Shown here piece after piece: positions 1 through 64,000 of a stretch of 64,000 nucleotides of DNA. Made by a program: the position numbers and the translations under genes. Origin of the DNA: Haplodiscus bocki. Its lineage: Eukaryota. The notes beneath the pieces were generated by a model. It had not been told where the DNA came from. It saw only the letters and a program-made list of their open reading frames with translations, and searched no databases. The stretch is taken from assembly GCA_965655095.1 (NCBI GenBank), contig OZ296651.1, positions 35,588,001 to 35,652,000 on the forward strand, read 5' to 3'. Positions within the stretch are counted from its first letter, which is position 1. Every line of letters starts with the position of its first letter.

Positions 1-1779
1 TCACTTTTACGTAGCTCCAAAAAGAATGTTAAAGTTCTAAATATAGGTCATCAAAGAATAAAATACCGCTTTTGCATGACAATCAAAAAATCAATAATAT
101 TAAAAGTAAAAGTGGTAACACATATGGATTATTATATTTAATATAGATTTATACGCTCAGATAGAATGAGTAAATCCATTGTGTCTTGACTTATTAATTA
201 TGACATACTTCTGACATCGCATTATATAAATCTGAGTAGGGATAGTATTAATTGAAGTCAAAAATGAACAGTTTGACGTTAGTCGTCAAATGCTGTACAT
301 TAAATACTAATTAAGGTGAAAATAAAAATAGAACTATTTTATGGGTTAATCAATTATTAAATAAGTGATTTCATGTTAATCTATTTTTATTAGTAAAAAC
401 ATCATTTTTGTGTTGGCTTTATCTTTGATGTCACGTTTTCTTTACGCCAATTTTCCGATTAGTGACGTACTTCTGGCATAAGTCTTGAACAGTGGTGCGG
501 ATGAGGGAGTGAAGGCTTGGCTGCCGTCAGCTATGTCAAAATCAAGTCAATACCACTTTTTGTGGCATGAATATTTAAAAACGCTTGCTCTCTCGTCAAT
601 AGTTGGTCAAAATAGCCTCAGTCAATCAGAACTTGACAAAGCAATGTGCAGTCAATGCTGTATATTACGCCGTCACAGGCGGCAGCCTGCGAGAATATCC
701 AACAGCCCAAATGGTCCAGTCACTAATCGCCACAAATTGAACACACAGCTGGAGCATTCTACATTCAACAATCCTCTGCTGTAAATGTAGGCTTAGTTTC
801 TACAATTGACAATTTCAACTCAGCTTAAGTACTAAGACTGTGGGCTGAATAGGTGGAGGACTGAACAACCACATGTTTCAAGATAGGCTATAAGGGTCCG
901 ACTTTGGCCCAAAGCTGAGAACGGTCTTCAACCTTAGCAGAGAGCTATCGGGTGATTTTCATCGTTGTGATACCCGGTTCTGTTCCGCTGGTGAGGTTTT
1001 AGTGTCTTCGTGCACGATTCTGATAGGCTGCCAAAAGCTTCTCGGAAGTGGGTGGAATCTGATTGTGCTCAGCAACGTAATTTTATAGGTTGTAGTGTTT
1101 TCTAAAGGAAAAATATAAGGAGACCAGCTTATACTCATTTTTGGCAGTATGAGAGTTTGTAGAGGAAAAAGTTTTGGACAGAAGTCACGCCTGTGATGAA
1201 GTATGGCGCTTGCGGATACTGTAGTGATTTAATGCTGCATTGAAACGTTGTATTAACATTTTTCAAAAGTTAATTGAATGGTGAAAGTGATATCAGATTC
1301 AGTGCATAATCCACACGTCTGCGTTTGAAAGAACAAGTTATTATATGCAATTAATTCTAAACGAAAGTGCAATATCATCGCGAACTCCTGTACTTTCCTA
1401 TTGTCGGAAACTGGAGAGGAGAAGCTGCATATATCGTATGTGAACTGCAAACGCTGGGTTGAGACGGTAATGGCTCTGGCATCACTGTTTGTAGTGCGGC
1501 TCGACAAAACTGTACATTCCACATCCGAAAAAGTCTTCAAAACCAAACTTTTTGCAATATTTTGCCATCATTTTCCAAAGCTCTTCCTGGATATTGCTAA
1601 GTTGAGTAAATAAAACGGATTGCCTCGTTCGGAACGGTTGGAATGTAATTTGATGGGAATGAATGAAGAAACCGACACTTCAGTAGAGGCATACGTTTGA
1701 TTATTTGCTGGAGAGCACTGCTCTCCATTTGAAATGTTCTTTGACGCAACACCAAACTTGTAAATCCATTTGAAAAATT

Positions 1780-3900
1780 TCGTTTTTCTGTTCGGTGAAT
1801 TCAGTAACTTATTCTGGATCAAGAGTAACGCATAGCTCTAATCTAGATGGTTCTCCAACCATGTCTGAGTGAAGTATTTTTTCAATAGCAGTTTTGCATT
1901 GAAGTCAAATCAAACACTATTACATAGTGGTATTTGAAAATGTCAATAGGAGCTGAAGGGACACTGACTTGACTGATCAATGCTTTCAAAGTCGTAACGT
2001 ATAGGCAACATTTCTCAGCAACATCAAAACTTACGACTGGTTGACCTTCTCTGAGTTCTTGCATATGTCCAAGGTTAAACTGTGGTTACCAAAATGGATT
2101 ATTAGTTTACGATACAAAGAACCCAGAGTTTGTATTCATTTCAATGGCAATTCGACGAACTGGAGCAATGTTAAAAATGGTTTCCTGAAAGAATTGTTTT
2201 TAGCTGGCAAGAATGATAGAAGTCATTGCCAGAGTCTCAAAAGAGTTGTATTTCACAGAAACATACCCAAGCGTGTCAAATTTTTGCCGGTGATAATTAT
2301 TACTGAGTGCAACAAGGCAATTTTAAAGCAAACAATCACCAAGACCAAGAAAGAAGTTAGGGTTGTCGCTAATTATCTAAAATTCAGGCCAGCCTCCAAT
2401 AAATTGAAGCCTAACTCTCGAAAAAGTTGAAGCAATTCCAGAGTTGAGGAAAAACTTGACCCGCAATTTATTATACTTCACGAAGTCATCGGGTCCACAA
2501 AGCAATTTCAAATTTTTTTAATCAAAGTAAGGTTCACACAAAGGTGCCTCCAAGATTTTATCAAGAGATTCCTCATAGTCAGACACTTCACGGTGCAAAA
2601 CTTTTTTTCTGAGATGACATTTTTTATTTTTTTGAAAAAGTAAGATTTGTGCGCATAGAGTCCCTCTGAATTGTAAAAATGTTGATTGTTTATGTATACA
2701 AATACATTGGAAAAAGTTGAAATCGAAAGGTTGCTTAAACGAGTAACGAGAGTAACCGGAGCATCTTTTGCCATTGCTTGGCATGCTGCAGCATCTTTCC
2801 ATTCTTCTTTGTATTCGTTTTTAACTTCTTTTGTATATTAGGTCTCACAACGACGACTTATGACCAGTTTTAGTTCATAGTTGCAAAAGTATCATTGGGA
2901 AGAGTTGGAACATAATTTCATGAAAATCAACCAAGGTACCATTATTTGAGTGAGAAGATACGCCTGGTTTTTTTTCTGGGGAACACTTTAGTCCATTCTT
3001 TATAATCTTTTAAAATGCCAGATTTGACAATTGCAATCGAAAACATTCGTTCTCCCAGTAGAATGAGTTCAGTTTTGTGTTCTAGAGGGATTGAAAAGTT
3101 TAGCTCCAGTCTCTGGGGGTCTTCAGCTAGTATTGGGGTTTGACTCATTTCAATTGAGTTTTGCAATGAAGTCAAACCAAACACTATTAGGTAGTTGTTT
3201 TAGAAATTGTCAATAGGAGTTGAGGGGATATCATTTCGAAAGCTCTTTGCTTTCATTGTCGTAATATAGAAGCGACAATTATCAACGGCATCAATTTATA
3301 CAGTTAGCTGACAACCTCTGAGTGTTGTAAGTTGTCTAAGATCGAACTGTTGATACGGGAATGGATTTTTAGTGTAGAATCCAGTGAAGCAGAATTTTTT
3401 TTCATTGCAATAGCATGGATGAACTGGTTTTGTCTAGCAGAATTGATAAAGTTCTTTGCTAGAATCTTCCAACGGTTGAACTCCACAGGATTATATGCAA
3501 GCATTTCGATTGTTTCTTTGACAATCATCCTCGAGAGCAATATCTCGAGTGTGATGCGAGCAGTTAACAATTCCAAGACTAACGTTGGGATTTTCACCAA
3601 TCATATAAAGGTTACGTCTGGCTCTGACTAGTCGTAACCTGTTTTCCATAATTGTATACAGCAATCCAGAAGTGGACGAAAAGTCAACCCCTAGTGTTCC
3701 ATATTTGATGAAGCCATCGGGTCCGTTGAGCATTTTCATTCTCCTTGTGGAAAAGGTTCGGACAAGCTAGCGTCCATAATCTCTTCGGTAGATTCTTCAA
3801 AATCGTACCTTGCGCAGTCCAAAACTCGGTTGCACTGAGATGCTGTGGACAAGTACCTTGAATGAGCACATTTTCCAATTTTCAACTGGTCTTGGAGTCT
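1780..3900 (-). pseudogene. Polinton/Maverick-like major capsid protein remnants, apparently two tandem degenerate copies (~2950-3900 and ~1780-2900)
   Basis: Fragmented frames read FSNVFVYINNQHFYNSEGLYAHKSY (2508-2774) and DGFIKYGTLGVDFSSTS...RLRLVRAR..MIGENPNVSLGIVNCS (3491-3739). Near-duplicate C-terminal segments at ~1880-2060 (...IDIFKYHYVIVFDLTSMQ) and ~3150-3300 (..FGLTSLQ). Many stops and frameshifts. Confidence 0.6.
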
Positions 3901-3939
3901 TGGAGCAACCATCTTGGAACATTTTTATTGTCAGAAATG

Positions 3940-4790
3940 AATGTTGGACGTTTTTTAAACATCAAAACAATTCAAGTGATTCCCAGAAAAGGGTATCTTT
4001 GCGTAGCTCGCGTCTCTTATACCATAATAAAAGTTAGAAGAAAAACTTTGAGACGCGTTCTGAAAATTCTGCTACTAAATGTGTGACAATTTAGTTCGTG
4101 TAGTGTCCAGTAGTTATGTTGTGAATGGCTTCAAGTTTTGAAATGACGGAAAAACAACGAATCATAGAAAGTGTTTTGCGGCCGACAAAATTCTACCCAA
4201 TCAGGTTTGTGTATAACTCGCGAGAGTGTAATTGGAAAAAATTTCAAGAAAACTAGAGCTTGTGAAGTCCAGTTCTCCTCAACAAAACTCCAAACTGATT
4301 GCATACATTGCTTCCGAAAATGCGTTCCAAGTCCCTACCAAAAAATGCAGGACTCGATTCTTCATTCGAATGTCTTTCCGAATGCTTTGCTAGTGTTGTT
4401 TCAAAAACACGTTCCAAGTTGCTAATGAAGAATTCAGAAGCAAGACCTACGTATGCAAAGTAAATCTCAATTTTTTGCTCTATTCGTTCTGAAGGAAATC
4501 CATTTGTTACGTGGTTTTCTATTGAACTCGATAGCTTTGATGATCCAGCTTCCTTATCGATTGCCTTTTGATTCTCTTGTTGTTCTAAAAAAAACCAAAA
4601 CCTAAATATCCTCAACAAGAAAAAAGCTGAATGACGGGAGGAGTGATGAATTTCATGGACTCTGATTCTTCGTTGGATACTGGAATGTTTCATCTCTGCT
4701 TCCACCTTGCCCTTTTCGAAAAAAAACAGCCACACTTCTATTTGAAAATTTTGTTACGGGCTGCCTCTACGACTTTAGGTTGTCTCTTGG
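3940..4790 (-). pseudogene. Polinton-like minor capsid (penton-like) gene remnant
   Basis: Degenerate frame containing KIEIYFAY... and FGSNVCNQFGVLLRRTGLHK. It lies between the ATPase and capsid remnants, as in Polinton morphogenesis modules. Recognised by resemblance only. Confidence 0.4.
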
Positions 4791-4799
4791 ATCAAATTT

Positions 4800-5560
4800 A
4801 ATCTGCACTCGCAAAATAGCCGGATAAGATGTTTTAGACACGTTTGGAGGGAATCACCTAAACACTTGTGGGAAGATTATTGGAACCCTTCAGGAGTACG
4901 GAAGTTTTTTGTGTTCACCGTCTGAAGCCTGCTATTGGTTCAATCGTTCGGGGACGAAAAGGTTTGAAGGAATGGATCCGTTCTTTGTACAGTAACAGAG
5001 TCGGTTATCTGGTCGTTGCGATAAATCCAACACTGAAAGACCGCAAGTAGCAGAATTTTGATGCCAGTCAACTTCCTCTGATCCGAACTCAACTCTGTTT
5101 TTAGCGTATTGACTTGCAGCACATCACAAGGAGACTTGAATAGGACAAAGTGCACGTTCTGGAGCTGAACGTCCCGGCCTTTTTTGAAATTACCTTGATG
5201 AAACAAGTTGTGTTTAATTTATGTTAGCAATGTCGTCAAAAGGTGTCAAAAACAACGAAAAGTTTTGAATGGCGAATGTCTCATGTGATTTGCCACAGAT
5301 TAGCAATTACTTTGTACCCTGGTATTTCAATCAAACGATACTGTCAAAGTTTAAACAATCAACAAGCTCAATGTTTTCAAATTGTTTTTGTATGACATCG
5401 TAAAGTGGTTGGAATTGATGACAGAGGATGTAAATATTGTGAAAATTTGATTAAAGTGTTCTTTTGGCAGGCCAGTTGTGAATGAATAGCGATTTTTTCA
5501 CCCCAAATGGTTTCATCAAAGTTGTTCAGACGGGACTTGTTGTACAAAGTAACTTGTTCG
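4800..5560 (-). pseudogene. Polinton-like A32/FtsK-family packaging ATPase remnant
   Basis: 4940-5206 reads FHQGNFKKGRDVQLQNVHFVLFKSPCDVLQV, resembling the Polinton ATPase segment FHQG..RD..L...H.VLFKSPRD. A Walker-B-like FDD lies at ~5230-5240 and a degenerate Walker A at ~5490-5520. Confidence 0.65.
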
Positions 5561-8500
5561 GCGGTGAAAGATATCCCGCTCTTCCAAAAAACTTTCCACC
5601 CAAATAGTTGAATCGTAAAACATTTTCAAAAATGAATTATCCAAGAGCAATCAGTTTGTTTAACAAAATGACAAAAAGTTGGGAAAGAGAGGCAATCATA
5701 AATCTGGAACAGGTTGGACCCAAAACGACCTACGTTCATTTCTCTCAGTTATTGTAGTGAAAGACCTTTTTGTCTAGGTTCTTAAAATCTTTTTAATCAG
5801 TCATCTAGTTTGCACCCTCAACGTGATATAAAAAATTTTTGGACGAAATCATTTTGAATGGTTCAATTACGTAGATACAGACAATACAAATCACAAATTA
5901 AGAATTTAGGCAATTACATGCTGCGTTGTCGAGTTGCCAAAAATTTGTGCATTTCGCTGCGCAGTGAAAGATAGTCTTCTGTCAGATTCAGTAACTCGAT
6001 CAAATCTACATATCTTAGTCTGCTGTTGCATCTACAATTTATTGATTTTGGGGACAACCATGATCGTCCTTGTCTCCGAATATGTTTACAAGTAATCGGT
6101 GGGATTTTTTCCCTTTTCTAATGGTTTTAAAGTTTTTTGAAAATTTATATCCTTAGGATGTTTTCATGGGAGCACTCTATCTAATTTGTGAACTGTTCCA
6201 TACAAGTTGATGCAAAATTCATGTACATCAAACTGCTTGTTTTGAAGATTTGTGTTTCTTTGAAGGAGGAAATGTCTATCTCTGAACGTTCTCCAGGATG
6301 AAAATTTCAGTTGATCAGAATCACTTTTCTCTACAATTTCGAAATATGGTACAATACGAACAAACTGCTTCAAAAACGACAGCATTTAAATGTGAAAGCA
6401 CTAAAATTTTACGTAAAGGCAAAATGGTACTCCAGGCAGGTGACCAAGCAACCTTTAAGTTGCTCGTCGTCCATTTTTGTAAGAGTAGACTGCCCATTTG
6501 GCAGTATGCGACCGCACCGCTCCACAAGCATGATTAACTATTACATGTAGCCTGAATTCTTTGGAGTATCAAAATACAAATTCCAAGTTCCAGTCCCTCT
6601 ATCCAATGATTCCACTGAAAATAAGCTAAAGGCCCAACTGAAATTTGTAGAGTCTATCTTTCTAAGAGTAAAATGCAGTTACAAAGAAATTTTTTGCTAA
6701 CACTATTGTGTTCAAGTTACAGTTTGACACCCGGTCAACTAGAGAGAAATGTCTCAACCTCGAAAGAGTTTGTTTCAATTATGAACAACTGTTTCATCCA
6801 ATACAAAACATCGCCTTAAATTTTTGACATTGTTTCTCGTTAGGTATGCTTGTTTTTCAAAGATGTTATAAGGTTCTGTCAAATATAGATCGATAATTTT
6901 AACCTTGAGGTTTAATTAGCTTCGTTTACGTTCACGACCATGTTCAATCTGTCTGTATTAGTCTTGAAATTTTCACATATTTTCCCATTACCTTCATTTG
7001 CTGTCCTTTTTAAGCAAGTGTCCTTTTTGGGGTCAATCTTTTCACCGTATCATAATTGTTGCATTTCCAGTACAGTTTTTAGCAGGTTTTAAAAATTTTC
7101 TGGAAATGTTTTTACTTGAAGTTTCATTTTTTCAGCTTTAGAAGGAAAAAGTTTTGTCTCCAATGTTCCAACTCAAACGTGTTTGAACGAAAAGAAAACT
7201 GACCGAGGGTAAATTGTTGCAAGTGTTTCTACAAGATAATACGAACGGGTTGAGGTTCAATAATTTTACCGACTAAAAAACAGATTACTTCGAATAAAAA
7301 AATCATTAGGTTTAGTTTTCAAAAAACCAAACTTTTTAAGTTTGTCTTTCTCGTTCTCTGTAACTAATTCTCGGAGTAAGTTGCATGGGAACTTTCTGGC
7401 TTGTGCACACTGTATCGCCGTAGAGTCACAAAACGCTTTCTGTTTGACGGGTCCACAACCTCAACCACTTTGTGGAAAAGCGTGAGTTCTTCCTTTCTTG
7501 CCCAAGGTCCTCGGACATTGTTCTCTTCTGTATGCAGGATAATTTTTGGTCTCTGCCTAATTTATCAGTCCCAACGGCCAGCAGATTCCTCAGTCACATG
7601 AATTGATTGATTATGACTCTCCCATTGAATTGTTTTGGACCAGGCGGCATTACTTGATTTCTTTCCGGAACATTATTAGTTTCAAGTCTGAAAAATCGGT
7701 GTCAATTCTGGACGATGAAAGTGTTTCAAATTTGGCTCATTATTTTCCAAAATCCACATAGTTTGTGCATGTTAGCTTGTCCAAGGAAGAAATAGTGTTG
7801 AGTTTCATTAGTTTCTGTCGATGAGGTACCACTGATAGATGTGATTCGTTTTCAAGGAAGAGAGTTATGGAATGATTAAACAGATGCAAAGTGTTGGTCA
7901 CATATGCTTCGGCATAACTCAATCGGTCACAGTCACGTAATTTTTCCCTATAAAACATTTGTTTCGATTCCGTCTTCGAATCGAGCTATCTTCAGCTAAA
8001 GAGGTCCTTCGATTTTCGAGATACTTGTACAAAAATGGTCAAGATTTGTTCTTGAAATTCACTTGTTAAAATAACCACTCAACGCTCATCAGTCTTTTTG
8101 TTGCTGTTAAGTTGCATGCAAATCCTTGTTTTCATGCAAAGATTTTGGAAAACAGCTTTTTTTCAGCAAAAACACACAAAAAAACCAATTTTAAAAATGC
8201 TGCATTGCCCACCACAACGACAATACTTGCATTTTATGCACTTGCAGATGTCATTTTTTCCTGCCTGTTGATATTGAAGAGTTGCTACGGAATTTGAACA
8301 CGTTCTCTTTCACGTATCAATAAGATGAATCTCTCTGGACTCTATTTCGGCATCGATTCCTTGAAAATATTGTTGCGTTCAGCAGAAAAGTTTTCGATAG
8401 TGTGCGGAGAGCAGTATACTTTAGGCAAAGAAAATTGAAAAAAAAAGACTTTGGAGGACGAATTTCAAAAACCGTTTTTGAGCTCTTTCCAAAAAATAAC

Positions 8501-11500
8501 ACCAACACAAACCAGAAAAAAAGTCTGTTCAGAAAAATATGTACAGAAGAGAAAAAGTTGAATTGGAAGAGAAAAACACTCTAGATAGTTTTGGAGATAG
8601 TTTCGGTGAATATATTAGTAATTTAGTAACAACTAAAAAACTTCATGGGCATACGATTTTCTGCAGACCTTAGTGAAATATACAATTTTTTTGGTATTGC
8701 AAGTCCAGTTACCAATGTAACCAGCAACAATCCACCTGAGATGAAAACTGCAGTTGCCAGTAGAGAATCACCAATCATTAGGCAGACAGATGCCACACAT
8801 TTTAAATTCAATCCATTGTTATTAAACGTTGATACCGAAACTGCGACAAATATTGTCCCACAAGCAATTGAATTAACGCGTAGGTTCTGTGCTTGCGAAT
8901 GTTTTTGAGGTGATTTTTCTTTCTTGTTCTTGCACGATATTGGGTGAAACTTTGACTAGAGAGTCTAGGAAGATTTGCTGTTTTGAAACTGATATTTTTT
9001 TCAGGAACACTTTTGTTTAGAAAATCTTATGATCCACAAAGTTTTGTCTGGAGTCTCTGTGAAAAACTGTTTCTCCTCAGCAGAAGGCTGTTTAAATTTG
9101 ATGAGGGAATTATCGTGTGTTGCAAATTTAGAAATCGCTTCTGAAGTCAATTTTAAAATCAGACAAAGTCATCGAATTCAATTCTGCATGACATTTGTTT
9201 TTGAACCTGGCAACAAAACTGTTCTATTAGTCAGAACTTAAAAAAACGTTGAAGGTCATAATATCAAATGAAAGTACATCGCGTCAAACTTCGAATCATG
9301 TTTCTTTGCGGTGCGTGATTTTTTCAGAGAAAAGTTTCCGAAAACATCAGCTTTGGACAAAACATTGCATTCAAAGAAAAACGTTTTGACTCCCCTTACT
9401 GCGTGAAAGCGAAAATTTTGCATTTTCCAGGCGTTTTTAGAAAGCACGGTTCTCAAACAAAACTTTGAGAAAAATCAAATCCGGAACCAAAATTTTCACC
9501 ACCTGTGAGACTTTTAATCCAAATTATACAGCGCGTCAGACTTTGAGTCAGAACTTTACAGCTTGTCAAGCTTAAAATCAAAATGCTTACAACTTGTCAG
9601 GTTCTGTATTTGAAACGTTTGTTAATGCTTATGTTATTTTCATAACCATTTGCGCCTCATTCACTTTTGACAACGTTTTCCTTAAAACCACCAAGAAACA
9701 TTACAGCCTACAATCTCTTCGTCAACTAGATAATGGCATTCGTCGTTGAAATAATACTTACTTCACTGTTATTCACAAGGATCTTTACTTTTGATTTCGC
9801 TTTGGGTTTCTCGCAGTAATTTGTATGAACTTGTTTTATGCAAAGAATGGCTGCTAATAGTGGAATTAAAGAGAAAGAAACCAACAATGTTTTTGTTCTA
9901 CACAGTTCTGAATAGTATCTGAAAAAGAGGTCCATGAAAAGGATTAATTTAGATAATTTTTCAAAAAATGACACACATATTAAGTTCCGTTGAAATAAAC
10001 ATCTTTATACATAAATCACGTATAATTTTGCTACTGGTTCCAAAAAGCCAGCTGCTCCGCAGACCACGAAACTTCATTTTGTTACTCAGATTTGGAGGTT
10101 GCAGTTGAAGTTTTTTCCTTGTGTGCTTCGTCGTCAATGAACATCAGGTTTTTCAGCCAATGAAGCTATCTCGAAGTCGTTGAAAATTGATGAGAAAATA
10201 GTGACTGTATCCATTATCAAATCAACATCTTACCATTGATACTCACTGCCTCCCTGATCAGACCACTGAAACCAACTGGTGTTCAACTTTTGTGTGTCTA
10301 CACTTGAGAATTTTTTTGCGAGCTGTTTCTCGCTGTTTGGACAAGATTTGTCACATCCAGAGTTACACAATCTCGACCAATTTTAAAAGTTCACTGGATA
10401 GTGTCAGTGGAAACTAACAAAAGGACGCTGCTTCACTGCAGACTGAAACTGAACAAAAAAAAAAGACTAGAAAAAGAACTTTGCATTTTTGTATCAGCCA
10501 TTAGAAAATGCATTCGTTTTTTCCTTATGTGACTGTATTTTAGCCTTTTCTGATAAAGTGCTGATCCTTCCATAAAAATTTGTAACTGTCTCGAACTTCA
10601 TCTATGTCATGCAGACTTCAAACTCAAAAAAATGAATTGCTTAAACAGGCTAACATAACACATACTCGTTGTTGTGATCATCGACATCATAGTTGCTTCC
10701 GCTCAATCCCTACTTGTTAGCAATGAAAGAACAGTTCCTCAACAGACTGCAATTTTCGTAATGGTTTACTTCAAATGCTTCTGTCGGAATCAATTGAACA
10801 CCGCAAAGCTCAATGTTTTGAGAGAAAAGGCATACTAAGTTGTGTTCGGAACAAAAAGATACCCGTATAATTGAATATGATAGTTCTCTAAGGTCTTTAT
10901 GACAGTGGAAAAAAGAATGTTTTTTTTATAATAATGACCCGCATTTCAGTTCTCTGTTTATGCAGTGGAATATTTGCCGATTTGATAGACTGGTCGTAAG
11001 TTTTTCAAAATTCAAACAACTTATCAACACGAGCAGAAATTTTCCCTTCAAATTGTCGACTTTTTCCTGGAAAAACATTTGCTGTTGTGTTCCTAGTAGC
11101 CAAATTGGAACAACTTGATTGCAAATTTGTTTTTCTTGAGCCTTGTGACAACTTTACGTTTTCAGTGATGAAGCCGAAACATGAACATTGGTGTGTTAAA
11201 CTAGTTTTCTAGGTCGATTTCTTCTAAAATTTTTGCGGAAACTTTTTTCGACAAACGAAATTTTTCCATTTCACAGGTTTGACTGTTTTTTCTTGAGTAT
11301 TTGTTATATCTTGAGAAAATAAGGGCCACAGTGGTGAAAGAACAATGCATTTCTTTATCGTCTTCGTGGTAGGCTTCATTCCCGGTTTCATCATGATCGG
11401 GCGTTAGTGGCATTAAGTTTCGTTTGACCGAAATGGTTTAGATGTCTCTCCCTTGATATTAAGTATATATTCTGTGGCCTAGTGGTTAAGTTCTGAGATG

Positions 11501-12499
11501 GGTTCACTATGTTCGTTTTGTTCGAGTATGGCAAAAACTCACTTCGATAAATCAATGGATCTCTGATCTGATGTTTTTAACCTCTAGCTTGAATAATCAA
11601 ATATTTACACACTTTTATTATTCTTTCATGGGAGTCTGGTTGATTGACGGTTAAAACAAAATTAAACGTGCTAGACAAGTTTGTTTTCTCAGATGATTTG
11701 TCTCCTTATGAGGGAGCTTGTTCAACTTGAGAACACTTGCCAGACAACCTGTCTCCCTGTCGGAAGAATGTTTTCCACTGCATTGGATTTAACAGGCACT
11801 CTGTTCATCAGACAACCCTTCTCATCAACAGGGGCATCAATTGTACTTGATTGACTTTGTCAGACAAAAGCCCTTACCGATAATTGGCTTCAACAATTGA
11901 TAAAGAACAGACTAACGTGGTTCGTGGAAAAAAGTTTTTTTTGTGCATCACCATTGGTTTACCAACAAATGTAATTCACATTTTGATTTGCATTTTTGAT
12001 TGAAATTTGTTTCGATGTTTATGTGACTCTGCTTTTTTTTTGCTCATGGGAATCAGTCAGTCCTTTTATGGTTTTTCCAGATAACGCACAAGGTAGTGTG
12101 TTACCCTTGGAACAATTTATCCGCCCATTCTTCTTTGCATTCTTGTAGTGATGTTGTTTCAATCTTTACGTTCACTTTTAATCAGGCTGCTGAAATATTT
12201 GTACCTAACTGCTTTTCCTCAACCTCGCAAAAACGAAATTAGTTGTGATGTTTGTGGAACTTAAACTACGAGACTTAACCTTGCAGGTCACGATAAGTGT
12301 TGTTCTGCTGGGACTGTGTGTCTACCCAGTGTCGCATTGTCTCAACTTTTTTCCGAGTTGGTTTAAACTGTCACTTTGCCATGAAACATGCAATTTGTAC
12401 AGTCGCCTTACCTTGATCTGGTTGTTTTTAGGGAAGAAGTTGAAGACAGAGACCCTAAGGAAGAACTCTTCTAACGTCAAGTTTTCACAATTGATTCTG

Positions 12500-15400
12500 C
12501 TTGTCAACCTTCAAAAACGTGCTTATCCACAATAAAGTGCAACTTGCGCCCGAAAAACTCCGACACGCAGCCAAAATCAACCAACCAATTGGATTTTTTT
12601 GACAATTTGTGAAGATTGATTCTGTAGATTCTTCTTCGCCCACGATAATAACACGGGTTTATGGAAAAATCCTAGATTGTACTTTAAACGAAAAAAAAGA
12701 ATCTAAGAGAGAAACGACAGAAGAAGAAATCGTTGACATTTGCACCAGATTGACCAATCACTAAAGGGATTTTTCACAAACCTACAAACATGACAGTTTT
12801 CATATTTTAACTTCTTTACTCGAAGATGTACCTATGTGGTTATAGACATTTTACTACCAGAATTGCTTTTGAGGAACTTCCAAATCAATTCTCAGACGTT
12901 GGAGAGGATTTTCGAAAAACTTTACAATGTCAACCTCACCTGTTTCAGCGGACTTGCTCAACTTATGTTTGGTGAGTAGGAAATGTCAGAAGAGACCAAA
13001 AAAAATTGAACGTTCTTCTCAACAACTCTGAAGAAGTATGTGTGTCAAATAGTCAAAGTGTTCAGATGAATGAAGCTCCAGAAGTTGAAGGTTTGTTGCA
13101 GCTCAAAGTTTTTCTGTAGCATTTAGTTCATTGACGGAGAACTCTTTGAAAAATTTGCCCGTAGAAGTTTTTAAAAAAATGAAGAAAGCGGGAAACTCTC
13201 TCGTTTCGAAAAACACTTTAAGTTTCTAATCTGTGGAGAACAGTATTTCACGACCAGACTAATTTGTAAGTATCATAATTACAGAGACAAATGAGTTTTG
13301 GGAGCTAGTGTGAGGAAATCAAACCCTATATGGTCACATGGAAGCCAACCTAATTTGTACTCTGTGTCCTTTTGTACATTTTTCTTTCGGGACAAATTTA
13401 TTCAAAATCAGTAACCGCTAATTTTCCAAACAACTTCTGCTCCCTTTTGAACGGAGTTTTGAAAGCCTGTACGTTGTGAACCAGAGTTTGTGAACTCAGC
13501 ACTCCTTTTTGGTTATAATTGCTACACCCGCTTACCGCAGGTGACTGAATTTCTTTTCAGATTACCAGTTTTGGAAAAACATGTATAGCACGTACCACAG
13601 AAGAAAATTTAAAACGGGGATTTGATGGCAAACATTTGTTACGACAATGCCATGAAATCCCCGTTCAAAACTTTCTTCTGTAATACATGCTATACATTGT
13701 TTTCCAAAACTGGTAATCTGAAAATATATTTAGTCACCTGCGGTAAGCGTGTGTAACATTTTTAACCAAAAAATAGTGTTGAGCTCACAAACTCTCATTC
13801 ACAAAGTACATGCATTCAAAACTTCCTTCAAAAGGGGGCAGAAGTTGTTTGGGAAATTAGCGGTTACTGATTTTGAATCAATTTGTGCCCAAAGCAAAAC
13901 GTACAAAGGGACACAGAGTACAAATTAGATTGGTTTGCATGTGACCATGTTGGCTTCGATTTCGTCACATTGGCTCCCAGAACTCCTTTTTTTCTGTAAT
14001 TTTAATACTTACAAAAAAGTCTGGTCGTTAAATACTGTTTTCGGCGGGTTGGTTACTGGAAATAAAGCAAAGATGAAAGCCATACTGTTGGAAGTGGAAA
14101 CAACTACAAAGCTCAAAATGACTGTGTAGTGTCGTGAAGCATCTGAACAGAAGGCACATGCGGAAAGAAAATGGGAGTGTCTTTGTGGATGAAAGCCTTG
14201 TCAATTCTGATGAGGAACAGGTTTCTTTAAACTCAGTTCTTCCAGTAAAAAGAACACATTGTTGGTCAAGAACCGCATTTTGAACGGTAATGAGGTGTTG
14301 CCTGCTTTTGGTTTTAACAGCGCAAGGTTGGATTTCACTTCATTAAGTCTTTTTTGCTACCATTTTTTGAAGTGAGCGAGATATTGAAACAAATGTCATC
14401 AAGAAAACCAATCCGTTTGTTTCTTTCATGATTGGGAACATTCGGATACTTCACAAATTTTTCTTCTTGTAGCCAAAAGCCTCGCCTCTTTACTCACAGC
14501 CTGTGGAATTAAAAATGCAACGGAATTTTTTTCCGAGAGTGGTTCGTTTCTCCAGATAAGCAAATTAGGGAGTAGCTCAGTTTCATGATTCTTTCTTCAG
14601 CAAATAACTCAGCAATAACGGACTGGAAGTTGACTTTGCCGAATTTGAAAATCTTTTTAAAAACGGTATATCAACAGAGAAAGCACAATGCAAGCTAAAC
14701 TTTGACAAAGGACTTTCAAATGGTACTAAAAATTTTGCCTTTTTATTCAGTATTTGGGCAAACGATTATACGCAACCTTTTGGAGCTTTTTCAAAAAGCA
14801 TAACAAAAAATTGTTTTTCTGAGTCTGGTGGCAAGGATCAAAATGATTGATTTTCACCACAAAAATGGCAAAGATATAATATTGCTGGGATGTACGTTGC
14901 CAAATAACAAACGTAGCCATTTTTTTGTTTGCATCGATAGACAAGTTCTAAATTGGTTGCCTTCTACTGGTTCCGATAAAGATTTGCTTGAAGAAATACC
15001 GGAATATAAAGTTGGTGACCAGTGCATGGTTTTTTCCACAAAGCTGTAGTGGATGAAACTTTTTTTACGGAAATCAAAGCATGTGTGCCAAATGTGATGT
15101 TGGTTTTGATGCTGCTCAGCTTTTCCGGTAATCAATGCTGACTGATTCCTCTTTTAGCTTGGAAAATGATGCTGCAACAAAGTGTCTCACACCACGCCAA
15201 ATCATCTCACACTGTTCCGAGAACATTGTCCAATCATAGTTTCAACAATCTCGACGAGGCTGTAGAAAAGAAAGCTCTGTTATTACGGCTTGACAAACGT
15301 AAGTTGTTTATTCCAGTTCAGACGGAGCTTGCCGTCATTGTAACACTTTTTGCGGAGCTCGGCAGTTCTATCATGTATATTGTTAATGTTGAGAAGTGCG

Positions 15401-16500
15401 AGCTTTTTTGAGTGAAGCAGATACTGAGAGAAGAATAGGGAACCGAGAGCGAGACGAGATGCAGAGGCATTACACTCAACAAAAGGAATATCAATGTGTA
15501 GCAGAGTGGGATGGCAATTGGTGGATTCTGTACAAAGTTGACGCGGCTGTCAAAAATCATCCTCGAAAAATTCATCTCCACCAACGTCCTCTGCGTGAAG
15601 AATGACTCATGCATGATATTATCGGTGGGGTACTTGTCGAATATGTCCAAACTGATTTTGAAATTTCAGAACATTTGAAAAAAAATTTTCAATTTTTATC
15701 CCTACATCCAAAAACACTGTATTCAGTCGAACAGATTTCGGCAACTTGATGTAAGAAGACGCGGAAGAGGAAGGTATTATGGCATAGCCTAAATGATTGC
15801 CTATATCAACGTTACACCTAGCCAATGGATTTCTCATTACTCCCTCACCATTTTTGTTTAAATTCGAGGGCAAGAAAAATCATCAACTTGTTGAATACAG
15901 TCCAAAAAAGTGTCTCAACAAATTTGTAAAATCTGCTGTGAATGCAAGACAACATGGAGATTAAAACTCAAATTCAAGTGTTGCTGCTGAAACATTGAAG
16001 CTGCTAGCCAAGTTTTGTTATGGTTTATGAATATGGATCGAAACAGACTGCGATAAAACAGTCGAGCGACAAAAACTGCCTTGCAATCAACCTTAAAATG
16101 CTGAAACAACTGAATGACTTTACTGACCAACTGTAAAGAGGTGTTTTCTCGATAAAATTTCTCAGAAAAATTGGCTAAAAGATTTTTCAAGCAAACCAAA
16201 GGTTACATGAACACCGGGGAGACAAACACGCGAGGCAGTTTTCCAGCTGATGAGAGTAGCAGTAAACTATCGCGAACGGCAAAAGCAATTGATAAAATTT
16301 GCACTACATCTTAAGAATACCTTGGCCTGATCACATATCTACAACCAAGCGTACCCTGACAGGCTCTCGACTGCTTCTCCGGGCAATGTAATCGGCGTCA
16401 CAGAGCCCAGCTTACGTTTTGGTTGTGCAACAACATAAAAGTTTTTGGACGACTTGACAAGACTTAAAGAAACCTGTTTTTTGACAACTTTTGGCAAAAG
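12500..16500 (+). pseudogene. Protein-primed family B DNA polymerase (Polinton pPolB) remnant
   Basis: Fragments in pPolB order: TDFESIC exonuclease-I-like (~13865); KMIDFHHKNGKDIILLGCTLPN and DKDLLEEI..VG...VF (14828-15049); VGFDAAQLF motif-A-like (~15100); EWDGNWWILYK (15396-15605); KLLA motif-B-like (~16000). Heavily disrupted. Confidence 0.65.
13239..14040. repeat. ~800-bp imperfect palindrome (two ~400-bp inverted arms, ~17-nt loop at 13631-13647)
   Basis: AACAGTATTTCACGACCAGACT (13239) vs AGTCTGGTCGTTAAATACTGTT (~14018-14039). TTACCGCAGGTGACT vs AGTCACCTGCGGTAA. Centre: GGGGATTTGATGGCA-loop-TGCCATGAAATCCCC. Confidence 0.9.
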
Positions 16501-16639
16501 TCAAGAAAAAGTTCGCTCGGAGCCGACATTGTCATCCAAACCCACTGGTGTACTCACTGTTTACTCTGTTTTTCAATTCAGGTGACATGCACCACCTTGA
16601 GGCACGTTGAACGTGCTAACATCAGATGAAGCAGAAAAT

Positions 16640-18990
16640 CTTTTGTAAACCATTTTTTTCTAGAAAAAAATGGCTAACATGTACAACAAATGAAAAAATT
16701 TTCGACTGAAAACTGAATTCAACTAACGTTTCATAATACTTTGCCTAACTAGAAGTAGAACTTTTTACATGGGATTTCAGGCCAGAGGAGTGCGACAAAA
16801 TACCACTTGTCCTTTGAGAAAACCTGGGTTTTCAATTGCTTTCGCAAAAACTTGACGGCGCAAAGATTTCGTCCACCAAAAAAAACGGCCCCGGTCAATC
16901 ACGACGCTGCTATTACAGCTTAGCAATGGTCAGACGGATCGTACAATTTCGATCGTTGAAAATGAGTGTCAAACTTAGGAAACGCAATGGGCAATGGGGA
17001 GTATCGAAGCTGTTTTGGAAAAATTGAAAACTTTCCCCTGTTTTTTTTTGTGGAAACTGGCCGAAAAAAATTCTGGGCGAAAAATATTACAATACAAGCT
17101 CAACCGAATATTGTTCCATCAATTCGTGCAACAACATTAGCATTTTTCAGCTTTCTGCTGAGACAAGACTCAAAAACATAGCTTTCGCCCTCTAAGAAAA
17201 TCTGAAAATTGAATCACTTTCGCCACATAAATTGTCGAAAAAAATTGCTTGCCGAAGGTTTCGGATGGGCTACATCATGAAACCGTCGTCTTGGTTTTAC
17301 CAAAATTGGATATGTCTAGCCAAAAAGCGCCGAGAAAAATAGTTTTAAGGAGATGAAAAGCAGAGGGCTGTCACAGACCGAAAAAAAAACGAAATCATTT
17401 TTGAAATGTTTTGTGCAAATAAAACAACATAGGCGCTAACGTGTTAGGACTTAGCACAAGGCTCACGAAGATACTTCACAACTTGACTACGTTGCTGACC
17501 ACATTATCATGCAAAGCCAGAGAGCATGTAACAAAATCCGGAGAGATTAAGCAGAGAACAGCCAAAAGATAATAGTGGAAGTTCAAGGTAACTATCCTAA
17601 CTACACACAAAACTTGGCCGAAAAAGAAACGTCTGTCATCTCAAAAGTCATCAAAAGCCAAACGCGGTTTTGCAAGTGCATTGTCAAAGCAGCAAGCATC
17701 CAAAACTTGACAACTCGTTGTTAAGTAAAGCAATACGAATCTGGAATTGAAAATTCTTCTCAAATAGCCGTGTTTTTCTCAGAAATCGGACTGAAAGGTT
17801 TTCTGCTCAACTCGGAGCTCACATTAACACTCAGCGATGCTGAGAGTTATTAGGAGACACAGACTTGAGGCCACTTTTCATGTGATGAAAAGTCTTAGTA
17901 AATTATCGAGAATGGCAACAACAATTGAAAAAAATTGCTCCTCATCTAAAGTGTACCTTGGCCAGAGCACCTATCAACGACCAACCATTTCCTAATATGG
18001 TTGTGAAGCCTAGTTCCTTTTTAATGTTAGTACAACAGGATGAAAAGCCTTTGGAAGAGTCGATGAGTCTCAATGGAACCTATTTCGTGACATTTTTTGG
18101 CAATAAATCTATGAGAAAAATTCGCCTGCAGCCGCAACCTGCATCAGAAAACAATTCTGTAGACTTGGTTTAATTTTTTGCTCAATTTAGGTGATATGTA
18201 TTACTTTGAGGCATTCATTTGGAAACTCTTTTTTTTTCAGCCAGAAACTTGCGAAAACATCAGAAAAACTTCAACTAAAAACTGAATGCAACCAACGCTT
18301 CATAATCCATCGCCTATTTAGCATTGGGATGCCATACGTGGGATATTAGGCCAGAGAAGAGTGACCAAGTCACACTTACTCCCTGAAAAAACGTGGGTTT
18401 CCAATTGTTTTCGCCAAAAACTCGTCGCCAAGAATCTTTCGGCCATCGAAAATTTCGGCACCGGTCAATTGTAACGTTGCCGGTGCAGCTAAGCAATCAG
18501 CAAACGGTTTCTACAAATGTTTTTGCAGAAAGTGAGCGTCAAAGTTGAAAAATCCTGTGGGCAATGGGGAATATCAACTCTCTTTCAGAAAAGTTTAAAT
18601 ATTTGCACTTTTTTTGGCGAAAACTGGCCAAAAAAAAACTTTTTGGCAAGAAACATCACAGCACGCTGTTCAACTGAATGGTGCTCTATCAATTAGTGCA
18701 AACTCATTAGCATTTCCGAGCTTTCTGCAAAAACCGAACTCAAAAATTTACCATTTGCCCTGTAAAAAACCTGGAAATTGATTCTTTTTATGGCTAATAA
18801 CTCGCCGAAAAAGTTTTTCCGGCTTTTGGTGGCCTTCATTTTGGAATATGGTAGATCGTGAACGCGTTTTAGCGTTGATACAAAAATCGGATGAATCTGG
18901 AAAGGTACCGAGATGAAACGCAGAGAGATGTCACGGGCGGTAAAAAAAACGAAATCACTTTGACGTGTCGTTGTGCGAATAGGGTTCGCT
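16640..18990 (+). repeat. Diverged direct duplication of an ~750-bp unit (~16640-17420 and ~18230-18990)
   Basis: Collinear matches: AAAACTGAATTCAACTAACG vs AAAACTGAATGCAACCAACG; GGGCAATGGGGAGTATC vs GGGCAATGGGGAATATC; AAAAAAAACGAAATCA present in both. Confidence 0.75.
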
Positions 18991-19642
18991 ACGCTTGCGT
19001 AAAAATGTTTTCTTTTACGATGAAGTCCGCAAATACTACAATTTCCGCAAAATACGAGTGACTTCTTTGCAACGTCAGGGAAACTAAACATGCAACGGCG
19101 CAGACAAGACTTGGTTTTTACCCTCACCAGGATGTTATCAACATGATGAACGATTTACGTACCCTGTTTCGAAAGCAACCTGACAATTTCAATACAGAAG
19201 TCATCCAAAAAATGTGTTTACCTGCAAAAATATTTCGAATTGGAACTTCAACAATTTAATTAGGAAAATGTTTAATCGGACATCCTTAATCTCAACCATG
19301 ATCCGCGCACTTACCTGAATTTACACTTTTTGCCGAGGAAACACAGTTTTAATATGGATAACATTATTGGATGAATTTGCATTTTCAAACCATTAGGAGT
19401 GAGTTTGAGGATTTCAGAGCCCTTACTTCATTGGATAACTCAACAAATATGAAAATTTTGCTTTTCGTGCTACGTTTGGTCAAATTGAACCTATCAGTTC
19501 TTTTATGGTACCAGAAACTGAAATCGGCTTCTGCGGATGTACGCTAGCGACAGCGAAAATTCCTTACGTTGCAACTTAACTTTATCAGGTTAGGCGGAGG
19601 AAAACTTGAGCAGAGGAGATCTGTAAAATCAAACCAACCAGC

Positions 19643-22600
19643 TGTCGCAGCACGTCTGCGAAACCTGTGGACAGTCGCTCCCTGAATCGAAGGACATACC
19701 AGGCTCGTCGTCAACAAACTAAAAACTCAAGACAGACAACCTCATACATATATATTACATTATTTTCATTATTTGTATATAAATGATACTTAGTAGTTAC
19801 GTATCAATCCCATGCACACATATGTAATTCATGTAAACGATACGTAGTGGTTACGTATCGTTCCATGATATTCACTTCATGCAAAAAGCACGTATCCTTT
19901 ACGTGTAATTCCGGTGAACTGATCCAGATTGGGACGGAGCAACTACGAAATAAACGGATATTCATTTACTTTCCCTACTGTACATTTATATCAATATTAG
20001 GTGCTAATTACATAAGTAAATTAGCTACTTTTTATACAAACCCACCTTTCTAAATTGACTTGTGCAGTAATTTAAATCAAGATATACAGTGTCAATGAGT
20101 TTGCAATATCTACTACAGCTATAATTGCAGAGCGTGACTTTAAAAGTGAATATTTGTTCCGTATGTGTTCCATCTCAGCCAATCTGGTGATGTCGCAGCA
20201 CACCTGCGAGGCATGCGGCCAACCGTTACCGCAAGGAAAGCCACCCAATGCTTAGAAGAAACTCAAACAGTGACTGAACTTTCAATATAAATCTATTATG
20301 TATTTTAACTGTTGTGCATATATACGGATACGTATATAATACGTATCCTTAACAACGCACATAAAAATGGGTACGTATTTATACGGAACCAAACCGATCC
20401 GGACTAGGACGGAACCGCCACGGAACAAACGAGTATTCGCAGAGCAATATTAATAGAATAGGTGCTATATTTATATTAATATAATTACTTAATTATTTAA
20501 TATAAATCCGCCGTTTTTGCAATGAAATCAAACAATAATTGATTACTAGAAGTGCAGTTTAATTTCAAACTAGAATTAAATTGATGCTGTACGTAGATTG
20601 ACTGACTTCAAGTGTATTGACTCTAGGAGTTAATGTTTGTTCCGTACGTGTTCCGTCGCTACTAGTCTGGTGACGTCACTAGTATTATTACTCTGCCGCG
20701 CTGTAGTGATTCCGGAATCATTCCGGAATCACTCCTCATTTGAGCAAAGAATACGACCACTACTAGTGAATACGGAACTATTCCGGAATCATTCCGGAAA
20801 CCACTAGTGCTACTCGTACGAATGAGGATTAAACTAGTAATGCTACTAGTTTCTCCTCATTTCCAAAGAGTAAGAACTAATGAGCTGTTATTATTAATGG
20901 AGTGAACGTGAGGGTGATGAGTTTTTATATTATAATAAAGTCATGCTTTTCCATATTTATTTTTTAATCCATTTTTCACAAATAAGGAAATATTTTTCCT
21001 TTACCATTTATGGAACCTTTTTGTAGAACTGTAAACAAAAGTGTCGGCGTGGGAATAAACAATTTGATGTCCATTTCTGACGGATTGAGACCGTCCATTT
21101 TCTGACAAAAGATGGAAAAGGCGCGTCCTATGAAGGCAGAGATGGATGGAAAGGTTGTTGATTTCCCGCCAGAGTCGGCACTCTCACCTTTGATGCTATA
21201 CTTTTCGACAGTACTTTTCCTTATTTGTACTTTGACTTGGCGTGCAAACAATTATGTTTCCCGCCAGGAAGAAGTATAAATAGGAGAAACGAAAGTACAA
21301 CGTCAGAAATTTTGGGGAATTTGACAGAACTTTACAGAACTTTTGAGAGCCATTCAAGTGAACTTTTAATAATTTTTCAAGAGCTTTTCAGAAACTTTTC
21401 GAAAACTCTTAGCAATTGTATTGAACATTCTTCAGAACGAGTGTACAATTATTTGTGACTGATAAGTGCTGACGATATATAACCAGTCTTTGTGTATTCT
21501 TCATTTACTCTTTCTTTCCTAACACTAATACTGTAAACCTCCCACTTGATTTTACAATAAAAAGACAATCAATTATTAATCGTCGAAAACGCTTTTCCAT
21601 AGAATGGCAACCCGCAATTGGCAGCTTTGAATAAGGAAAACTGTGAGGAACATCCCAGGAGTAATTTGGCATCAAACTCAAATGTCCCCAGATCACAGGA
21701 GGACTATATAACTCAAGTTTCCGAGGAAATTGAGGGAAAAGTCACCAAAAAGTTGTCGCAAGAATTTAGCAGAACGGAAAATCGTATACTAGGTGCGCTA
21801 GCAAGACTTGATGACTTCCTCATGAACCCACTACTCCAGGACCACTCCGGAACCACTCCGGAGACGTCCCGGAATATGTGTAGTATAAACCAGTGAACGA
21901 GTGAGGATGACTCCCAGAGTAACCCTCATCCTGAAGCGGGCCTCCTCACCTTTGGCCGCGAGGATCGCCACGACATGGCGACGAGAGTTCAGAGAGAGGG
22001 TACGCAGGCGCATGACAGGTGACGTCACTAGAATTTAAGCCAACCCACTGTGCTTCTCTGCTGTATCATTTTGGACGAACACCGAACGGTTACGTAACCA
22101 CTCTTTTCGTTTTTGTCAGTAGCACCGCGGAGAGCAGTCGTACAAGCGGCTCCGTGGTCGTTCCGGGACGCTTGGGCCAAAACGAGTAACCAGCTTGTAG
22201 AAATGAAGAACGGACTGCGAAAAAGCGTAGTTTTGTTCCTAGCAGTGAATTTAATCGATGCAATATGTAAACACATGTAAACATGAATTTTAGCCATCAT
22301 TTTTATGCATTTTGTTTTAGATATTCTAATTATATTTGGTGCAAGTTTTTGTAATTTCCTCATATGGAAAATCCATTTGATATTTTGTTTTTGTTATAAT
22401 TTTTTGTGTCGGCGCGAGATTAACCACTTTGATGTCCATTTCTGCCAGATTAGTCCCGTACGTTTTTCTGTCAAAAGATGGAAAAGACGCGGTCTATGAA
22501 AGAAATGGACGGAGAGGTGTTTATTTCCCACTATAGTTGGCATTTTTCCTTTATAGATGATATGGTTAAAGTGCTTTTCCCTATTGGTACCTTGAATTGG

Positions 22601-23229
22601 CGTGTAAACAGTTGTTTCCCGCAAAGGAAAAGGTATAAATACGAGAAACGCAAGTACGTTTTTTAAAAGATGAGTTGTAGGTTTTTCGGTATCGTACTAA
22701 AATTCTACATCGTCAACTGTTTGCTTTTATTGAAACCTTTTCTCCCATAATAGAGGAGATCGACATTTTGTTATAAATAAAATTCAACTCAGTCTTCACA
22801 ATTGACAGAACTTTTCCCTCAGAATCATGGCAACTTTGAGGAACAAAAGAAAATTAGCGGCAGTTTCGAGAGAAACTCCAGAAAATACAAGGAACAATCA
22901 GTCACAAAACACACTTAATCCGGAGATGACTGAAGAGTAAATCACCCTGGTTTCTGAAAAAATTGAAGGGAGGGTCACTGAAAAACTTTCCCAAGAACTT
23001 AGCTGGACGGAGTCACGCATTTTGGGTGCTTTGTCTAAACTCGATGAATTTCTTCTGAACCCACAAAGTCGGACTTGTTGCGTAGCTGTTCCAGGCACAT
23101 CCAGGAACAACAACTCAGAAAACGGGGAACCCACTGGGGTCGTTCCTTGAACGACCCCTGTCCCGAAGTGGTGCTCCCTGCCTGTCATACCAGTAACCTA
23201 AATGATTCAGAACAGGAACCGACATACCA
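19643..23229 (+). mobile_element. Diverged solo LTR related to the 43966 element, split by a nested LTR (parts 19643-20190 and 22023-~23229)
   Basis: Starts TGTCGCAGCACGTCTGCGAAACC and is collinear with the 43966 LTR (GACTTTAAAAGTGAATATTTGTTCCGTATGTGTTCC; TATA at ~22633; gag start ATGGCAACTTTGAGGAACAAAAGAAAA at ~22827). The 3' end and TSD are not clear. Confidence 0.8.
20191..22017 (+). mobile_element. Solo LTR (1827 bp, TG...CA) of a related family nested in the previous LTR; perfect 5-bp TSD GGTGA
   Basis: Starts TGTCGCAGCACACCTGCG and ends CATGACA. GGTGA at 20186-20190 and 22018-22022. Contains a gag N-terminus remnant (21618-21896: DYITQVSEEIEGKVTKKLSQEFSRTENRILGAL). Confidence 0.92.
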
Positions 23230-26200
23230 ACGCAGCCCAAATGGTTTCCCAACTATCAATTTACATTATCCCAACATTTGAAGCTTTTCAACGATCACAC
23301 GACACACAATTGTTTTCTATCCTGATACTTACAATCACCTTTTCCACTTTGACTACTAAATCTTTATGACAATAGAGCAAGAAGATCATCGAAGCTACAT
23401 GCACTGTGTTGCGATATACTTTGAGACAGAACTCCACCCGACGGGAAAAAACTCCACAAAGCTTTTTTGAACCTTCGAACTGTTTTGACAGGGCATGCGT
23501 TTCACGGTTCTTGACTTTAGCCGAGTTTGAAGATCCTCGAATACTTCTTATGAGTGACTTATGTCTGAAGACCTCTCGAAGGTATATGGTAGCATGACAG
23601 TCCTTTTAACCACTAACAACACTACTACGCCCACACTAAAGTTTTCCATCATTCAGAGGCTTCGGTAAACCTTCTACTACAGTTAGATTCCGATCGACTT
23701 CCGCAACGGTTCGTCACTGGAGACAATTTTCCTCGGCACACTCATGAAGTCATTCCAAGTTGAGAACAAGCAGAACAGCGCCATGCGATCCCAACAACTT
23801 CTCAAAAACCAACGTGGTACTTGGTAATCCACTTGTTTCGTCTCCGGAAAGTCAATCAGCACTCTCTGTTCAAAGCTTCAAAGTACTGATCCACTTCTAC
23901 AGCACAGCAGGTCAATTTCTAGGACAAGCCCATTAATTCCAATGCATCGTTTGGGATTTTGCAGAAAGAGTTTATGAATTTGCAAGAAGTCAAGCCCTGC
24001 TTCATTACTAAACACTATTAAAGCTGCAGAAGAAAAAAGTTCTTCTATCTGAACGAGTGAATACAAACTGAACGAAACAATCTCCCACGTCGTTATTTCC
24101 CCTAGAGTTTTTCGGAGAGATCTAAGTTGACGCCTATAAAATTGAGATAGAAAACTGACTGACAAGCAGCAGCAACAGCAGCCACAGCCTGAGCAGCTGC
24201 TGCAGCGACAGCCGCAGAGTCAACCAATGAAACCAACTCCTTTACAATGGACATCACAGACAATGCGTTGAATGTTTCGTTTGAGATGTTTCGTAATTAC
24301 TCATTGAAAACCAGCAACTATTGACAAAAGCCCCTCAAGGCGACGGAGTTGAAAAAATTAAAAGCCGTTTTGTACTTGCAATCTCAGAGCTAATCCACGA
24401 AACTTGGCAAGTGGTGAAGAGAAAAACATACAAAACGATGATACCGAATAAATTTTCACTTTTGTCGTCGCAGAGAACTTAAACTCTGGTAAAGTTGGCA
24501 ACATCGTCTATATGACCATAGTAGGCACACCTTTTTTTGGCGGCTCGGCGCATTCCGTTTTTTCTTAAAGGAGCTACTCTCACGTACTTTTGTTGTGGAG
24601 GAATTAAACTTTATGTTCTAATTTGAAATCAACAAAGTTAACAACTCCATCTTTCAACTAGGTCCTTCCAGGGATCCTTGAGTAATTTCAGTTTACTTTT
24701 TTAGAAAAGAAAATTAAACAACCTTCAAATGTTAAACTAGTCTTGGCTGAAAACTGACTCCCAGTTTCAAATGAAGCATAACGTCAACTTTTTGGTTTTC
24801 TAGGCTCAATTCGCTTTGCATTTTCGAGACATGAAATAAAATACTTTGTTTTTCAAACATTTCGAAAGTTTCAAAATCTCATTGACAAAAGTTTATTGGG
24901 GCTCAGCGACCTTGCTACCGAAATTTTTAGGTTTGTAAATCGGGAGCAAAAATGCAAAACTGAGTGTTTTTTTCTTAACATGGTACTCTATTTTAACAAA
25001 ATTTCTTAAACGAGACAGTTTTCTAAGAGGTTTGAAGATTTTTTGTGGGAAACTGCAGCGGAACAAAACTGACAATCCCTTGACGCCTACAAACTAAGCT
25101 TCATCCTAATTAATCACAGTCTCTCTCCACTTCAGAGCTGCAGATGTGATAGATCAATTTCGAGCTCCATAAACCGATGCACTTGTGTTCGTGTTGTAGC
25201 TGCAGCTACTCAAGACTTCCTACAGTCAACGAATTCAAGACTCTGACCGTTCTAGTAAGGAATTAAATCGTCTCCACACCAAACACAATTTGTTTATTCG
25301 TTCCAAATCCTTATGTCAATTTCGTGCTCAGACATCGGAAAAGGTCTGAGCCTTGAAGTAATCTCGCCCTCCAATCGGAACCGATGTGTTATATCCTGTT
25401 TATACTTCTGCGTGCTTTATCCATCGGTTCCTGTCGATAGACCAGTTACAGGGATGTTATCTGTTTTCCATCCAGGACGGATGAAAATCGATGTATTCTT
25501 GTAACTTCTCCCAATCCATTCTACTTTTATTCGTCTGATTAGTGCAGTTACTGCATTACAGAGGGCACTTGTAATTATGCAAGTTTCCGGCCGAAGCTTA
25601 CCGGTGTCTGTTAATGTCTTGATATGCATTTTCACTTCTGAGCTTCAGTCAGAATCTAGCGCCATTATGTTTCATGTTTTTGGTCATTTCTGCACTGTTG
25701 GCTTTTGTGTTCTGGAACTCCCTACTTATAAAATGCTCAGCAATACTTAGTTTTGTATACTACATAGTGTGTTATATGATATGTAATCGCTTCCATATCG
25801 GGGGAGAGGGGAAGTAATATGACGTAGTATCATATATACTTTTATGCATTTCTTGGCTACAGAACTTGCATTAGGATCTTAATTACTATAGTTGCTTCTT
25901 TTTACTAGCCTCTTATTCACTTTTTATTTTACACAACAACGTTCGCTCAATGATTTCCTCGACGTTTGGCTGAAGTCGTTCGTTGGTCAAATGGTCGAGG
26001 TAGCTTCTCTGTAAAAATTGGGTTAATAATGTGTCATATTCCGACGGGACTCGCAAAGACTCATTTTTATTCTTTAGGATCTGTTATATCACAGGCATCT
26101 GCGGATCTTTTTTGCCGATTCATTCTTGACAAATAAAATTTGCCAAAAGACAGCTGCGTGTCAGGGGCTCAAACATCGGTGCTTTGGAGCCGCAGTTGCA

Positions 26201-27894
26201 CGCTCTACTAAATATTTTGTATCTTATTTTTATTGTTATATAAACCAAAAGTTAGCTGAGGCCACTGGCTACCATATATTTTTTAATCATTTACAAAGTT
26301 TTTTAATTCCTATTTGGTAGAGGAGACAATGTTCAGCTGGCTGGGAATTGAAAACCAATGTGCACATGGTAAAAAACGCTAATTTTAAGTCCCTTCTTTC
26401 GTTTTTTTATGTACTCCGTATTCCACTAGCAATCATTCGTCTGGCTTCGTAACGTAGTGGTGCAACCGCGCAGTGCGAACTAGTCTGTCGTAGAATATCT
26501 GCAAGGTTTCAAAGGCATTGACCGGCAAACTTGGACAGTATTGAAAAGTTTTGAGGAGTTTTATGGTCCTTTCTGATTGAGAAAAACTCCATTCAAGCCA
26601 TTTAGACGACGCTTTCCAATATCGGGTTCAAGTCCCAAAAGCATATAAGAGACCCGGCTTTAATCGTTTGCAGTCGAATAGAGTATCCAATTGAAAAATC
26701 TTCAGCGGCAATCGAATAAATGTTTTTCCGAAATTCCTTCCTATCTTAAGCAAGGAAGCTTTCTTGGACACATGTGTATCTAAAACCATGGGAGGGGAGA
26801 CGCGTTCTAGTATTTGCCCAGGAATGCGTTGCTCCACACAAACTGCTGTAATTGAGAGTGGTACAGATAGAGATGACACGTCGTTCTTCCGAAGCTGACA
26901 TCATCTGACTGTTGGATTACCAGCAAGCAGCGCAAGCTCCAAAGGTGACTATAATTCAAAGTTCAAAGGTACGGATTATGTCATTCATCTGCAATGCTAA
27001 TATTTCAGCCCACTGGTTCGGGTTCATGTGTCTTTTGTGCGCGTATCCGTTCTTAGGCTTCACGTAGACGAGGGTGAAATTATTGTGTTCCTTGATGAAC
27101 CATTTAGTAAAATCTGCCATGAGTGCCTTTTAGACCCTCTGGGGAATGTGCCGGTTGGCTTGACGCCGTCTGCCTAGTATGACATACAACTCTGTCGGTC
27201 TCGCCAGACATAGAGCTTTGAGAGATTCCGCTGATGCAGTTTCTCACTAGTTGGCTCCGAAGAGGTTGACAGACTCTCTAACGTCCCATGTCGTAACGCA
27301 TAAAAAATCGCGAGAATATCCATAGACCCCAATTGTAGTAGGAGATCCTAGTGAGCTCCCGCAAAATCGTTGGTTGTATTACAGGTTTGATGGATATTTT
27401 CCAGGTTTTTCAGACAGTTGACTAACACTAGAATTGCTGATCAATGGATGTTCCCAAATAATTCATTGCGTTCCTACACGAAGTCCAGGCATTTAGAAGA
27501 CTAAGATTTTTGTTACATGCCATTGTCATTTGTTTGATCAACACTGGATTATTCTCGGAATTTCCGCTCATGAGTAGATCTGTTTCCGGTAGCTTCCACA
27601 TGACGTGCAATCCCACAATCGAAGGCATTTGTTCAGTAGTTTTTGACGCCTCGATGTAACGTTTTTGTAGAATTACTTCTCACTGGCGTTATTCATACCA
27701 CAAAAGAGTCCACGCCAAGAATTAGTACTGGTTCTTTGTGTTCCAGGTTCATTTTTTCATTTCTTGGTTTAGTTGTAGTGAGCAGATTCGAGAGCAGGAT
27801 TCTCAAAATGACACTCTTCTGTCAAAAGTGTTATCTCACAGAGGAATGCAGTTTCTTTCGGATCCACTCGTTGCCAGAAGAGTTGCTGTTGGGT

Positions 27895-28257
27895 CCCTAG
27901 ATTTACGGAAATGAAATCCTTACAAGGATCTTCTAAGAACCTTGAAGGAGTTTCAAGGATGATGCATCCTCTTTAAAGGGAACTTTCAAGGTCCTTACAA
28001 AAATATGGATTCCGTCTAAGATCCTTGGAAAAGCTAGTTTTCCCATGCAAGGTCCTTGCAAGGATCTGAGCAGCAATTTATAAACCTTAATGTATCTTGG
28101 AAGGAGTCAATTAGCTCACAAGATCCTTGCAAGGAATATCTGGTCTTCCAAGGATCATTGAAGGAATTTATGGACTATCGAGGATCTTCAGAGGAATCTC
28201 TCAAATCCAAGGATCTTGCGAGATCCTTACAAGGAATGTATAATTCACAGTCTAGGG
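27895..28257. mobile_element. MITE-like element built from CAAGGATC / CCTTGCAAGG short repeats
   Basis: Ends are CCCTAGA...TCTAGGG with subterminal ATCCTTACAAGGA copies and many internal AAGGATC/GATCCTT motifs. TSD is ambiguous (GT or GGTC). Confidence 0.5.
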
Positions 28258-29028
28258 GTCCTATATTTTCTAAGGAAAGCTTTGATCAAACAGCTGGTTT
28301 AGAGTTTGTGGGACTACAAACTCCAGGGGTGAGGGCTTCAGTTATAAAAACTTTGGTATCGAAAGATATTGTAGGGTCAGGGTTCCAGCACTCTGGAGCA
28401 ACTGGTAATCTCACCTCGTACCGTATTGGTTTGTCAACGTCTATGTATAGAATATCACCACTTGACGTAGAGTATTCAGTGGGTCTAGTTCGGGAAAAAA
28501 GTATCCAATGAATGTTTTCAGGTTTGTCAAATCAAACATGATAATTACAGTAATCGCCCATTTCGCCAAACTTGATAAAGTGTATTCATCACTTTTCGTA
28601 TTTCGTGGTCTTGTGATCTTGCGAGCGTTTGGTTTTGGTTGAGTTAAAAGGTGAGTGGAACTTTTAGCTCCAAAAAAGAAGGAACATTTTCGGCTTCAAA
28701 AAGCGATATGACACCCTAAAAGCGGAACAATCGGAACTTCATCAATTGATCCACTTTCATCTTCGAGCAAAAACTAACTCAATGACTCCATCTTCCAGCC
28801 TGGTTCAGTTACTGCGGTTATAAGGGTGGAGTTTAAGTCTTTCCAACGCAAACTTTTTAACGGTTGGATAACTTTCACCACCTACGGTCCTGGTGAGTTT
28901 AGGTTACAGTTACAGTGCCCGGTCGGATGCGGTGTGAAAATCCAGACTAAGTCGCCGACTATGTGGAGAAAGGAAACCCGGATTTTCGTCCATATGCTTT
29001 TTTGTTTTTATGAGGTTGTAGTTCGGAT

Positions 29029-29104
29029 GGGGGGTAAATCCAACCTCACCTCCTCGTGGTACCCCCTGGGAGACAGTGTTGCCAACACTGTCTAACGAAC
29101 GAGG
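29029..29104 (+). ncRNA. HDV-like self-cleaving ribozyme at the RTE 5' end
   Basis: P1 GGGGGGU/ACCCCCU with G1-U wobble; P2 CCUC/GAGG; P3 ACC/GGU; L3 UCCUCGU; J1/4 GGG; P4 perfect 10-bp hairpin AGACAGUGUU/AACACUGUCU; J4/2 AACGAA with candidate catalytic C at 29096. Confidence 0.88.
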
Positions 29105-29156
29105 CTCTGGCTGTGGAAGGCAATAGCAAACCACGACAGTATCCTGCTAAGAAACC

Positions 29157-32100
29157 ATGAAGTTCAATATAGTAAATCAAAAAAACGACGTTAACGTAGC
29201 CCAAAGGGGAGACGCGTCCGGTATGGATTGCATCACCAGGCAGGGTGCACCAGATCGTCACCATGCTACTGCCAAGATGGAAGAGCAGAAGAAAAAGAAG
29301 AATGTGTTCAAAATCGCAACATGGAACGTGAGAACACTGTTACAGCATGGAAACTTGGAAAACGTGAAAAAGGAAATGGATCGTTTGAAATTCGATATCC
29401 TCGGAATATCAGAAATGCGTTGGAAAGGAAGTGGACGTATTCAAACCGACGACCACACTGGCATTTTCTCCGGCTCAGAAAACAGAAGCGAGATGGGAGT
29501 TGGATTGATTTTTAACAAAAAGTGGTCAAAGAAGTTGACCGGATTTTGGCCGATTTCTGAACGAGTCCTTCTGGCCAAATTATCGACCGCGCCAATGCCA
29601 ATGAATATTGCCCAAGTGTATGCTCCGACAGCAACATCAACAGATAGTGAGATCGAGGCATTTTACGATGATGTCAAAACAGCCATTAACAAATGCAAAT
29701 CCAGAGATATCACAATGGTCATTGGTGACTGGAATGCGAAAGTAGGCAACAAAGAGTCCTGTAGTGCCGTTGGACCTTTCGGACTGGATGAAAGAAACGA
29801 AAGAGGTGACAGATTTATTGAATGGTGCGAGGATCACAAGATGGTCATCAGTAACACATGGTTCCAAAATAGAAAAAGTAGATTGTATACATGGCGAAGC
29901 GCTGGTGATCGTACAAGAAACCAAATCGATTATATATGTGTGAATGAAAGATGGAGAAATTCCATCCTGGACTGCAAAACGTACCCTGGGGCGGACATCG
30001 GAAGTGATCACAATCCAGTTGTTGCAAAGGTGAGAGTGATTTTGAAGAAGACAAAAGCAGCTGAATTGAGACGCAGGAGGGATTATTAGTCTATTGATCC
30101 TGCTACCAGACATGGAATAAAACACTATGGAGGACAGATATGGACACACGAAGATCGAGAAACGAAAGAAACCACATGGGAGAAATTCAAACGTGTTTGT
30201 CATCTAGTAGATGAAAAATTTGTGCCTGTACGTAAACAACACAAAAACGGGTGGATCACTGAAGAGAACCTAGAATTAATGGAAAAACGAAGGACAGTTA
30301 AATTTGATGACAGAAGATACAAAGAAATAGACCGCATTATTAAACGAAAATGTATGGAGGAAAAAATGAAGTATTATGACGCGCAATGTAGGATTGACTG
30401 AAAAATATATGCCAAGAGATCACCATCAAAGAATACAACAAGTAACTGGTAAGAAATGGAAAAATTGAAAGGATTCTAACGTGTTAAAGGATAAAGAAGG
30501 AAACATCATGATTGAAAAAGATCAAATTATTGAATGATGGAGAGAATATATTGAAGAACTGTATAGTGACGATGAACGACTGCAAGAAACGATAAAGTTC
30601 GAGGGCGAATTGACTGGTAATAAAATTGAAAAAGATGAAATAGTGAAAGCAATGAATACAATGAAGACGGACAAAGCGATTGGAAATGATGAAATACCTG
30701 TCGAAACGATCAAAAATCTGGGCAACACTGGTTTAGATATGCTACAGAAACTATTTAACGAGGTAAATGAAAGTGGAAAATGGGATAATGAGATGATGGA
30801 ATCAACGTTTATACCGTTACCAAAGAAACCAAAGGCAATTGACTGTAGTAACTTCAGGACTATTAGCATAATGAATCACTCGACGAAAATATTATTGCGA
30901 ATCATCATAAATAGAGTGAAAAATGCCATTCATGCAGAAGTCAATGAATGCCAGTACGGCTTCATGCCGGATAAAGGAACTCGAAACGCCGTGTATGTAC
31001 TCAACCGGATCGCAGAAAGAAGTAAACAAGTACAGAAAAAGGTGTTTTGCTGCTTTATTGATTACACAAAGGCGTTCGACCGAGTCCAACACAACATTTT
31101 ATTTGAGATTTTGAGTGATCTAGACGTTAACGACAAAGATATCCGACTACTGCACAACCTTTAATTCGGACAGAAAGCGAATATCCGAGTCTCTAGTGCG
31201 AAGTCGGAAAATGTGGATATAAAGAAGGGAGTGAGACAAGGATGCGTTGCATCGCCAGATCTATTCTCATTATATTCGGAGGTGATAATGAGAGCAAAAG
31301 ACAGAGAAAATGGAGTCAACATCGGAGGCCATAATATAACTAATATCCGATTCGCAGACGATACAGTTTTAACAGCAAATACCGCAGACGATCTACAGAT
31401 TCTACTGGAAAAAACCAACGCGAAATGTAGAAAGTTTGGAATGGAGATAAATACGAAAAAAACGGTCATCATGGTACTAAACGGAGATGGAAAAATGAAA
31501 ACAGAGATCAAACTAAATGGTGAAGTTCTTAAAGAAGTGGAAAAATTCAAATACCTGGGAAGCTGGATAACGACTAATGGAGGACACATGACTGATATTA
31601 AATGTCGAATTGCCGAAACGAAAATAGCTTTTGCGGACATGAAGAATATACTAGCTAATCTTAAAATGCCGTTTGACTTGCGATAACGAATTTTGAATTG
31701 TTATGTCATGCCTATATTTCTGTACGGATGTGAAAATTGGATATTGAACCAACAACAAATTAAAAGACTGGAAGCGACCGAAATGTGGTTTATACGGAGA
31801 ATGCAAAAGATCAGCTGGAAAGAAAAGAAGACAAACGAACAGGTACTCAGAGAAACTATTGGAAAATGAAAATTAATACAAAAAATTGTGCAGCGACAAG
31901 TGTCATTTTTTGGACACGTTATGAGAAAAGGACAACTGGAAAACATCGTAACAACAGCAAAAATAAATGGAAAACGGAGGAGAGGAAAACCATCGATACA
32001 GTATATGGATCAATTTAAAAAATGGACCCAGCAAGAATCCATCGAGAGCCTGATGTCGAAAATTTACGAACGGACTTTATTGGTTGCCCAAGTCTATTGA
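29157..32100 (+). pseudogene. RTE ORF: APE endonuclease (29157-30089) plus reverse transcriptase, with frameshifts and stops
   Basis: APE motifs ATWNVRTL, ILGISE, YAPT, GDWNAKVG, IDY, SDH. RT motifs FRTISI, QYGF, FIDYTKAFD, GVRQGC..SP.LF, FADD, FKYLGS. Lesions at ~30089, ~30390-30540, 31162, 31684 and ~31868. Confidence 0.95.
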
Positions 32101-32558
32101 CAAGGCACGCAAAGAAGAAGAAGAAGTTCGGATACTTTGTGTTGTTTCTTCTCGGGAGAAACTAAGTATTCTAGTGATTACTGAATCTGTGGGAGAGACA
32201 TTTGGGAGAGAAGTATCCGAAATATATCTTTTGTTCGTCAGGTTCTATTTTTATACAGAATTGTGTCCGTTTTCACAAGAACAGTTGTGTTTTTAAATCT
32301 TTTCACTTCGGCCTTGTGCCGGTCGTTGTCGCAGATTTATTGAAGACAGATTTTGGCCCTTCACAAAGGAAAATTTTAGAAGTGAAAAACAAGTGTCGAA
32401 CGTAACTCGCCTGTATACAGTGTTGTGTCAAAAGTAGGTACCTCTTTCAAATTAAACATATGTTAGAGTTCCGTGCCACAGAAGCCAATTCTTTATCATC
32501 CTCCAGTCGCAGATGTCTTGGACGGTGTCATTATTATTTTTCGCAGTATATGTAATAT

Positions 32559-33713
32559 ACAAGAAAAGTTATTCATTCAGTAGGGTCGTTTTTCTTTTTT
32601 TTCAGACCAAAACTGCCAACTCTTTTTATTCAAAAATAAATGATAGCAGTGGGGTTAGGACAACAAGGTTCTCAAGTGGTAAGTTCGGGGTTCGACTCCC
32701 TCTTATGTCAAACTTTTTTACGATTTATCCTTAACAGTTTTTGATACCCGAATTAGTGAAACACTAAAGGGTTCCTTTACGAAGTTTTTCGGCATTGCGA
32801 GACAAAAAATTTTCGACGGAAAATCGCGATACTCGCTCCCCCCTCTTATCCAAAATTTTTTGATACCCGAAATTAGTGAAAAACTAAAGCATTCCCCTAC
32901 GAAGTTTTTCGATACTGTGAGACAACAACTTTTCTATAGAAAATCGTGATATGCCCCCTCTTATCCATAAATATTTTTCGATACCAGAAAACTTCCGGAA
33001 AACAGAATAGTTCTTTTACAAAGCTTTTCGTTTCGATCCTGTGAGACAAAAAATTTCGACAAAACCAAGATGCCCCCCTCCTATGCATGAAAATTTTCAA
33101 TAAAAGAATTTTTCTGAAGCACCAAAGTGTTCTCCATTGAAATATTTTGGTACAGTGAGACAAAAACATCGACGGAAAATCGTGATGTCCCCCCCTCTTA
33201 TCCATAAAATATTTTTCCCTACCAGAAATTTTCTGAAACACAGAATGGTTCCCTGGCGAAGTTTTTTCGGTCCCGTGAGATGAAAAAATTTTCGACAAAA
33301 TTGTGAAGCTTCCCCCCACCTTTGCTTGAAAATTTTCGATACCAGAATTCTTTAGAAACACCGAAAGGTTCTCCTACGAATTTTATCGGCACTGTGTGAC
33401 AAAGTTTTTTCAACGGAGTTTAGTGATATCCCCTTCTTATGTATAAAATTTTTCCTTACCCGAAATTTTCTGATTCACCGAAGTGTTCCCCAACGAAATT
33501 TTTCGGTATTGTGAGACAAAAAATTTTGAACGAAAAGTCGTGATACCCCCCTCTTTCGCATAGAAGATAGAAATCAGTGGTGGAATTGGTGTTTGTAGAA
33601 AAGTTTCGCAAACCAGATTTTACACAGTAGTCTCGTTTTTAACTGGGCAAATATGTTGATCAAAATATTTGTATTCCTGCGAACAATATGCCGGTGCTAG
33701 CCGGCCGTCTTGT
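32559..33713 (+). mobile_element. Non-autonomous element with an internal ~115-bp tandem array; Helentron/DINE-like ends
   Basis: ACAAGA at the 5' end and TCTTGT at the 3' end. Hairpin GCCGG-TGCTAG-CCGGC (33690-33705) just before the end. tRNA B-box-like GGTTCGACTCC at ~32689. Confidence 0.45.
32735..33560 (+). repeat. Tandem array of about 7 diverged ~115-bp units
   Basis: Recurring GATACCCGAAA...ACGAAGTTTTTCG...GTGAGACAAAAAATTTTCGAC...AAAATCGTGAT...CCCCCCTCTTAT. Confidence 0.9.
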
Positions 33714-33923
33714 TAAAGTTACAATCAGTTCGGTACAAAGATCAACTGTGACAAGATTGTAGGTATTTCTTTCTCTTGTTCTCGTACATTCAGAAAATCC
33801 ATTGCAATAAAAATTATCAGTTGGTTAGAATTAATGAGCCTCTGGGGAATTTGGTGAGCATAGTGGTTTTGCAAGCAACCAATAAAGATGATAAAGATGA
33901 TTGCCAAGTAGGTATATGTGTTC

Positions 33924-36900
33924 TGTAATTCAGTAGCGGCACACGGTGAACTCCATTAATCCGGTTATGTAACCGTAACGAAAAAAAAGTAGCCACAGAA
34001 AACTAATTATAGAAACTTTTTTATGTGTATGTCGGTAAACAGCAATTTGTTTCATTGATCCGAACATTGTAATTCATTAAACCAAAGAAAACTCTAACAG
34101 TGCATTTAGATGTGAGAAACTCATACGTTTTTACCTCTTTCACTGGAATAGAACATGGCACGGCCAGCAAGATTGCTTATTACAACTTTTACCGAAAAAA
34201 ACAATAATACCGAGAATTTATCAAGTACAATTAATTATTACCACACCGAAAGAAAATAACCGAAGACAGAATACAGATACCCAGCTTCAACCAGAAACAA
34301 ACGGATGGAAAAAACTATATTTACCGACAATAGTAAGAACGATTCACGCAATATACAAAAATGAAAAACAATTTAGACTTCGGGCCACCAATCAATGAAG
34401 GAACAATCACCGAAACCAAAAAAAAACACAAAAGAAAAGAAAACACCACAAGGATGTCTTTGAGCTTTGGCAGCCGATGCAACTCATCAAATAACACGAT
34501 CCGAATACCGAACCGAACCAGAGAAAATTGAAAATGACAAAATATTTAAACTATATAACAGAAATATTACTTGCCGAAAAGAAACAAACCCACTAACGAG
34601 GAGATTTTTTTCTGGGCGGAGGACCAGCGGGAGAATATATCTGAATTTTCCGGACTTCAGCATCAAGTTACTCATATCCAAACTTAAAACGTCAATTACC
34701 GACAAAAAATGCCGGGACAAATTGTTGAAAGAAAAAGATTTAGACCTACAGTAAATAGTTGAACAAATACAAGAAAAAACATACGATAGAAATAACAAAA
34801 AGGACACTATACCGCAATCACTAATATGAAACTGAGATAAAGAAATCAAAGAAGAACCTATACACAACATAACATAAATTGGAAAGTACGGTACAAGACC
34901 GAATGAAAGACCAAAAAACGAAAATGCAGTTTTTGTAACGCACCAAATTGGAAACCCAACCACAAATGCCCATTCCAGGAGTTGAAATTCCATAAATGTA
35001 ACAAGGAAGAGCACTTCTCGCAAATTTCCAGGTTTGAACAGCGAAGGCAAAAAGAAAATAAATATTACGGAACTCGACGGGTCTGAGGAAAGTGATACCA
35101 ACCAGTCGATAAACATAGTAGCCAAAAAAGAAAACGTAATTGACCGAAGAAATCACATTACCGTGACAAAAAAAATTAAGGAACGAAAAAACAAGTATTC
35201 TGGAAACTGGATCACCGGTTACAGTAACACCACGGGACAATGAATTAATGAAGAACAAGAAAATCGTAGCGATATCAAGAAAATGTCAAGACATCAAAAA
35301 AACGAAGTGATTATCTTCGGAATGATTACGGTATAAGCAGCGAAGAGACGAAAATGAAAGAAACTGAATTCACTCATTACCGAACAAAAAGACATAAAGG
35401 CATTGCTAGGCTTGGATTGGCAACAAGAATATATTTGCACGATACAAAGTATTGAAAATACGACAAACGCAACCAACCAATCGGAAGAGCATAGATAAAT
35501 ATCAAACTTTGGAAAATTATTGAAAACCAACCGATCAACAAAAGACACCGAGATTAGATAACGACTGAAACCGAGAAATCCCCAGGAAAAACAGAAAGCA
35601 AAACTTATAGCGTACTATCTACAGACCTACATTGAAAAAGAATTGAGCAATTTTTTAAAGTCTGGTAATCTACAGAAAATACAAAATGCAGAAGAAAAAA
35701 GCTGTTCATCTCCGCAAAGATTAAACGTGAAAAAGGACAAATCTTCAAAAAATGTACTGGACTCTAGAAAAATGATTGAGAGTTGTTGAAAATGATAGCA
35801 TACATGCCGATTATGGAGCAATTATGAAAACAAATATCAAAGGAAATAACAAGAGTACAGAATGAACCATTGGGGATATCAAAGACAGATCTGGAGTACA
35901 TGTGGCGAAAAAAAACTATTCGATAAAACAAGTACACAATGTCAATTCGCAGTTACAGGAGAGAACATGAACGGATAATACAGATTTGAAAAAAGATTTT
36001 GCGGTCTAAGGGCATCCTGACACTATTTCAAAAAAAAGACTGAAAATTAATTTATTAAGATTAATTGTGACGAGACGAGATAATATTGGTAGCAAACGGG
36101 AACAAAGAAAATCACAGTGCAAACTCACTGACAAAGTTTGAGAAACTTCGGGAAGCCGGATACAAAACGGAAGATCGGAAAACTTTTGTCACGGAAACAA
36201 TCTGGCTGGGACATCAAACTAACGAAAAAGCAACAAAGACGAATGAAGGAAAGATGAAAGCCATCCTACAGTCAAAACATCCAACATCAAATACAGAAAT
36301 AAAATTATTTCTCGGAACAATGCAATACTTTGCAAAAGTTCTACTGACTTTCGGAAAAAAGTGACCGAATAAAACAGGTTTTAAACAAGAAAACAGAACA
36401 AAAATCGACTCAAGAAAATTAGAAACTCCTAATGAAAAAAAGAGAGTTAACCAATGCGTCTTGTCATCTTGTCTAGTACACTTCACTAGAGATCCAAGTA
36501 CTATAGTAACAACCAATCCGGGTAAAATCGGAATCGGAAAAACTCTATGGCAAAGTAAGGCAACAAAGCAGTCCGACCAATAGCATTCACCCATAGATAT
36601 TTGAATGAGGCCCAGATGAGTTTTTCGGTCGGAGAGCGAGAAGTTTTAGCAGTAGTATGAGGATTAAAAACTTTTCGTTTCTGTTTGTGCGGTAAAGTAG
36701 TATACCTATATACCAACTACCAAGCTTTGGAATCATTATTTTAGCGCAACTGAGCCTAGCCACATTACAAGGCACGATTACCGAGATGGCTAGTTAGACT
36801 AGCACACTTGGATATTTCAATACAGAACATGCCCGGTAATATATTACAGATCGCGGACTATTTGAGTAGATAGTAAACTGCAAATCATCAACCGAGAAAA

Positions 36901-39634
36901 ATTACGAAGTAGAAGATGTCATTAAAAGTCTCAAGGGACTTTTTTTATAATACATTAAAAATACGGTCAACTGAAAAACATGGACAAAAAAATTCTGTCG
37001 ATCGACGAATCAAAGAACATTGCTTTTCTGAAGAACCGAAAACTGACCAGTGAAATTGATTCACCGTCGAAATTATTTTTGACGCCCAAACAAAAGATTT
37101 CACACGTGAAAGAACACAAATATTCAAATCTGTTAGTACGAATTTTAATCCGTTTGACAACGCTAACAACTTCGATTTCCCAAAATTGAAATTGGAGAAC
37201 AAATTTGCGTTTGATTATCATCACTAGTGAGCAAACGAAAAGGTCATGGTAATCATTAACAAAGAGACCAACCGCCCGAAACACTTCGGCTGGTGGAGAA
37301 ACGATAAGATATTACAAAAACTTTCGGTTCAAATTTGATAGCAAACTGAAAAGTTAGGGAACCGGGAAGTCCAGACACGAAAGAGAAAGACGGATTGGCA
37401 GCAATTGAGCTGGAACTGCTGTATAGAAACAACGAAAAGAACCAAAGGGGCGGAAGATTTTTTGAAATCAGTTAACCGACGGCAAACACAGGCAAAAAAA
37501 TATAAACAAGAGCTCGAAAAATGGTCGAGTACACAAAAAAGTGAGGTGGTGCAGCCAACGGCGATGTTTTGTACCGTAGATTTGAAAAATTACGATGAAG
37601 CAGAAAAGACGATACATTACATACAAATAAATCATATCTTTGGATAATCAAAGATGAAGGATGCCGAAGCAAAGGAAAATCTCCAGGAGGCCGAGTTCAA
37701 TTTCAAGGTTGATCTGAAGACTCTAATTCACAAAACTTCGGATGATCCGATACAATTACAAGTTAAGATATGTCTACACAACAATCAAAAGGAAGGAGAC
37801 CCCGAAGAATTTATTCTGGTTTCCAGTGAGCGTACTGAACGGTTCGGCTTTTTATTTGCTGGCGACAAAATTGTTGTCCCTGAAGAACTGGAGGAGCAAG
37901 TTGTTGAAAGACTACGGTTCGATCGAAAGCGGTGGCCAAAAGTAACATATTCTGGTGGTCCCGGATGAGAAAGTATATTGAAAACAAGTGTAGTACATGC
38001 ACTGGATGCACGAGTTCCAGTAGAAACTTACACTAACAAACACCGTCGACAGAAAAAATCAAACTACCAGTTTTGACCAAACCTGAAGAAGGAAAACAAT
38101 TTGATTTGTCCTGTGAACTACATAATGAACATGTATTTAGCGAACCGTGCATTTTTATTGGAATTGATTGCTAAAGTACATAACCCGCAGTTCGGGTATG
38201 TATATCCACCGAAGCGAAAGAATTCATCGCATTCCTGGAAAGTTTCATTCACCTACATGGAATCTCAGAGAAAAAAATCATACTGGGGTAGCTCTTTTAA
38301 ATCCCAAGACTAAAAAGAACTTCGTAAAAATGAAAACTTTGAAAAAGAATATAGTTCACTGAGGCTACAGGTGTTCGAACGTGTAATGCAAAGTCTAAAG
38401 AACCTGAATTTTGCTAACTTAGAAGATAAGATCGGTTTCACCGAGAACATAAATTGACTTTTGAGAGTGATGCGATTTATCATATTTACCGGACTCAAAT
38501 TAAGCCCATTTGAATTACACCACGGTAAAAAAAACTGAGAACTCAACTGACTAACATGGACACAACTAAATATTTCAGTACCGTCGAAACAGAAGTTATT
38601 TAACGTGAGAAAAGAGAAAAAGGAGATGACAGTCCACATCGTCATGGCGAGAAAAAGAAAGCTGCTTCGTTGCTCTTCTTCCAAGTCACTGAAGACGAGG
38701 CAGGTAAAGCCGGTTTCTGGAAACTTCCAATATCTATAAATTTTTCGGAGAATGATGAAAAAAAATTGTCGCAAGGGAAATATAAGGAATAGCCAAAAAT
38801 TGCCATTGACGGTACCGAACACACGCTCCGCACAACAGACAATAGAATTTTACATCGGAAACTAATATCAACACCGCCGCAAGAATTTCAGAAATCGCCA
38901 AACAAGGACATGTTGCCGAACAAACATCAACAGTGGGGACCGAGCGGAAAATATGTGAGCACTTCTGGGAAAGCACGAAACTGGAGGAATGCATAATTTC
39001 CGAGTCGAAATCGAATGCCCGAAAAGTAGAATCAGACGAAGAAGACAGTGATTTTTAATGTTACGATTAAGCCAGTGCACGTCGACGTTGATGAAGAATT
39101 TGCCGGAAGCAGCCAAGAAGATCAGACACCGGCACTATTACCGAACAGATCACAAGAAGTTGAAATAAACAACAACGGTGAGACAGTGACTGGGAATGGT
39201 AATATTGGTACACAGTTCTAACCGAACATTGAAACCACCGAAACCGTTGGGTGGTGTACCATTTTTCTAAACCTAAAATAATGAATAATTTAATTGTAGG
39301 ACCAACCAGAAAAGAACCACCGAGACCGAACCCGAGGCTGACGGCGATGGAAAAGATCGATTCGAATTAAGAATTAAGACCCCATGGAGGACATGTAATG
39401 ACTAGAAGGAGCGGAATGTCAAACGGTGAACTCTTTTAATCCAGTAATGTAACCGTAACGAAATGCAGTAGCCACAGAGAACTAATTATAGAAGCTTGTA
39501 TATGTGTATATCGGTAAACAACAATTCGTGTTGATGATCCGAACCTTGTATTTCATTATACCGACGAAAACTCTAACAGTGCATTCAGATTCTAAAAGTT
39601 ATTTCGTTTTTAACTCTTTCATTAGAATAGAACA
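33924..39634 (+). mobile_element. Decayed Ty3/Gypsy LTR retrotransposon, ~5.7 kb, with ~235-bp LTRs (33924-34155 and 39394-39634)
   Basis: Diverged LTR pair TGTAAT...GAATAGAACA sharing ATGTAACCGTAACGAAA and GTAGCCACAG. TGG PBS at 34156. Gag knuckle-like CSFCNAPNWKPNHKC (~34925); RT WLGH/LFLGTMQY; RNase H RPIAF..EREVLAVV and ADYLSR; integrase-like IVVPEEL..CSTC. No intact ORF. Confidence 0.85.
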
Positions 39635-42600
39635 TTCACGTCTTTTGACGTGCGCTGTTCGAGACTTAGTTTGGAAACATTTTGAGCTTCGTTTGAGCGA
39701 TCTTTAGATTTTTGGAAACATTCTATTTTCTTCCAGAGTCCTTCATTTTTGCAGTATTATTTTTGTTTCGGCCCTGTTGTTGGATATAGGTATGTTCCAG
39801 GAGAAAATCTCCGTTCTCCCATGATTATGTTATCTATTTGAGTGATGAGACGGCTAAATTGCCCAAACAAGAGACAATTATTCGGCTAGCTAGGAATAGA
39901 ACATTTTCTTCATAAAGTCTACGTCAGGTTGAACTTTAGGAAAGCTGTATATTTGTTCTAGTTTAACCAGAACTTGCATTCCGTAAAAAATGTGATACAG
40001 TTTCGTAATTCTTCTCCATGGTTTCTCTGGATGAAGAATGCCAAAAACAACAATTTAAGATGCATCGGCAACGAAGTAGATTGCTCAATATTCGTCGGGC
40101 AACGCTACAATGAACTCGGCACAGAGCTCACCTTTGAGAGGATCAGTGGAATATTGAGATTCCTAACCGGCGCAAGTTTTAGTTTGGTTTCTACTTTCCG
40201 TTAGAAGTGCGGTTTCCGCAGCGTGGTTCACAATGGAATTTGGGCGTTAGCTGTTCAGATGGAAGAAACTCTAGATTTCTTTGCAACTGTAAAGAGGTTC
40301 CCAACAATGGAAAGCTTCTTGTTGTTTGGGTTCAGGGTAGACACTTGTCACGTCTACAATGTTCCCTCTTTAATAGATAGTATCACCAGTGTTTTCGTAA
40401 TGAATAATTTTCAGTTTTTCCCCGCAGCTGGAGACCAATCAATTCGTCAAGATTTCAAGCAATGTCTTTCTTGGCTTTTGATGTTGTTGCCAAAGCTGTC
40501 GAATTTGCACATGAGGAGGCGATAGCTAGGGACAGCATTTCTTAAAATTGTCGTCACGGTACACCTGAAAGATTTAGAGACGGTACGCTGACGAGCATTG
40601 TAGAGACGACAGGCTTCTGTTTAGATTGGAAGAGTCGTAGTTGATATTCGAAGGCGGTTTTCTCGTCGCTTTGCTGATTGGAAACTGACAAAAGGAAAAA
40701 TCAAAATTCAATGAGGTGATAAATGTAGCGTTGCTTAATTAAAAACAGTACTTTTTAAGGTTTTTTATTCGAAATAGAAGATAAAGCAACATTATATCGG
40801 TTTATTGATTTAAGTCGTCAAAATCTTCACGAATAAAAAAGCATAGTCTACCGCATACATGAAGGTCCCAAGAAACAATAATTGTCACTCGGGCCGAACT
40901 TTTGTCCAATATTTTTTACGACAAAGGCGCATACACGGAGGCAAAAAGGAAAACTCCTGGGAACTCGTAGCAAAATAGCGGCGGATACCGGCGTTCGTGG
41001 AAAGATAGAGTCGGTTACCGGACTTTCATAACAAAATTCTGCCGTTAGCAGAATTTGTTATGTTGATTTTAAGTTTTCAAAAAATGTTTCAAAGATGTGT
41101 TTAACGTTTCTGGGGCGAACCCAAAAACTATTCATAATTCCAGAGGATAAAATTTGGAAAAGGAATTTCAAACCTCGTAAACTAATTTCTGTTCAGTTCA
41201 CAAAATGCATCTATGTCAGTTTTTGAAAACCACAATTTCAAAGCAAAAAATGCTTTTTGCTTCTTTCGGAAAAAAATTCAACCACCAAATTTTGTTATCA
41301 GATTTATGCCAATCAAATAATGTTTCATCGTTAAAATTCGGTATCGGGCGAACTTCTGGGGGATCCAGTTTTCCTGTAAAGTCAGGGTCCTCTATGTGGG
41401 CGGTGAGCACAAAAACTTGCCGTTTGAATAACTTGCCGAAATATCTTAGAACAATTGGTTGAGTAACTGAGCAAGGTTTGAGATCTGCTCTTTAAAAGGT
41501 TTCAAGTTTGCCCTAATTCAAAATTCAGAGGGTTCGAGTGAAATGCGGTCGTTATTTGCGATGTTTTCTTGAATGTTTCGATGCGTTAGTTGAGGTTTCT
41601 ACGTTCACGGAATATTTCGGGAATAGGTTTTACCACTTCTCAAGGAAAGGAGAATTGAATCAAATTTTTTCGAGAGTCGTGTTCGCTACAATGCTAATTT
41701 CATTAAATTACTACTATGAATGCAAAAAGATGTTCAGCAATGGAGTTAATTTGAAGTAAAATGATGAGATACAGGATGAAGCCTATTGTATCTAGCGTAA
41801 CCGAGATACTGAATACTACTCGATAATCACTATTTGTCTTGCTGCGGACGAGCATTCTTAACATCAGTGAATTCGTATTGGGTCTTTGTTTTCGGCGTTG
41901 GTTTACCATAAAGAGTGTGAAAGGCACAAGCAAATCTATGCAAACCATTGCGCAAATTTGTTGATAAAATAAATCTACTGAGAATAAGCTCTAAACAAAG
42001 AATGGGGGTTGACTTGGAGGATCGTTCAAGTAACAGAAGATGTCTAAAACACTTTACAATTTACATTGGAAAATTTCTGTTAGGGGATGTATCACCTAGG
42101 TGGTTGCAGTATATTCACTCTAGTGCTATGGCTTTTCTAGGACACCAGGTAACGTTTCAGGAGCTGATACATTCATATATGTCTGTGTACACCTGCAATT
42201 ATTGAGTCGGAGGCACGATAGCCTCAGGCATTGACAAATGTCTGTTTTAGCATATTTACGAGTCATTCATATATCAGACATCGGAAAATCCATCTTTGAC
42301 GGATGACAACCGATGTTTCTCATAAATACTATTATAAAAATCCTTTCTGTTTGTGTTCTTTTTATTGCCAACATGTTTATATTTTTTTTCATTGTGAGAG
42401 TTCTTGTGTTTGTCTACTGAAGATTGAATTGTGGGGCAAAAACATGAAGACGGATGTTTTCCGATATGGCTTAGATTCAGCCGATTCATTGAATTTGCAG
42501 TCTGATTAGTCGAGTTATTGCATCACAGAAGGCATTCGTAATGATTCCGGTTCCCGACTAGAGACACCCTATGTTTGCTAGTTTTACTAATCATTTTAAT

Positions 42601-42658
42601 TTTCGGCTTTCTGTCAGAAACTACCGCGAAAATGTTTCACGTTTCTGGTTACATCTGC

Positions 42659-43889
42659 TGTCATGCCGTCGCATGAAAGAAATACGAACTATATGAAATG
42701 ATTAATCGAGTAGCCTATGTGGAATATATGAATCTTTTATGCTAAATATATTCATCTAATACATAAGAAACTTATGCAGTTTTATACCACAGAATATTTT
42801 GAACGCCTCAATGTACCTTATATCTTTCTAATCAGTTATATACGCATTTATGTATTACATGTTTTCTAGGGAGCCACATTGCCATTGTTGTGCACTCTTA
42901 TACGTTGAAATTACGTTCCTTGTCATCAGAAATGTTAAAAATCACAGCCAAATTGTTAAACATAATCCATTCACTGCAGTATACTTTAGTTAGTTAACGA
43001 GATCTCATTTTCGTTTGAAGAAGATATACTTCATTCCTACGTTGGGTTTCATTGCTGAACGTTGTCTAGAGAAGCCTGTTTCTCATGCTACACAGTCATT
43101 TCCAAAAATCAGCATTAGAGAACTATATTGAGCCCCCATGTTTTTGCTAGAAGCTATTCATCATTAATCATTGCCATATTAAAGAATTACTGCAGCCACG
43201 AGCACGAGACATCGGCTTGCGGCCAATCAAAGTGCAATTTATAATTAAGGCCATAGAAGTGGATGTGAGGCTTGTTTAGCGTTGTCACCTAAGTGCTATC
43301 ATAGGTGCTACGGCAAGTAAACAATGGTAGTTCAGGATAGTGATAGTGCCACATGACCATTTATCATCAATTGACAGCCCAGTAAAGGCAACTCAATTCA
43401 TTATACCCACAGTAATGTCAAGATACAGCTTGTAACGACACAAATCACCTTTCGCAAAATATCCATTCAGCTATAGTACGATCAGGAACATTAGACCACA
43501 TTACATTACTAATTTCATTTTGTACATATTTAAACCCCGTTTTGTAACCTCAACAAACTAATTCAAGATATACATCAAGTAATAGTATTTTGCAAACCGA
43601 AATGAGTACCCCAATAGTGGAAGGAGTGAACACTATTGAAACTGGTGACGAGACTCGCAGTTTGAGTGCTCATGAAGTAGAGGATGTCAACAGTGCTACT
43701 AGGAACTCGAGTACCCCCGTTATGTTTGAGGAAGGAGCTGGACAGATCAAGGCGGCTACTGATCCATTGACTAGACAGTTACAACGGCTCTGTGATGAAA
43801 AGAGCTCAAACAGGCCCTTCCGACTTGTAATGAAGAAACCTGTGGCTTAATCCAAGGTCCATCGAGGCCCCACAGCAGTAGGTTTGACA
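42659..43889 (+). mobile_element. Solo LTR of a different family (1231 bp, TGTCA...TGACA), TSD TCTGC/TCTTC, with an ORF start in its 3' part
   Basis: 5-bp inverted termini and a 4/5 TSD match. ATG at 43602 opens MSTPIVEG...QIKAATDPLTRQLQRLCD running toward the LTR end. Confidence 0.65.
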
Positions 43890-43965
43890 TCTTCAATTTT
43901 GGATTTGGTGTTTATGAAGCTGTAAATTTTTAAAATGCTCAGTAATAATTGTTTATACATACCAC

Positions 43966-45705
43966 TGTCGCAGCACACCTGCGAAGCCTGCGGGCAGATA
44001 ATCCCAGCAGCAAAGGACACCCCAGGCCCATCAAACAGAATCTAGGATTCTGAAGAAATCGAATATACTTTTAAACTAATGACTTTCCTTCATAAATAAT
44101 GTATTTTTAACCGTATGTATATATATATATAAGTACGTAGACACTACGTACCCCCACTAATGCATAATAACATGAATGGTATACGTGGATGGCACGTAAC
44201 AACTACGTGCCACCTAACGCTATCCCATTCATGAAAAGAGCACGTACCCTGTACGTGGAATTCTGGTGAACTGATCCTTATTGGGACGGAATAGATACGG
44301 AGCAAATGAATATTCATTGTATTTTATATTTATATTAGGTGCTATTTTATATAATTAATCAAACTAATTATTATATAAATCCACCTTTCTAAATTGACTA
44401 GTGCAGTATGTGATCTATTTAAATTGACAGCTTGTCGAGTTTCAATAGCTGGACTATTAAGAACAGAGCTTGACTTTAAAAGTGAATATTTGTTCCGTAT
44501 GTGTTCCGTCGTAACTAATCTGGTGACGTCACTAGAATTCTTAACCAATCAGATGTGCTATTAGGCTGCGCAACTTTGGTCGGCCACGTGTCGTCTACGT
44601 GCCACCGGATTCATTTCTCCTCAGTTGTACTGCGGAAGGTAGTGCTACAAGCGGCACGTAGCCGCCACGTGCCACCACGGCCAAAGTGAGCCGTAGCCTA
44701 GTAGAAACGTGGAACGGGCTAGGATTTACGCCTAGTTTGTCCCAGAAAATGAATTTAACCGATGCAACATGTAACCATGAAGATTTTCAGTATTAGTACA
44801 TATTTATTTCATACATTTCCATTTATTTTCAAGCGCATTTTTAAGTATTCTCCAATTATGGAAATTGCTTTGATCTTTACTTTATGTCGATATTTATGTG
44901 TCGGCGCGGGAATAACCACTTTGATGTCCATTTCCGACGGATCGGACCGTACTCTTTTCTGTCGAAAGATGGAAAGGACGCGGTCCGTGAGGGAAGAAAT
45001 GGATGGAAGGGTGTTTATTTCCCGCCAGAGTCGGCATCTTTTTCTTTGATATATAACATGATTAAAGTACTTTTCCCTATTTGTACCTTGACCTGGCGTG
45101 TAAACAATTATGTTTCCCGCCAAGGAAAGGTATAAATAGGAGAAATGAAAGTACAATTATTATTAATTAAATTGCCGCCTTACCGTACTGTACATTTATT
45201 AACCTTTGACTATTGGATTGAAAAGACTTCTCCCTCATATTAAAAGAGGATAATAATCTGACCAACAATACAAATAGAAAATTCAGTCTTGACCGCTGAA
45301 AAGGTTTTCCCAAGCGAAATGGCAACATTGAGAAATAAAAAAAGTTAGCAGCAGTTTCAAGAGAAACACTTGAAAGTACTAGAAGTGGGAGAGTACCGAA
45401 CATTCTAGACCCAGAATTAACTCAGGATTACATCTCTCAAGTCTTCGAAGAGATTGAAGGTAGAGTTACTAAAAAACTCTCAAAAGAATTCAGTAAAACA
45501 GAATCACGGATCTTGGGAGCCTTGTCGAAACTTGACGAGTTTCTCTTGAACCCACAAGTTCGGACTTGTTCCGTAGTTGCCCCAGGAACCTCTAGGAGCA
45601 ACAATCTAGAAAACCAGGGAACCAATGAGGATCGTCCCTCAGACGATCCTGGGCCTGAAGTGGAGTTTTCTTCCCCCATCCCAGGGGCAGAAACAAATCC
45701 TCACA
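43966..45705 (+). repeat. 5' LTR (1740 bp)
   Basis: TGTCGCAGC...ATCCTCACA; direct repeat of 57702-59439. Confidence 0.97.
44903..45138 (+). promoter_or_regulatory. LTR core promoter: three E2F-like sites and a TATA box
   Basis: GGCGCGGGAA (44903), TTTCCCGCC (45018 and 45113), TATAAATA (45131). Upstream are a CRE-like TGACGTCA (44524) and CCAAT (~44545). The same layout is seen in the diverged solo LTRs. Confidence 0.6.
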
Positions 45706-46943
45706 TGGTGACAGGAGTTACAAGAGAATTTCGTCAACACCCTCACGTGACTATGGAAACCCAAGAAGAAATTCCCTACTGTTCCACTAGTACTTCATCA
45801 GGGAAACAGAAGAAGGCGCGCTCCACAAGTCAACCTCAATTTCGCAGTGAGAATACCCCTGCGACACTGGAGGCAGACCAGATTTTGTTGGCCCTTCAGC
45901 AATTGGCAACGAACAGTAATTCAGCCAATTTCAACAACAACATTAGCCGAAATTCGAAACTGCCGAAATCTCTAACAACGACAATGCCCACGTTTGATGG
46001 AAAATCAGCGAAATTCGAGCTATTTGAAGACTTATTCCAAACGAGTTTGAAAATTCATAACCAGCTGACAGAAGATGACAAGATTAACTACTTCCACTCT
46101 CTCATGCGTGGCGATGCCTTGCAGACTTTCAAAAACATCACCAGCCCCAACAGAGAGAATCTGGTAGAAATTCTGACTGTATTCCGCAGGAAATATGTCA
46201 AACCCCAGTCAATGGCTACCGCGAAACACAAATTTCAACGACTAGTCTTCAATCCAACAAACCAGAAGTTAAATGATTTTCTTGACGAAATCCAGAAACT
46301 AGCGAAAGACGCATTCGGAGTTGCCGCACAAGCCATTATAGAACAATTCATCTATGCCAAAATGCCTCCTCACCTGAAGAAATCAATTAACCAGGCGCAT
46401 TTGGAGAATGGCACATATGAACAGATTGTGTCGCATCTTGAAAGGGAGTTGGAACTAAATGGTTTGGAAGCCCCAGATGAAATGCAACTAAATTCCGTGA
46501 TGCAACAAGACACACAACAAAACTCCGGAAAGCCCAAACCAACGTGCCACCATTGCAAAAAGCCAGGCCACTATCGAAATTAATGCCGTCAACTCAAACG
46601 AGAAAAAGACCAAGTCCAAAACAATACAGATAGTGCGACAAATCATAAAAATAGCAATGGTAGTGCCCAAACAAACTCTAACCCCAATCAAAAAGCAACA
46701 GTTGCAAATAAGGCGAACAATGCAAATAATCAAAGAGACAGGAAAACTAGACCTGTTTTCCCACCCTGTGAGACATGTGGCAGGACAAACCACTCCACGG
46801 AGAGATGCTACCTTGGAGCAAACGCAGCGAACAGACCGCCGCCCAGAAATAGACTGCCGGAAGGACAAAACCAAGCCCAACAGAGAAATACTCAAAATGG
46901 CTCAGACGGGAATGTCCAAGCTGCAGCCCAACCTTTAAACTAA
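45319..46943 (+). pseudogene. gag: Gag (~541 aa reconstructed), starting inside the LTR; two CCHC knuckles; 1-nt deletion at ~45338 and premature TAA at 46581
   Basis: The 3' LTR copy gives the intact start MATLRNKRKLAAVSRE (59052). Capsid-like MPTFDGKS..FELFEDLF; knuckles CHHCKKPGHYRN*C and CETCGRTNHSTERC; stop at 46941-46943. Confidence 0.92.
45706..45718 (+). other. Primer-binding site TGGTGACAGGAGT (tRNA-Leu-like), inside the gag frame
   Basis: TGG directly after the LTR-terminal CA. One mismatch to the tRNA-Leu-type PBS TGGTGTCAGGAGT. Confidence 0.75.
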
Positions 46944-46987
46944 CTGCGCCACGTTTTCACTCCGGAAATGCACGTCACATACCGGAG
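46934..46987 (+). promoter_or_regulatory. -1 programmed ribosomal frameshift signal (T TTA AAC) with a downstream stem
   Basis: The heptamer is in the correct phase directly before the gag stop. The -1 frame is open from 46934 into the protease ORF. CTCCGG/CCGGAG can pair at ~46960 and 46982. Confidence 0.85.
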
Positions 46988-49900
46988 ACTAATAAAACAA
47001 CTAAACTTCCACCAATTCCCGAGGTTGTCTGGCAGCAACCTACGGAGACCAATACAAAACAAGATGATGTTAATAATATTACTAAAGACTCAACTTCAAA
47101 GACTGATGTAGCACGTCAAACTACGCCACCTAAGGGAACCCAACCACAGAAATACGTGGACACCACGGAACAATCTTCAGGAAACAAAACAGGAAATGAA
47201 CCAGTATCGTTCCCCAGTTGCTCCAAAGACTCCTCTACCAATAGCCAAAATACAGAGCAGCACATAACGACTACCCCTAACAAAGAGATGACAACTCCAC
47301 CTCTCAATACAGCAACCCCACTAATTGAGGAAAGGCTAGTGAGAGATGAGCAGACAAATGAGTTGTACCTCCCATTAACATCTACAGTAGTCCTGAAACG
47401 AAAGCAAGAAATGCTTTATGTGCCTCTGGATTTTGAGAACAACCATACGGTAGATGCCCTGGTGGACTCAGGAGCATTTGTCAGTGGAATCGCCCAGGAT
47501 GACTTGGAAATGATAAAACAGAAAGCCCCGAATAACATTCTCAAAATCGACAATCCGCCCAATTTTCAAATACAAGTAGCTAATGGCCAGTTAGAGAAAC
47601 CATTATCAACAGCCACATTAAAATTTGAAACTGGAGATAACTCTTTCGCTGAACATTTCGTCGTAATGAAGAAATTAACGGGACCTATAATTGGGTTGCA
47701 TTTTATGAGAAACAACAGTGTAGTCATTGACACGACACACGGCCTCATACATTTTCCCCACTTGACGATGCAGGTGAAAACAGCCTCAAGTGAAATAACC
47801 ACCAAACCGCAACCAGTCATCATGGACGAAGACCTCACAATACCACCAGCGACAACAAAAACAGTCACAGCCTACAATGACCATCCCTCGAAATGGAACA
47901 CAACAGGCACTGTGACACCGTTGGAGAAGTTTACAGAAACAGCGAGTCTGCTGATTTCCCATTCAATGTCAACAATAATTGACAAGAGAATAGCAGTTAG
48001 AGTGACCAACACAACGGAATCACCATATCTCATCAAAAAACACACACAGATTGCAGAATTCTCCGTGGTTACTCCGGAGCAATCTAAACACATCAAACCA
48101 GTAGATATGGCAATCCTCAGTATGATTCCACAAGGCGATCCTGACCTAACTGCCTACCTAAATGAACTTCTCAGGACCAACAAACCCGAGCAGCAAGCGA
48201 ACACGTTCTGGTTCCCGACACCCGATAATCCTGGAAAGCCTGAGGATCACACCCCAATACAGACAAGAATCCTCAAGGAATTGAACGAACTGAAGGACAA
48301 GGAAAAACTCAATCCACAAGAGAGCGCAGAATCTCGAAACAAATTTCTCAAACGTTTTGATTGGACTGACACGCTTCTTACAGAAACGGAAAAACAAGCA
48401 AATGAAGACATCCTGGTTGAATATCATGATATATTGGCCAGACACAGAATGGATATTGGGATGAACACCGAGTTCCAGGTGAAAATAACTCCTAAAGACG
48501 ATAAAGCTGTATATAGCCAGAGTCTACCCATGCCAATCCACCTGAAAGAAGACCTGATTGTTGAACTGGCCCTAATGCACAAATATGGAATCATTACAGT
48601 ACTGCCCTTTTCCAAGTACGCGAGCCCAATAATTGCACAAAGGAAGCCTAACGGAAAACTACGTCTCCTTGTGGACCTACGAAAAATCAACAGTCTGATT
48701 GCAGATGACTATACTAATAACAATCATCCAGTTAGTACTCTGTCAGACGCAGCACAACACTTGGCAGGAAAGTCACTGTTCTGCAAACTAGATTGGTCCC
48801 AAGCGTATCACTGTTTGCAGATGGCAGAACAACGGTCAGTGGAGATGCTCGCATTCAATTTTGCCAGCAGAACCTTTGCCTACAAAAGACTAGAACAAGG
48901 TCTCAGCAGATCTGTGTCTGCTTTTTCAAGTTTCATGCGTGAGTATTTGGACCCAGTCGTCAAAGCTGACCAATGTGCTCAATACGTAGACGACATTGGA
49001 ATCGCAGCCAACAATGCCACGGACCTTACCCGGAATATCCGAGCAGTCTTCAAGTGCATCCGCCAAGCAGGATTGAAACTGACAATCGAAAAATGTCATT
49101 TTGGAGTCAGAGAAGTTGAGTTCCTAGGACGAACAATTTCACCAGAAGGAATCTCACCACAAGCCCGGAAAATCCAAAACTTCCTTGCTAAACTTCGATT
49201 CCCCAAATCAAAGAAGGCATTGCAGCGCTATCTGGGATTCGTGAACTATTACAGACATTATATTCCCAGAATGGCTGAAAAACTCAATCCGTTCTACAAA
49301 TTGCTTAAAACGGAAGTGCCAATCAATTTTACGTCAGAATTGAAAGAAACATTTGATTCAGTCAATGCAGCTCTCAGCAATGCGTGCGAATTAGCATTGA
49401 AACAACCCATTCCAGGAAAGTAGCTTGTCTTAATGACAGATGCCAGCTTCAGAAGTGCGGGATACGCCCTAATGATTGAAGATAACCCCGATCAAAAAAT
49501 ACAGTCAAAGCGGAAAACCTATGCCCCCGTGGCATTTGGCTCAAAAATTTTCTCCCCTGCACAACTTAAAATGTCTATATACTCCAAGGAATTTCTTGCA
49601 ATCTACATGGCATTTCTTGAATTTGCATACATTTTGTGGGAAGCAACAAAGCCAACGATTGTCTTAACAGATAACAAGTCTGTCACCCGCTTTTTCCAAA
49701 CGAAGGCAATCCCCCCAGCACTCTGGAATGCATGTGATTATGTATTGCAATTCAATTTTAAAATAGCACACATTGCCGGATCAGTCAACACAGCAGCTGA
49801 CTTTCTCTCTAGGCTTGAACTTAAAGTTACGGAGAAGATACGTGTCAAAATTCGGGAGGATATTCAGACAACACCCATTGAAGTGACCACGTTGTCCTCG

Positions 49901-51814
49901 GATGTTGCTGACGAAGAACAAGTTTTCTTCACTTGCGCAGACAACGCTCAAGAATCAGAAGAACAGACTCTTGAACGGAAAAAGCAATCGCGACAAAATG
50001 CGAAGCAATGGGCCGCGAACGAAGAACTACTTGCTTTAAAAACGAGTGTGAAAGAAATCACAAAGATCGACGGGAACACTACGTCGTTTTCCATCAACGG
50101 AATTAAAGCAACTGCAAGAATACGAGTAGAGCAGGACGTTGATCTTGTGTTGAAGAACCTGAAACTGAAAATTTTAGGCCAACCATTTGATGAAGTGTTA
50201 ATAACGACAGATTCGCGATACAAACATTACAAGGCAAATGAAGATCGCATAATCCTTAAAGATGGCCTATTATACAGAAAATATTTTGGAGAAACAGGTA
50301 GCGTCAAATACTACCAAATTCTTATTCCCAAGCAATTAGTTAAGGAAGTCCTACGCAGCTTGCATGGAGAATTTGGCAAGCACCAGGGAATTTTCAGAAC
50401 AATAATTGCTTGCAGGGAAAAATATTACTTTCCGAAAATGGCGCAATTAATCAGGGAGTGGGTCATGTCATGTGAGCAATGCATCAAAGAATCCCGTGTT
50501 GATCCCAGCCTCACCCGCCCTCCCCTGCAAAATCCAAACGAACACATTACTGCGCCCGAAGATGCAATTCAAATTGATTTGGTACCGGAATTACCGCCAT
50601 CTGGTGGTTACGAAAACATTGTGACAGCTATGGATGTGTTTTCCCGCTTTTTATTCGCGTACCCGACAGCAAATCAAGACGCCAAAACAATCGCTAAAGT
50701 CTTAATTAACATAATGACTAAGCACGCCTACTTACCAACGACGCTCATCTCAGATAAAGGTACAGCCTTTACGTCACATGTAATTAAAGAAGTGGCCGGC
50801 GTCCTTGGCGTTACTCTAAAGGACGCCACTACAAAGCACGCTCAAACAATTGGGCTACTTGAGCGATCTCATGCGTCAATCAAGAAAGCATTGAAGATTG
50901 AGACAGGCGAGCGGCGATCACTTTGGCATAAATACGTCAACATTGCAGTTCTCAATTATAACACTTCTTATCACACAAGCATTGGCTGTGAGCCAAGCCG
51001 AGTCTTTCACGGCAGAATTCCCTACAACATTCTTGATTTAAAATTGGGAATTCGCCCACAGCAACAGCCTATTCCCACTTCGCAAATTGCCCAAGATATA
51101 CTCGAGCAAACCGAAATGATCCACCAAGATGTACGCAAGAACACTATGCAAGCGTATACTAAATACAAGGCCTACTATGACAAAAAGGCCAACGCTTCAA
51201 AACTCAAAGAAGCAGATTATGTATATATCTTGCAGCCGAAAGCGGATCATCAAGGAAGCAAAATTCCATTCACAGAATTTCGATGGGTTGGCCCGTATAT
51301 TATCGAAAAGGCACTACCAAATAATAACTATCTGGTACGCAAAATTGGCACAAACAAGACGCAATTGCTTCATCGAATGAGAATGCGTCAATTTACACCC
51401 GGCCAACCACCAGCAGACATCACAGTCAAGCCGCAAGATTATAAATCCGATACCGAAGTGAATATTAATCACGACGATTTATATGCAAGGGCGTGGGAGT
51501 ATGATTTCGAGCAGCCAATTTTCGACGCCGAGAACGACAACGCGGCGCCACCCAATCCACGAGAAATTCCAGTACAGTCTGATTTTTTAACGGAGGAAAT
51601 GAGGAACACGCAAGGAGCCACACACGAGTGTTCCCCAGAAATTTTTCCCCCAACGGACGAAACTAGCGACGTAGCAGATACGTATACACATGTGGAACCA
51701 GATGTGGGGACAAGCTCGGAACAACAAGGAAATAGCCCGAGCAACCCCCGCAGCTCCAAATACAACCTGCGTCATAACCCGAAGCCGAATTGCAATGACG
51801 ACTACAGATATTAA
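46934..51814 (+). pseudogene. pol: Pol (protease, dUTPase-like spacer, RT, RNase H, integrase); single in-frame TAG at 49421
   Basis: PR LVDSGA; RT LRLLVDLRKIN and YVDD; RNase H TDAS and ADFLSR; integrase HHCC (H..GKH..CEQC), IDLV/SDKG/LERSH and GPY. ORFs 47156-49423 and 49433-51814 are in the same frame. Confidence 0.95.
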
Positions 51815-52093
51815 CTTGTCTGTGGAACAAGTGTGTTCCACGTATTGCGCACGTAGACATTCCTCCAAATGTGTCCCACGTAGTGCGCACGTGGGCGCTC
51901 CCTAAAAATCCAAACAAATGCGCTACGTGGCACGTAGGTGGCAGCCCGAACTGACTGACACACCTCGACTATGGCTATTCCCTGGCGACTAACTCATCTG
52001 CTACACAGTAAAGACTATTCCAAAACACGGCCACTAAGACTAAATTCATCAATATTCCATTATATATTTGGCCGGTTATTCCGCTATTATTCA

Positions 52094-52179
52094 TTTATTT
52101 CCTTTTTTCTTTTCTGTTTTGGCGGACTAATAGACTACTATTATATATATACATGCATTCAACAATAAATATCAATAAA
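52094..52179. terminator. Convergent candidate polyadenylation signals between pol and the antisense gene
   Basis: AATAAA on + at 52164 and 52174. AATAAA on - at 52094-52099, ~170 nt after the antisense stop. Confidence 0.5.
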
Positions 52180-52269
52180 GAAGGCAGTTCAAGGTGGCAC
52201 AACGAGCAAATCAATCAAATTGGCGAACGACAAAACAATTAAAAATGTTCAGATGCTAAAAAATTCTGT

Positions 52270-55200
52270 TTATGGAAAGCCCATTTGAAACACAGGAGCA
52301 GCGCGGCGATTGCGCCCACTCCGGCGAGACTTCCCATGAGAAGATGGAGCAGCTAAGGCAGAAGCAAAACTCGGGTCCTCTACCAAAGACCGCCTTGGGG
52401 GACTAACAAGGGGACTTGACACCTCGAACCTCCGTGGCAACTTCACCGGAATACGGGTGATTTTCCTCTTCCTCTTACTGGAAGGCGAACTAATTTTACT
52501 TGGCCCAGGAGAACCAAGAACAGGCGGACAAACAGGCACGTATTCAACACGACCCTCTTCCACAACGTCCAATATTCTCACCCCTGGCCTTGATGTTGAC
52601 TCAACTCGGGGGGCGCTTCCATGATGCCAACGCTCACTCGTGTCCTTGGCAGAACGACGACGCAGAACTACCCGATCCCAACAGGAGCACATGTCAGCAA
52701 TCACCTGGCTTGAAGAAGCGGACGCAACAACATTCCACGGAGCATACACAGGACTTGACGTGATGCTATCAGCGATGGCAACAGATTCAGACAGCATAGT
52801 CAAGCCTGTCTCCAAAAAGAAATTTCTCTGGGTGAAGTGCGGGCTCCGAACAACGTCCTCCACGCAAAGCAAGACACCACGCACTTCCTCTTTCCCAATG
52901 GCGACACGATCCAAATTGATTGTGAACTCATCACTTTTTGCTGATGACCCAAGGATCACAAGAGCCGTCAACTGGAACACCTGAAATACAAAACTGCACG
53001 AAATGCTGAGACAACTTTCAGGGGCCAAAAGATACAACTTGATTGCCTACGATACATACTTTGTACAGGTGCCGACGAGCGCGGAAACCAGCCTGTCCGG
53101 AACAGAACGACAGGACGTCACCTACGTCAGGGCGGCTCCTCGTGGACGACCGCTCCAGCTGCCGCTGTTCTCGAACAAAAGACTGGTACTCAGCCCGGCA
53201 CGCCTCTACCTCGCTCCCCCTGATCCAGCCTCTCTCCAGCAGCCCATCCACAAGCTTATTGAAAAGCTGCAGCGGAGCAACGTCGTCCCCACCAACCACA
53301 ATTGCAGGGCAAAAACAGCTTAACCCCTGCCCGATGACTGAGCGTGAGGCAACGGTGGAAAGCACGCAACTCAAAAAGTCTTCCAGAAATCGACGTGCAT
53401 CACGGCGGAATTCTTTTTGTAGAAATTGGCTAGCAACTTTGCCCAACGCAGCCATTACACGAGTGCCCTCCAGAAAGTGCTCGTCATCAATCGAAGCAAA
53501 ACGGGAATGATTGGCAACAACGTACTTTTCCCATTGTTCAACAAGAGGCAAAGACGATGCCTTCTTTACTTTCTGCAGCAAGCAGTACACAAATCGCGCC
53601 AACTCTCCAAAGGCGTGGTAGCCCTGGTCTGCTGCAGTTGGAGGATGAACGAAATTATTGGCAACTGAAACAGAAACATGTGTTAGAGACAGGGCGACGA
53701 TTCAAAGCGCCCACCAAAGTATCCTTACCATGTTCAAACTTCCACCCAAAACAAACAAGGAATCCCCATGGAGCAACACTCGTGTGTTCCCGGAAGGGGG
53801 AGCCAGCACGATTTCCGCAACCAAGGCACCCCCTCCCAACTGGAACAGAGACAAAACAGTAGGAGTACTTACAGATTTCAAGAAGGAGATGCAACAGACG
53901 GAACTTCGTGCGAGCCATCTGGTCCATGTAAAAGTACCCGTCAATTCCCTTCCTCTGAAACACAACGCAATACAATGAAGACGGGTACGGAAAGGGCACC
54001 AACACAAAGAAAGAAGGAAGACCTTACCACAAGACTATCCCCATCGTCTTTGCGTCCCGTCTCCTTCAAGTAGGAGACAATCAGGGGCCAAACGCCGACA
54101 ATGTTGGCAACCACCTCGACCAAATGGGGCATACTCAAATCGTTGGTCAGTATGGCTCTCCTCAAAGCGGGCCGGGAGGACATCCAATCCCGCGTCTCAG
54201 CGCCCTTTAGCCGATTGACGATAAACTCAGTCATGGCCAGCCCGTCCAAACTCCCAAACACACTCGAGGAGGTTCGTTGCAAACAACGTCTAAAGAGCCG
54301 AAGATCAAAGACCGGGTAGTCAATCAGTTTTTGCCGATACCCACTGCCCAGGTATTCGCGAAAGGCCTCCAAAAGCACAGTCGAGCCACCGATGATCGAC
54401 ACGATCTCCACCTCAGACCCAAGTGCATCAACCACCCGCCCCAATGCAGTGATCTCCTGATGAGGATCGCTGCTGTAGCGATCCAGGGTGGCCACACAGA
54501 CTCTCCTGAAGGTGTCCACATCCCAAGTGCGTAGAAACACCCGCACCTTGTCACCATCCTCCTCGAACTCCACACTGCACATTCCGTGTGACTTTGCCCA
54601 GTTCATGCAACGCGAAAGGATCCTCGGGTACATCCCATTCAGGATGATGGACTGAAACGACAAAGAAAGGAATGCACATGGGCCACGTAGAACATTACGA
54701 GCAACTTATAACTACTAACCAAGACCTCGTCGCGTGACCACGTAACGTCAACGTTGACGCGTACGGCAGACAAAGTGAACTGCGCCCAGAGACGGTAGAC
54801 CAGCTCATAGCTTCCACCCAGACGCAGCACTTCAATGAGGGAGGAAACCTTGGCCATCACCCCCAAGTTCGGGTCCACAGCACCAGTCTCGTCAACGATG
54901 ACGTCTTCACAGAAAGGGTACTCCCTGTCTCTCACGACCAAAGGAGCCCCCATGATCCTCTCTCGCTGGCGCTCTACCTCGGAAGGACTCATGACATTTC
55001 CCTCATAGTCAAGCACTTCCCAGCCTGGCGTCTCCAAACGCAACCGTTGATCGCGCGGAAAGTGCTTGCTGCCCTGAAAGTGCCGCAAAATCTCGTGTTG
55101 GCCATGAGTCAATACAGATACGTCCTTGAGACAAATTCTGCTATAAAAATGACTGGGTTTTGTCGCTGCATCTGTAGGCCCAGTCACAAAGAATCGCCCA

Positions 55201-56625
55201 ACTTCACCAGTTCCCCAAGCTCGCTTCATCTTATAAGCCTTCCTCGAACGCAATCTCCGCCGTGGCTCGCCAGCATCACTTTCGTCACCACTCGTGTCAG
55301 TGGTATCGCCCAATCGAGGAACAACACGCGCTGGCCCCTGCTCCAACTGCTCCAACCGACTCAGAACATTATCTAATCCTGTGAACAGCAAGTCTGCATG
55401 AAAACGAGGACAAAAGAAATAATGAGCAAAATGCGATGCACTGAACTAAAGAAGGAAAGAAAACATTCTGTGCTGCTGAAGGGAATAATACTAACTCGAA
55501 ACAATTGGGTCCAGAATCTGCGCCCGCTCCTCAGCACAAACAGAACGGCACAAACTAACAAGCTGGTGACCTGTCGCATTGATGGGCGTGATAGCAGGAT
55601 CAACGGAAAAATTGTCTAAAACAAAACAATGGAAATGAGGAACCATTGTGGGACGCCACTTAGCACTTCCTCAACCTTCAATTGATACTAACCATCGTGG
55701 AAAGCCTGCTCCAGCAATGCCCGACTGTGGTCACGACCTGCGAAGTCAACTGAAGTTGACGTACACCGCGCCAAAGGTACCAGGCGACGCGAAATTCTGG
55801 CACTTCTTGACCTCCTCTGTCCCCGCACTTCAGCTTCTGTCGAAATGTCCCCCTCCCCAAAATCAGCTCCTGGGACTTCTACTGGACCTGAAAACAGAAC
55901 AGAGATGAGATTGACTAAATCTCCCCCACTACAAACACGTAGAATAATGCATACTTGACTCGAAATCCATGGGAGCATTTACTGTAGGGCCATGACCGTC
56001 CTCACCTGACGAGCGCCCAACCTCCACCTCTGCCCCGGAACAAACCCGAGAACAAGAACCACTAAACTCTGGCTGACCAGCAAGTTCACCAGATGAATCA
56101 AACACTGAAACAAAGAGCCCCATGATGCCTTCTTCATGAAGAGGCGCGCGCTGTTTACTAGCTTATGGGAAATATGAGTGGCCACCATATGAATCCAGCA
56201 AAACAAAGCTAATGAGATATGAAGAAAGAAGACTCACGTGTGGGCAAACGAGATGTGTCAACAACACCCTCTGCCAAAGTCTCTACAGCAAAATTCGCCC
56301 GTGCCAATGCATCAGCAAACGTCCAGCCTTCGGACTCTGCACCAACAGCTGCACTGACCCCACTCATGATGTCAACAAAACTGTCGTTGTCATCTGCCTC
56401 TCCTTCACGATAACCTACAGTGCTCTCCTCACCGGAAACAGCATTGCCAGACTCTCCAACATGATCTTCGTCCTCCTCCACGATCGCAGACTCTCCAGGC
56501 ACAACGCAAACACTTGGCATCAATCTCACAGTCGATGTCGTCTCGTCAATCGCCAACTCCCCCTCCGCTGGACTTGACCCGCCCTCAGTGAAGAGAGTGG
56601 CCCATCTATTCTCCGAACTTGACAT
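52270..56625 (-). CDS. Spliced antisense accessory gene, 9 exons, 1177 aa: acidic N-terminus, BED-like Zn finger, degenerate hAT-transposase-like body, basic Ser/Arg-rich tail
   Basis: Exons: 56625-56238, 56104-55955, 55887-55693, 55615-55496, 55378-54720, 54651-54028, 53954-53873, 53664-53060, 52980-52270. They total 3534 nt with no internal stop. All 8 introns (67-208 nt) are GT..AG with pyrimidine tracts and matching phases. Confidence 0.88.
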
Positions 56626-57052
56626 TCAGAAATTGGTGAAAGACGGGGCTAATCAGCTAATGAGCTAACAATTTACATGGTGGATTTACATATTTATTCA
56701 TAAATTTCTTAATTATTCATTTAAAGTCTGATTAATTTATCTGCCAGCAATGACGTCAGCATGCATTTTCAAGGATGCATTGAGGAATCATACTCAAGAA
56801 GTCCTTGAATTTAGAAACTCCATTTTGAGATTTGTTTACATCTCATCAACTTGAATGGCACTCTTAACTCTCTACTTTCATTGACGCGGAGCAGCGGCGC
56901 GGGAACATCAAATGAAATCCCGCTTCAGAAAAGTGGACGACTATCATCAGCAATACTCATCACTCTACCAATTTTTATTCATCGCAACCAGTTGCTTCAA
57001 TTATACTTATTAAACCTATTTTTCTTCAACTCATAATCCGATCAGCATCACA
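56626..57052. promoter_or_regulatory. Putative internal bidirectional promoter
   Basis: 427-bp AT-rich gap between divergent ATGs. Contains TGACGTCA (56751), GGCGCGGGAA (56896) and TAAATCCACC on - (56679-56688); all three also occur in the LTR. Confidence 0.55.
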
Positions 57053-57781
57053 ATGTCACTCAATTCATCAGTAAACTCCACGGACTCTGACGTATTTTAT
57101 GTTGAGCAACTATCAGACGAGCCCAGTCCGCGCAGAAATAACACGCCGGACATACTCAACTCGACAGCGCGAACAGACCATCAAGCGATGAGGATGCCAT
57201 CATTCTCCACGATCGCATCCCCTCAGCCTCATTTCGTGACGATCGATGATGATTCCAACCAGATTACAATGGCTTATGGGTTTGGGCAGCAGCACCCGAT
57301 CGTTCCCCCCAGCCTGAATGATTTAAACCTGCCACCCAATCCCTTTAGTATATTAGCGACGATGGCCATAGCTAACAATACGGAACATGACAACGAACAC
57401 TACAGCCCGGAGTCACCGGACCCGTCACTACCATCATCCATATCGTCGCCCCCAATGAGCGTCAGTGCATTCCACAGTTTCGAAACGACGCACAGTACAA
57501 CGGACGACAACAACTTTTATTATTCGTCCGACAACGATCCAAGAAGGATATACTGGGAGACGTCTCTTAACGAAACCTTCGAGTCAAATGAGCCCAGAAG
57601 AGTGTATCCTATCGAAAGCCCTCCATCCACACCGCCGCCGCCGCCCCGAAAACTGAAGAGAAAGTTGAGCCTGGGAATGTCCTTTCCAAAAGAGGGGGGA
57701 GTGTCGCAGCACACCTGCGAAGCCTGCGGGCAGATAATCCCAGCAGCAAAGGACACCCCAGGCCCAACAAACAGAATCTAG
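57053..57781 (+). CDS. Accessory 242-aa Ser/Pro/Asp-rich protein overlapping the PPT and the first 80 bp of the 3' LTR
   Basis: Intact ATG-to-TAG ORF of low complexity. Contains PPPPRKLKRK (NLS-like) and a terminal HTCEACG. No signal peptide or TM segment. Confidence 0.75.
   Translation: MSLNSSVNSTDSDVFYVEQLSDEPSPRRNNTPDILNSTARTDHQAMRMPSFSTIASPQPHFVTIDDDSNQITMAYGFGQQHPIVPPSLNDLNLPPNPFSILATMAIANNTEHDNEHYSPESPDPSLPSSISSPPMSVSAFHSFETTHSTTDDNNFYYSSDNDPRRIYWETSLNETFESNEPRRVYPIESPPSTPPPPPRKLKRKLSLGMSFPKEGGVSQHTCEACGQIIPAAKDTPGPTNRI
57688..57701 (+). other. Polypurine tract AAAAGAGGGGGGAG
   Basis: All-purine run directly abutting the TG of the 3' LTR. Confidence 0.92.
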
Positions 57782-59439
57782 GATTCTGAAGAAATCGAAT
57801 ATACTTTTAAACTAATGACTTTCCTTCATAAATAATGTATTTTTAACCGTATGTATATATATAAGTACGTAGACACTACGTACCCCCACTAGCGCATAAT
57901 AACATGAATGGTATACGTGGATGGCACGTAGCAACTACGTGCCACCTAACGCTATCCCATTCATGAAAAGAGCACGTACCCTGTACGTGGAATTCTGGTG
58001 AATTGATCCTTATTGGGACGGAATAGATACGGAGCAAATGAATATTCATTGTATTTTATATTTATATTAGGTGCTATTTTATATAATTAATCAAACTAAT
58101 TATTATATAAATCCACCTTTCTAAATTGACTAGTGCAGTATGTGATCTATTTAAATTGACAGCTTGTCGAGTTTCAATAGCTTGACTATTAAGAACAGAG
58201 CTTGACTTTAAAAGTGAATATTTGTTCCGTATGTGTTCCGTCGTAACTAATCTGGTGACGTCACTAGAATTCTTAACCAATCAGATGTGCTATTAGGCTG
58301 CGCAACTTTGGTCGGCCACGTGTCGTCTACGTGCCACCGGATTCATTTCTCCTCAGTTGTACTGCGGAAGGTAGTGCTACAAGCGGCGCGTAGCCGCCAC
58401 GTGCCACCACGGCCAAATTGAGCCGTAGCCTTGTAGAAACGTGGAACGGGCTAGGATTTACGCTTAGTTTGTCCCAGAAAAAGAATTTAACCGATGCAAC
58501 ATGTAACCATGAAGATTTTCAGTTTTAGTACATATTTATTTCATACATTTCCATTTATTTTCAAGCGCATTTTTAAGTATTCTCCAATTATGGAAATTGC
58601 TTTGATCTTTACTTTATGTCGATATTTATGTGTCGGCGCGGGAATAACCACTTTGATGTCCATTTCCGACGGATCGGACCGTACTCTTTTCTGTCGAAAG
58701 ATGGAAAGGACGCGGTCCGTGAGGGAAGAAATGGATGGAAGGGTGTTTATTTCCCGCCAGAGTCGGCATCTTTTTCTTTGATATATAATATGATTAAAGT
58801 ACTTTTCCCTATTGGTACCTTGACCTGGCGTGCAAACAATTATGTTTCCCGCCAAGGAAAGGTATAAATAGGAGAAATGAAAGTACAATTATTATTATTT
58901 AAATTGCCGCCTTACCGTACTGTACATTTATTAACCTTTGACTATTGGATTGAAAAGACTTCTCCCTCATATTAAAAGAGGATAATAATCTGACCAACAA
59001 TACAAATAGAAAATTCAGTCTTGACCGCTGAAAAGGTTTTCCCCAAGCGAAATGGCAACATTGAGAAATAAAAGAAAGTTAGCAGCAGTTTCAAGAGAAA
59101 GACCTGAAAGTACTAGAAGTGGGAGAGCACCGAACATTCTAGACCCAGAATTAACTCAGGATTACATCTCTCAAGTCTCCGAAGAGATTGAAGGTAGAGT
59201 TACTAAAAAACTCTCAAAAGAATTCAGTAAAACAGAATCACGGATCTTGGGAGCCTTGTCGAAACTTGACGAGTTTCTCTTGAACCCAAAAGTTCGGACT
59301 TGTTCCGTAGTTGCCCCAGGAACCTCTAGGAGCAACAATCTAGAAAACCAGGGAACCAATGGGGATCGTCCCTCAGACGATCCTGGGCCTGAAGTGGAGT
59401 TTTCTTCCCCCATCCCAGGGGCAGAAACAAATCCTCACA
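57702..59439 (+). repeat. 3' LTR (1738 bp), includes an intact gag N-terminal ORF (59052-59456)
   Basis: Direct repeat of the 5' LTR, followed by TSD ACCAT. Confidence 0.97.
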
Positions 59440-60756
59440 ACCATATTGTGTTATAAAATTGCTTTTATAACAGGGGAACAGGAAACAATATGAAGTAGTG
59501 GAATTTACACCTTTATGGGTTTTTTTTGGCTATAGAATTTGCATTACCATCTTATTGACAATATTTGCTTCATACATATAGAACGTACACGTAGTTTTGA
59601 GGATATGCAGAGAACTCAATGTTTCCCTCATGCGGACATCGGTTGGATTGCTAGGGGCTGATTTCTCCGAAATTGACATTAGGATTCTGTTTCCATAATT
59701 TAGCGGCTTTCTTTTTCTAAGATATAGGCGACGTCACCGGCGGCTCTTGGCAAAAAACGGCCCATCTTCAATTTTTATTCCAAAAGTGTGCTATTAAATG
59801 AAATGTGCGCGGCAAATCTTAGAATGATAGCGGCGGCATGGGTTGAAAGTATGTGGGATCTTGTAAAAATACTGGCGCTTCACAGAAAAAACTTGACCTA
59901 GCCAGTTATCTTCCGAAAATACTCTTTTTTACTTTGTTTTACTTATCTTATTGATTTTTTTGTCAGATTCATCAGTTGACTACAAAAACTGTACTGAATG
60001 AATTCATCTTCTCTGGAAGTGATGCATGAAAAATCATGGAAACAACGTAAAATGATATCCAGTATTCCAGTCTACACTATATCTTTGATCGAACTTTTGG
60101 TAACATTCATTCTGTTGATAGATTTACAGAAATCATCGAAATCATAAGGAAGAATAGCATAATCTAAAGCGTACATGACATTGCCAAGAAACCACAACTG
60201 AGGGTCAGATATCTCCTGAAAATATTGCATGACTTTGGTGCTGGTTTCACTAGATTTGATTTCTGGAAGTCTTTCGGGGTTTCTGAACAGCTCTGGATAC
60301 TTCGGCAATACTTGCTGAAGGTGTTCCGCAAGGTTCTCAAAAAGCACCACATCATTCCATACAGCCGAGCATGAGAAACACCTGTCCTGGACCACAGATT
60401 GCCAGTGCCACCACGTCCAGATTGGGGTATTAATCTGAAATAAAACTGATGACTTTGAATAATCAATCAGATCTCTCTAGCTTTTCTTTTTGGTTCTAAC
60501 AAAATTTCAAGCTATCAGGGATGCAAATCATTCAGAATATATTCTGCGTATCTCCTATCTGATTAGGAAGCTTATAGTTAACGAACTCGTTGGAAGTGAA
60601 CCCACACTTGATTTAAGTTATATATTTAGCTATGTTTATTGTTGAAATACTTGGTAAAAATTCAAAGCAAGTTTTCGCCAATATCGAAATTTCCGTTAAT
60701 GCTGCTCAAAAAATTCCGCTTACATTTTGTTTGGCAACTTTTTAAAAAAAATTACC

Positions 60757-62384
60757 TGTCACAGCGCATCTGCGAAGCCTGCGGGCAAGCAATACCAAAA
60801 GAACGGACATCCCCTGACTCTCAAAAAACTAATATTCCCCATTTTATCAAACAACTCACTCATCTTTATGTTTTATTTGCATGTAAAAAGTTCCATAAAA
60901 AATGGATCACTTCAATGAACTGATCTAGACTAGGACGGAACTCTTATGCAGAAAAATGTAATCACCTAGTAGTTTATTATAGCCTAAAAGGTGCCATATT
61001 TAAAACCACTTTTTCACTTAAAATAATATAAATCCACCTTCCTAATTGTACAGGAAAAACCTGGTGTAAAATTATTTGAAATTGATCCTGTCAATGAAGT
61101 GAAACAGTGCTACTGCAATTAAACTTGCAAGACTCTAGGAGTGAGCAGTTGTCCCGTACGTGTTACGTCGTTACTACTCTGGTAATCTGGTAACATCAGA
61201 GTCACTCCGACTAATATGAAAGTGCTAGCTTGCCTTGCTAAGAAAGCTGAAGACGGATCAACTCCGTATTCCTTCCGTCACGAGGCATAGCCAATATACT
61301 TAACTTAGTGCTACAAGCAAACGTGGAACTGTTCTGGAACATTTTAGCTGAAATGAAGAACATTTTGAAAAAGTTCATAGTTTCTACCTAGTTTTAACCA
61401 TAACCTTCCAGTAAGTGACCATAAATTTCTTTTGGTTTCAACATGATTTAGTTGTGACCATTCTTTATTATTATTTTCTTTGTAATCTCAAAACTTATAT
61501 TGTGATTTATTTTTGCCTTCTGGGGGATTCGTAAAATTTCTTTGTTTTCTCCGCAATGGCCTTCAATTGACTATTTTTGTTAGCAATTAACGTTGCAGCG
61601 CAAGAATATGAACTTTAATGTTCATTTCCGACGGAATAGGTCCGTTCATTTTCTGTCGAGAGATTGAAAAGGCTCGACCCGTGAAAAAATTGGATGGAAA
61701 GGTAATTAATTCCCGCTAGAGTTGGCATTTTCTGCCTTGTGAAATTTATGATGAAAGTACGCTTCCTCGTTTTGTACCATGACTTGTAGTGTAACCGTAT
61801 ATCTTTCCCACCAAAGAAAATGTATGAATAGGAGAAACGGAAGTACTAACTTTCACGTATCATTGTAACCCTTGACAGTATTCCGTGACTGACGACTTCA
61901 AGCAGTGCAACCTTCCGAGTTGTTTTACATGTTAAAAACTCTCATGCAGTCATTAAAACTGCCCAATTTTTTCCCGTGGAATGGCAACACGGAGGAAGAA
62001 GAGAAAAGTAGCAGCTAAGAAAACTTCAAGAAAAACAACTTAGAAACCACTTGTCACGAGATACAACCGCTTCTAGAGTCCATGAAGACTATATTATTCA
62101 GATGCAAGGGGAGGTAAAAGGGACAGTGTCAAACAATTTATCTCAAGTGTATATTAGGACAAAAGGTTGAATTTTGGGCGCTCTGTCGAAATTACATGGA
62201 TTCCTTTTGAACACAGAGGGCCAAGTGCAACCCGGAACCGTTTCGGGAACATCCCAGAACTCCAATGGAAAAATTCAGGAACTCAGTGAGAACCGTTCTC
62301 AGATCGACTATCCTCCTTAAGTCGTTAACTCCGTTAATTGGGCCCCTCAGTCTATGAATTCGGACCCACATGAGGTTTGTTACA
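60757..62384 (+). mobile_element. Old solo LTR of the same superfamily, TSD TTACC/CTACC
   Basis: Starts TGTCACAGCGCATCTGCGAAGCCTGCGGGCA (frame reads SQRICEACGQ). Gag start ATGGCAACACGGAGGAAGAAGAGAAAA at 61981. Ends GTTACA. Confidence 0.8.
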
Positions 62385-63673
62385 CTACCATGTGGCTTTG
62401 CACAGTCCAAAAGCCCTGAATTTTGGAACAGTCAACTTGTAAAAAGAAGTTGGAAAATATGGAACTTTTCACACGTGAGATAACATTGAATCAGTTTAAA
62501 GACAAACCGACTGGTTGGTTGGAAAAGTTGCCAGGCCGAACTCTAGTTTTTAACATCTGTAATTCCTTCTTTCTATAACAAAAAACAGGAACCATTGAGT
62601 TTCGAGAGTGCTGTTGTAATCTGAAGATGTCCTGCAATCAACATTAAAAAAGAAAAGCTGAGTAGCCTTCTATTAAATACTGGTTCCCGGTTTTGAGATG
62701 TTTACTCTGATTGGAATGCCAAAATCAGTAAGACAACTGTTAACGTTATATTTTTGAAAATAAAAATCAGTTTTCTTTTTTTTAAAATGCTTCAGGTGGC
62801 TATCATCGGCCTAATTTTTCTCTTCTATATTTGCTAAAGTTACTTTTCAGAAGGCTGAAGGTGTTTTTTTTTCAAAAAAATCATTTTCATTAAATTTGGA
62901 CATTTTTTCCTAAAACCAAAATTCTTGTGATTTCCGCTAAAGATCCTCAACTCAGGTGAAAAAGAGGTTTATTCGAAACAAATTCTGTAGACACCTCTTC
63001 TACAGCAAGTTTGTTACCTTCAAAGCTTTTCAAGGCACCAGTTTCTTCTGTTCGATAAATACCCTTCTTTTTCAGAAAGAAAAACATTTTTCTTGCATTA
63101 TGAGCAGCCCATTTTTTTCAGTCGCATTCTACAGGATATATGCCTTGATTTTGTGACAAAAAGTTTCAAAAACAGAACAATGGGACCATTGGCAAAGAGC
63201 GTTAAAGAACGTTCCCTGTGAGTGGATGGTTCTCCTCCCATTTTAGAAACAAGGCAGAAAAAATAAGGTAAATTTAGATGAGCTCTATGCATGGGCTAAT
63301 GGATCAGTGCTTCCTACCTCCCAAAAAGTATGAGAGTTCTGAAGATCCAAGTTTTTGAAAAAGGAAATAATTGAAGTCCAGTTTGCATTACGTAACACGT
63401 GGACAAATTCACACGCGAGCAAGAAGGGAATAAAATTTTTTTCTTGAACTTGAGTCTACGGTTTAACCGCTATTTACACTGAAAACTTCGCAATGGAAGA
63501 ACACTCCGAAAAAGTGTCTGTGCCATCTGGAAGGCTGACGCCTTCCCAACGATGAAATTAGAATTTTTATTTTCTTTTCCGAAAAACGGTTTGAGACTTG
63601 AAAGTTGATTTTTTTTTCAAAAAAATTCAGTCAAAAACAAAATAGAGTACTAAAAACGAAACAATAGGTAACA

Positions 63674-64000
63674 TATCGCTTACGCCTGCAGGAAATCTAG
63701 CACTGGTACTTGCCATTATGGGCAAAGTAGACGGATGAGCCTGCGTCATCCTTTTTATCAGTCGAAACAAATCATCTAGCTGCTCAACTAAAAGGGCAAT
63801 GTAAATCATAATTTGCTCATCTACAGCTTCTCGCATTAAAAAATGATGTCTGCACTCGGAGTCGGAATTGTTCCTGTGTGCATCTTGGAAGTTGGCATGC
63901 TCAGAATTGGTGATCTCTGTCATATTTCTATGTGTATAGGTTGCTTAGCGTTTACGTTATCTCCTCTGTGTTGTGAAAAATGGCGTGCAAGTTTTGAACA
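63674..64000 (-). mobile_element. Possible LTR 3' portion with a gag-like N-terminal ORF (runs off the window)
   Basis: The 63627-63923 peptide (EAVDEQIMIYIALLVEQLDDLFRLIK) weakly resembles the 43602 LTR-borne ORF (QIKAATDPLTRQLQRL). The boundary is uncertain. Confidence 0.3.

Follow-up and report, generated by a model that had tools for sequence, protein, structure and literature searches.

Four insertions and a repeated junction unit

The window, by which is meant the whole 64,000-nucleotide stretch of Haplodiscus bocki DNA analysed here, holds four insertions of one LTR superfamily, designated A to D, which were recognized by self-comparison and by reading of their ends (Table 1). Element A is the full element, extending over 43966-59439, and its two LTRs are 98.4% identical over 1742 bp in the window self-comparison. 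Its target site duplication (TSD) matches at 4/5 positions (ACCAC/ACCAT), and this duplication together with the match to the 3' LTR fixes the end of the 5' LTR at 45705. Pfam matches in element A comprise gag-type domains followed by RVT_1, RT_RNaseH, Integrase_H2C2 and rve in that order, a DSG protease-like motif was noted by eye upstream of the reverse transcriptase (RT), and the best PDB matches of the RT are foamy virus and Ty3 enzymes (E 1e-24 to 1e-19). The gag match is to DUF1759, which is also known from BEL/Pao elements. Paired LTRs with TG...CA ends, a TSD, a primer-binding site (PBS) at the 5' LTR and a polypurine tract (PPT) at the 3' LTR are all present, as in Ty3/gypsy elements, and the Ty1/copia order, with integrase before RT, is absent from the Pfam matches of element A. 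The family appears to be a Ty3/gypsy LTR retrotransposon, an assignment made at the level of layout and pol order rather than of clade. Full-length gag relatives have 539-569 residues, and in all four insertions the gag start lies downstream of a TATA-like box.

Table 1. Features of the window (positions counted from its first letter).
Feature	Position	Strand	Remarks
Solo LTR C, host of B	19643..23231	+	interrupted by B; 3' end ~23229-23231, uncertain; no relic unit
Left TSD of B (GGTGA)	20186..20190	.
Solo LTR B	20191..22017	+	1827 bp; TGTC...GACA ends; nested in LTR C
Gag N-terminal coding stretch inside LTR B	21604..22017	+	frameshift near start, stop at 21894-21896
Older LTR end CACGACA, now internal in B	21969..21975	+	end in P0272, P0351, P0388, perhaps P0338
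Relic PBS inside LTR B	21976..21988	+	same register as relatives' PBS in use
42-bp unit absorbed into U5 of B	21976..22017	+	relic PBS, internal-type sequence, LTR-end copy
Present LTR end of B, CATGACA	22011..22017	+	TSD
Right TSD of B (GGTGA)	22018..22022	.
5' LTR of element A	43966..45705	+	1740 bp; gag ATG at 45319
Gag, element A	45319..46583	+	frameshift near start, premature stop at stretch end
PBS in use, element A	45706..45718	+	13 nt, no spacer, in gag frame
42-bp unit, internal in element A	45706..45747	+
Degenerate downstream copy of LTR end and PBS, element A	45741..45755	+	never seen as LTR end (561 proteins)
Pol, element A	46853..51814	+	order PR-RT-RNase H-IN; stop at 49421-49423
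Polypurine tract, element A	57685..57701	+	adjoins 3' LTR
3' LTR of element A	57702..59439	+	short form, ends CCTCACA
Solo LTR D, same superfamily	60757..62384	+	TSD TTACC/CTACC; no relic unit

Several other features of the window were recorded. Between pol and the PPT of element A lie about 5.9 kb (51815-57684) with several long minus-strand ORFs (52270-55445), which gave no significant Pfam match; one of them has a Cys/His-rich, zinc-finger-like stretch, and the region may hold cargo or an antisense gene. Fragments of a LINE-type element with endonuclease and RT domains occupy 29151-31686, and a tandem array with a period of ~118-121 bp occupies 32725-33568. Two diverged direct repeats of ~1 kb at 16218-18812 (66% identity), with an ATG that carries the gag-start motif of the family at 17912, are possibly older LTRs. 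LTR D ends (62370-62384) four codons past a DPH motif that resembles subfamily A LTR ends, and its end is possibly a collapsed unit of the type described below.

Removal of LTR B from LTR C restores the site as it is found intact in the LTR of element A. The insertion site is a TGACGTCA-containing palindrome of LTR C (20186-20190, 22018-22030), which we take to be CRE-like, and the six bases after the end of B equal positions 2-7 of the family PBS, a match that may reflect either chance or homology-guided insertion.

An initial annotation of the window, made from its letters, had proposed that the LTR boundary walks along a 42-bp tandem unit made of the LTR end and the PBS. The motifs on which that proposal was built are all in place: in element A, CCTCACA (45699-45705) is followed directly by TGGTGACAGGAGTT, with CCTCACGTGACTATG at 45741, and in LTR B, CACGACA-TGGCGACGAGAGTT stands at 21969 and CATGACA at 22011-22017. 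The spacing is exactly 42 bp in both, and the true end of B at 22017 is defined by a perfect 5-bp TSD, GGTGA, on both sides. The repeat unit consists of the PBS, ~22 internal bases and the last 7 bases of the LTR, tandemly duplicated. Judged on the window sequence by itself, the two copies resemble each other only weakly: 9/15 bases agree at a lag of 42, a score that 0.9% of window positions attain, and 20/42 agree across the full unit. Between the units of A and B 23 of 42 positions agree, about as many as for any 42-mer of the window; 3e-5 of window 42-mers attain this under a null that includes the A unit itself. It is the family data that lift the tandem unit above chance. RNA folding of the two junctions was no better than that of shuffles (z -0.02 and 0.68).

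The PBS may be read as complementary to the 3' end of tRNA-Leu. A pointer to the primer is P0290, in which the PBS is followed by a peptide that, as reverse complement, fits 9/9 invariant tRNA positions and 5/5 T-stem pairs, and which alone among 348 PBS-register peptides fits the tRNA pattern. This peptide forces A73 and, by eye and in this one record, seems to extend into a long variable arm, two features that point to tRNA-Leu. P0290 carries a tRNA-like copy behind the PBS, which is read as a reverse-transcribed piece of its primer. The 64-kb window itself contains no tRNA gene. Over 10 bases the relic at 21976 resembles a Ser-type PBS. A switch to a tRNA-Ser primer there was set aside, because the relic in subfamily B (the subfamily of LTR B) reads MATG in 49/117 relatives and the window's MATR in 13/117; it is also disfavoured by the contigs described below, 94-99% of whose depth differs from the window at 21984.

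LTR ends among related proteins

Ends across the family were read from predicted proteins, TSDs being checked in the window insertions only. When an ORF starts from the gag ATG of a solo LTR or a 3' LTR, it crosses the LTR end into host DNA, and because the LTR ends in CAC-A or GAC-A, the residue after the end must come from a codon with A first; this A-first rule tests each LTR end from the protein alone. Only proteins with an open frame are visible in this way, which biases the sample toward in-frame units, and the counts that follow are not fully independent, since some records represent the same insertion in two assemblies, as their shared flanks indicate. The protein set may mix several species.

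In subfamily A, to which the full element belongs, 103 of the 120 best LTR-derived ORFs end at the first unit, and an A-first residue follows in 103/103 (background 0.43, p=6e-39). Eight of the same 120 end one unit later, by steps of 11, 12, 12, 12, 14, 14, 14 and 14 codons; P0211 was moved by eye into this late-end class from the script's read-through class. The remainder comprises 8 ORFs that read on into gag and 1 that is deleted. The best 120 full gags of this subfamily carry one PBS-type unit in 79 cases, two in 31, three in 9 and four in 1, spaced by 14 codons (34 times), 9 (13), 12 (3), 17 and 28. The P0211-type units contain the PBS, a downstream QEEIxYC stretch and the last two LTR codons, a composition that would fit a 42-bp duplication of ~7 LTR bases and 35 internal bases.

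The 120 ORFs collected for subfamily B, the window's own included, were ranked only on residues up to the first end, and since scoring stopped there, long forms were not favoured by the search. A relic unit is present in 117 of the 120 and missing from 3, and a second-unit end or junction could be placed in 108, with 9 unclear. Sixty-four of these 108 second ends are in frame, an A-first residue comes next in all 64, and the step is 14 codons in 57 of them. The shifted frames account for 33 and 11 cases, the 11 all showing H or Q, as predicted. A GA microsatellite within the absorbed unit (window 21983-21999) expands and shifts the frame in 44/108 cases, some of which may be assembly errors. 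At the 5' junctions of this subfamily the second end is followed immediately by the PBS in use, as seen in each of the three frames (MVTG; TW-stop; HGDRSS). The LTR stops short, at the first site, in P0272, P0351 and P0388, perhaps also in P0338, and two relic units lie inside the LTR in P0287, P0311, P0298 and P0685.

As judged from predicted proteins, then, the LTR ends of this family are demonstrably polymorphic on the register of the unit. That much of the proposed walking holds: ends fall on the register, longer LTRs contain a relic PBS and, as discussed below, the long form is derived. A shift downstream is seen as well, but the boundary moves both ways and not downstream alone. A 14-codon step is the commonest, as a 42-bp period would have it, although ends in subfamily A also differ by 11 and 12 codons and units in gag by 9, 12, 17 and 28. 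The second copy at 45741, which had been presented as a repeat of the junction, does lie 42 bp on, but it is a dead copy, and no LTR end at a degenerate last unit of this type occurs among 561 proteins.

Searches of further data brought little to add to these counts. The contigs that lie on 21700-22120 come from four runs, at most 2 samples and one study; they represent many diverged relatives, unlike the window sequence from ~21998 on. Neither a 42-bp joint nor a loose end at 21975 was among the joints and loose ends listed, the listing comprising all but 6 joints and 1034 loose ends. A scan of viral contigs returned no relative, and a metagenome scan returned a single chance match, in a bacterial parB-like gene (L001). 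A search of sequencing runs matched 23, none above half of words, with no RNA run among those listed.

A probable choice of priming site and its alternatives

The right end of an LTR is the place at which the tRNA primer starts minus-strand synthesis. We think it probable that LTR length in this family is set by a duplicated LTR-end/PBS unit, the choice of the copy at which priming occurs and the decay of one copy; that priming choice causes the end polymorphism would follow from standard reverse transcription. The PBS abuts the LTR-terminal CA and is situated in a flexible linker of gag, and for this reason an in-frame tandem duplication across the junction would be tolerated. The duplicate, ~7 LTR-end bases and ~35 bases of PBS and downstream gag, would supply a second primer site together with a second integrase end. 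Priming by tRNA-Leu at the upstream copy would leave progeny with the short LTR, and priming downstream would have the upstream PBS and spacer copied into U5, both LTRs gaining one unit. Decay of one copy would fix the choice of LTR end: subfamily A, its downstream copy (45741) lost, stayed short, and subfamily B, mostly with a decayed upstream copy (21976), is long. New duplications, intra-unit deletions and occasional returns to the first end presumably keep happening, the duplicates arising perhaps by template slippage or by misaligned second-strand transfer.

The long LTRs could instead have been made after insertion, by recombination of the downstream 7-base copy of the LTR end with the end of the 3' LTR, leaving a solo LTR that is one unit longer, is flanked by a normal TSD and involves no shift of priming. 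The long LTR of the window is indeed solo, and most LTR-derived ORFs read the same whether they come from a solo or a 3' LTR. This route is nonetheless highly unlikely, given that long ends are the rule in subfamily B (108/120) and that 7 bases of homology are inadequate beside the 1.8 kb offered by the LTRs. It would also delete gag, yet ORFs from long LTRs lie on contigs of the same length as those of near-identical intact gags, and one long lineage recurs with four flanks.

Twenty-nine gag/LTR pairs were matched on equal-sized contigs, which we take to represent one element each; 5 of them were excluded because identity was low or the linker was not the same. Gags with a single PBS pair with a short LTR in 14/14 cases. 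The multi-unit gags of subfamily A form seven pairs from six insertions, of which 4 end at unit 2 (P0470/P0143, identical over 141 residues; P0558/P0553; P0018/P0178; P0047/P0214) and 2 at unit 1 (P0043/P0441; P0527/P0450, with the same flank as P0534/P0443). All three pairs from subfamily B end at unit 2. In 3 of the 4 downstream A pairs the upstream site has decayed to MATG or QILTG, and in P0047/P0214 it still reads MVTG. One excluded pair, P0555/P0057, would combine a long LTR with a single-PBS gag, both on one 626-kb contig; since their linkers are not the same (127/142), two insertions were assumed.

A further alternative holds that the last intact PBS always primes and that short ends are produced by integrase trimming to an upstream CA or by deletion of a unit from one LTR. 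All 4 downstream A pairs end before the last or the second PBS-type unit, as this would have it, and the short ends of subfamily B are scattered on the tree. P0047/P0214, which ends at unit 2 of 3 with unit 3 decayed, fits both models, and P0043/P0441 and P0527/P0450 would need 54-84 bases to be trimmed, far more than the two that integrases are known to remove. We regard this alternative as very unlikely.

One long A lineage is found with four different flanks (P0178, P0553, P0554/P0555, P0556), from which the long end is concluded to be inherited. The long form is also the derived one, since distant lineages mostly carry one unit: among the 27 representatives of 50% clusters that were informative on inspection by eye, a single unit occurs in 16 and two to five units in 11, and P0570, which is B-like, has a single unit with the PBS directly after the first end. 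The unit used by B aligns with the dead last unit of A, and the relic of B with the used unit of A, so that the two copies of one duplication met opposite fates in the two subfamilies. In trees of the N-terminal part of gag, the 4 rows with short B ends require 4 changes and the 11 rows with long A ends require 7; the starred branches force only 1 change, and the trees are too poorly resolved for origins to be counted.

Relatives such as P0570 and P0699 contain, immediately before the first LTR end, several additional codons that both window subfamilies (21934-21975, 45664-45705) lack; the missing codons hint at deletions that may offset gains.

It had further been suggested that walking could explain why so much gag lies inside the LTR, and in its strong form this would mean that repeated steps moved the whole N-terminus of gag there. 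The relatives with two relic units in the LTR indicate that steps can add up, and very old units could have decayed past recognition. The suggestion is nevertheless not supported by the first ~125 codons, which are common to all four insertions, give no Pfam match and hold no unit-like relic, 17% and 33% of shuffles scoring as high; no older relic was found upstream in the LTR-borne gag, and LTRs C and D are likewise without one. The distances from ATG to LTR end in the four insertions are 388, 414, ~403 and 404 nt, whether a relic is present or not, and a step adds a duplicate of the junction rather than unique coding sequence. We consider the strong form extremely unlikely; walking, as far as the protein and window comparisons indicate, would trim or extend only the last one or two units of the LTR.

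A more far-reaching extension of the priming account is that the junction array is a self-renewing treadmill, in which reverse transcription goes on duplicating the unit, the site of priming moves gradually downstream, each gain is locked in as the upstream PBS decays, and deletions farther up U5 hold the LTR-borne gag at ~130 codons. We find this doubtful. If true, LTR ends could evolve by this route in general, and translation of the PBS would be what makes it visible here.

Relation to known systems

Each insertion would record the PBS used by its parent, and the family thereby offers a natural, many-copy experiment on primer-site choice, in which the rules of that choice, such as the role of distance, the mismatches that are tolerated and any bias toward the upstream or the downstream copy, can be counted in a genome and not in engineered vectors. 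It also suggests, in concrete terms, how an LTR may grow and shrink at its U5 end, and it serves as a warning: where a family consensus is used to place the LTR boundary or the PBS, the call can be one unit off. The mechanism follows from textbook reverse transcription and is, to the specialist, neat more than shocking. A natural family with heritable LTR ends on the register of a PBS repeat was not found in the literature covered, in which subscription journals and Repbase were thinly represented.

In its TG...CA LTRs, 5-bp TSD, PBS, PPT, gag and PR-RT-RNase H-IN pol the family resembles Ty3/gypsy elements (Metaviridae), from which it differs in that the LTR contains ~125-138 codons of gag and in that LTR end and PBS form a tandem array, with LTR ends that are polymorphic. 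The mechanism needed here, dual initiation, has a counterpart in HIV vectors with two PBSs, in which Voronin and Pathak, in 2004, reportedly observed frequent initiation at both. Unlike the duplicates in those engineered vectors, the ones described here are natural, in frame, equipped with their own integrase end and inherited as LTR-length variants.

The GAG of yeast Ty1 overlaps its LTR by about a dozen codons. As in the element A family, the Ty1 PBS lies inside the GAG ORF, which starts upstream of it; Ty1 differs in being a copia-type element primed by tRNAiMet, and the portion of the source available mentions neither a tandem PBS array nor polymorphism of LTR ends (PMC4974528). Drosophila Gypsy and Ty3 are described as having a bipartite PBS with two tRNA-binding sites per genome, but the second site lies at the 3' end of the genome, binds another part of the tRNA and leaves the LTR boundary unmoved (PMC1635307). 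A parallel to P0290 comes from defective HIV-1 proviruses, in which plus-strand synthesis past A58 copies primer tRNA behind the PBS, an indication that second-strand transfer misfires in vivo; the HIV-1 read-through inserts are portrayed as dead-end deletions and not as giving rise to tandem primer units (PMC12657518, PMC8599865).

Follow-up and report, generated by a model that had tools for sequence, protein, structure and literature searches.

An HDV-like ribozyme fold at the 5' end of a young RTE-type retrotransposon family

A decayed RTE-type element in the 64-kb window

The window, by which we mean the whole 64-kb stretch of DNA that was analysed, holds a Ty3/Gypsy-like LTR element, short repeats and the remains of transposons; no host gene is obvious in it. 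The LTR element (43966-59370) has repeats of about 1.4 kb that are 98% identical, and its gag/pol frames lie at 45339-51814. An inverted repeat with 410-nt arms, 85% complementary and 17 nt apart, is located at 13221-14057, and a tandem repeat of about 120 bp (32738-33545) adjoins a very high-copy element that starts near 32530.

The element under study (29029-32124) is about 3.1 kb long and still shows traces of both an APE endonuclease and a reverse transcriptase (RT) (Table 1). Decay of its ORF, noticed in the sequence-only reading, was confirmed by comparison with an intact natural sibling, from which the window copy differs by 80 substitutions, six in-frame stops (30087, 30466, 30535, 31162, 31684 and 31867) and one 8-nt deletion after 30390. 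An open frame of 984-985 codons was observed in 12 of the 38 siblings fetched. The product of one intact sibling is a 983-aa APE-RT protein with PF03372/PF14529 and PF00078 domains, in which neither an RNase H match nor a C-terminal Cys-His motif was found.

In the excerpt of PMC1291365 cited here, RTE elements are defined as about 3.1-3.3 kb long, with one ORF of some 1000 aa that encodes APE and then RT, and with a 3' UTR that is very short and closes with repeats of trimer to pentamer units. The present element agrees in all these respects: one ORF of about 1000 aa, the APE endonuclease before RT, a length of about 3.1 kb, and some 20 nt of 3' UTR followed by the trimer (AAG)n. For the target-site duplication (TSD), an excerpt of PMC6007223 gives mostly 10-12 bp, with the base repeated in the tail as the first base, and a location some 10 nt downstream from a T-rich patch. 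TSDs of 10-12 bp were found in 22 of the 23 family copies in which the duplication directly abuts the first nucleotide (G1), in agreement with this signature; in the flanks of 42 insertions, T was present at −12 in 25 copies, A at −11 in 19, and T at −23 and −22 in 24 and 25 copies, respectively. Protein relatives were returned at 40-46% identity, some from rotifers and shrimp, with no named RTE reference among them. The window element is thus classed as an RTE-type LINE by its architecture, 3' UTR and TSD features rather than by an RT tree.

At the left junction, a T-rich stretch is followed by AGTTCGGAT and then by the six G residues that open the fold. The sequence-only reading had placed the left TSD flush with G1 (29029) and its repeat after the AAG tail, and both were found there; the duplication is also readable as 11 bp with one mismatch (29018-28/32123-33). 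A third AGTTCGGAT match in the window, at 5081 on the minus strand, was taken as chance. The 9-mer alone is weak evidence, three or more matches being present in 3 of 100 shuffles, but its placement at both ends is not weak, because a flush TSD was never obtained when the ends were mismatched (0 of 315 pairs). The left flank (28780-29028) had a single match in the genome, and no paralogous empty target site was found. Both junctions were present in contigs of one sequencing run (28400-29056 and 32099-32557), which may be the assembly's own sample.

Table 1. Coordinates of the element and of its predicted 5'-terminal fold in the window
Feature	Position	Strand	Remarks
5' target-site duplication AGTTCGGAT	29020..29028	+	9 bp, exact
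HDV-like ribozyme fold (predicted)	29029..29104	+	Rfam, helix descriptor, helix parsing
P1	29029-35/29061-67		G1·U wobble, five G-C, one U-A
J1/2	29036-43		8 nt
P2	29044-47/29101-04		4 bp
P3	29048-50/29058-60
L3	29051-57		UCCUCGU
P1.1	29068-69		GG
P4	29071-80/29084-93
J4/2			holds C29096 at the C75 position, the predicted catalytic C
30-nt 5' UTR block after P2	29105..29134	+	26/30 identical in the sister family
Decayed single ORF, APE endonuclease and RT	29157..32089	+	3' end coordinate approximate
(AAG)n tail	32110..32124	+	after 3' UTR of about 20 nt
3' target-site duplication AGTTCGGAT	32125..32133	+	directly 3' of the AAG tail

The 5'-terminal fold in the window family and in a sister family

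Rfam models, a helix descriptor and helix parsing together identified all five helices (P1, P1.1, P2, P3 and P4) in the nested double-pseudoknot order, with the predicted cleavage site between 29028 and 29029. The purine that opens P1 (in the pair G29029·U29067) and C29096 in J4/2 are both retained in a sister family described below, and C29096 is invariant in all 39 family copies aligned. When both strands of the window were scanned with the helix descriptor, a single match was obtained, exactly at 29029-29104. No match was obtained in 100 dinucleotide shuffles of the window, a lenient control since the descriptor was devised after viewing the window instance. Helix parsing, the descriptor match and the shuffles thus uphold the complete nested double pseudoknot at 29029, and the coordinate C29096, as first read from the sequence.

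The covariance-model search proposed along with that reading gave a mixed outcome: the fold was matched both by HDV_ribozyme (37.7 bits, E 0.0073; gathering score 50) and by HDV-F-prausnitzii (34 bits, E 0.0014; gathering score 44), and both scores fell below gathering. As the models matched represent viral and bacterial families, the sub-gathering scores concern those families and not the fold class. A genome-wide search with RF02682 yielded three weak matches among 62 scored candidates, the window family not being among them. Pseudoknot-free folding by ViennaRNA, which cannot represent the pseudoknot of an HDV-like fold, preferred an alternative hairpin (MFE z −1.4). By its sequence pattern, the segment 29029-29104 is assigned to the HDV-like ribozyme folds.

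A sister RTE-type family (L103, L104, L106, L108 and L135-L154; for example G000:C1:149345199-149345454, minus strand), with 49% aa and 60% nt identity to the window family, has an HDV-like fold of its own, 70 nt in length. Its 5' end passes the helix descriptor written for the window fold, and it resembles the window family in its AAG tail and flush TSDs. Between the two folds, two compensatory pairs were found in P1 and two in P2, P3 was identical, P4 was unrelated, and the C-N-A-A-C of J4/2 was kept; this covariation is that of two families only. Of 31 sister matches, 20 copies were examined; G1 is the first base in 15 of these, nt 2 in none, and a flush TSD was present in all four full-length copies with both ends. 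This family opens with three G residues, compared with six in the window family, and so most of the junction ambiguity caused by the G run is removed.

One reading attributes the fold to chance resemblance in a 5' end rich in G and C, and the TSD match to coincidence. Rfam scores below gathering, an MFE z of only −1.4 and a 9-mer that is not rare by itself are compatible with such an origin, but the shuffles without a match, the null TSD pairs and the four compensatory pairs of the sister family contradict it, making it hardly credible.

The 30-nt block that follows P2 is more alike in the two families than are the ribozymes themselves or the families overall (60%). In the literature, no related RTE paper was found for a 12-nt piece of this block. 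It presumably resembles the Bov-A unit of BovB-derived SINEs.

A tandem array with a period of about 1955 bp was also observed (G000:C7:5219466-5235348), in which eight units carry nt 14-180 of the sister family and are followed by a longer copy.

Starts of the family copies and the origin of the G1 end

A first look at the genome gave at least 101 candidate copies of the 5' end and at least 181 of the 3' end, both lower bounds. Among the best 40 matches to the 5' end, 30 junctions were viewed, and all 30 begin at G1 with unrelated flanks. This set favours G1 starts and few changes because it was picked by 5' similarity, and the bias was countered with copies from a downstream probe, for which 30 of 40 junctions were viewed. 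Fifty distinct copies were compared: in 42 the first nucleotide is nt 1, in one it is nt 2, and the other seven begin downstream. Their 300-nt upstream flanks had nothing in common near the junction; the one exception was a 42-nt inverted match lying about 190 nt or more from it.

The least biased set consists of 48 family matches of a protein search, selected without regard to the 5' end; six further matches of the same search belong to a second family and were left out. In this set, 28 copies start at G1 and one additional copy has a 5' inversion ending at G1 (29/48 in total), three start at nt 2-3, seven at nt 4-15 and nine further in, four of these nine being judged from protein-search coordinates alone. 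The seven copies starting at nt 4-15 (L112-L114, L116, L117, L124 and L129) are near full length and lack the 5' strand of P1; starts at nt 6-12, just past this strand, possibly reflect stalling of RT at P1 or trimming of the end during joining. In some copies the exact junction is uncertain by 1-2 nt because of the six-G run. The start at G1 is family-wide. The refuting observation named in the sequence-only reading, full-length copies extending further 5', was not made: no copy examined extends 5' of G1 with common sequence.

Two individual junctions were unusual. L130 (G000:C4:4495950-4500400) carries a 5' inversion resembling twin priming, with an 11-bp TSD, and its inverted segment, running from nt 142 to 1, stops at G1. 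L113 (G000:C4:40706600-40711000), which starts at nt 11, has an inverted copy of the AAG tail at its 5' junction.

TSDs were called in 39 copies, namely the window copy and 38 of the other 39 matches, one having been dropped for its short contig. The duplication was flush with G1 in 20 of them, separated from it by extra G only in three and by other extra bases in eight (11/39 with extra bases); the remaining eight were without an exact TSD of at least 8 bp. A second set of 24 further copies, from which G1 copies already fetched were left out, contained nine at G1, three of them flush. Under one calling rule, flush TSDs were thus found in 23 copies, as against none of the 315 mismatched end pairs. 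The modal length was 11 bp (19 of the 23), the 9 bp of the window copy being the shortest. The extra bases were often pieces of the ribozyme 5' end, either direct (9-12 nt) or inverted (8-18 nt), and others were longer G runs; among the 39 copies that start at G1 and have a called TSD, a single extra G was found in one. Variable 5' junctions similar to these are described, in an excerpt of PMC3774820, for R2 elements whose first base is the cut site.

These observations altogether suggest that the HDV-like ribozyme very probably sets the element's 5' end, the integrated template being a self-cleaved RNA that starts at G1. Such an RNA is the most likely template because the G1 start is family-wide, the TSDs are flush and the sister family behaves likewise. 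That the integrated RNA was the self-cleaved product, already proposed from the sequence, is supported in addition by the compensatory pairs at the same junction in the sister family and by the lack of any examined copy extending 5' of G1 with common sequence.

The following course of events is envisaged. A source copy would be transcribed and its RNA would fold, by analogy with the R2, RTE and L1Tc ribozymes; C75 (29096) and Mg2+ would then remove all upstream RNA, the first base of P1 being the point at which HDV-like ribozymes cut (excerpt of PMC4908430). The cleaved RNA would keep an uncapped 5'-OH end, shielded by the fold. At the target, the APE domain would nick a T/A step situated downstream from a T-rich patch; target-primed reverse transcription, started from the AAG tail, would carry the cDNA to G1, and a second nick, staggered by about 11 bp, would make the TSD. 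The extra junction bases could come from run-off of RT, re-priming and fold-back at the ribozyme end.

Alternatively, an internal Pol II promoter could set the 5' end at G1/G2, copying of the cap supplying G1, and the fold would be vestigial or RNA-stabilising. Junction sequence alone cannot separate a start site from a cut site, and excerpts from two other systems lend this reading some substance: promoter and ribozyme lie in the same 77 nt of L1Tc (PMC3383444), and in R2 templates the fold aids insertion through stability and not necessarily through activity (PMC11331408). It would also agree with the lack of common variants in the whole 5' UTR, beyond the fold. Nevertheless, G1·U, L3, P1.1 and C75 are kept across families only 60% alike while the helices covary. 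Copying of the cap leaves an extra G in about 33% of SVA insertions (excerpt of PMC3287187), and the rarity of a single extra G in the present family weakens the promoter reading; in the sister family, too, the mixture of G1 and nt 2 starts expected from partial cap copying is missing. We therefore regard a promoter origin of the G1 end as clearly improbable.

Age of the window copy, read-through transcripts and known systems

Among ORF variants in the 39 copies, those common to at least three copies were mostly synonymous (47 synonymous versus 25 non-synonymous), and singletons were mostly non-synonymous (220 versus 695); common variants therefore record active lineages and singletons neutral decay. 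At the 44 core sites of the ribozyme, no common variant was detected, whereas the synonymous rate would predict 3.5 (P about 0.03). The constraint is not specific to the ribozyme, because the 52 UTR sites after the fold are also without common variants, and the 39 copies had been selected by their 5' similarity. Three common variants within the fold were all in P4/L4 with pairing kept, and at one P4/L4 pair, 15 older copies, the window copy among them, have U-A, 14 have U·G and 10 have C-G.

The window copy carries 31 private substitutions in 3084 nt (about 1%), of which a single one lies in the fold, turning the basal G·U pair of P4 into A-U (29071). An unchanged 44-nt core is expected, since this private divergence predicts less than half a change there. 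The window fold is thus most likely intact because the copy is young and not because it is selected at this locus, and its intactness is no sign of co-option. The suggestion of the sequence-only reading that the fold has outlasted the ORF and may still cut read-through transcripts is therefore a bare possibility. Three raw RNA runs gave no reads over 28400-32700, a result that counts neither for nor against transcription.

The opposite view, that the ORF-dead window copy has been kept for its ribozyme, which would affect the host by cutting its read-through transcripts, appears very improbable. The unchanged core and the preserved pairing of the sole private change in the fold would suit it, and P1 is predicted on the 41-nt nascent prefix when 0, 50 or 100 nt of the native flank are included (probability 0.87-1.0); but for the same copy this probability is 0.2 with 20 nt of flank and 0.03-0.6 on longer prefixes. 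Furthermore, the small number of private substitutions predicts an intact core most of the time, the helix descriptor is also passed by 31 of the 38 siblings, and by eye no host-gene-like ORF of at least 150 aa was seen in the window, introns not being excluded.

In a still wider reading, the ribozyme lets the RTE family use host read-through transcription and contributes to an unusually high proportion of full-length copies, about a hundred intact self-cleaving sites in the genome, the window copy included, cut host transcripts, and 29105-29134 is a second functional RNA element common to RTE families. The figures behind the full-length share are the at least about 100 candidates for the 5' end against at least about 180 for the 3' end. 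We consider this combination unlikely, and the picture of how such elements work stays unchanged unless cutting of host transcripts is shown.

LINEs of the RTE clade with HDV-like ribozymes at their 5' ends have been described by Ruminski et al. 2011, as cited in excerpts of PMC6765202, PMC3774820 and PMC5786205. The first of these excerpts lists RTE among the elements that such ribozymes free from co-transcripts, the second (Eickbush 2013) states that in R4, L1 and RTE the ribozyme cut falls on the 5' junction, and the third (Kojima 2018) counts RTE among six clades with HDV-like ribozymes. A ribozyme-made 5' end is thus already known for RTE, R2 and L1Tc, and no claim is made that the two families analysed here are undescribed. 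With the RTE ribozymes of Ruminski et al. 2011, as far as the citing excerpts go, the present fold shares the common clade architecture, the location at the extreme 5' end and the coincidence of cut site and 5' junction; it differs in family and host genome, in its compact 76-nt size, in its 8-nt J1/2 and in its 4-bp P2.

R2 of the Drosophila type is likewise cut at its own first base (excerpt of PMC3774820), but it is rDNA-specific with a fold of about 184 nt, whereas the window element is dispersed. The window family also differs from R2 in its APE domain, TSDs of about 11 bp and junctions of which about half are clean. The R2 endonuclease is of the restriction-like type. Another parallel is L1Tc/NARTc of Trypanosoma cruzi, for which an excerpt of PMC3383444 describes an HDV-like fold of about 77 nt cutting 5' of nucleotide +1, as predicted here, in a dispersed APE-type LINE with a TSD of about 12 bp, the window family being likewise dispersed and of the APE type, with TSDs of about 11 bp. 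L1Tc differs in belonging to the Ingi/L1Tc clade, with RNase H; promoter activity is shown for it in the same excerpt.

The two young RTE-type families, with covarying folds and dozens of TSD-bounded G1 junctions in one genome, provide a clean natural example. They should be useful for improving models of RTE ribozymes, as the Rfam scores fall below threshold, and they keep a record of how the reverse transcriptase of a dispersed LINE finishes at a ribozyme-made end.

Decayed HDV-like folds were also observed at L132 and L133 (G000:C2:71497782 and C2:96258063), where they lie upstream of another endonuclease-RT element, the third and a distant one, with 26-32% aa identity to the window-family protein.

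Follow-up and report, generated by a model that had tools for sequence, protein, structure and literature searches.

What is an intron-containing gene doing on the antisense strand of an LTR retrotransposon, and where did it come from? This locus, in a 64,000-nucleotide stretch of the Haplodiscus bocki genome (hereafter the window), raises both questions. An earlier note placed an antisense cargo at 52900..55160 and read it as a hAT transposase that had been captured by the element, had lost its DDE residues and was kept as a DNA-binding factor. All of the motifs quoted in its support are found on the minus strand in the order claimed. The region is real, but the cargo gene overruns both of its ends, extending from 52270 to 56625.

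The carrier is a 15.5-kb element at 43966-59439 on the plus strand, assigned to Ty3/Gypsy by the order of its Pfam domains. Pfam and repeat analysis identify gag followed by PR-RT-RH-IN, TG..CA LTRs, a PBS and a short target-site duplication (TSD), as in other Ty3/Gypsy elements. The 5′ LTR (43966..45705), followed by a PBS-like TGG, and the 3′ LTR (57702..59439) are each ~1.74 kb long, have TG...CA ends and are ~98% identical, and the flanks ACCAC/ACCAT form a 5-bp target duplication. A gag-like ORF (45339..46583, stop to stop; Pfam DUF1759, 1e-8; Retrotrans_gag, 8e-5) precedes pol (46853..51814; RVT_1, RT_RNaseH, Integrase_H2C2 and rve), both on the plus strand. In this copy a single in-frame stop separates the protease-RT (46853-49423) and RNase H-integrase (49424-51814) parts of pol. 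The spacer between the pol stop and the cargo stop (51815..52269) contains clustered CACGT(A) words, which are enriched in the U3 as well and are clustered in that of the 3′ LTR. From the cargo start to the next sense ORF runs a conserved non-coding block (56626..57013) that contains the TGACGTCA word. That ORF (57014..57781, plus strand, 255 aa) is a second conserved accessory gene, extends into the 3′ LTR and has no Pfam match. The family is very abundant, with thousands of candidate copies: a DNA search of the 1.5-Gb genome gave 4196 candidates (33 scored, 96-100% identity) and a protein search with exon 6 gave 6368 (150 scored, at least 86% identity), both figures being candidate matches rather than copy numbers of the element.

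The antisense gene lies between pol and the 3′ LTR (56625-52270, minus strand) and has nine predicted exons. Joining them at GT-AG sites yields a single uninterrupted frame of 1182 codons. Exons 1-4 (56625-56238, 56104-55955, 55887-55693 and 55615-55496) encode an acidic, fast-evolving N-terminus; exon 4 is conserved, and exons 1-3 are less certain. Exon 5 (54720..55393, aa 285-509) encodes a basic patch, a BED-type CCHH finger (HFYSRICLKD...HFQGSKH, 55151-55062), a conserved insert of ~60 residues that is absent from the hAT comparison, and an RDE..II..GM.P block that faces RTK..LL..AI.P of hATs. The first finger cysteine is replaced by serine (AGC, 55142-55140), as previously noted, a loss private to the window copy; Cys occupies the position in 68 of 71 alignment rows. 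Exon 6 (54028..54651, aa 510-717), with a predicted RNase H-like b1-b2-b3-a-b4 arrangement, contains CSVEFEEDGD (from 54579), SIIGGS (~54390), ETRDW (from 54198) and WPLIVSYL (from 54090). Exon 7 (53873..53954, aa 718-744) is followed by a 208-nt intron whose length varies between families. A tenth candidate exon at 53839-53729 was dropped, as no frame was kept across families. Exon 8 (53060..53664, aa 745-946), predicted to be helical and likely to form an insertion domain, includes EACRAEYQSF (from 53206), and the motif LYK|VFQL...SDEF spans the intron at 53059-52981. Exon 9 (52270..52980, aa 947-1182) faces the hAT E-helix and dimerisation part, with no conserved acidic residue in the region facing the E-helix, and ends in a divergent tail that includes the basic patch KRKRK.

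The splice sites are conserved in ~90-100% of readable cases. Over the junctions of exons 4-9 in 73 elements, donors read GT in 66/69, 68/71, 67/71, 70/70 and 62/68 cases and acceptors AG in 67/69, 54/59, 66/72, 66/69 and 60/66. The exception is the exon-5 acceptor (AG in 14/63), the position of which is not pinned down in diverged families. The gene is also under purifying selection: dN/dS is 0.11-0.19 in all 20 mid-divergence copies (84-93% protein identity), similar to pol. Pooled over 29 very close copies, dN/dS is ~0.5, as would be expected where recent post-insertion mutations dominate, and a frame of at least 1150 codons is retained in seven of these copies. Across the 71 alignment rows, which represent 66 distinct loci (five were fetched twice), the finger ligands are kept in 68 (C), 68 (C), 66 (H) and 68 (H). 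Between deep lineages, identity peaks in the finger (0.79) and where the likely insertion domain begins (0.66-0.79); within the body it is lowest over b1-b4 (0.43-0.48) and in the E region (0.49), while the acidic N-terminus and the C-terminal tail diverge fast. The proposal that the protein was kept as a DNA-binding factor therefore captures part of the pattern: the finger is conserved, but so is the entire transposase-like body.

All 12 diverged elements that were read at lengths of 20-30 kb have the same gag-pol/cargo layout between direct repeats. In 71 of the 73 elements an opposite-strand integrase is found no more than 4.5 kb from the cargo; this set was picked by cargo similarity from best-scoring lists, which rare free cargo copies could escape. 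Cargo and carrier have different histories. Two elements, C_L164 and C_L166, are ~82-96% identical to the window element across LTR, gag, pol and the sense ORF, whereas their cassettes are only 57-64% identical to it where alignable, with sharp edges near 52200 and 56700. A quick tree of the cargo places C_L164 within the group of L276, L279 and L283 (support 100), but in the integrase tree (FastTree) it groups with the window element, across a branch of support 1.0; the placements of L284 and L279 in the latter tree are unreliable (long branch, 52 residues). L303 likewise has the sister integrase to that of the window yet belongs to a different cargo clade. Given these conflicts between the trees, we conclude that a cargo cassette of ~4.5 kb has been exchanged between element backbones.

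The edge of exchange at ~56700 falls inside the conserved non-coding block at 56626..57013. An exact 19-mer of its TGACGTCA word is present in 42 of the 73 elements, and we consider the block the likely cargo promoter. CpG words are clustered and repeated in the U3 and the spacer. In VANDAL elements, the variant of the VANC protein reportedly co-varies with the repeated motif of its element. The data here do not support such a lock-and-key relationship, as word type tracks the integrase backbone and does not follow the finger: within one cargo clade, a shared finger helix occurs in CCGGA-rich backbones (L276-L283) and in CACGT-rich ones (C_L164, C_L166 and L284). A degenerate core shared by both backbone types, [A/C]CG[T/G]AG, is enriched in 70 spacers (286 occurrences versus 34 expected) and in 72 U3s (369 versus 61), the word having been chosen after the fact. 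These words are a candidate target of the cargo protein. The clustered words also resemble host factor sites, and host factors are likewise candidate users of them.

We suggest the following sequence of events. An intron-containing hAT gene would have entered a Ty3/Gypsy element in antisense orientation. Such placement spares introns from splicing of the genomic RNA; the cargo introns would thus stay in the packaged RNA and be carried through reverse transcription along with it. An antisense position also requires an internal promoter, and the gene would be transcribed from its own at ~56.6-57.0 kb. The product, a nuclear protein of ~1180 residues, would retain the finger and the transposase scaffold, multimeric and non-cutting. 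It would bind non-coding DNA of the element, with the [A/C]CG[T/G]AG words in U3 and spacer as the candidate site, and would activate the LTR or shield it from silencing. Excerpts of a recent preprint (bioRxiv 10.64898/2026.08.24.746577) describe transposases as potential sequence-specific activators, their derivatives as recurrently losing the DDE residues, and dead derivatives as acting as sequence-specific activators. We put at about one in two the probability that the cargo is an accessory factor that acts in the nucleus, binds DNA without cutting it and promotes transcription of the element.

The same dead hAT-derived protein might instead act at integration, holding the cDNA ends or tethering the integrase complex to host chromatin through its finger, although this seems unlikely to us. 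Such a role would suit the conservation seen outside the finger, which extends over all of the body and takes in the likely insertion domain. It would also suit the basic, NLS-like patches in the cargo sequence and the near-invariance of the finger across lineages, expected if its host target is fixed. However, the free movement of cassettes from one integrase lineage to another speaks against a tight partnership with the integrase. In addition, 17 3′ flanks had no base preference by eye and none matched the element library, a small and weak test drawn from 21 LTR ends from 73 elements, of which four are 5′ LTR ends and for which the end call is off by two bases.

Alternatively, a protein of the same origin could counter the defences of the host with no need to recognise the DNA of the element, for example by acting on silencing factors as their decoy or scaffold. 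Under this rather improbable reading, cassette exchange would reflect an arms race, like the swapping of env or accessory genes, and several observations agree with it: cargo lineages are far older than the backbones (cargo dS is saturated, versus a pol dS of 0.25-0.38), the finger shows no co-variation with element motifs, and the acidic N-terminus and tail diverge rapidly. The strong conservation of all four zinc ligands and of the flanking basic residues points the other way, to nucleic-acid binding.

All of these readings share a hAT origin, the evidence for which is of remote-homology strength: the finger, the fold and the C-terminal half support it, whereas the core sequence and Pfam are silent. 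In the excerpted text of PMC10368747, an N-terminal BED finger (CCHH/CCHC) is predicted in all hATs, and that of Hermes binds short quasi-palindromic subterminal repeats. By sequence, the cargo has such a finger, with the C-to-S change in the window copy. Profile comparison, one of the checks named in the earlier note, is significant for the finger and falls to shuffle level past it. Against a hAT subgroup, HHalign gave E 3.1e-4 with a score of 44 (maximum of 29 in 30 shuffles), 6.9e-4 in its own run and 5.7e-6 for the finger alone. The subgroup had been gathered from metagenome contigs by a hAT motif, and this test is therefore not blind; three of its members exceed the Pfam cut-off for PF05699. 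Searched over 100 hAT sequences and 100 reversed decoys, the cargo profile ranks the subgroup's four longest proteins first (E 4e-4, 4e-4, 6e-3 and 0.56), two of them being near-identical.

Beyond the finger the signal is weaker. HHalign remained at shuffle level against the best subgroup past the finger and against three other hAT profiles (own-genome Ac/Hermes-like and DUF4371-type relatives). An end-to-end profile aligner gave z of 7-8 from finger to C-terminus, and 1.5-3.0 without the finger. The half from TRW to the C-terminus scored z of 2.8-3.9, reached by 0-1 of 60 shuffles in eight tests, and the N-terminal core alone was not significant (z -1.2 to 1.1). The aligner pairs ETRDW with SVRW, WPLIVSYL with FAALKSYF, FRRDARRF with FLNAARAF and LYKVFQL with LAKMAKL (cargo and subgroup, respectively). 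One setting also pairs RDEVLSIILNGMYP of the cargo with RTKSTCLLNDAISP of the hATs and CSVEFEE with FSLCVDG, the expected core register being seen in only one of the three settings inspected. An unconstrained local alignment of the core with the best subgroup was misregistered and not significant, and was set aside.

Database searches returned little. Pfam found no hAT family in five cargo ORFs, two alternative frames and 48 alignment members; the best match among the ORFs and members was a C2H2 finger (E 0.0014), and the PF05699 dimerisation region had no match at E<=1 in the exon-9 ORF and the 48 members. Two cargo profiles gave no matches in a PDB sequence search, exon 6 gave no usable match in the ESM Atlas, and protein-database searches with the cargo yielded only its own family among the best 150 of 1489 and the best 120 of 2057 matches. 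The hAT motif, used as a DNA pattern, had no match in the own genome. A protein search recovered six degraded members of the subgroup there, none close to the cargo, so no donor was identified in this genome. Of 45 inverted pairs, the 25 longest include none whose arms (TIRs) join the two edges of the cassette, and no 8-bp hAT target duplication was found around the cargo, the sole duplication being the 5 bp of the LTR element.

Structure prediction, the other check named in that note, gives a similarly mixed result. It recovers an RNase H-like fold with Hermes as the first match, but at a mean pLDDT of ~41 and with a tie in structural superposition. Model 1 (P0001, the natural exon 5-6 read-through, 22 rows; mean pLDDT 40) has a core of helix-b1-b2-b3-a-b4-a at pLDDT ~70. 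Model 2 (a read-through of exons 6-9 in which X replaces each stop; 81 rows, mean pLDDT 42) repeats the core at pLDDT 68-87, and after it only helices are predicted, mostly at pLDDT below 50, in a region where HHalign is not significant. Exon 6 is thus predicted to hold an RNase H-like core. For model 1, Hermes chains take Foldseek ranks 1-12 (the best with E 6.6e-4 across 399 columns) and ISCth4 is 39th; for model 2, Hermes is again first, at a non-significant E of 0.035. TM-scores are near 0.2 or below for both models. VIA-align does not separate ISCth4 (Z 6.7, rmsd 2.9, 92 aligned), glucokinase (6.3, 3.0, 94) and Hermes (6.2, 3.7, 111), and given this tie the fold by itself indicates just an RNase H-like protein. 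A wide VIA-align search with model 2 was uninformative: a single helical hairpin (Z up to 7.8) occupied it, with no hAT among the 50 rows listed.

The level ranking of ISCth4 and Hermes in VIA-align, together with a core that has no significant sequence match to any hAT profile, raises the possibility that the source was another RNase H-fold gene (MULE/IS256-like, another DDE enzyme or a host ZBED-like gene) sharing a BED-type finger. Eight introns would suit a captured host gene as well. We regard this as quite unlikely. The finger and the C-terminal half both favor the same hAT subgroup, with other hAT sets weaker or nil, and a host ZBED-like gene would itself be hAT-derived. Foldseek also places Hermes at ranks 1-12 versus 39th for ISCth4, the profiles compared being those of hATs. 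The finger match, the predicted core with its Hermes matches and the collinear C-terminal half are partly independent and, although none is strong singly, together point to hAT. Thus, the cargo gene is likely to descend from a hAT DNA transposase, as sequence and model suggest.

The claimed loss of the DDE residues stands insofar as the canonical triad is missing, again at remote-homology strength and with a register taken from one aligner setting and the predicted strand order; this residue register agrees with the predicted strands of the AlphaFold core. The putative D1 site is E (54564-54562, minus strand; 63/71 rows), the putative D2 site is G (54387-54385; 69/71), and the third-residue (E) site is variable, with no conserved acid ahead of an invariant F. 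At the CxxH site, whose His touches the scissile phosphate in Hermes (excerpts of PMC7780238), all lineages read YPxFD[LVA]R (54318-54304), without C or H; the TRW-like ETRDW follows at 54198-54184. D, D, CxxH and E are all intact in the reference subgroup. On this register, therefore, both the DDE triad and the C/DxxH motif (as defined in the same excerpts) appear to be absent, and canonical catalysis has very probably been lost, given hAT descent. The low conservation of the b1-b4 and E regions, beside a conserved finger and insertion start, would fit a lost active site on a retained scaffold. A rebuilt site (E at D1, D of YPxFD, and E and D of ETRD) with which the protein could still bind metal or nick DNA, for example in cDNA processing or in making a plus-strand primer, is highly improbable even though these acids are conserved (63/71, 68/71, 71/71 and 70/71), given that D2 is Gly in 69/71 rows, the E site is variable and the active-site strands are the least conserved of the body.

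A more far-reaching reading, to which we give somewhat less than even odds, is that a retrotransposon lineage domesticated a whole hAT transposase, which now serves it in trans as a factor for transcription or against silencing. Carried as an intron-bearing antisense cassette, whose ancient allelic types are swapped between backbones like retroviral accessory genes, it may have helped the family to reach thousands of copies.

Compared with hATs (Hermes, PDB entries 8EDG, 4D1Q and 2BW3; unnamed subgroup loci L210, L222 and L224), the cargo shares the CCHH BED-type finger, TRW-like and W..L..Y-like blocks and, likely, the domain order of finger, RNase H-like core, helical insertion and C-terminal region. 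It differs in lacking the triad and CxxH (on the putative register) and TIRs, in being carried inside an LTR element, and in its ~60-aa post-finger insert, long acidic N-terminus and extra tail (1182 aa versus 684-900). Judged by its sequence, with triad, CxxH, PF05699 and TIRs all absent, the cargo is not a functional hAT transposase.

In its location the gene resembles the antisense ORFs of plant Ty3/Gypsy elements (Retand TRP28/PF04195, Grande gene23 and RIRE2), which likewise lie between pol and the 3′ LTR. According to excerpts of PMC7264820 and PMC11963269, these are kept in nearly all copies, a nuclear or DNA-binding regulatory role has been proposed for them, and an own promoter has been demonstrated for Grande gene23. 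In the same excerpts their origin is untraced and the lack of similarity is said not to support an origin by TE insertion; reviews call both the origin and the function of antisense genes in this position unknown. Pfam found no PF04195 in the cargo ORFs and 48 alignment members, and a Retand-type TRP28 identity was ruled out. Unlike the plant ORFs, the cargo seems to trace to a class II enzyme and has eight predicted introns. The ORF3 cargo of LTR retrotransposons in bdelloid rotifers is also exchanged between retroelement lineages; in the portion of PMC5408684 consulted, it comprises DEDDy nucleases, GDSL lipases and env-like genes, and the word 'transposase' does not occur in the main text. 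Capture of ORFs downstream of pol is reviewed in PMC6431247 (excerpts). Searches of open-access main texts uncovered no account of an LTR element with hAT-derived cargo. Antisense genes between pol and the 3′ LTR and the exchange of cargo were known already; for this gene, an origin from a class II transposase can be proposed with moderate confidence. The natural cassette swaps provide matched variants with which to find the target and function of the cargo.

Host ZBED genes are transposase-derived regulators. Spm TnpA and MUG/FAR1, in excerpts of bioRxiv 10.64898/2026.08.24.746577, are, as the cargo would be, transposase-derived or element-encoded DNA-binding regulators without catalysis. It has recently been claimed that a single step turns dead transposases into sequence-specific regulators, and the cargo puts this claim directly to the test. 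VANC of VANDAL elements is a further element-encoded, non-catalytic DNA-binding regulator of transcription or silencing, although its finger-motif type of co-variation is not seen in the cargo. All of these proteins serve their own DNA transposon or the host, whereas the cargo would serve a retrotransposon: if our reading is true, a transposase has been domesticated by a mobile element instead of by its host.

Beside the antisense, probably hAT-derived cargo gene, the element carries a second accessory ORF of 255 aa on the plus strand (window 57014–57781), which extends into the 3′ LTR and has no match in Pfam. Its dN/dS values lie mostly between 0.07 and 0.19. The ORF is swapped independently of the cargo: among copies whose cargo is 96–100% identical, most show only 59–86% identity in the 255-aa ORF. 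The two accessory genes are divergently oriented, and between the minus-strand cargo and the plus-strand ORF lies a conserved block, TGCCAGCAATGACGTCAGC (window 56730–56770), found exactly in 42 of 73 elements. This block is a possible bidirectional promoter.

Within the cargo, intron 7 has been lengthened in two families by tandem duplication of CTAGGA-containing units (loci L099–L101, L161, L163 and L171). The same genome holds several hAT transposase families with open frames of 591–652 aa (loci L102–L107 and L196), one of which is represented by many copies with an identical score.

In the window copy, pol contains a single in-frame stop (49421–49423) that splits RT from RNase H-integrase. 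On either side of the element lie LTRs that belong to its superfamily, are solo or partial, and have diverged (19642–23145 and 60756–62323). Other repeats in the window are a broken LINE with endonuclease and RT (29151–31686), a tandem array of an approximately 119-bp unit (32751–33545), and a 410-bp inverted repeat pair (13221–14057).

Across element loci L261–L320, the same lineage-specific word is clustered in both U3 (window 57860–57990) and the pol–cargo spacer (51828–51960), and its type follows the backbone group: CACGT in one, CCGGA in another. The two stretches, 6 kb from each other, switch words together across lineages, a joint change that suggests a trans-acting factor or a host-factor switch.

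Follow-up and report, generated by a model that had tools for sequence, protein, structure and literature searches.

A Ty3/gypsy-type retrotransposon family, apparently from a stony coral, carries a conserved antisense gene with eight predicted introns

Introduction

Additional genes on the strand opposite to gag and pol are documented in several LTR elements. Antisense accessory ORFs located between pol and the 3' LTR are found in plant Ty3/gypsy elements (maize Grande gene23, rice RIRE2, Silene/angiosperm Retand with the TRP28 domain, and Phaseolus PvRetro13) and in fungal Boty elements, and antisense genes are found in deltaretroviruses (PMC7264820, PMC11963269). The Grande ORF is transcribed from its own internal promoter and its product is nuclear, and a DNA-binding or regulatory role is suspected (PMC7264820, PMC11963269). 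Boty-like elements of Botrytis cinerea, with the antisense gene brtn, are non-plant Ty3/gypsy elements with an extra antisense gene (cited in PMC7264820). The deltaretroviral antisense genes include HTLV-1 HBZ and HTLV-2 APH-2. HBZ starts in the 3' LTR, has a spliced mRNA with one intron and encodes a small bZIP protein, a nuclear regulator that also acts as RNA. In metazoans, including cnidarians, errantiviruses are Ty3/gypsy elements with a third gene after pol that co-evolves with pol (PMC13524379). That gene is in the sense orientation, has no introns and encodes a membrane fusogen.

Here we analyzed a 64,000-nucleotide stretch (hereafter the window) of contig OZ296651.1 (Haplodiscus bocki assembly GCA_965655095.1, positions 35,588,001 to 35,652,000, forward strand). 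An initial annotation made from sequence alone had proposed that an LTR retrotransposon in the window carries an intact gene with eight introns on its antisense strand. We show that this gene is a conserved component of a 15.5-kb Ty3/gypsy-type retrotransposon family, apparently from a stony coral, which also carries a small additional sense ORF. We found no description of an antisense gene this large and intron-rich in an animal element.

Results

Eight GT-AG introns join the minus-strand exons into a single reading frame

We first examined the gene model. All eight proposed introns begin with GT and end with AG. Seven of the eight end in a T-rich YAG acceptor of the TTTCAG/TTTTAG type, while intron 4 ends TTCACAG. 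Joining the nine exons (Table 1) gave 3534 nt, corresponding to 1177 codons plus one terminal stop, with an in-frame stop directly upstream of the ATG. A stop-free run of this length is not a chance event, as (61/64)^1177 is about 1e-25. The observation made in the initial annotation was confirmed, including the matched LTRs, the position between pol and the polypurine tract (PPT) and the lack of terminal inverted repeats, with the qualification that "intact" holds only for the antisense gene and orfX (below). In this copy gag and pol each carry one in-frame stop, which the other sampled copies lack at the pol site and most lack at the gag site.

Table 1 Features of the element and its antisense gene in the window.
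Positions	Strand	Feature	Details
43966..45705	+	5' LTR	1740 bp, TG...CA; 98.4% identical to the 3' LTR; preceding flank ends ACCAC
45706..45717	+	Primer-binding-site-like sequence	Starts TGG directly after the 5' LTR; not matched to a tRNA
45753..46940	+	gag	DUF1759/Retrotrans_gag; two CCHC knuckles (CX2CX4HX4C); in-frame stop at 46581-46583 inside the first knuckle; five of the six copies aligned across this site have no stop there, whereas copy L002 also has one
46853..51814	+	pol	Protease-like, RT, RNase H, integrase with H2C2 finger; frame -1 relative to gag; in-frame stop at 49421-49423 between RT and RNase H
51815..52269	.	AT-rich spacer	Between the convergent pol and antisense-gene ends; minus-strand AATAAA at 52099-52094 (present in copy L003, not canonical in copy L004); plus-strand AATAAA at 52164 and 52174
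52270..52980	-	Antisense gene exon 9	aa 942-1177 plus stop; KRKRK cluster at aa 1110; conserved C-terminal tail
53060..53664	-	Antisense gene exon 8	dN/dS 0.12-0.13
53873..53954	-	Antisense gene exon 7	
54028..54651	-	Antisense gene exon 6	Lowest dN/dS, 0.11-0.12
54720..55378	-	Antisense gene exon 5	Conserved CxxC...H...H zinc-finger-like motif; the window copy departs from the family at the first Cys
55496..55615	-	Antisense gene exon 4	
55693..55887	-	Antisense gene exon 3	
55955..56104	-	Antisense gene exon 2	Least constrained, dN/dS 0.5-0.9
56105..56237	-	Intron 1	Unusually conserved (89-93%), more than the flanking exons; rich in palindromes
56238..56625	-	Antisense gene exon 1	ATG at 56625; acidic N-terminus, pI 4.1
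56626..57052	.	Intergenic block, candidate bidirectional internal promoter	Between the divergent antisense gene and orfX; conserved TGACGTCA at 56751, CGGCGCGGGAA at 56895 and ATCCCGC at 56917; the first two also occur in both LTRs
57053..57781	+	orfX	Conserved ORF of 242 aa; S/P/N/D-rich; runs through the PPT into the 3' LTR
57688..57701	+	Polypurine tract	Abuts the 3' LTR
57702..59439	+	3' LTR	Following flank begins ACCAT

The host element is of the Ty3/gypsy (Metaviridae) type

The element has long terminal direct repeats, a primer-binding-site-like sequence, a PPT, a gag with nucleocapsid knuckles and the pol domain order PR-RT-RNase H-IN. Pfam matches were obtained in the order RVT_1, RT_RNaseH, Integrase_H2C2 and rve, with only a weak protease match (E = 0.004), and the Pfam models typical of BEL/Pao did not match. 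The best PDB relatives were foamy-virus PR-RT, Ty3 RT and integrase, and PFV integrase. The sequences flanking the LTRs, ACCAC and ACCAT, match at only 4 of 5 positions and are a putative 5-bp target-site duplication. Rfam and tRNA scans of the window found nothing.

The antisense gene is a fixed part of the family

We next asked whether other copies carry the same gene, as had been proposed beforehand as a test. Nineteen other loci, from the same ENA assembly and from Cyphastrea coral metagenomes, have the same layout. The same architecture was found in loci L001-L010 and L019, including lineages whose pol is only 42-64% identical to each other or to the window. The conserved coding region thus occupies the position that defines the aORF-3R class of Vicient & Casacuberta, antisense to gag-pol and between pol and the 3' LTR. 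Pairwise identities of the antisense gene and of pol correlated (r = 0.88, 35 non-independent pairs). Clustering at 90% identity gave 1420 and 1654 clusters for exons 5 and 6, respectively, indicating that the family is abundant.

Comparison of splice sites across 18 loci showed that 175 of 192 dinucleotides are kept. Intron lengths drift, ranging from 60 to 269 nt, and are not multiples of three, whereas exon lengths hold; L010, from a Cyphastrea metagenome, has all nine exons of identical length. ORFs that seemed to span two exons (P0181, P0187 and P0291) proved to be in-frame read-through of intron 5, not intron loss. Because GT and AG dinucleotides are common, we considered whether scattered chance ORFs could have been stitched together by permissive choice of intron boundaries. 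This reading is refuted by the length of the frame, by the retention of the same junctions in 18 other loci with indels confined to introns, and by purifying selection acting in that frame.

The dN/dS of the spliced frame was 0.16-0.23 in nine of ten pairs, with dS of 0.41-0.81; the tenth pair, L003/L004, gave 0.39 at a dS of 0.30. Every other full-length copy examined has at least one stop or frameshift in the gene. Given that the LTRs of the window copy are 1.6% diverged, an open 3.5-kb frame there is not unlikely by chance (we estimate P about 0.3), and this copy lacks the first Cys of the conserved pair and sits in an element whose gag and pol are broken. Values of dN/dS among transposon copies reflect selection on the transposing lineage, and do not distinguish whether the protein helps the element or restrains it.

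The G+C content of the region (about 51%) differs from that of gag-pol (43%) and of the flanking genome (37-38%), which is compatible with a foreign origin, and LTR elements do transduce host sequences (reviewed in PMC7264820). We therefore considered whether the gene is a passenger, transduced once from the host in antisense orientation and carried without benefit to the element. This appears very unlikely. A passenger would decay neutrally along transposing lineages, whereas here dN/dS is about 0.17 across 3.5 kb and all eight splice-site pairs persist through divergence that reaches dS 0.8 and 30-55% protein identity. In addition, no host paralogue or annotated full-length homologue appeared in a search of a representative protein library that returned 740 clusters; the top 150 were all fragments of 474 aa or less, and the 10 that were looked up were unnamed fragments held by ENA only. 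Copies from this one genome filled the top of every list. Synonymous sites of the antisense gene mirror the plus-strand A>T, C>G bias of pol, which is consistent with long residence in the retroelement.

The flanking sequence contains a second accessory ORF and a conserved promoter-like block

Examination of the region between the antisense gene and the 3' LTR revealed a second accessory ORF on the sense strand, orfX, which the initial annotation had missed. Its pN/pS is 0.22-0.42 in frame compared to 0.7-2.2 in the other frames, indicating purifying selection, and it was found in all lineages with this region. Unlike the env of errantivirus-type elements, orfX has no hydrophobic segment (maximum Kyte-Doolittle over 19 residues of 0.64), and it had no Pfam hit. 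A conserved 427-bp block with CRE-like and E2F-like motifs separates orfX from the antisense gene; promoter function of this block is inferred from sequence alone. Neither strand has an AATAAA or ATTAAA hexamer inside the 4356-bp gene, and a single minus-strand AATAAA lies 171 nt past the stop, although it is only partly conserved among copies. Intron 1, despite its conservation, has no stable predicted RNA fold.

The predicted protein is an orphan

We then searched for relatives of the 1177-aa product. Pfam scans of every large exon at E <= 0.01 and E <= 10, and of all members of three exon alignments, gave only sub-threshold noise, including weak C2H2-type zinc-finger hits in 3 and 2 of 36 exon-5 members. 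No homology to a described antisense-ORF protein (TRP28/PF04195, SMC-like, gene23) was found, with no Pfam family, Transposase_28 included, matched at E <= 1-10, so membership of the aORF-3R class is by architecture only. Profile searches of PDB sequences with four exon alignments found nothing, a scan of IMG/VR found no relative, and no similarity to the element's own gag or pol was detected. AlphaFold2 models of exon 6 and exon 5, built from 42- and 36-row alignments, were of low confidence (pLDDT 56.6 and 62.5), and Foldseek found no match to them at E <= 0.001.

The broad layout of the protein, a zinc-finger-like motif followed by a large domain of about 700 aa, is that of many eukaryotic transposases, and plant Retand antisense ORFs carry a Transposase_28 domain (PMC11963269). 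This raised the possibility that the gene descends from a DNA transposon, for example a hAT-like transposase gene, either as a still separate nested transposon or as an old capture now domesticated by the retroelement. The first form is excluded. No terminal inverted repeats or 8-bp target-site duplication flank the gene (the only repeat pair bracketing it is a 16-nt, 81% AT-rich match), its position is identical in all lineages and its divergence tracks pol. The second form lacks support, and we consider a transposon origin unlikely. The top Foldseek hit of the exon-6 model was Hermes hAT transposase, which recurred in the list, but this hit was not significant (E = 0.019, probability 0.35, TM 0.20), came from a low-confidence model and was given no weight. 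No Pfam transposase, BED or hAT-dimerisation match was found, even for an 81-aa peptide spanning the exon 8/9 junction, where a C-terminal motif had appeared hAT-like; that motif is not conserved between lineages.

Discussion

We conclude with good confidence that the region is an integral accessory gene of a Ty3/gypsy-type LTR retrotransposon family that is abundant in what appears to be a stony-coral genome, in the order 5'LTR-gag-pol, a nine-exon gene on the opposite strand, orfX and PPT-3'LTR. Our comparisons establish that the gene sits at the same place in every lineage sampled, diverges in step with pol, keeps its eight GT-AG introns and exon lengths, and has evolved under purifying selection in its spliced frame, so element lineages that kept transposing had a working protein. 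Splicing itself, the start site, the poly(A) site, transcription from an internal promoter and the function of the product are inferred from sequence alone.

The interpretation offered in the initial annotation was thus partly supported. Its proposal that the gene is a permanent component of the element held, the introns are real by comparative criteria (conserved splice sites, drifting intron lengths, constant exon lengths and dN/dS of about 0.17), and its reasoning that antisense introns survive retrotransposition fits the retention of all eight introns in every lineage sampled. The gene's own promoter and poly(A) site, which it also proposed, remain putative. Its description of a host-like gene is unsupported, as no host homologue or known domain was found, it missed the further conserved sense-strand ORF (orfX), and the arrangement is not the wholly undescribed kind of system that it suggested.

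In the mechanism we infer, the genomic RNA of the element is the plus strand, on which the introns read as CT...AC and the poly(A) signal of the gene as TTTATT, so that neither would be processed and both would be copied intact at each retrotransposition. The gene would be transcribed leftward from the conserved 427-bp block, spliced by the host spliceosome and polyadenylated in the spacer just beyond the pol stop. Its product would be a protein with an acidic N-terminal third, a conserved CxxC...H...H motif, helical domains and a basic KRKRK-containing tail. Our best guess, which is tentative and rests on composition and a short motif, is a nuclear, nucleic-acid-binding regulator that acts for the element, functionally like the accessory or antisense proteins of complex retroviruses and the antisense ORF proteins of plant Retand/Grande elements. 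The antisense mRNA would be fully complementary to 4.4 kb of genomic RNA and may additionally feed small-RNA pathways, a role that has been proposed for plant antisense ORFs (PMC7264820). That the transcription unit matters mainly as RNA, pairing with genomic RNA to generate regulatory siRNA or piRNA with an incidental reading frame, is very unlikely, as this does not explain frame-specific constraint (dN/dS 0.11-0.23 in most exons), constant exon lengths or conserved splice phases, although it may coexist with a protein function.

The position and orientation of the gene are those of the plant antisense ORFs, but there is no sequence or domain relationship, the host is an animal, the product is much larger, eight conserved introns split the gene where neither review mentions introns in the plant ORFs (PMC7264820, PMC11963269), and a second, divergently oriented sense ORF lies next to it. 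Compared to HBZ, which is likewise an antisense protein-coding gene in the 3' part of a reverse-transcribing element, the start lies about 1.1 kb inside the element, separated from the LTR by orfX, there are eight introns, and no bZIP or other known domain was found. No homology to the Boty antisense gene was detected. Compared to errantiviruses, the large gene is antisense and has no env-like features. The size, the eight introns and the animal host appear to be new, whereas antisense genes between pol and the 3' LTR are not.

It remains possible, though less likely than not, that a cnidarian retrotransposon lineage has independently evolved an accessory module resembling that of complex retroviruses. 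In this view an internal bidirectional promoter that uses the same factor-binding motifs as the LTR would drive, leftward, a spliceosome-dependent nine-exon gene for an orphan zinc-finger-like nuclear protein and, rightward, a disordered 242-aa protein, and both would be needed for, or would tune, propagation of the element. As far as we could find, this would be the most gene-like, intron-rich cargo known to be stably maintained inside an LTR retroelement.

Such genes are easily mis-annotated as host genes or masked as repeats in coral genomes. Retroelements are expected to be compact and free of introns because they replicate through processed RNA, yet here a 4.4-kb gene with eight introns has been kept intact in structure through deep diversification of an abundant animal retrotransposon family. 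This extends the antisense-accessory-gene phenomenon from plants, one fungus and deltaretroviruses to early-branching animals, and provides two unstudied orphan proteins whose selection can only come from the element's own life cycle. It shows that antisense placement is a workable, evolutionarily stable way for a retroelement to own a fully cellular-style gene.

A nine-exon antisense gene within an LTR element

We first rebuilt the gene model of the initial annotation directly from the genomic sequence. All eight proposed introns began with GT and ended with AG; seven of the eight ended in a T-rich YAG acceptor of the TTTCAG/TTTTAG type, whereas intron 4 ended in TTCACAG. The nine exons joined into 3534 nt, corresponding to 1177 codons with one terminal stop, and an in-frame stop was found immediately upstream of the ATG. 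The gene lies inside a 15,474-bp LTR element whose LTRs are 1740 bp long, 98.4% identical and end TG...CA. A TGG-initiated PBS-like sequence follows the 5' LTR, a polypurine tract abuts the 3' LTR, and the flanking pentamers are ACCAC and ACCAT. On the plus strand the element encodes gag (DUF1759/Retrotrans_gag, two CCHC knuckles) and a pol with RT, RNase H, H2C2 finger and integrase core in the Ty3/gypsy order, the nearest solved relatives of pol being foamy-virus PR-RT, Ty3 RT and integrase, and PFV integrase. What the annotation had observed is confirmed.

Coordinates of the features described in the text
Feature	Position	Strand	Remark
LINE-like (non-LTR) retrotransposon remnant	29157-31686	+	endonuclease (Exo_endo_phos) ORF followed by two RVT_1 fragments
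Tandem repeat	32738-32990		120-bp unit, 2.1 copies, 82% matches
LTR-like fragments	19637-23171 and 60756-61846		69-82% identical to parts of the element's LTR
5' LTR	43966-45705		
TGACGTCA and CGGCGCGGGAA in the LTRs	44524/58256 and 44902/58634		also in the intergenic block
In-frame stop in gag	46581-46583	+	inside the first CCHC knuckle
In-frame stop in pol	49421-49423	+	between RT and RNase H
Minus-strand AATAAA	52099-52094	-	in the spacer before the pol stop
Plus-strand AATAAA (two)	52164 and 52174 (52164-52179)	+	about 350 nt after pol
Exon 5 of the antisense gene	54720-55378		conserved CxxC pair
Intron 1 of the antisense gene	56105-56237		palindrome-rich
ATG of the antisense gene	56625		
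Best-conserved non-coding stretch	56750-56849		86-91% conserved
TGACGTCA palindrome	56751		intergenic block
CGGCGCGGGAA	56895		intergenic block
ATCCCGC	56917		intergenic block
orfX	57053-57781	+	242 aa
3' LTR	57702-59439		

The LTR-like fragments are probably solo LTRs or remnants of related families, and the LINE-like remnant sits in a strongly A-rich stretch (AT skew up to 0.37 at 30-38 kb).

The antisense gene is part of the element family

We next asked whether the gene belongs to the element. The exon-5 ORF alone found 1420 protein clusters (at 90% identity) in a large protein collection, of which at least 120 were 78-97% identical to the query and came from ENA, and a profile of exon 6 found 1654 clusters. 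Ten loci were retrieved by exact protein look-up, all from ENA analysis ERZ26859043, ranging from 91% DNA identity down to lineages where the antisense protein is 30-55% identical to that of the window copy and pol 42-64%. A single scan of JGI metagenomes found nine further related loci, all in two data sets, Ga0126342 and Ga0126343, the latter described as the Cyphastrea sp. 2 coral metagenome (bioRxiv 10.1101/391565). Canonical GT-AG introns, about 38% G+C and contigs of hundreds of kilobases fit the coral host rather than its dinoflagellate symbiont, although this last point is an inference. The resulting sample of 19 loci is small and was chosen through protein hits, so that copies lacking the gene would not have been found this way. 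Within it, every locus long enough to judge had the same layout, with the antisense gene followed by pol and gag on the other strand, and a further conserved ORF between the 5' end of the gene and the LTR.

Pairwise identity of the antisense protein tracked that of pol (r = 0.88 over 35 pairs, which are not independent). No terminal inverted repeats bracketed the gene, the only bracketing pair being a 16-nt, 81% AT-rich match. This excludes a separately nested DNA transposon and a one-off transduction.

Conservation of splice sites and reading frame

We evaluated the introns by comparison between copies, so that splicing itself is inferred from sequence alone. In four copies at 76-84% DNA identity, GT and AG were kept at almost all junctions and gaps accumulated in introns (up to 25 gap positions), whereas exons had mostly no gaps, though a few carried frame-breaking ones. 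Introns other than intron 1 were generally less conserved than the adjacent exons. In an alignment of the window copy plus 18 loci, 175 of 192 splice dinucleotides in the other loci were kept, some of the losses lying in visibly decayed or poorly alignable copies, and intron lengths ranged from 60 to 269 nt without regard to the reading frame. L010 (the Cyphastrea metagenome contig Ga0126343_10001174, 11.8 kb) has all nine exons at exactly the lengths of the window copy and all 16 splice dinucleotides, and L013, another sampled locus at about 64% protein identity, keeps all eight introns with different lengths. The L010 contig is circularly permuted (pol - antisense gene - orfX - one LTR - gag - pol), which could reflect a tandem array, a one-LTR circle or an assembly collapse; its gag, the RH-IN part of pol and orfX align without stops.

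Nei-Gojobori dN/dS of the spliced frame was 0.16-0.23 in nine of ten pairs, at dS 0.41-0.81, while the tenth pair, between the sampled copies L003 and L004, gave 0.39 at dS 0.30. The ratio was lowest in exons 4, 6, 7 and 8 (0.08-0.22) and highest in exon 2. No lineage sampled has lost an intron, and ORFs that seemed to span two exons proved to be in-frame read-through of intron 5. This is what one expects if the element always replicates through its plus-strand RNA, on which these introns are not splice substrates. Synonymous sites of the antisense gene showed the mirror image of the plus-strand A>T, C>G bias of pol, which is consistent with long exposure to the same strand-specific mutation pressure.

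Condition of the window copy

The antisense frame and orfX are open in the window copy, but gag and pol each carry one in-frame stop. The other copies that align across the pol site have no stop there, and at the gag site five of six have none, the exception being the sampled copy L002, so the window copy is not autonomous. The other full-length copies that we checked each have their own lesions: L010 has one stop in the antisense gene, L019 (another sampled copy) has one stop in the antisense gene and a frameshifted pol while its gag and orfX are open, and L001-L004 have frameshifts. With LTRs 1.6% diverged, an unbroken 3.5-kb frame is by our own estimate not improbable by chance, and the evidence for function therefore comes from the family-wide substitution pattern, not from the intactness of this copy. 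The window copy also departs from the family at the first cysteine of the conserved CxxC pair in exon 5, and its protein may be impaired although the frame is open.

A second accessory ORF, orfX

Between the ATG of the antisense gene and the 3' LTR lies a plus-strand ORF, which we call orfX and which the initial annotation had missed. The predicted protein is disordered-looking, S/P/N/D-rich and acidic, with no hydrophobic or transmembrane segment, so it is not env-like, and the ORF reads through the polypurine tract into the LTR. It is present in all lineages with this region, and recognisable at 35-47% identity in the most divergent ones. pN/pS was 0.22-0.42 in its own frame against 0.7-2.2 in the other two frames, with 85, 52 and 149 variable sites at codon positions 1, 2 and 3, respectively, indicating purifying selection in its own frame. 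The element therefore has two accessory genes, arranged head to head.

Inferred expression signals

The 427 bp between the two ATGs contain the best-conserved non-coding stretch of the region. The TGACGTCA palindrome and CGGCGCGGGAA of this block also occur in each LTR, and further GCGGGAA copies lie in the LTR. This hints at shared transcription factors, although the sharing of short motifs is weak evidence. Downstream of the antisense stop, the 455-bp AT-rich spacer before the pol stop holds one AATAAA on the minus strand and two on the plus strand, whereas inside the 4356-bp gene neither strand has an AATAAA or ATTAAA hexamer. The minus-strand signal is present in L003 but not canonical in L004. 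Full-length genomic RNA would have to read through the two plus-strand hexamers, so a shorter gag-pol mRNA is conceivable.

Intron 1 is 89-93% conserved, more than its flanking exons, and contains the palindromes CTTCATGAAG, GGCGCGCGC and GTGGCCAC. It has no stable RNA fold on either strand and no Rfam match. It may be a DNA-level enhancer, which is our guess, or an alternative promoter.

Sequence and structure searches with the predicted protein

Homology searches, which were run on exons and exon alignments, assigned no function to the protein. Pfam was silent for every exon, for members of three exon alignments and for a peptide spanning the exon 8/9 junction, the only recurrent signal being sub-threshold C2H2 zinc-finger models in a few exon-5 members. 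Profile searches of PDB sequences were empty. AlphaFold2 models of exons 6 and 5 reached pLDDT of only 56.6 and 62.5, and no Foldseek match reached E <= 0.001; the Hermes hAT transposase topped the exon-6 list at E = 0.019, which we treat as a lead only. The sequence itself shows an acidic first 130 residues (pI 4.1) and a low-complexity stretch to about residue 340, a conserved block with CxxC...H...H followed by an invariant P-G-W, largely helical middle exons under the strongest constraint, and a basic tail (pI 11.7) with KRKRK and a conserved C-terminus.

Discussion

Antisense additional ORFs between pol and the 3' LTR are documented in maize Grande, rice RIRE2, Retand elements (97% of clusters with a TRP28 domain), PvRetro13 and fungal Boty. 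Grande has its own internal promoter and a nuclear product, and a regulatory role has been proposed by analogy with retroviral accessory and antisense proteins (PMC7264820, PMC11963269). Neither review mentions introns in these ORFs. A 2026 survey of animal Ty3/gypsy elements with a third gene deals with sense-strand env genes and does not mention antisense genes (PMC13524379), and full-text searches for coral or metazoan LTR elements with antisense intron-containing genes found nothing pertinent, although the literature covered was incomplete and this is absence of evidence only. The element shares the architecture of the plant class but fails the homology criterion, and what sets it apart is an animal host, a 1177-aa orphan product, eight conserved introns and a paired divergent sense ORF.

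The interpretation in the initial annotation, that the element permanently carries a spliced gene with its own promoter and poly(A) site, is partly supported. The joined reading frame, its common layout with gag and pol in the sampled family and the low dN/dS of the spliced frame rest directly on the sequences compared, whereas all statements on transcription, splicing and the role of the protein are inferences. From its sequence features we infer, tentatively, a nuclear, nucleic-acid-binding regulatory protein. Because selection is visible among transposing lineages, the protein must matter to the element's own propagation, whether by promoting or by moderating it.
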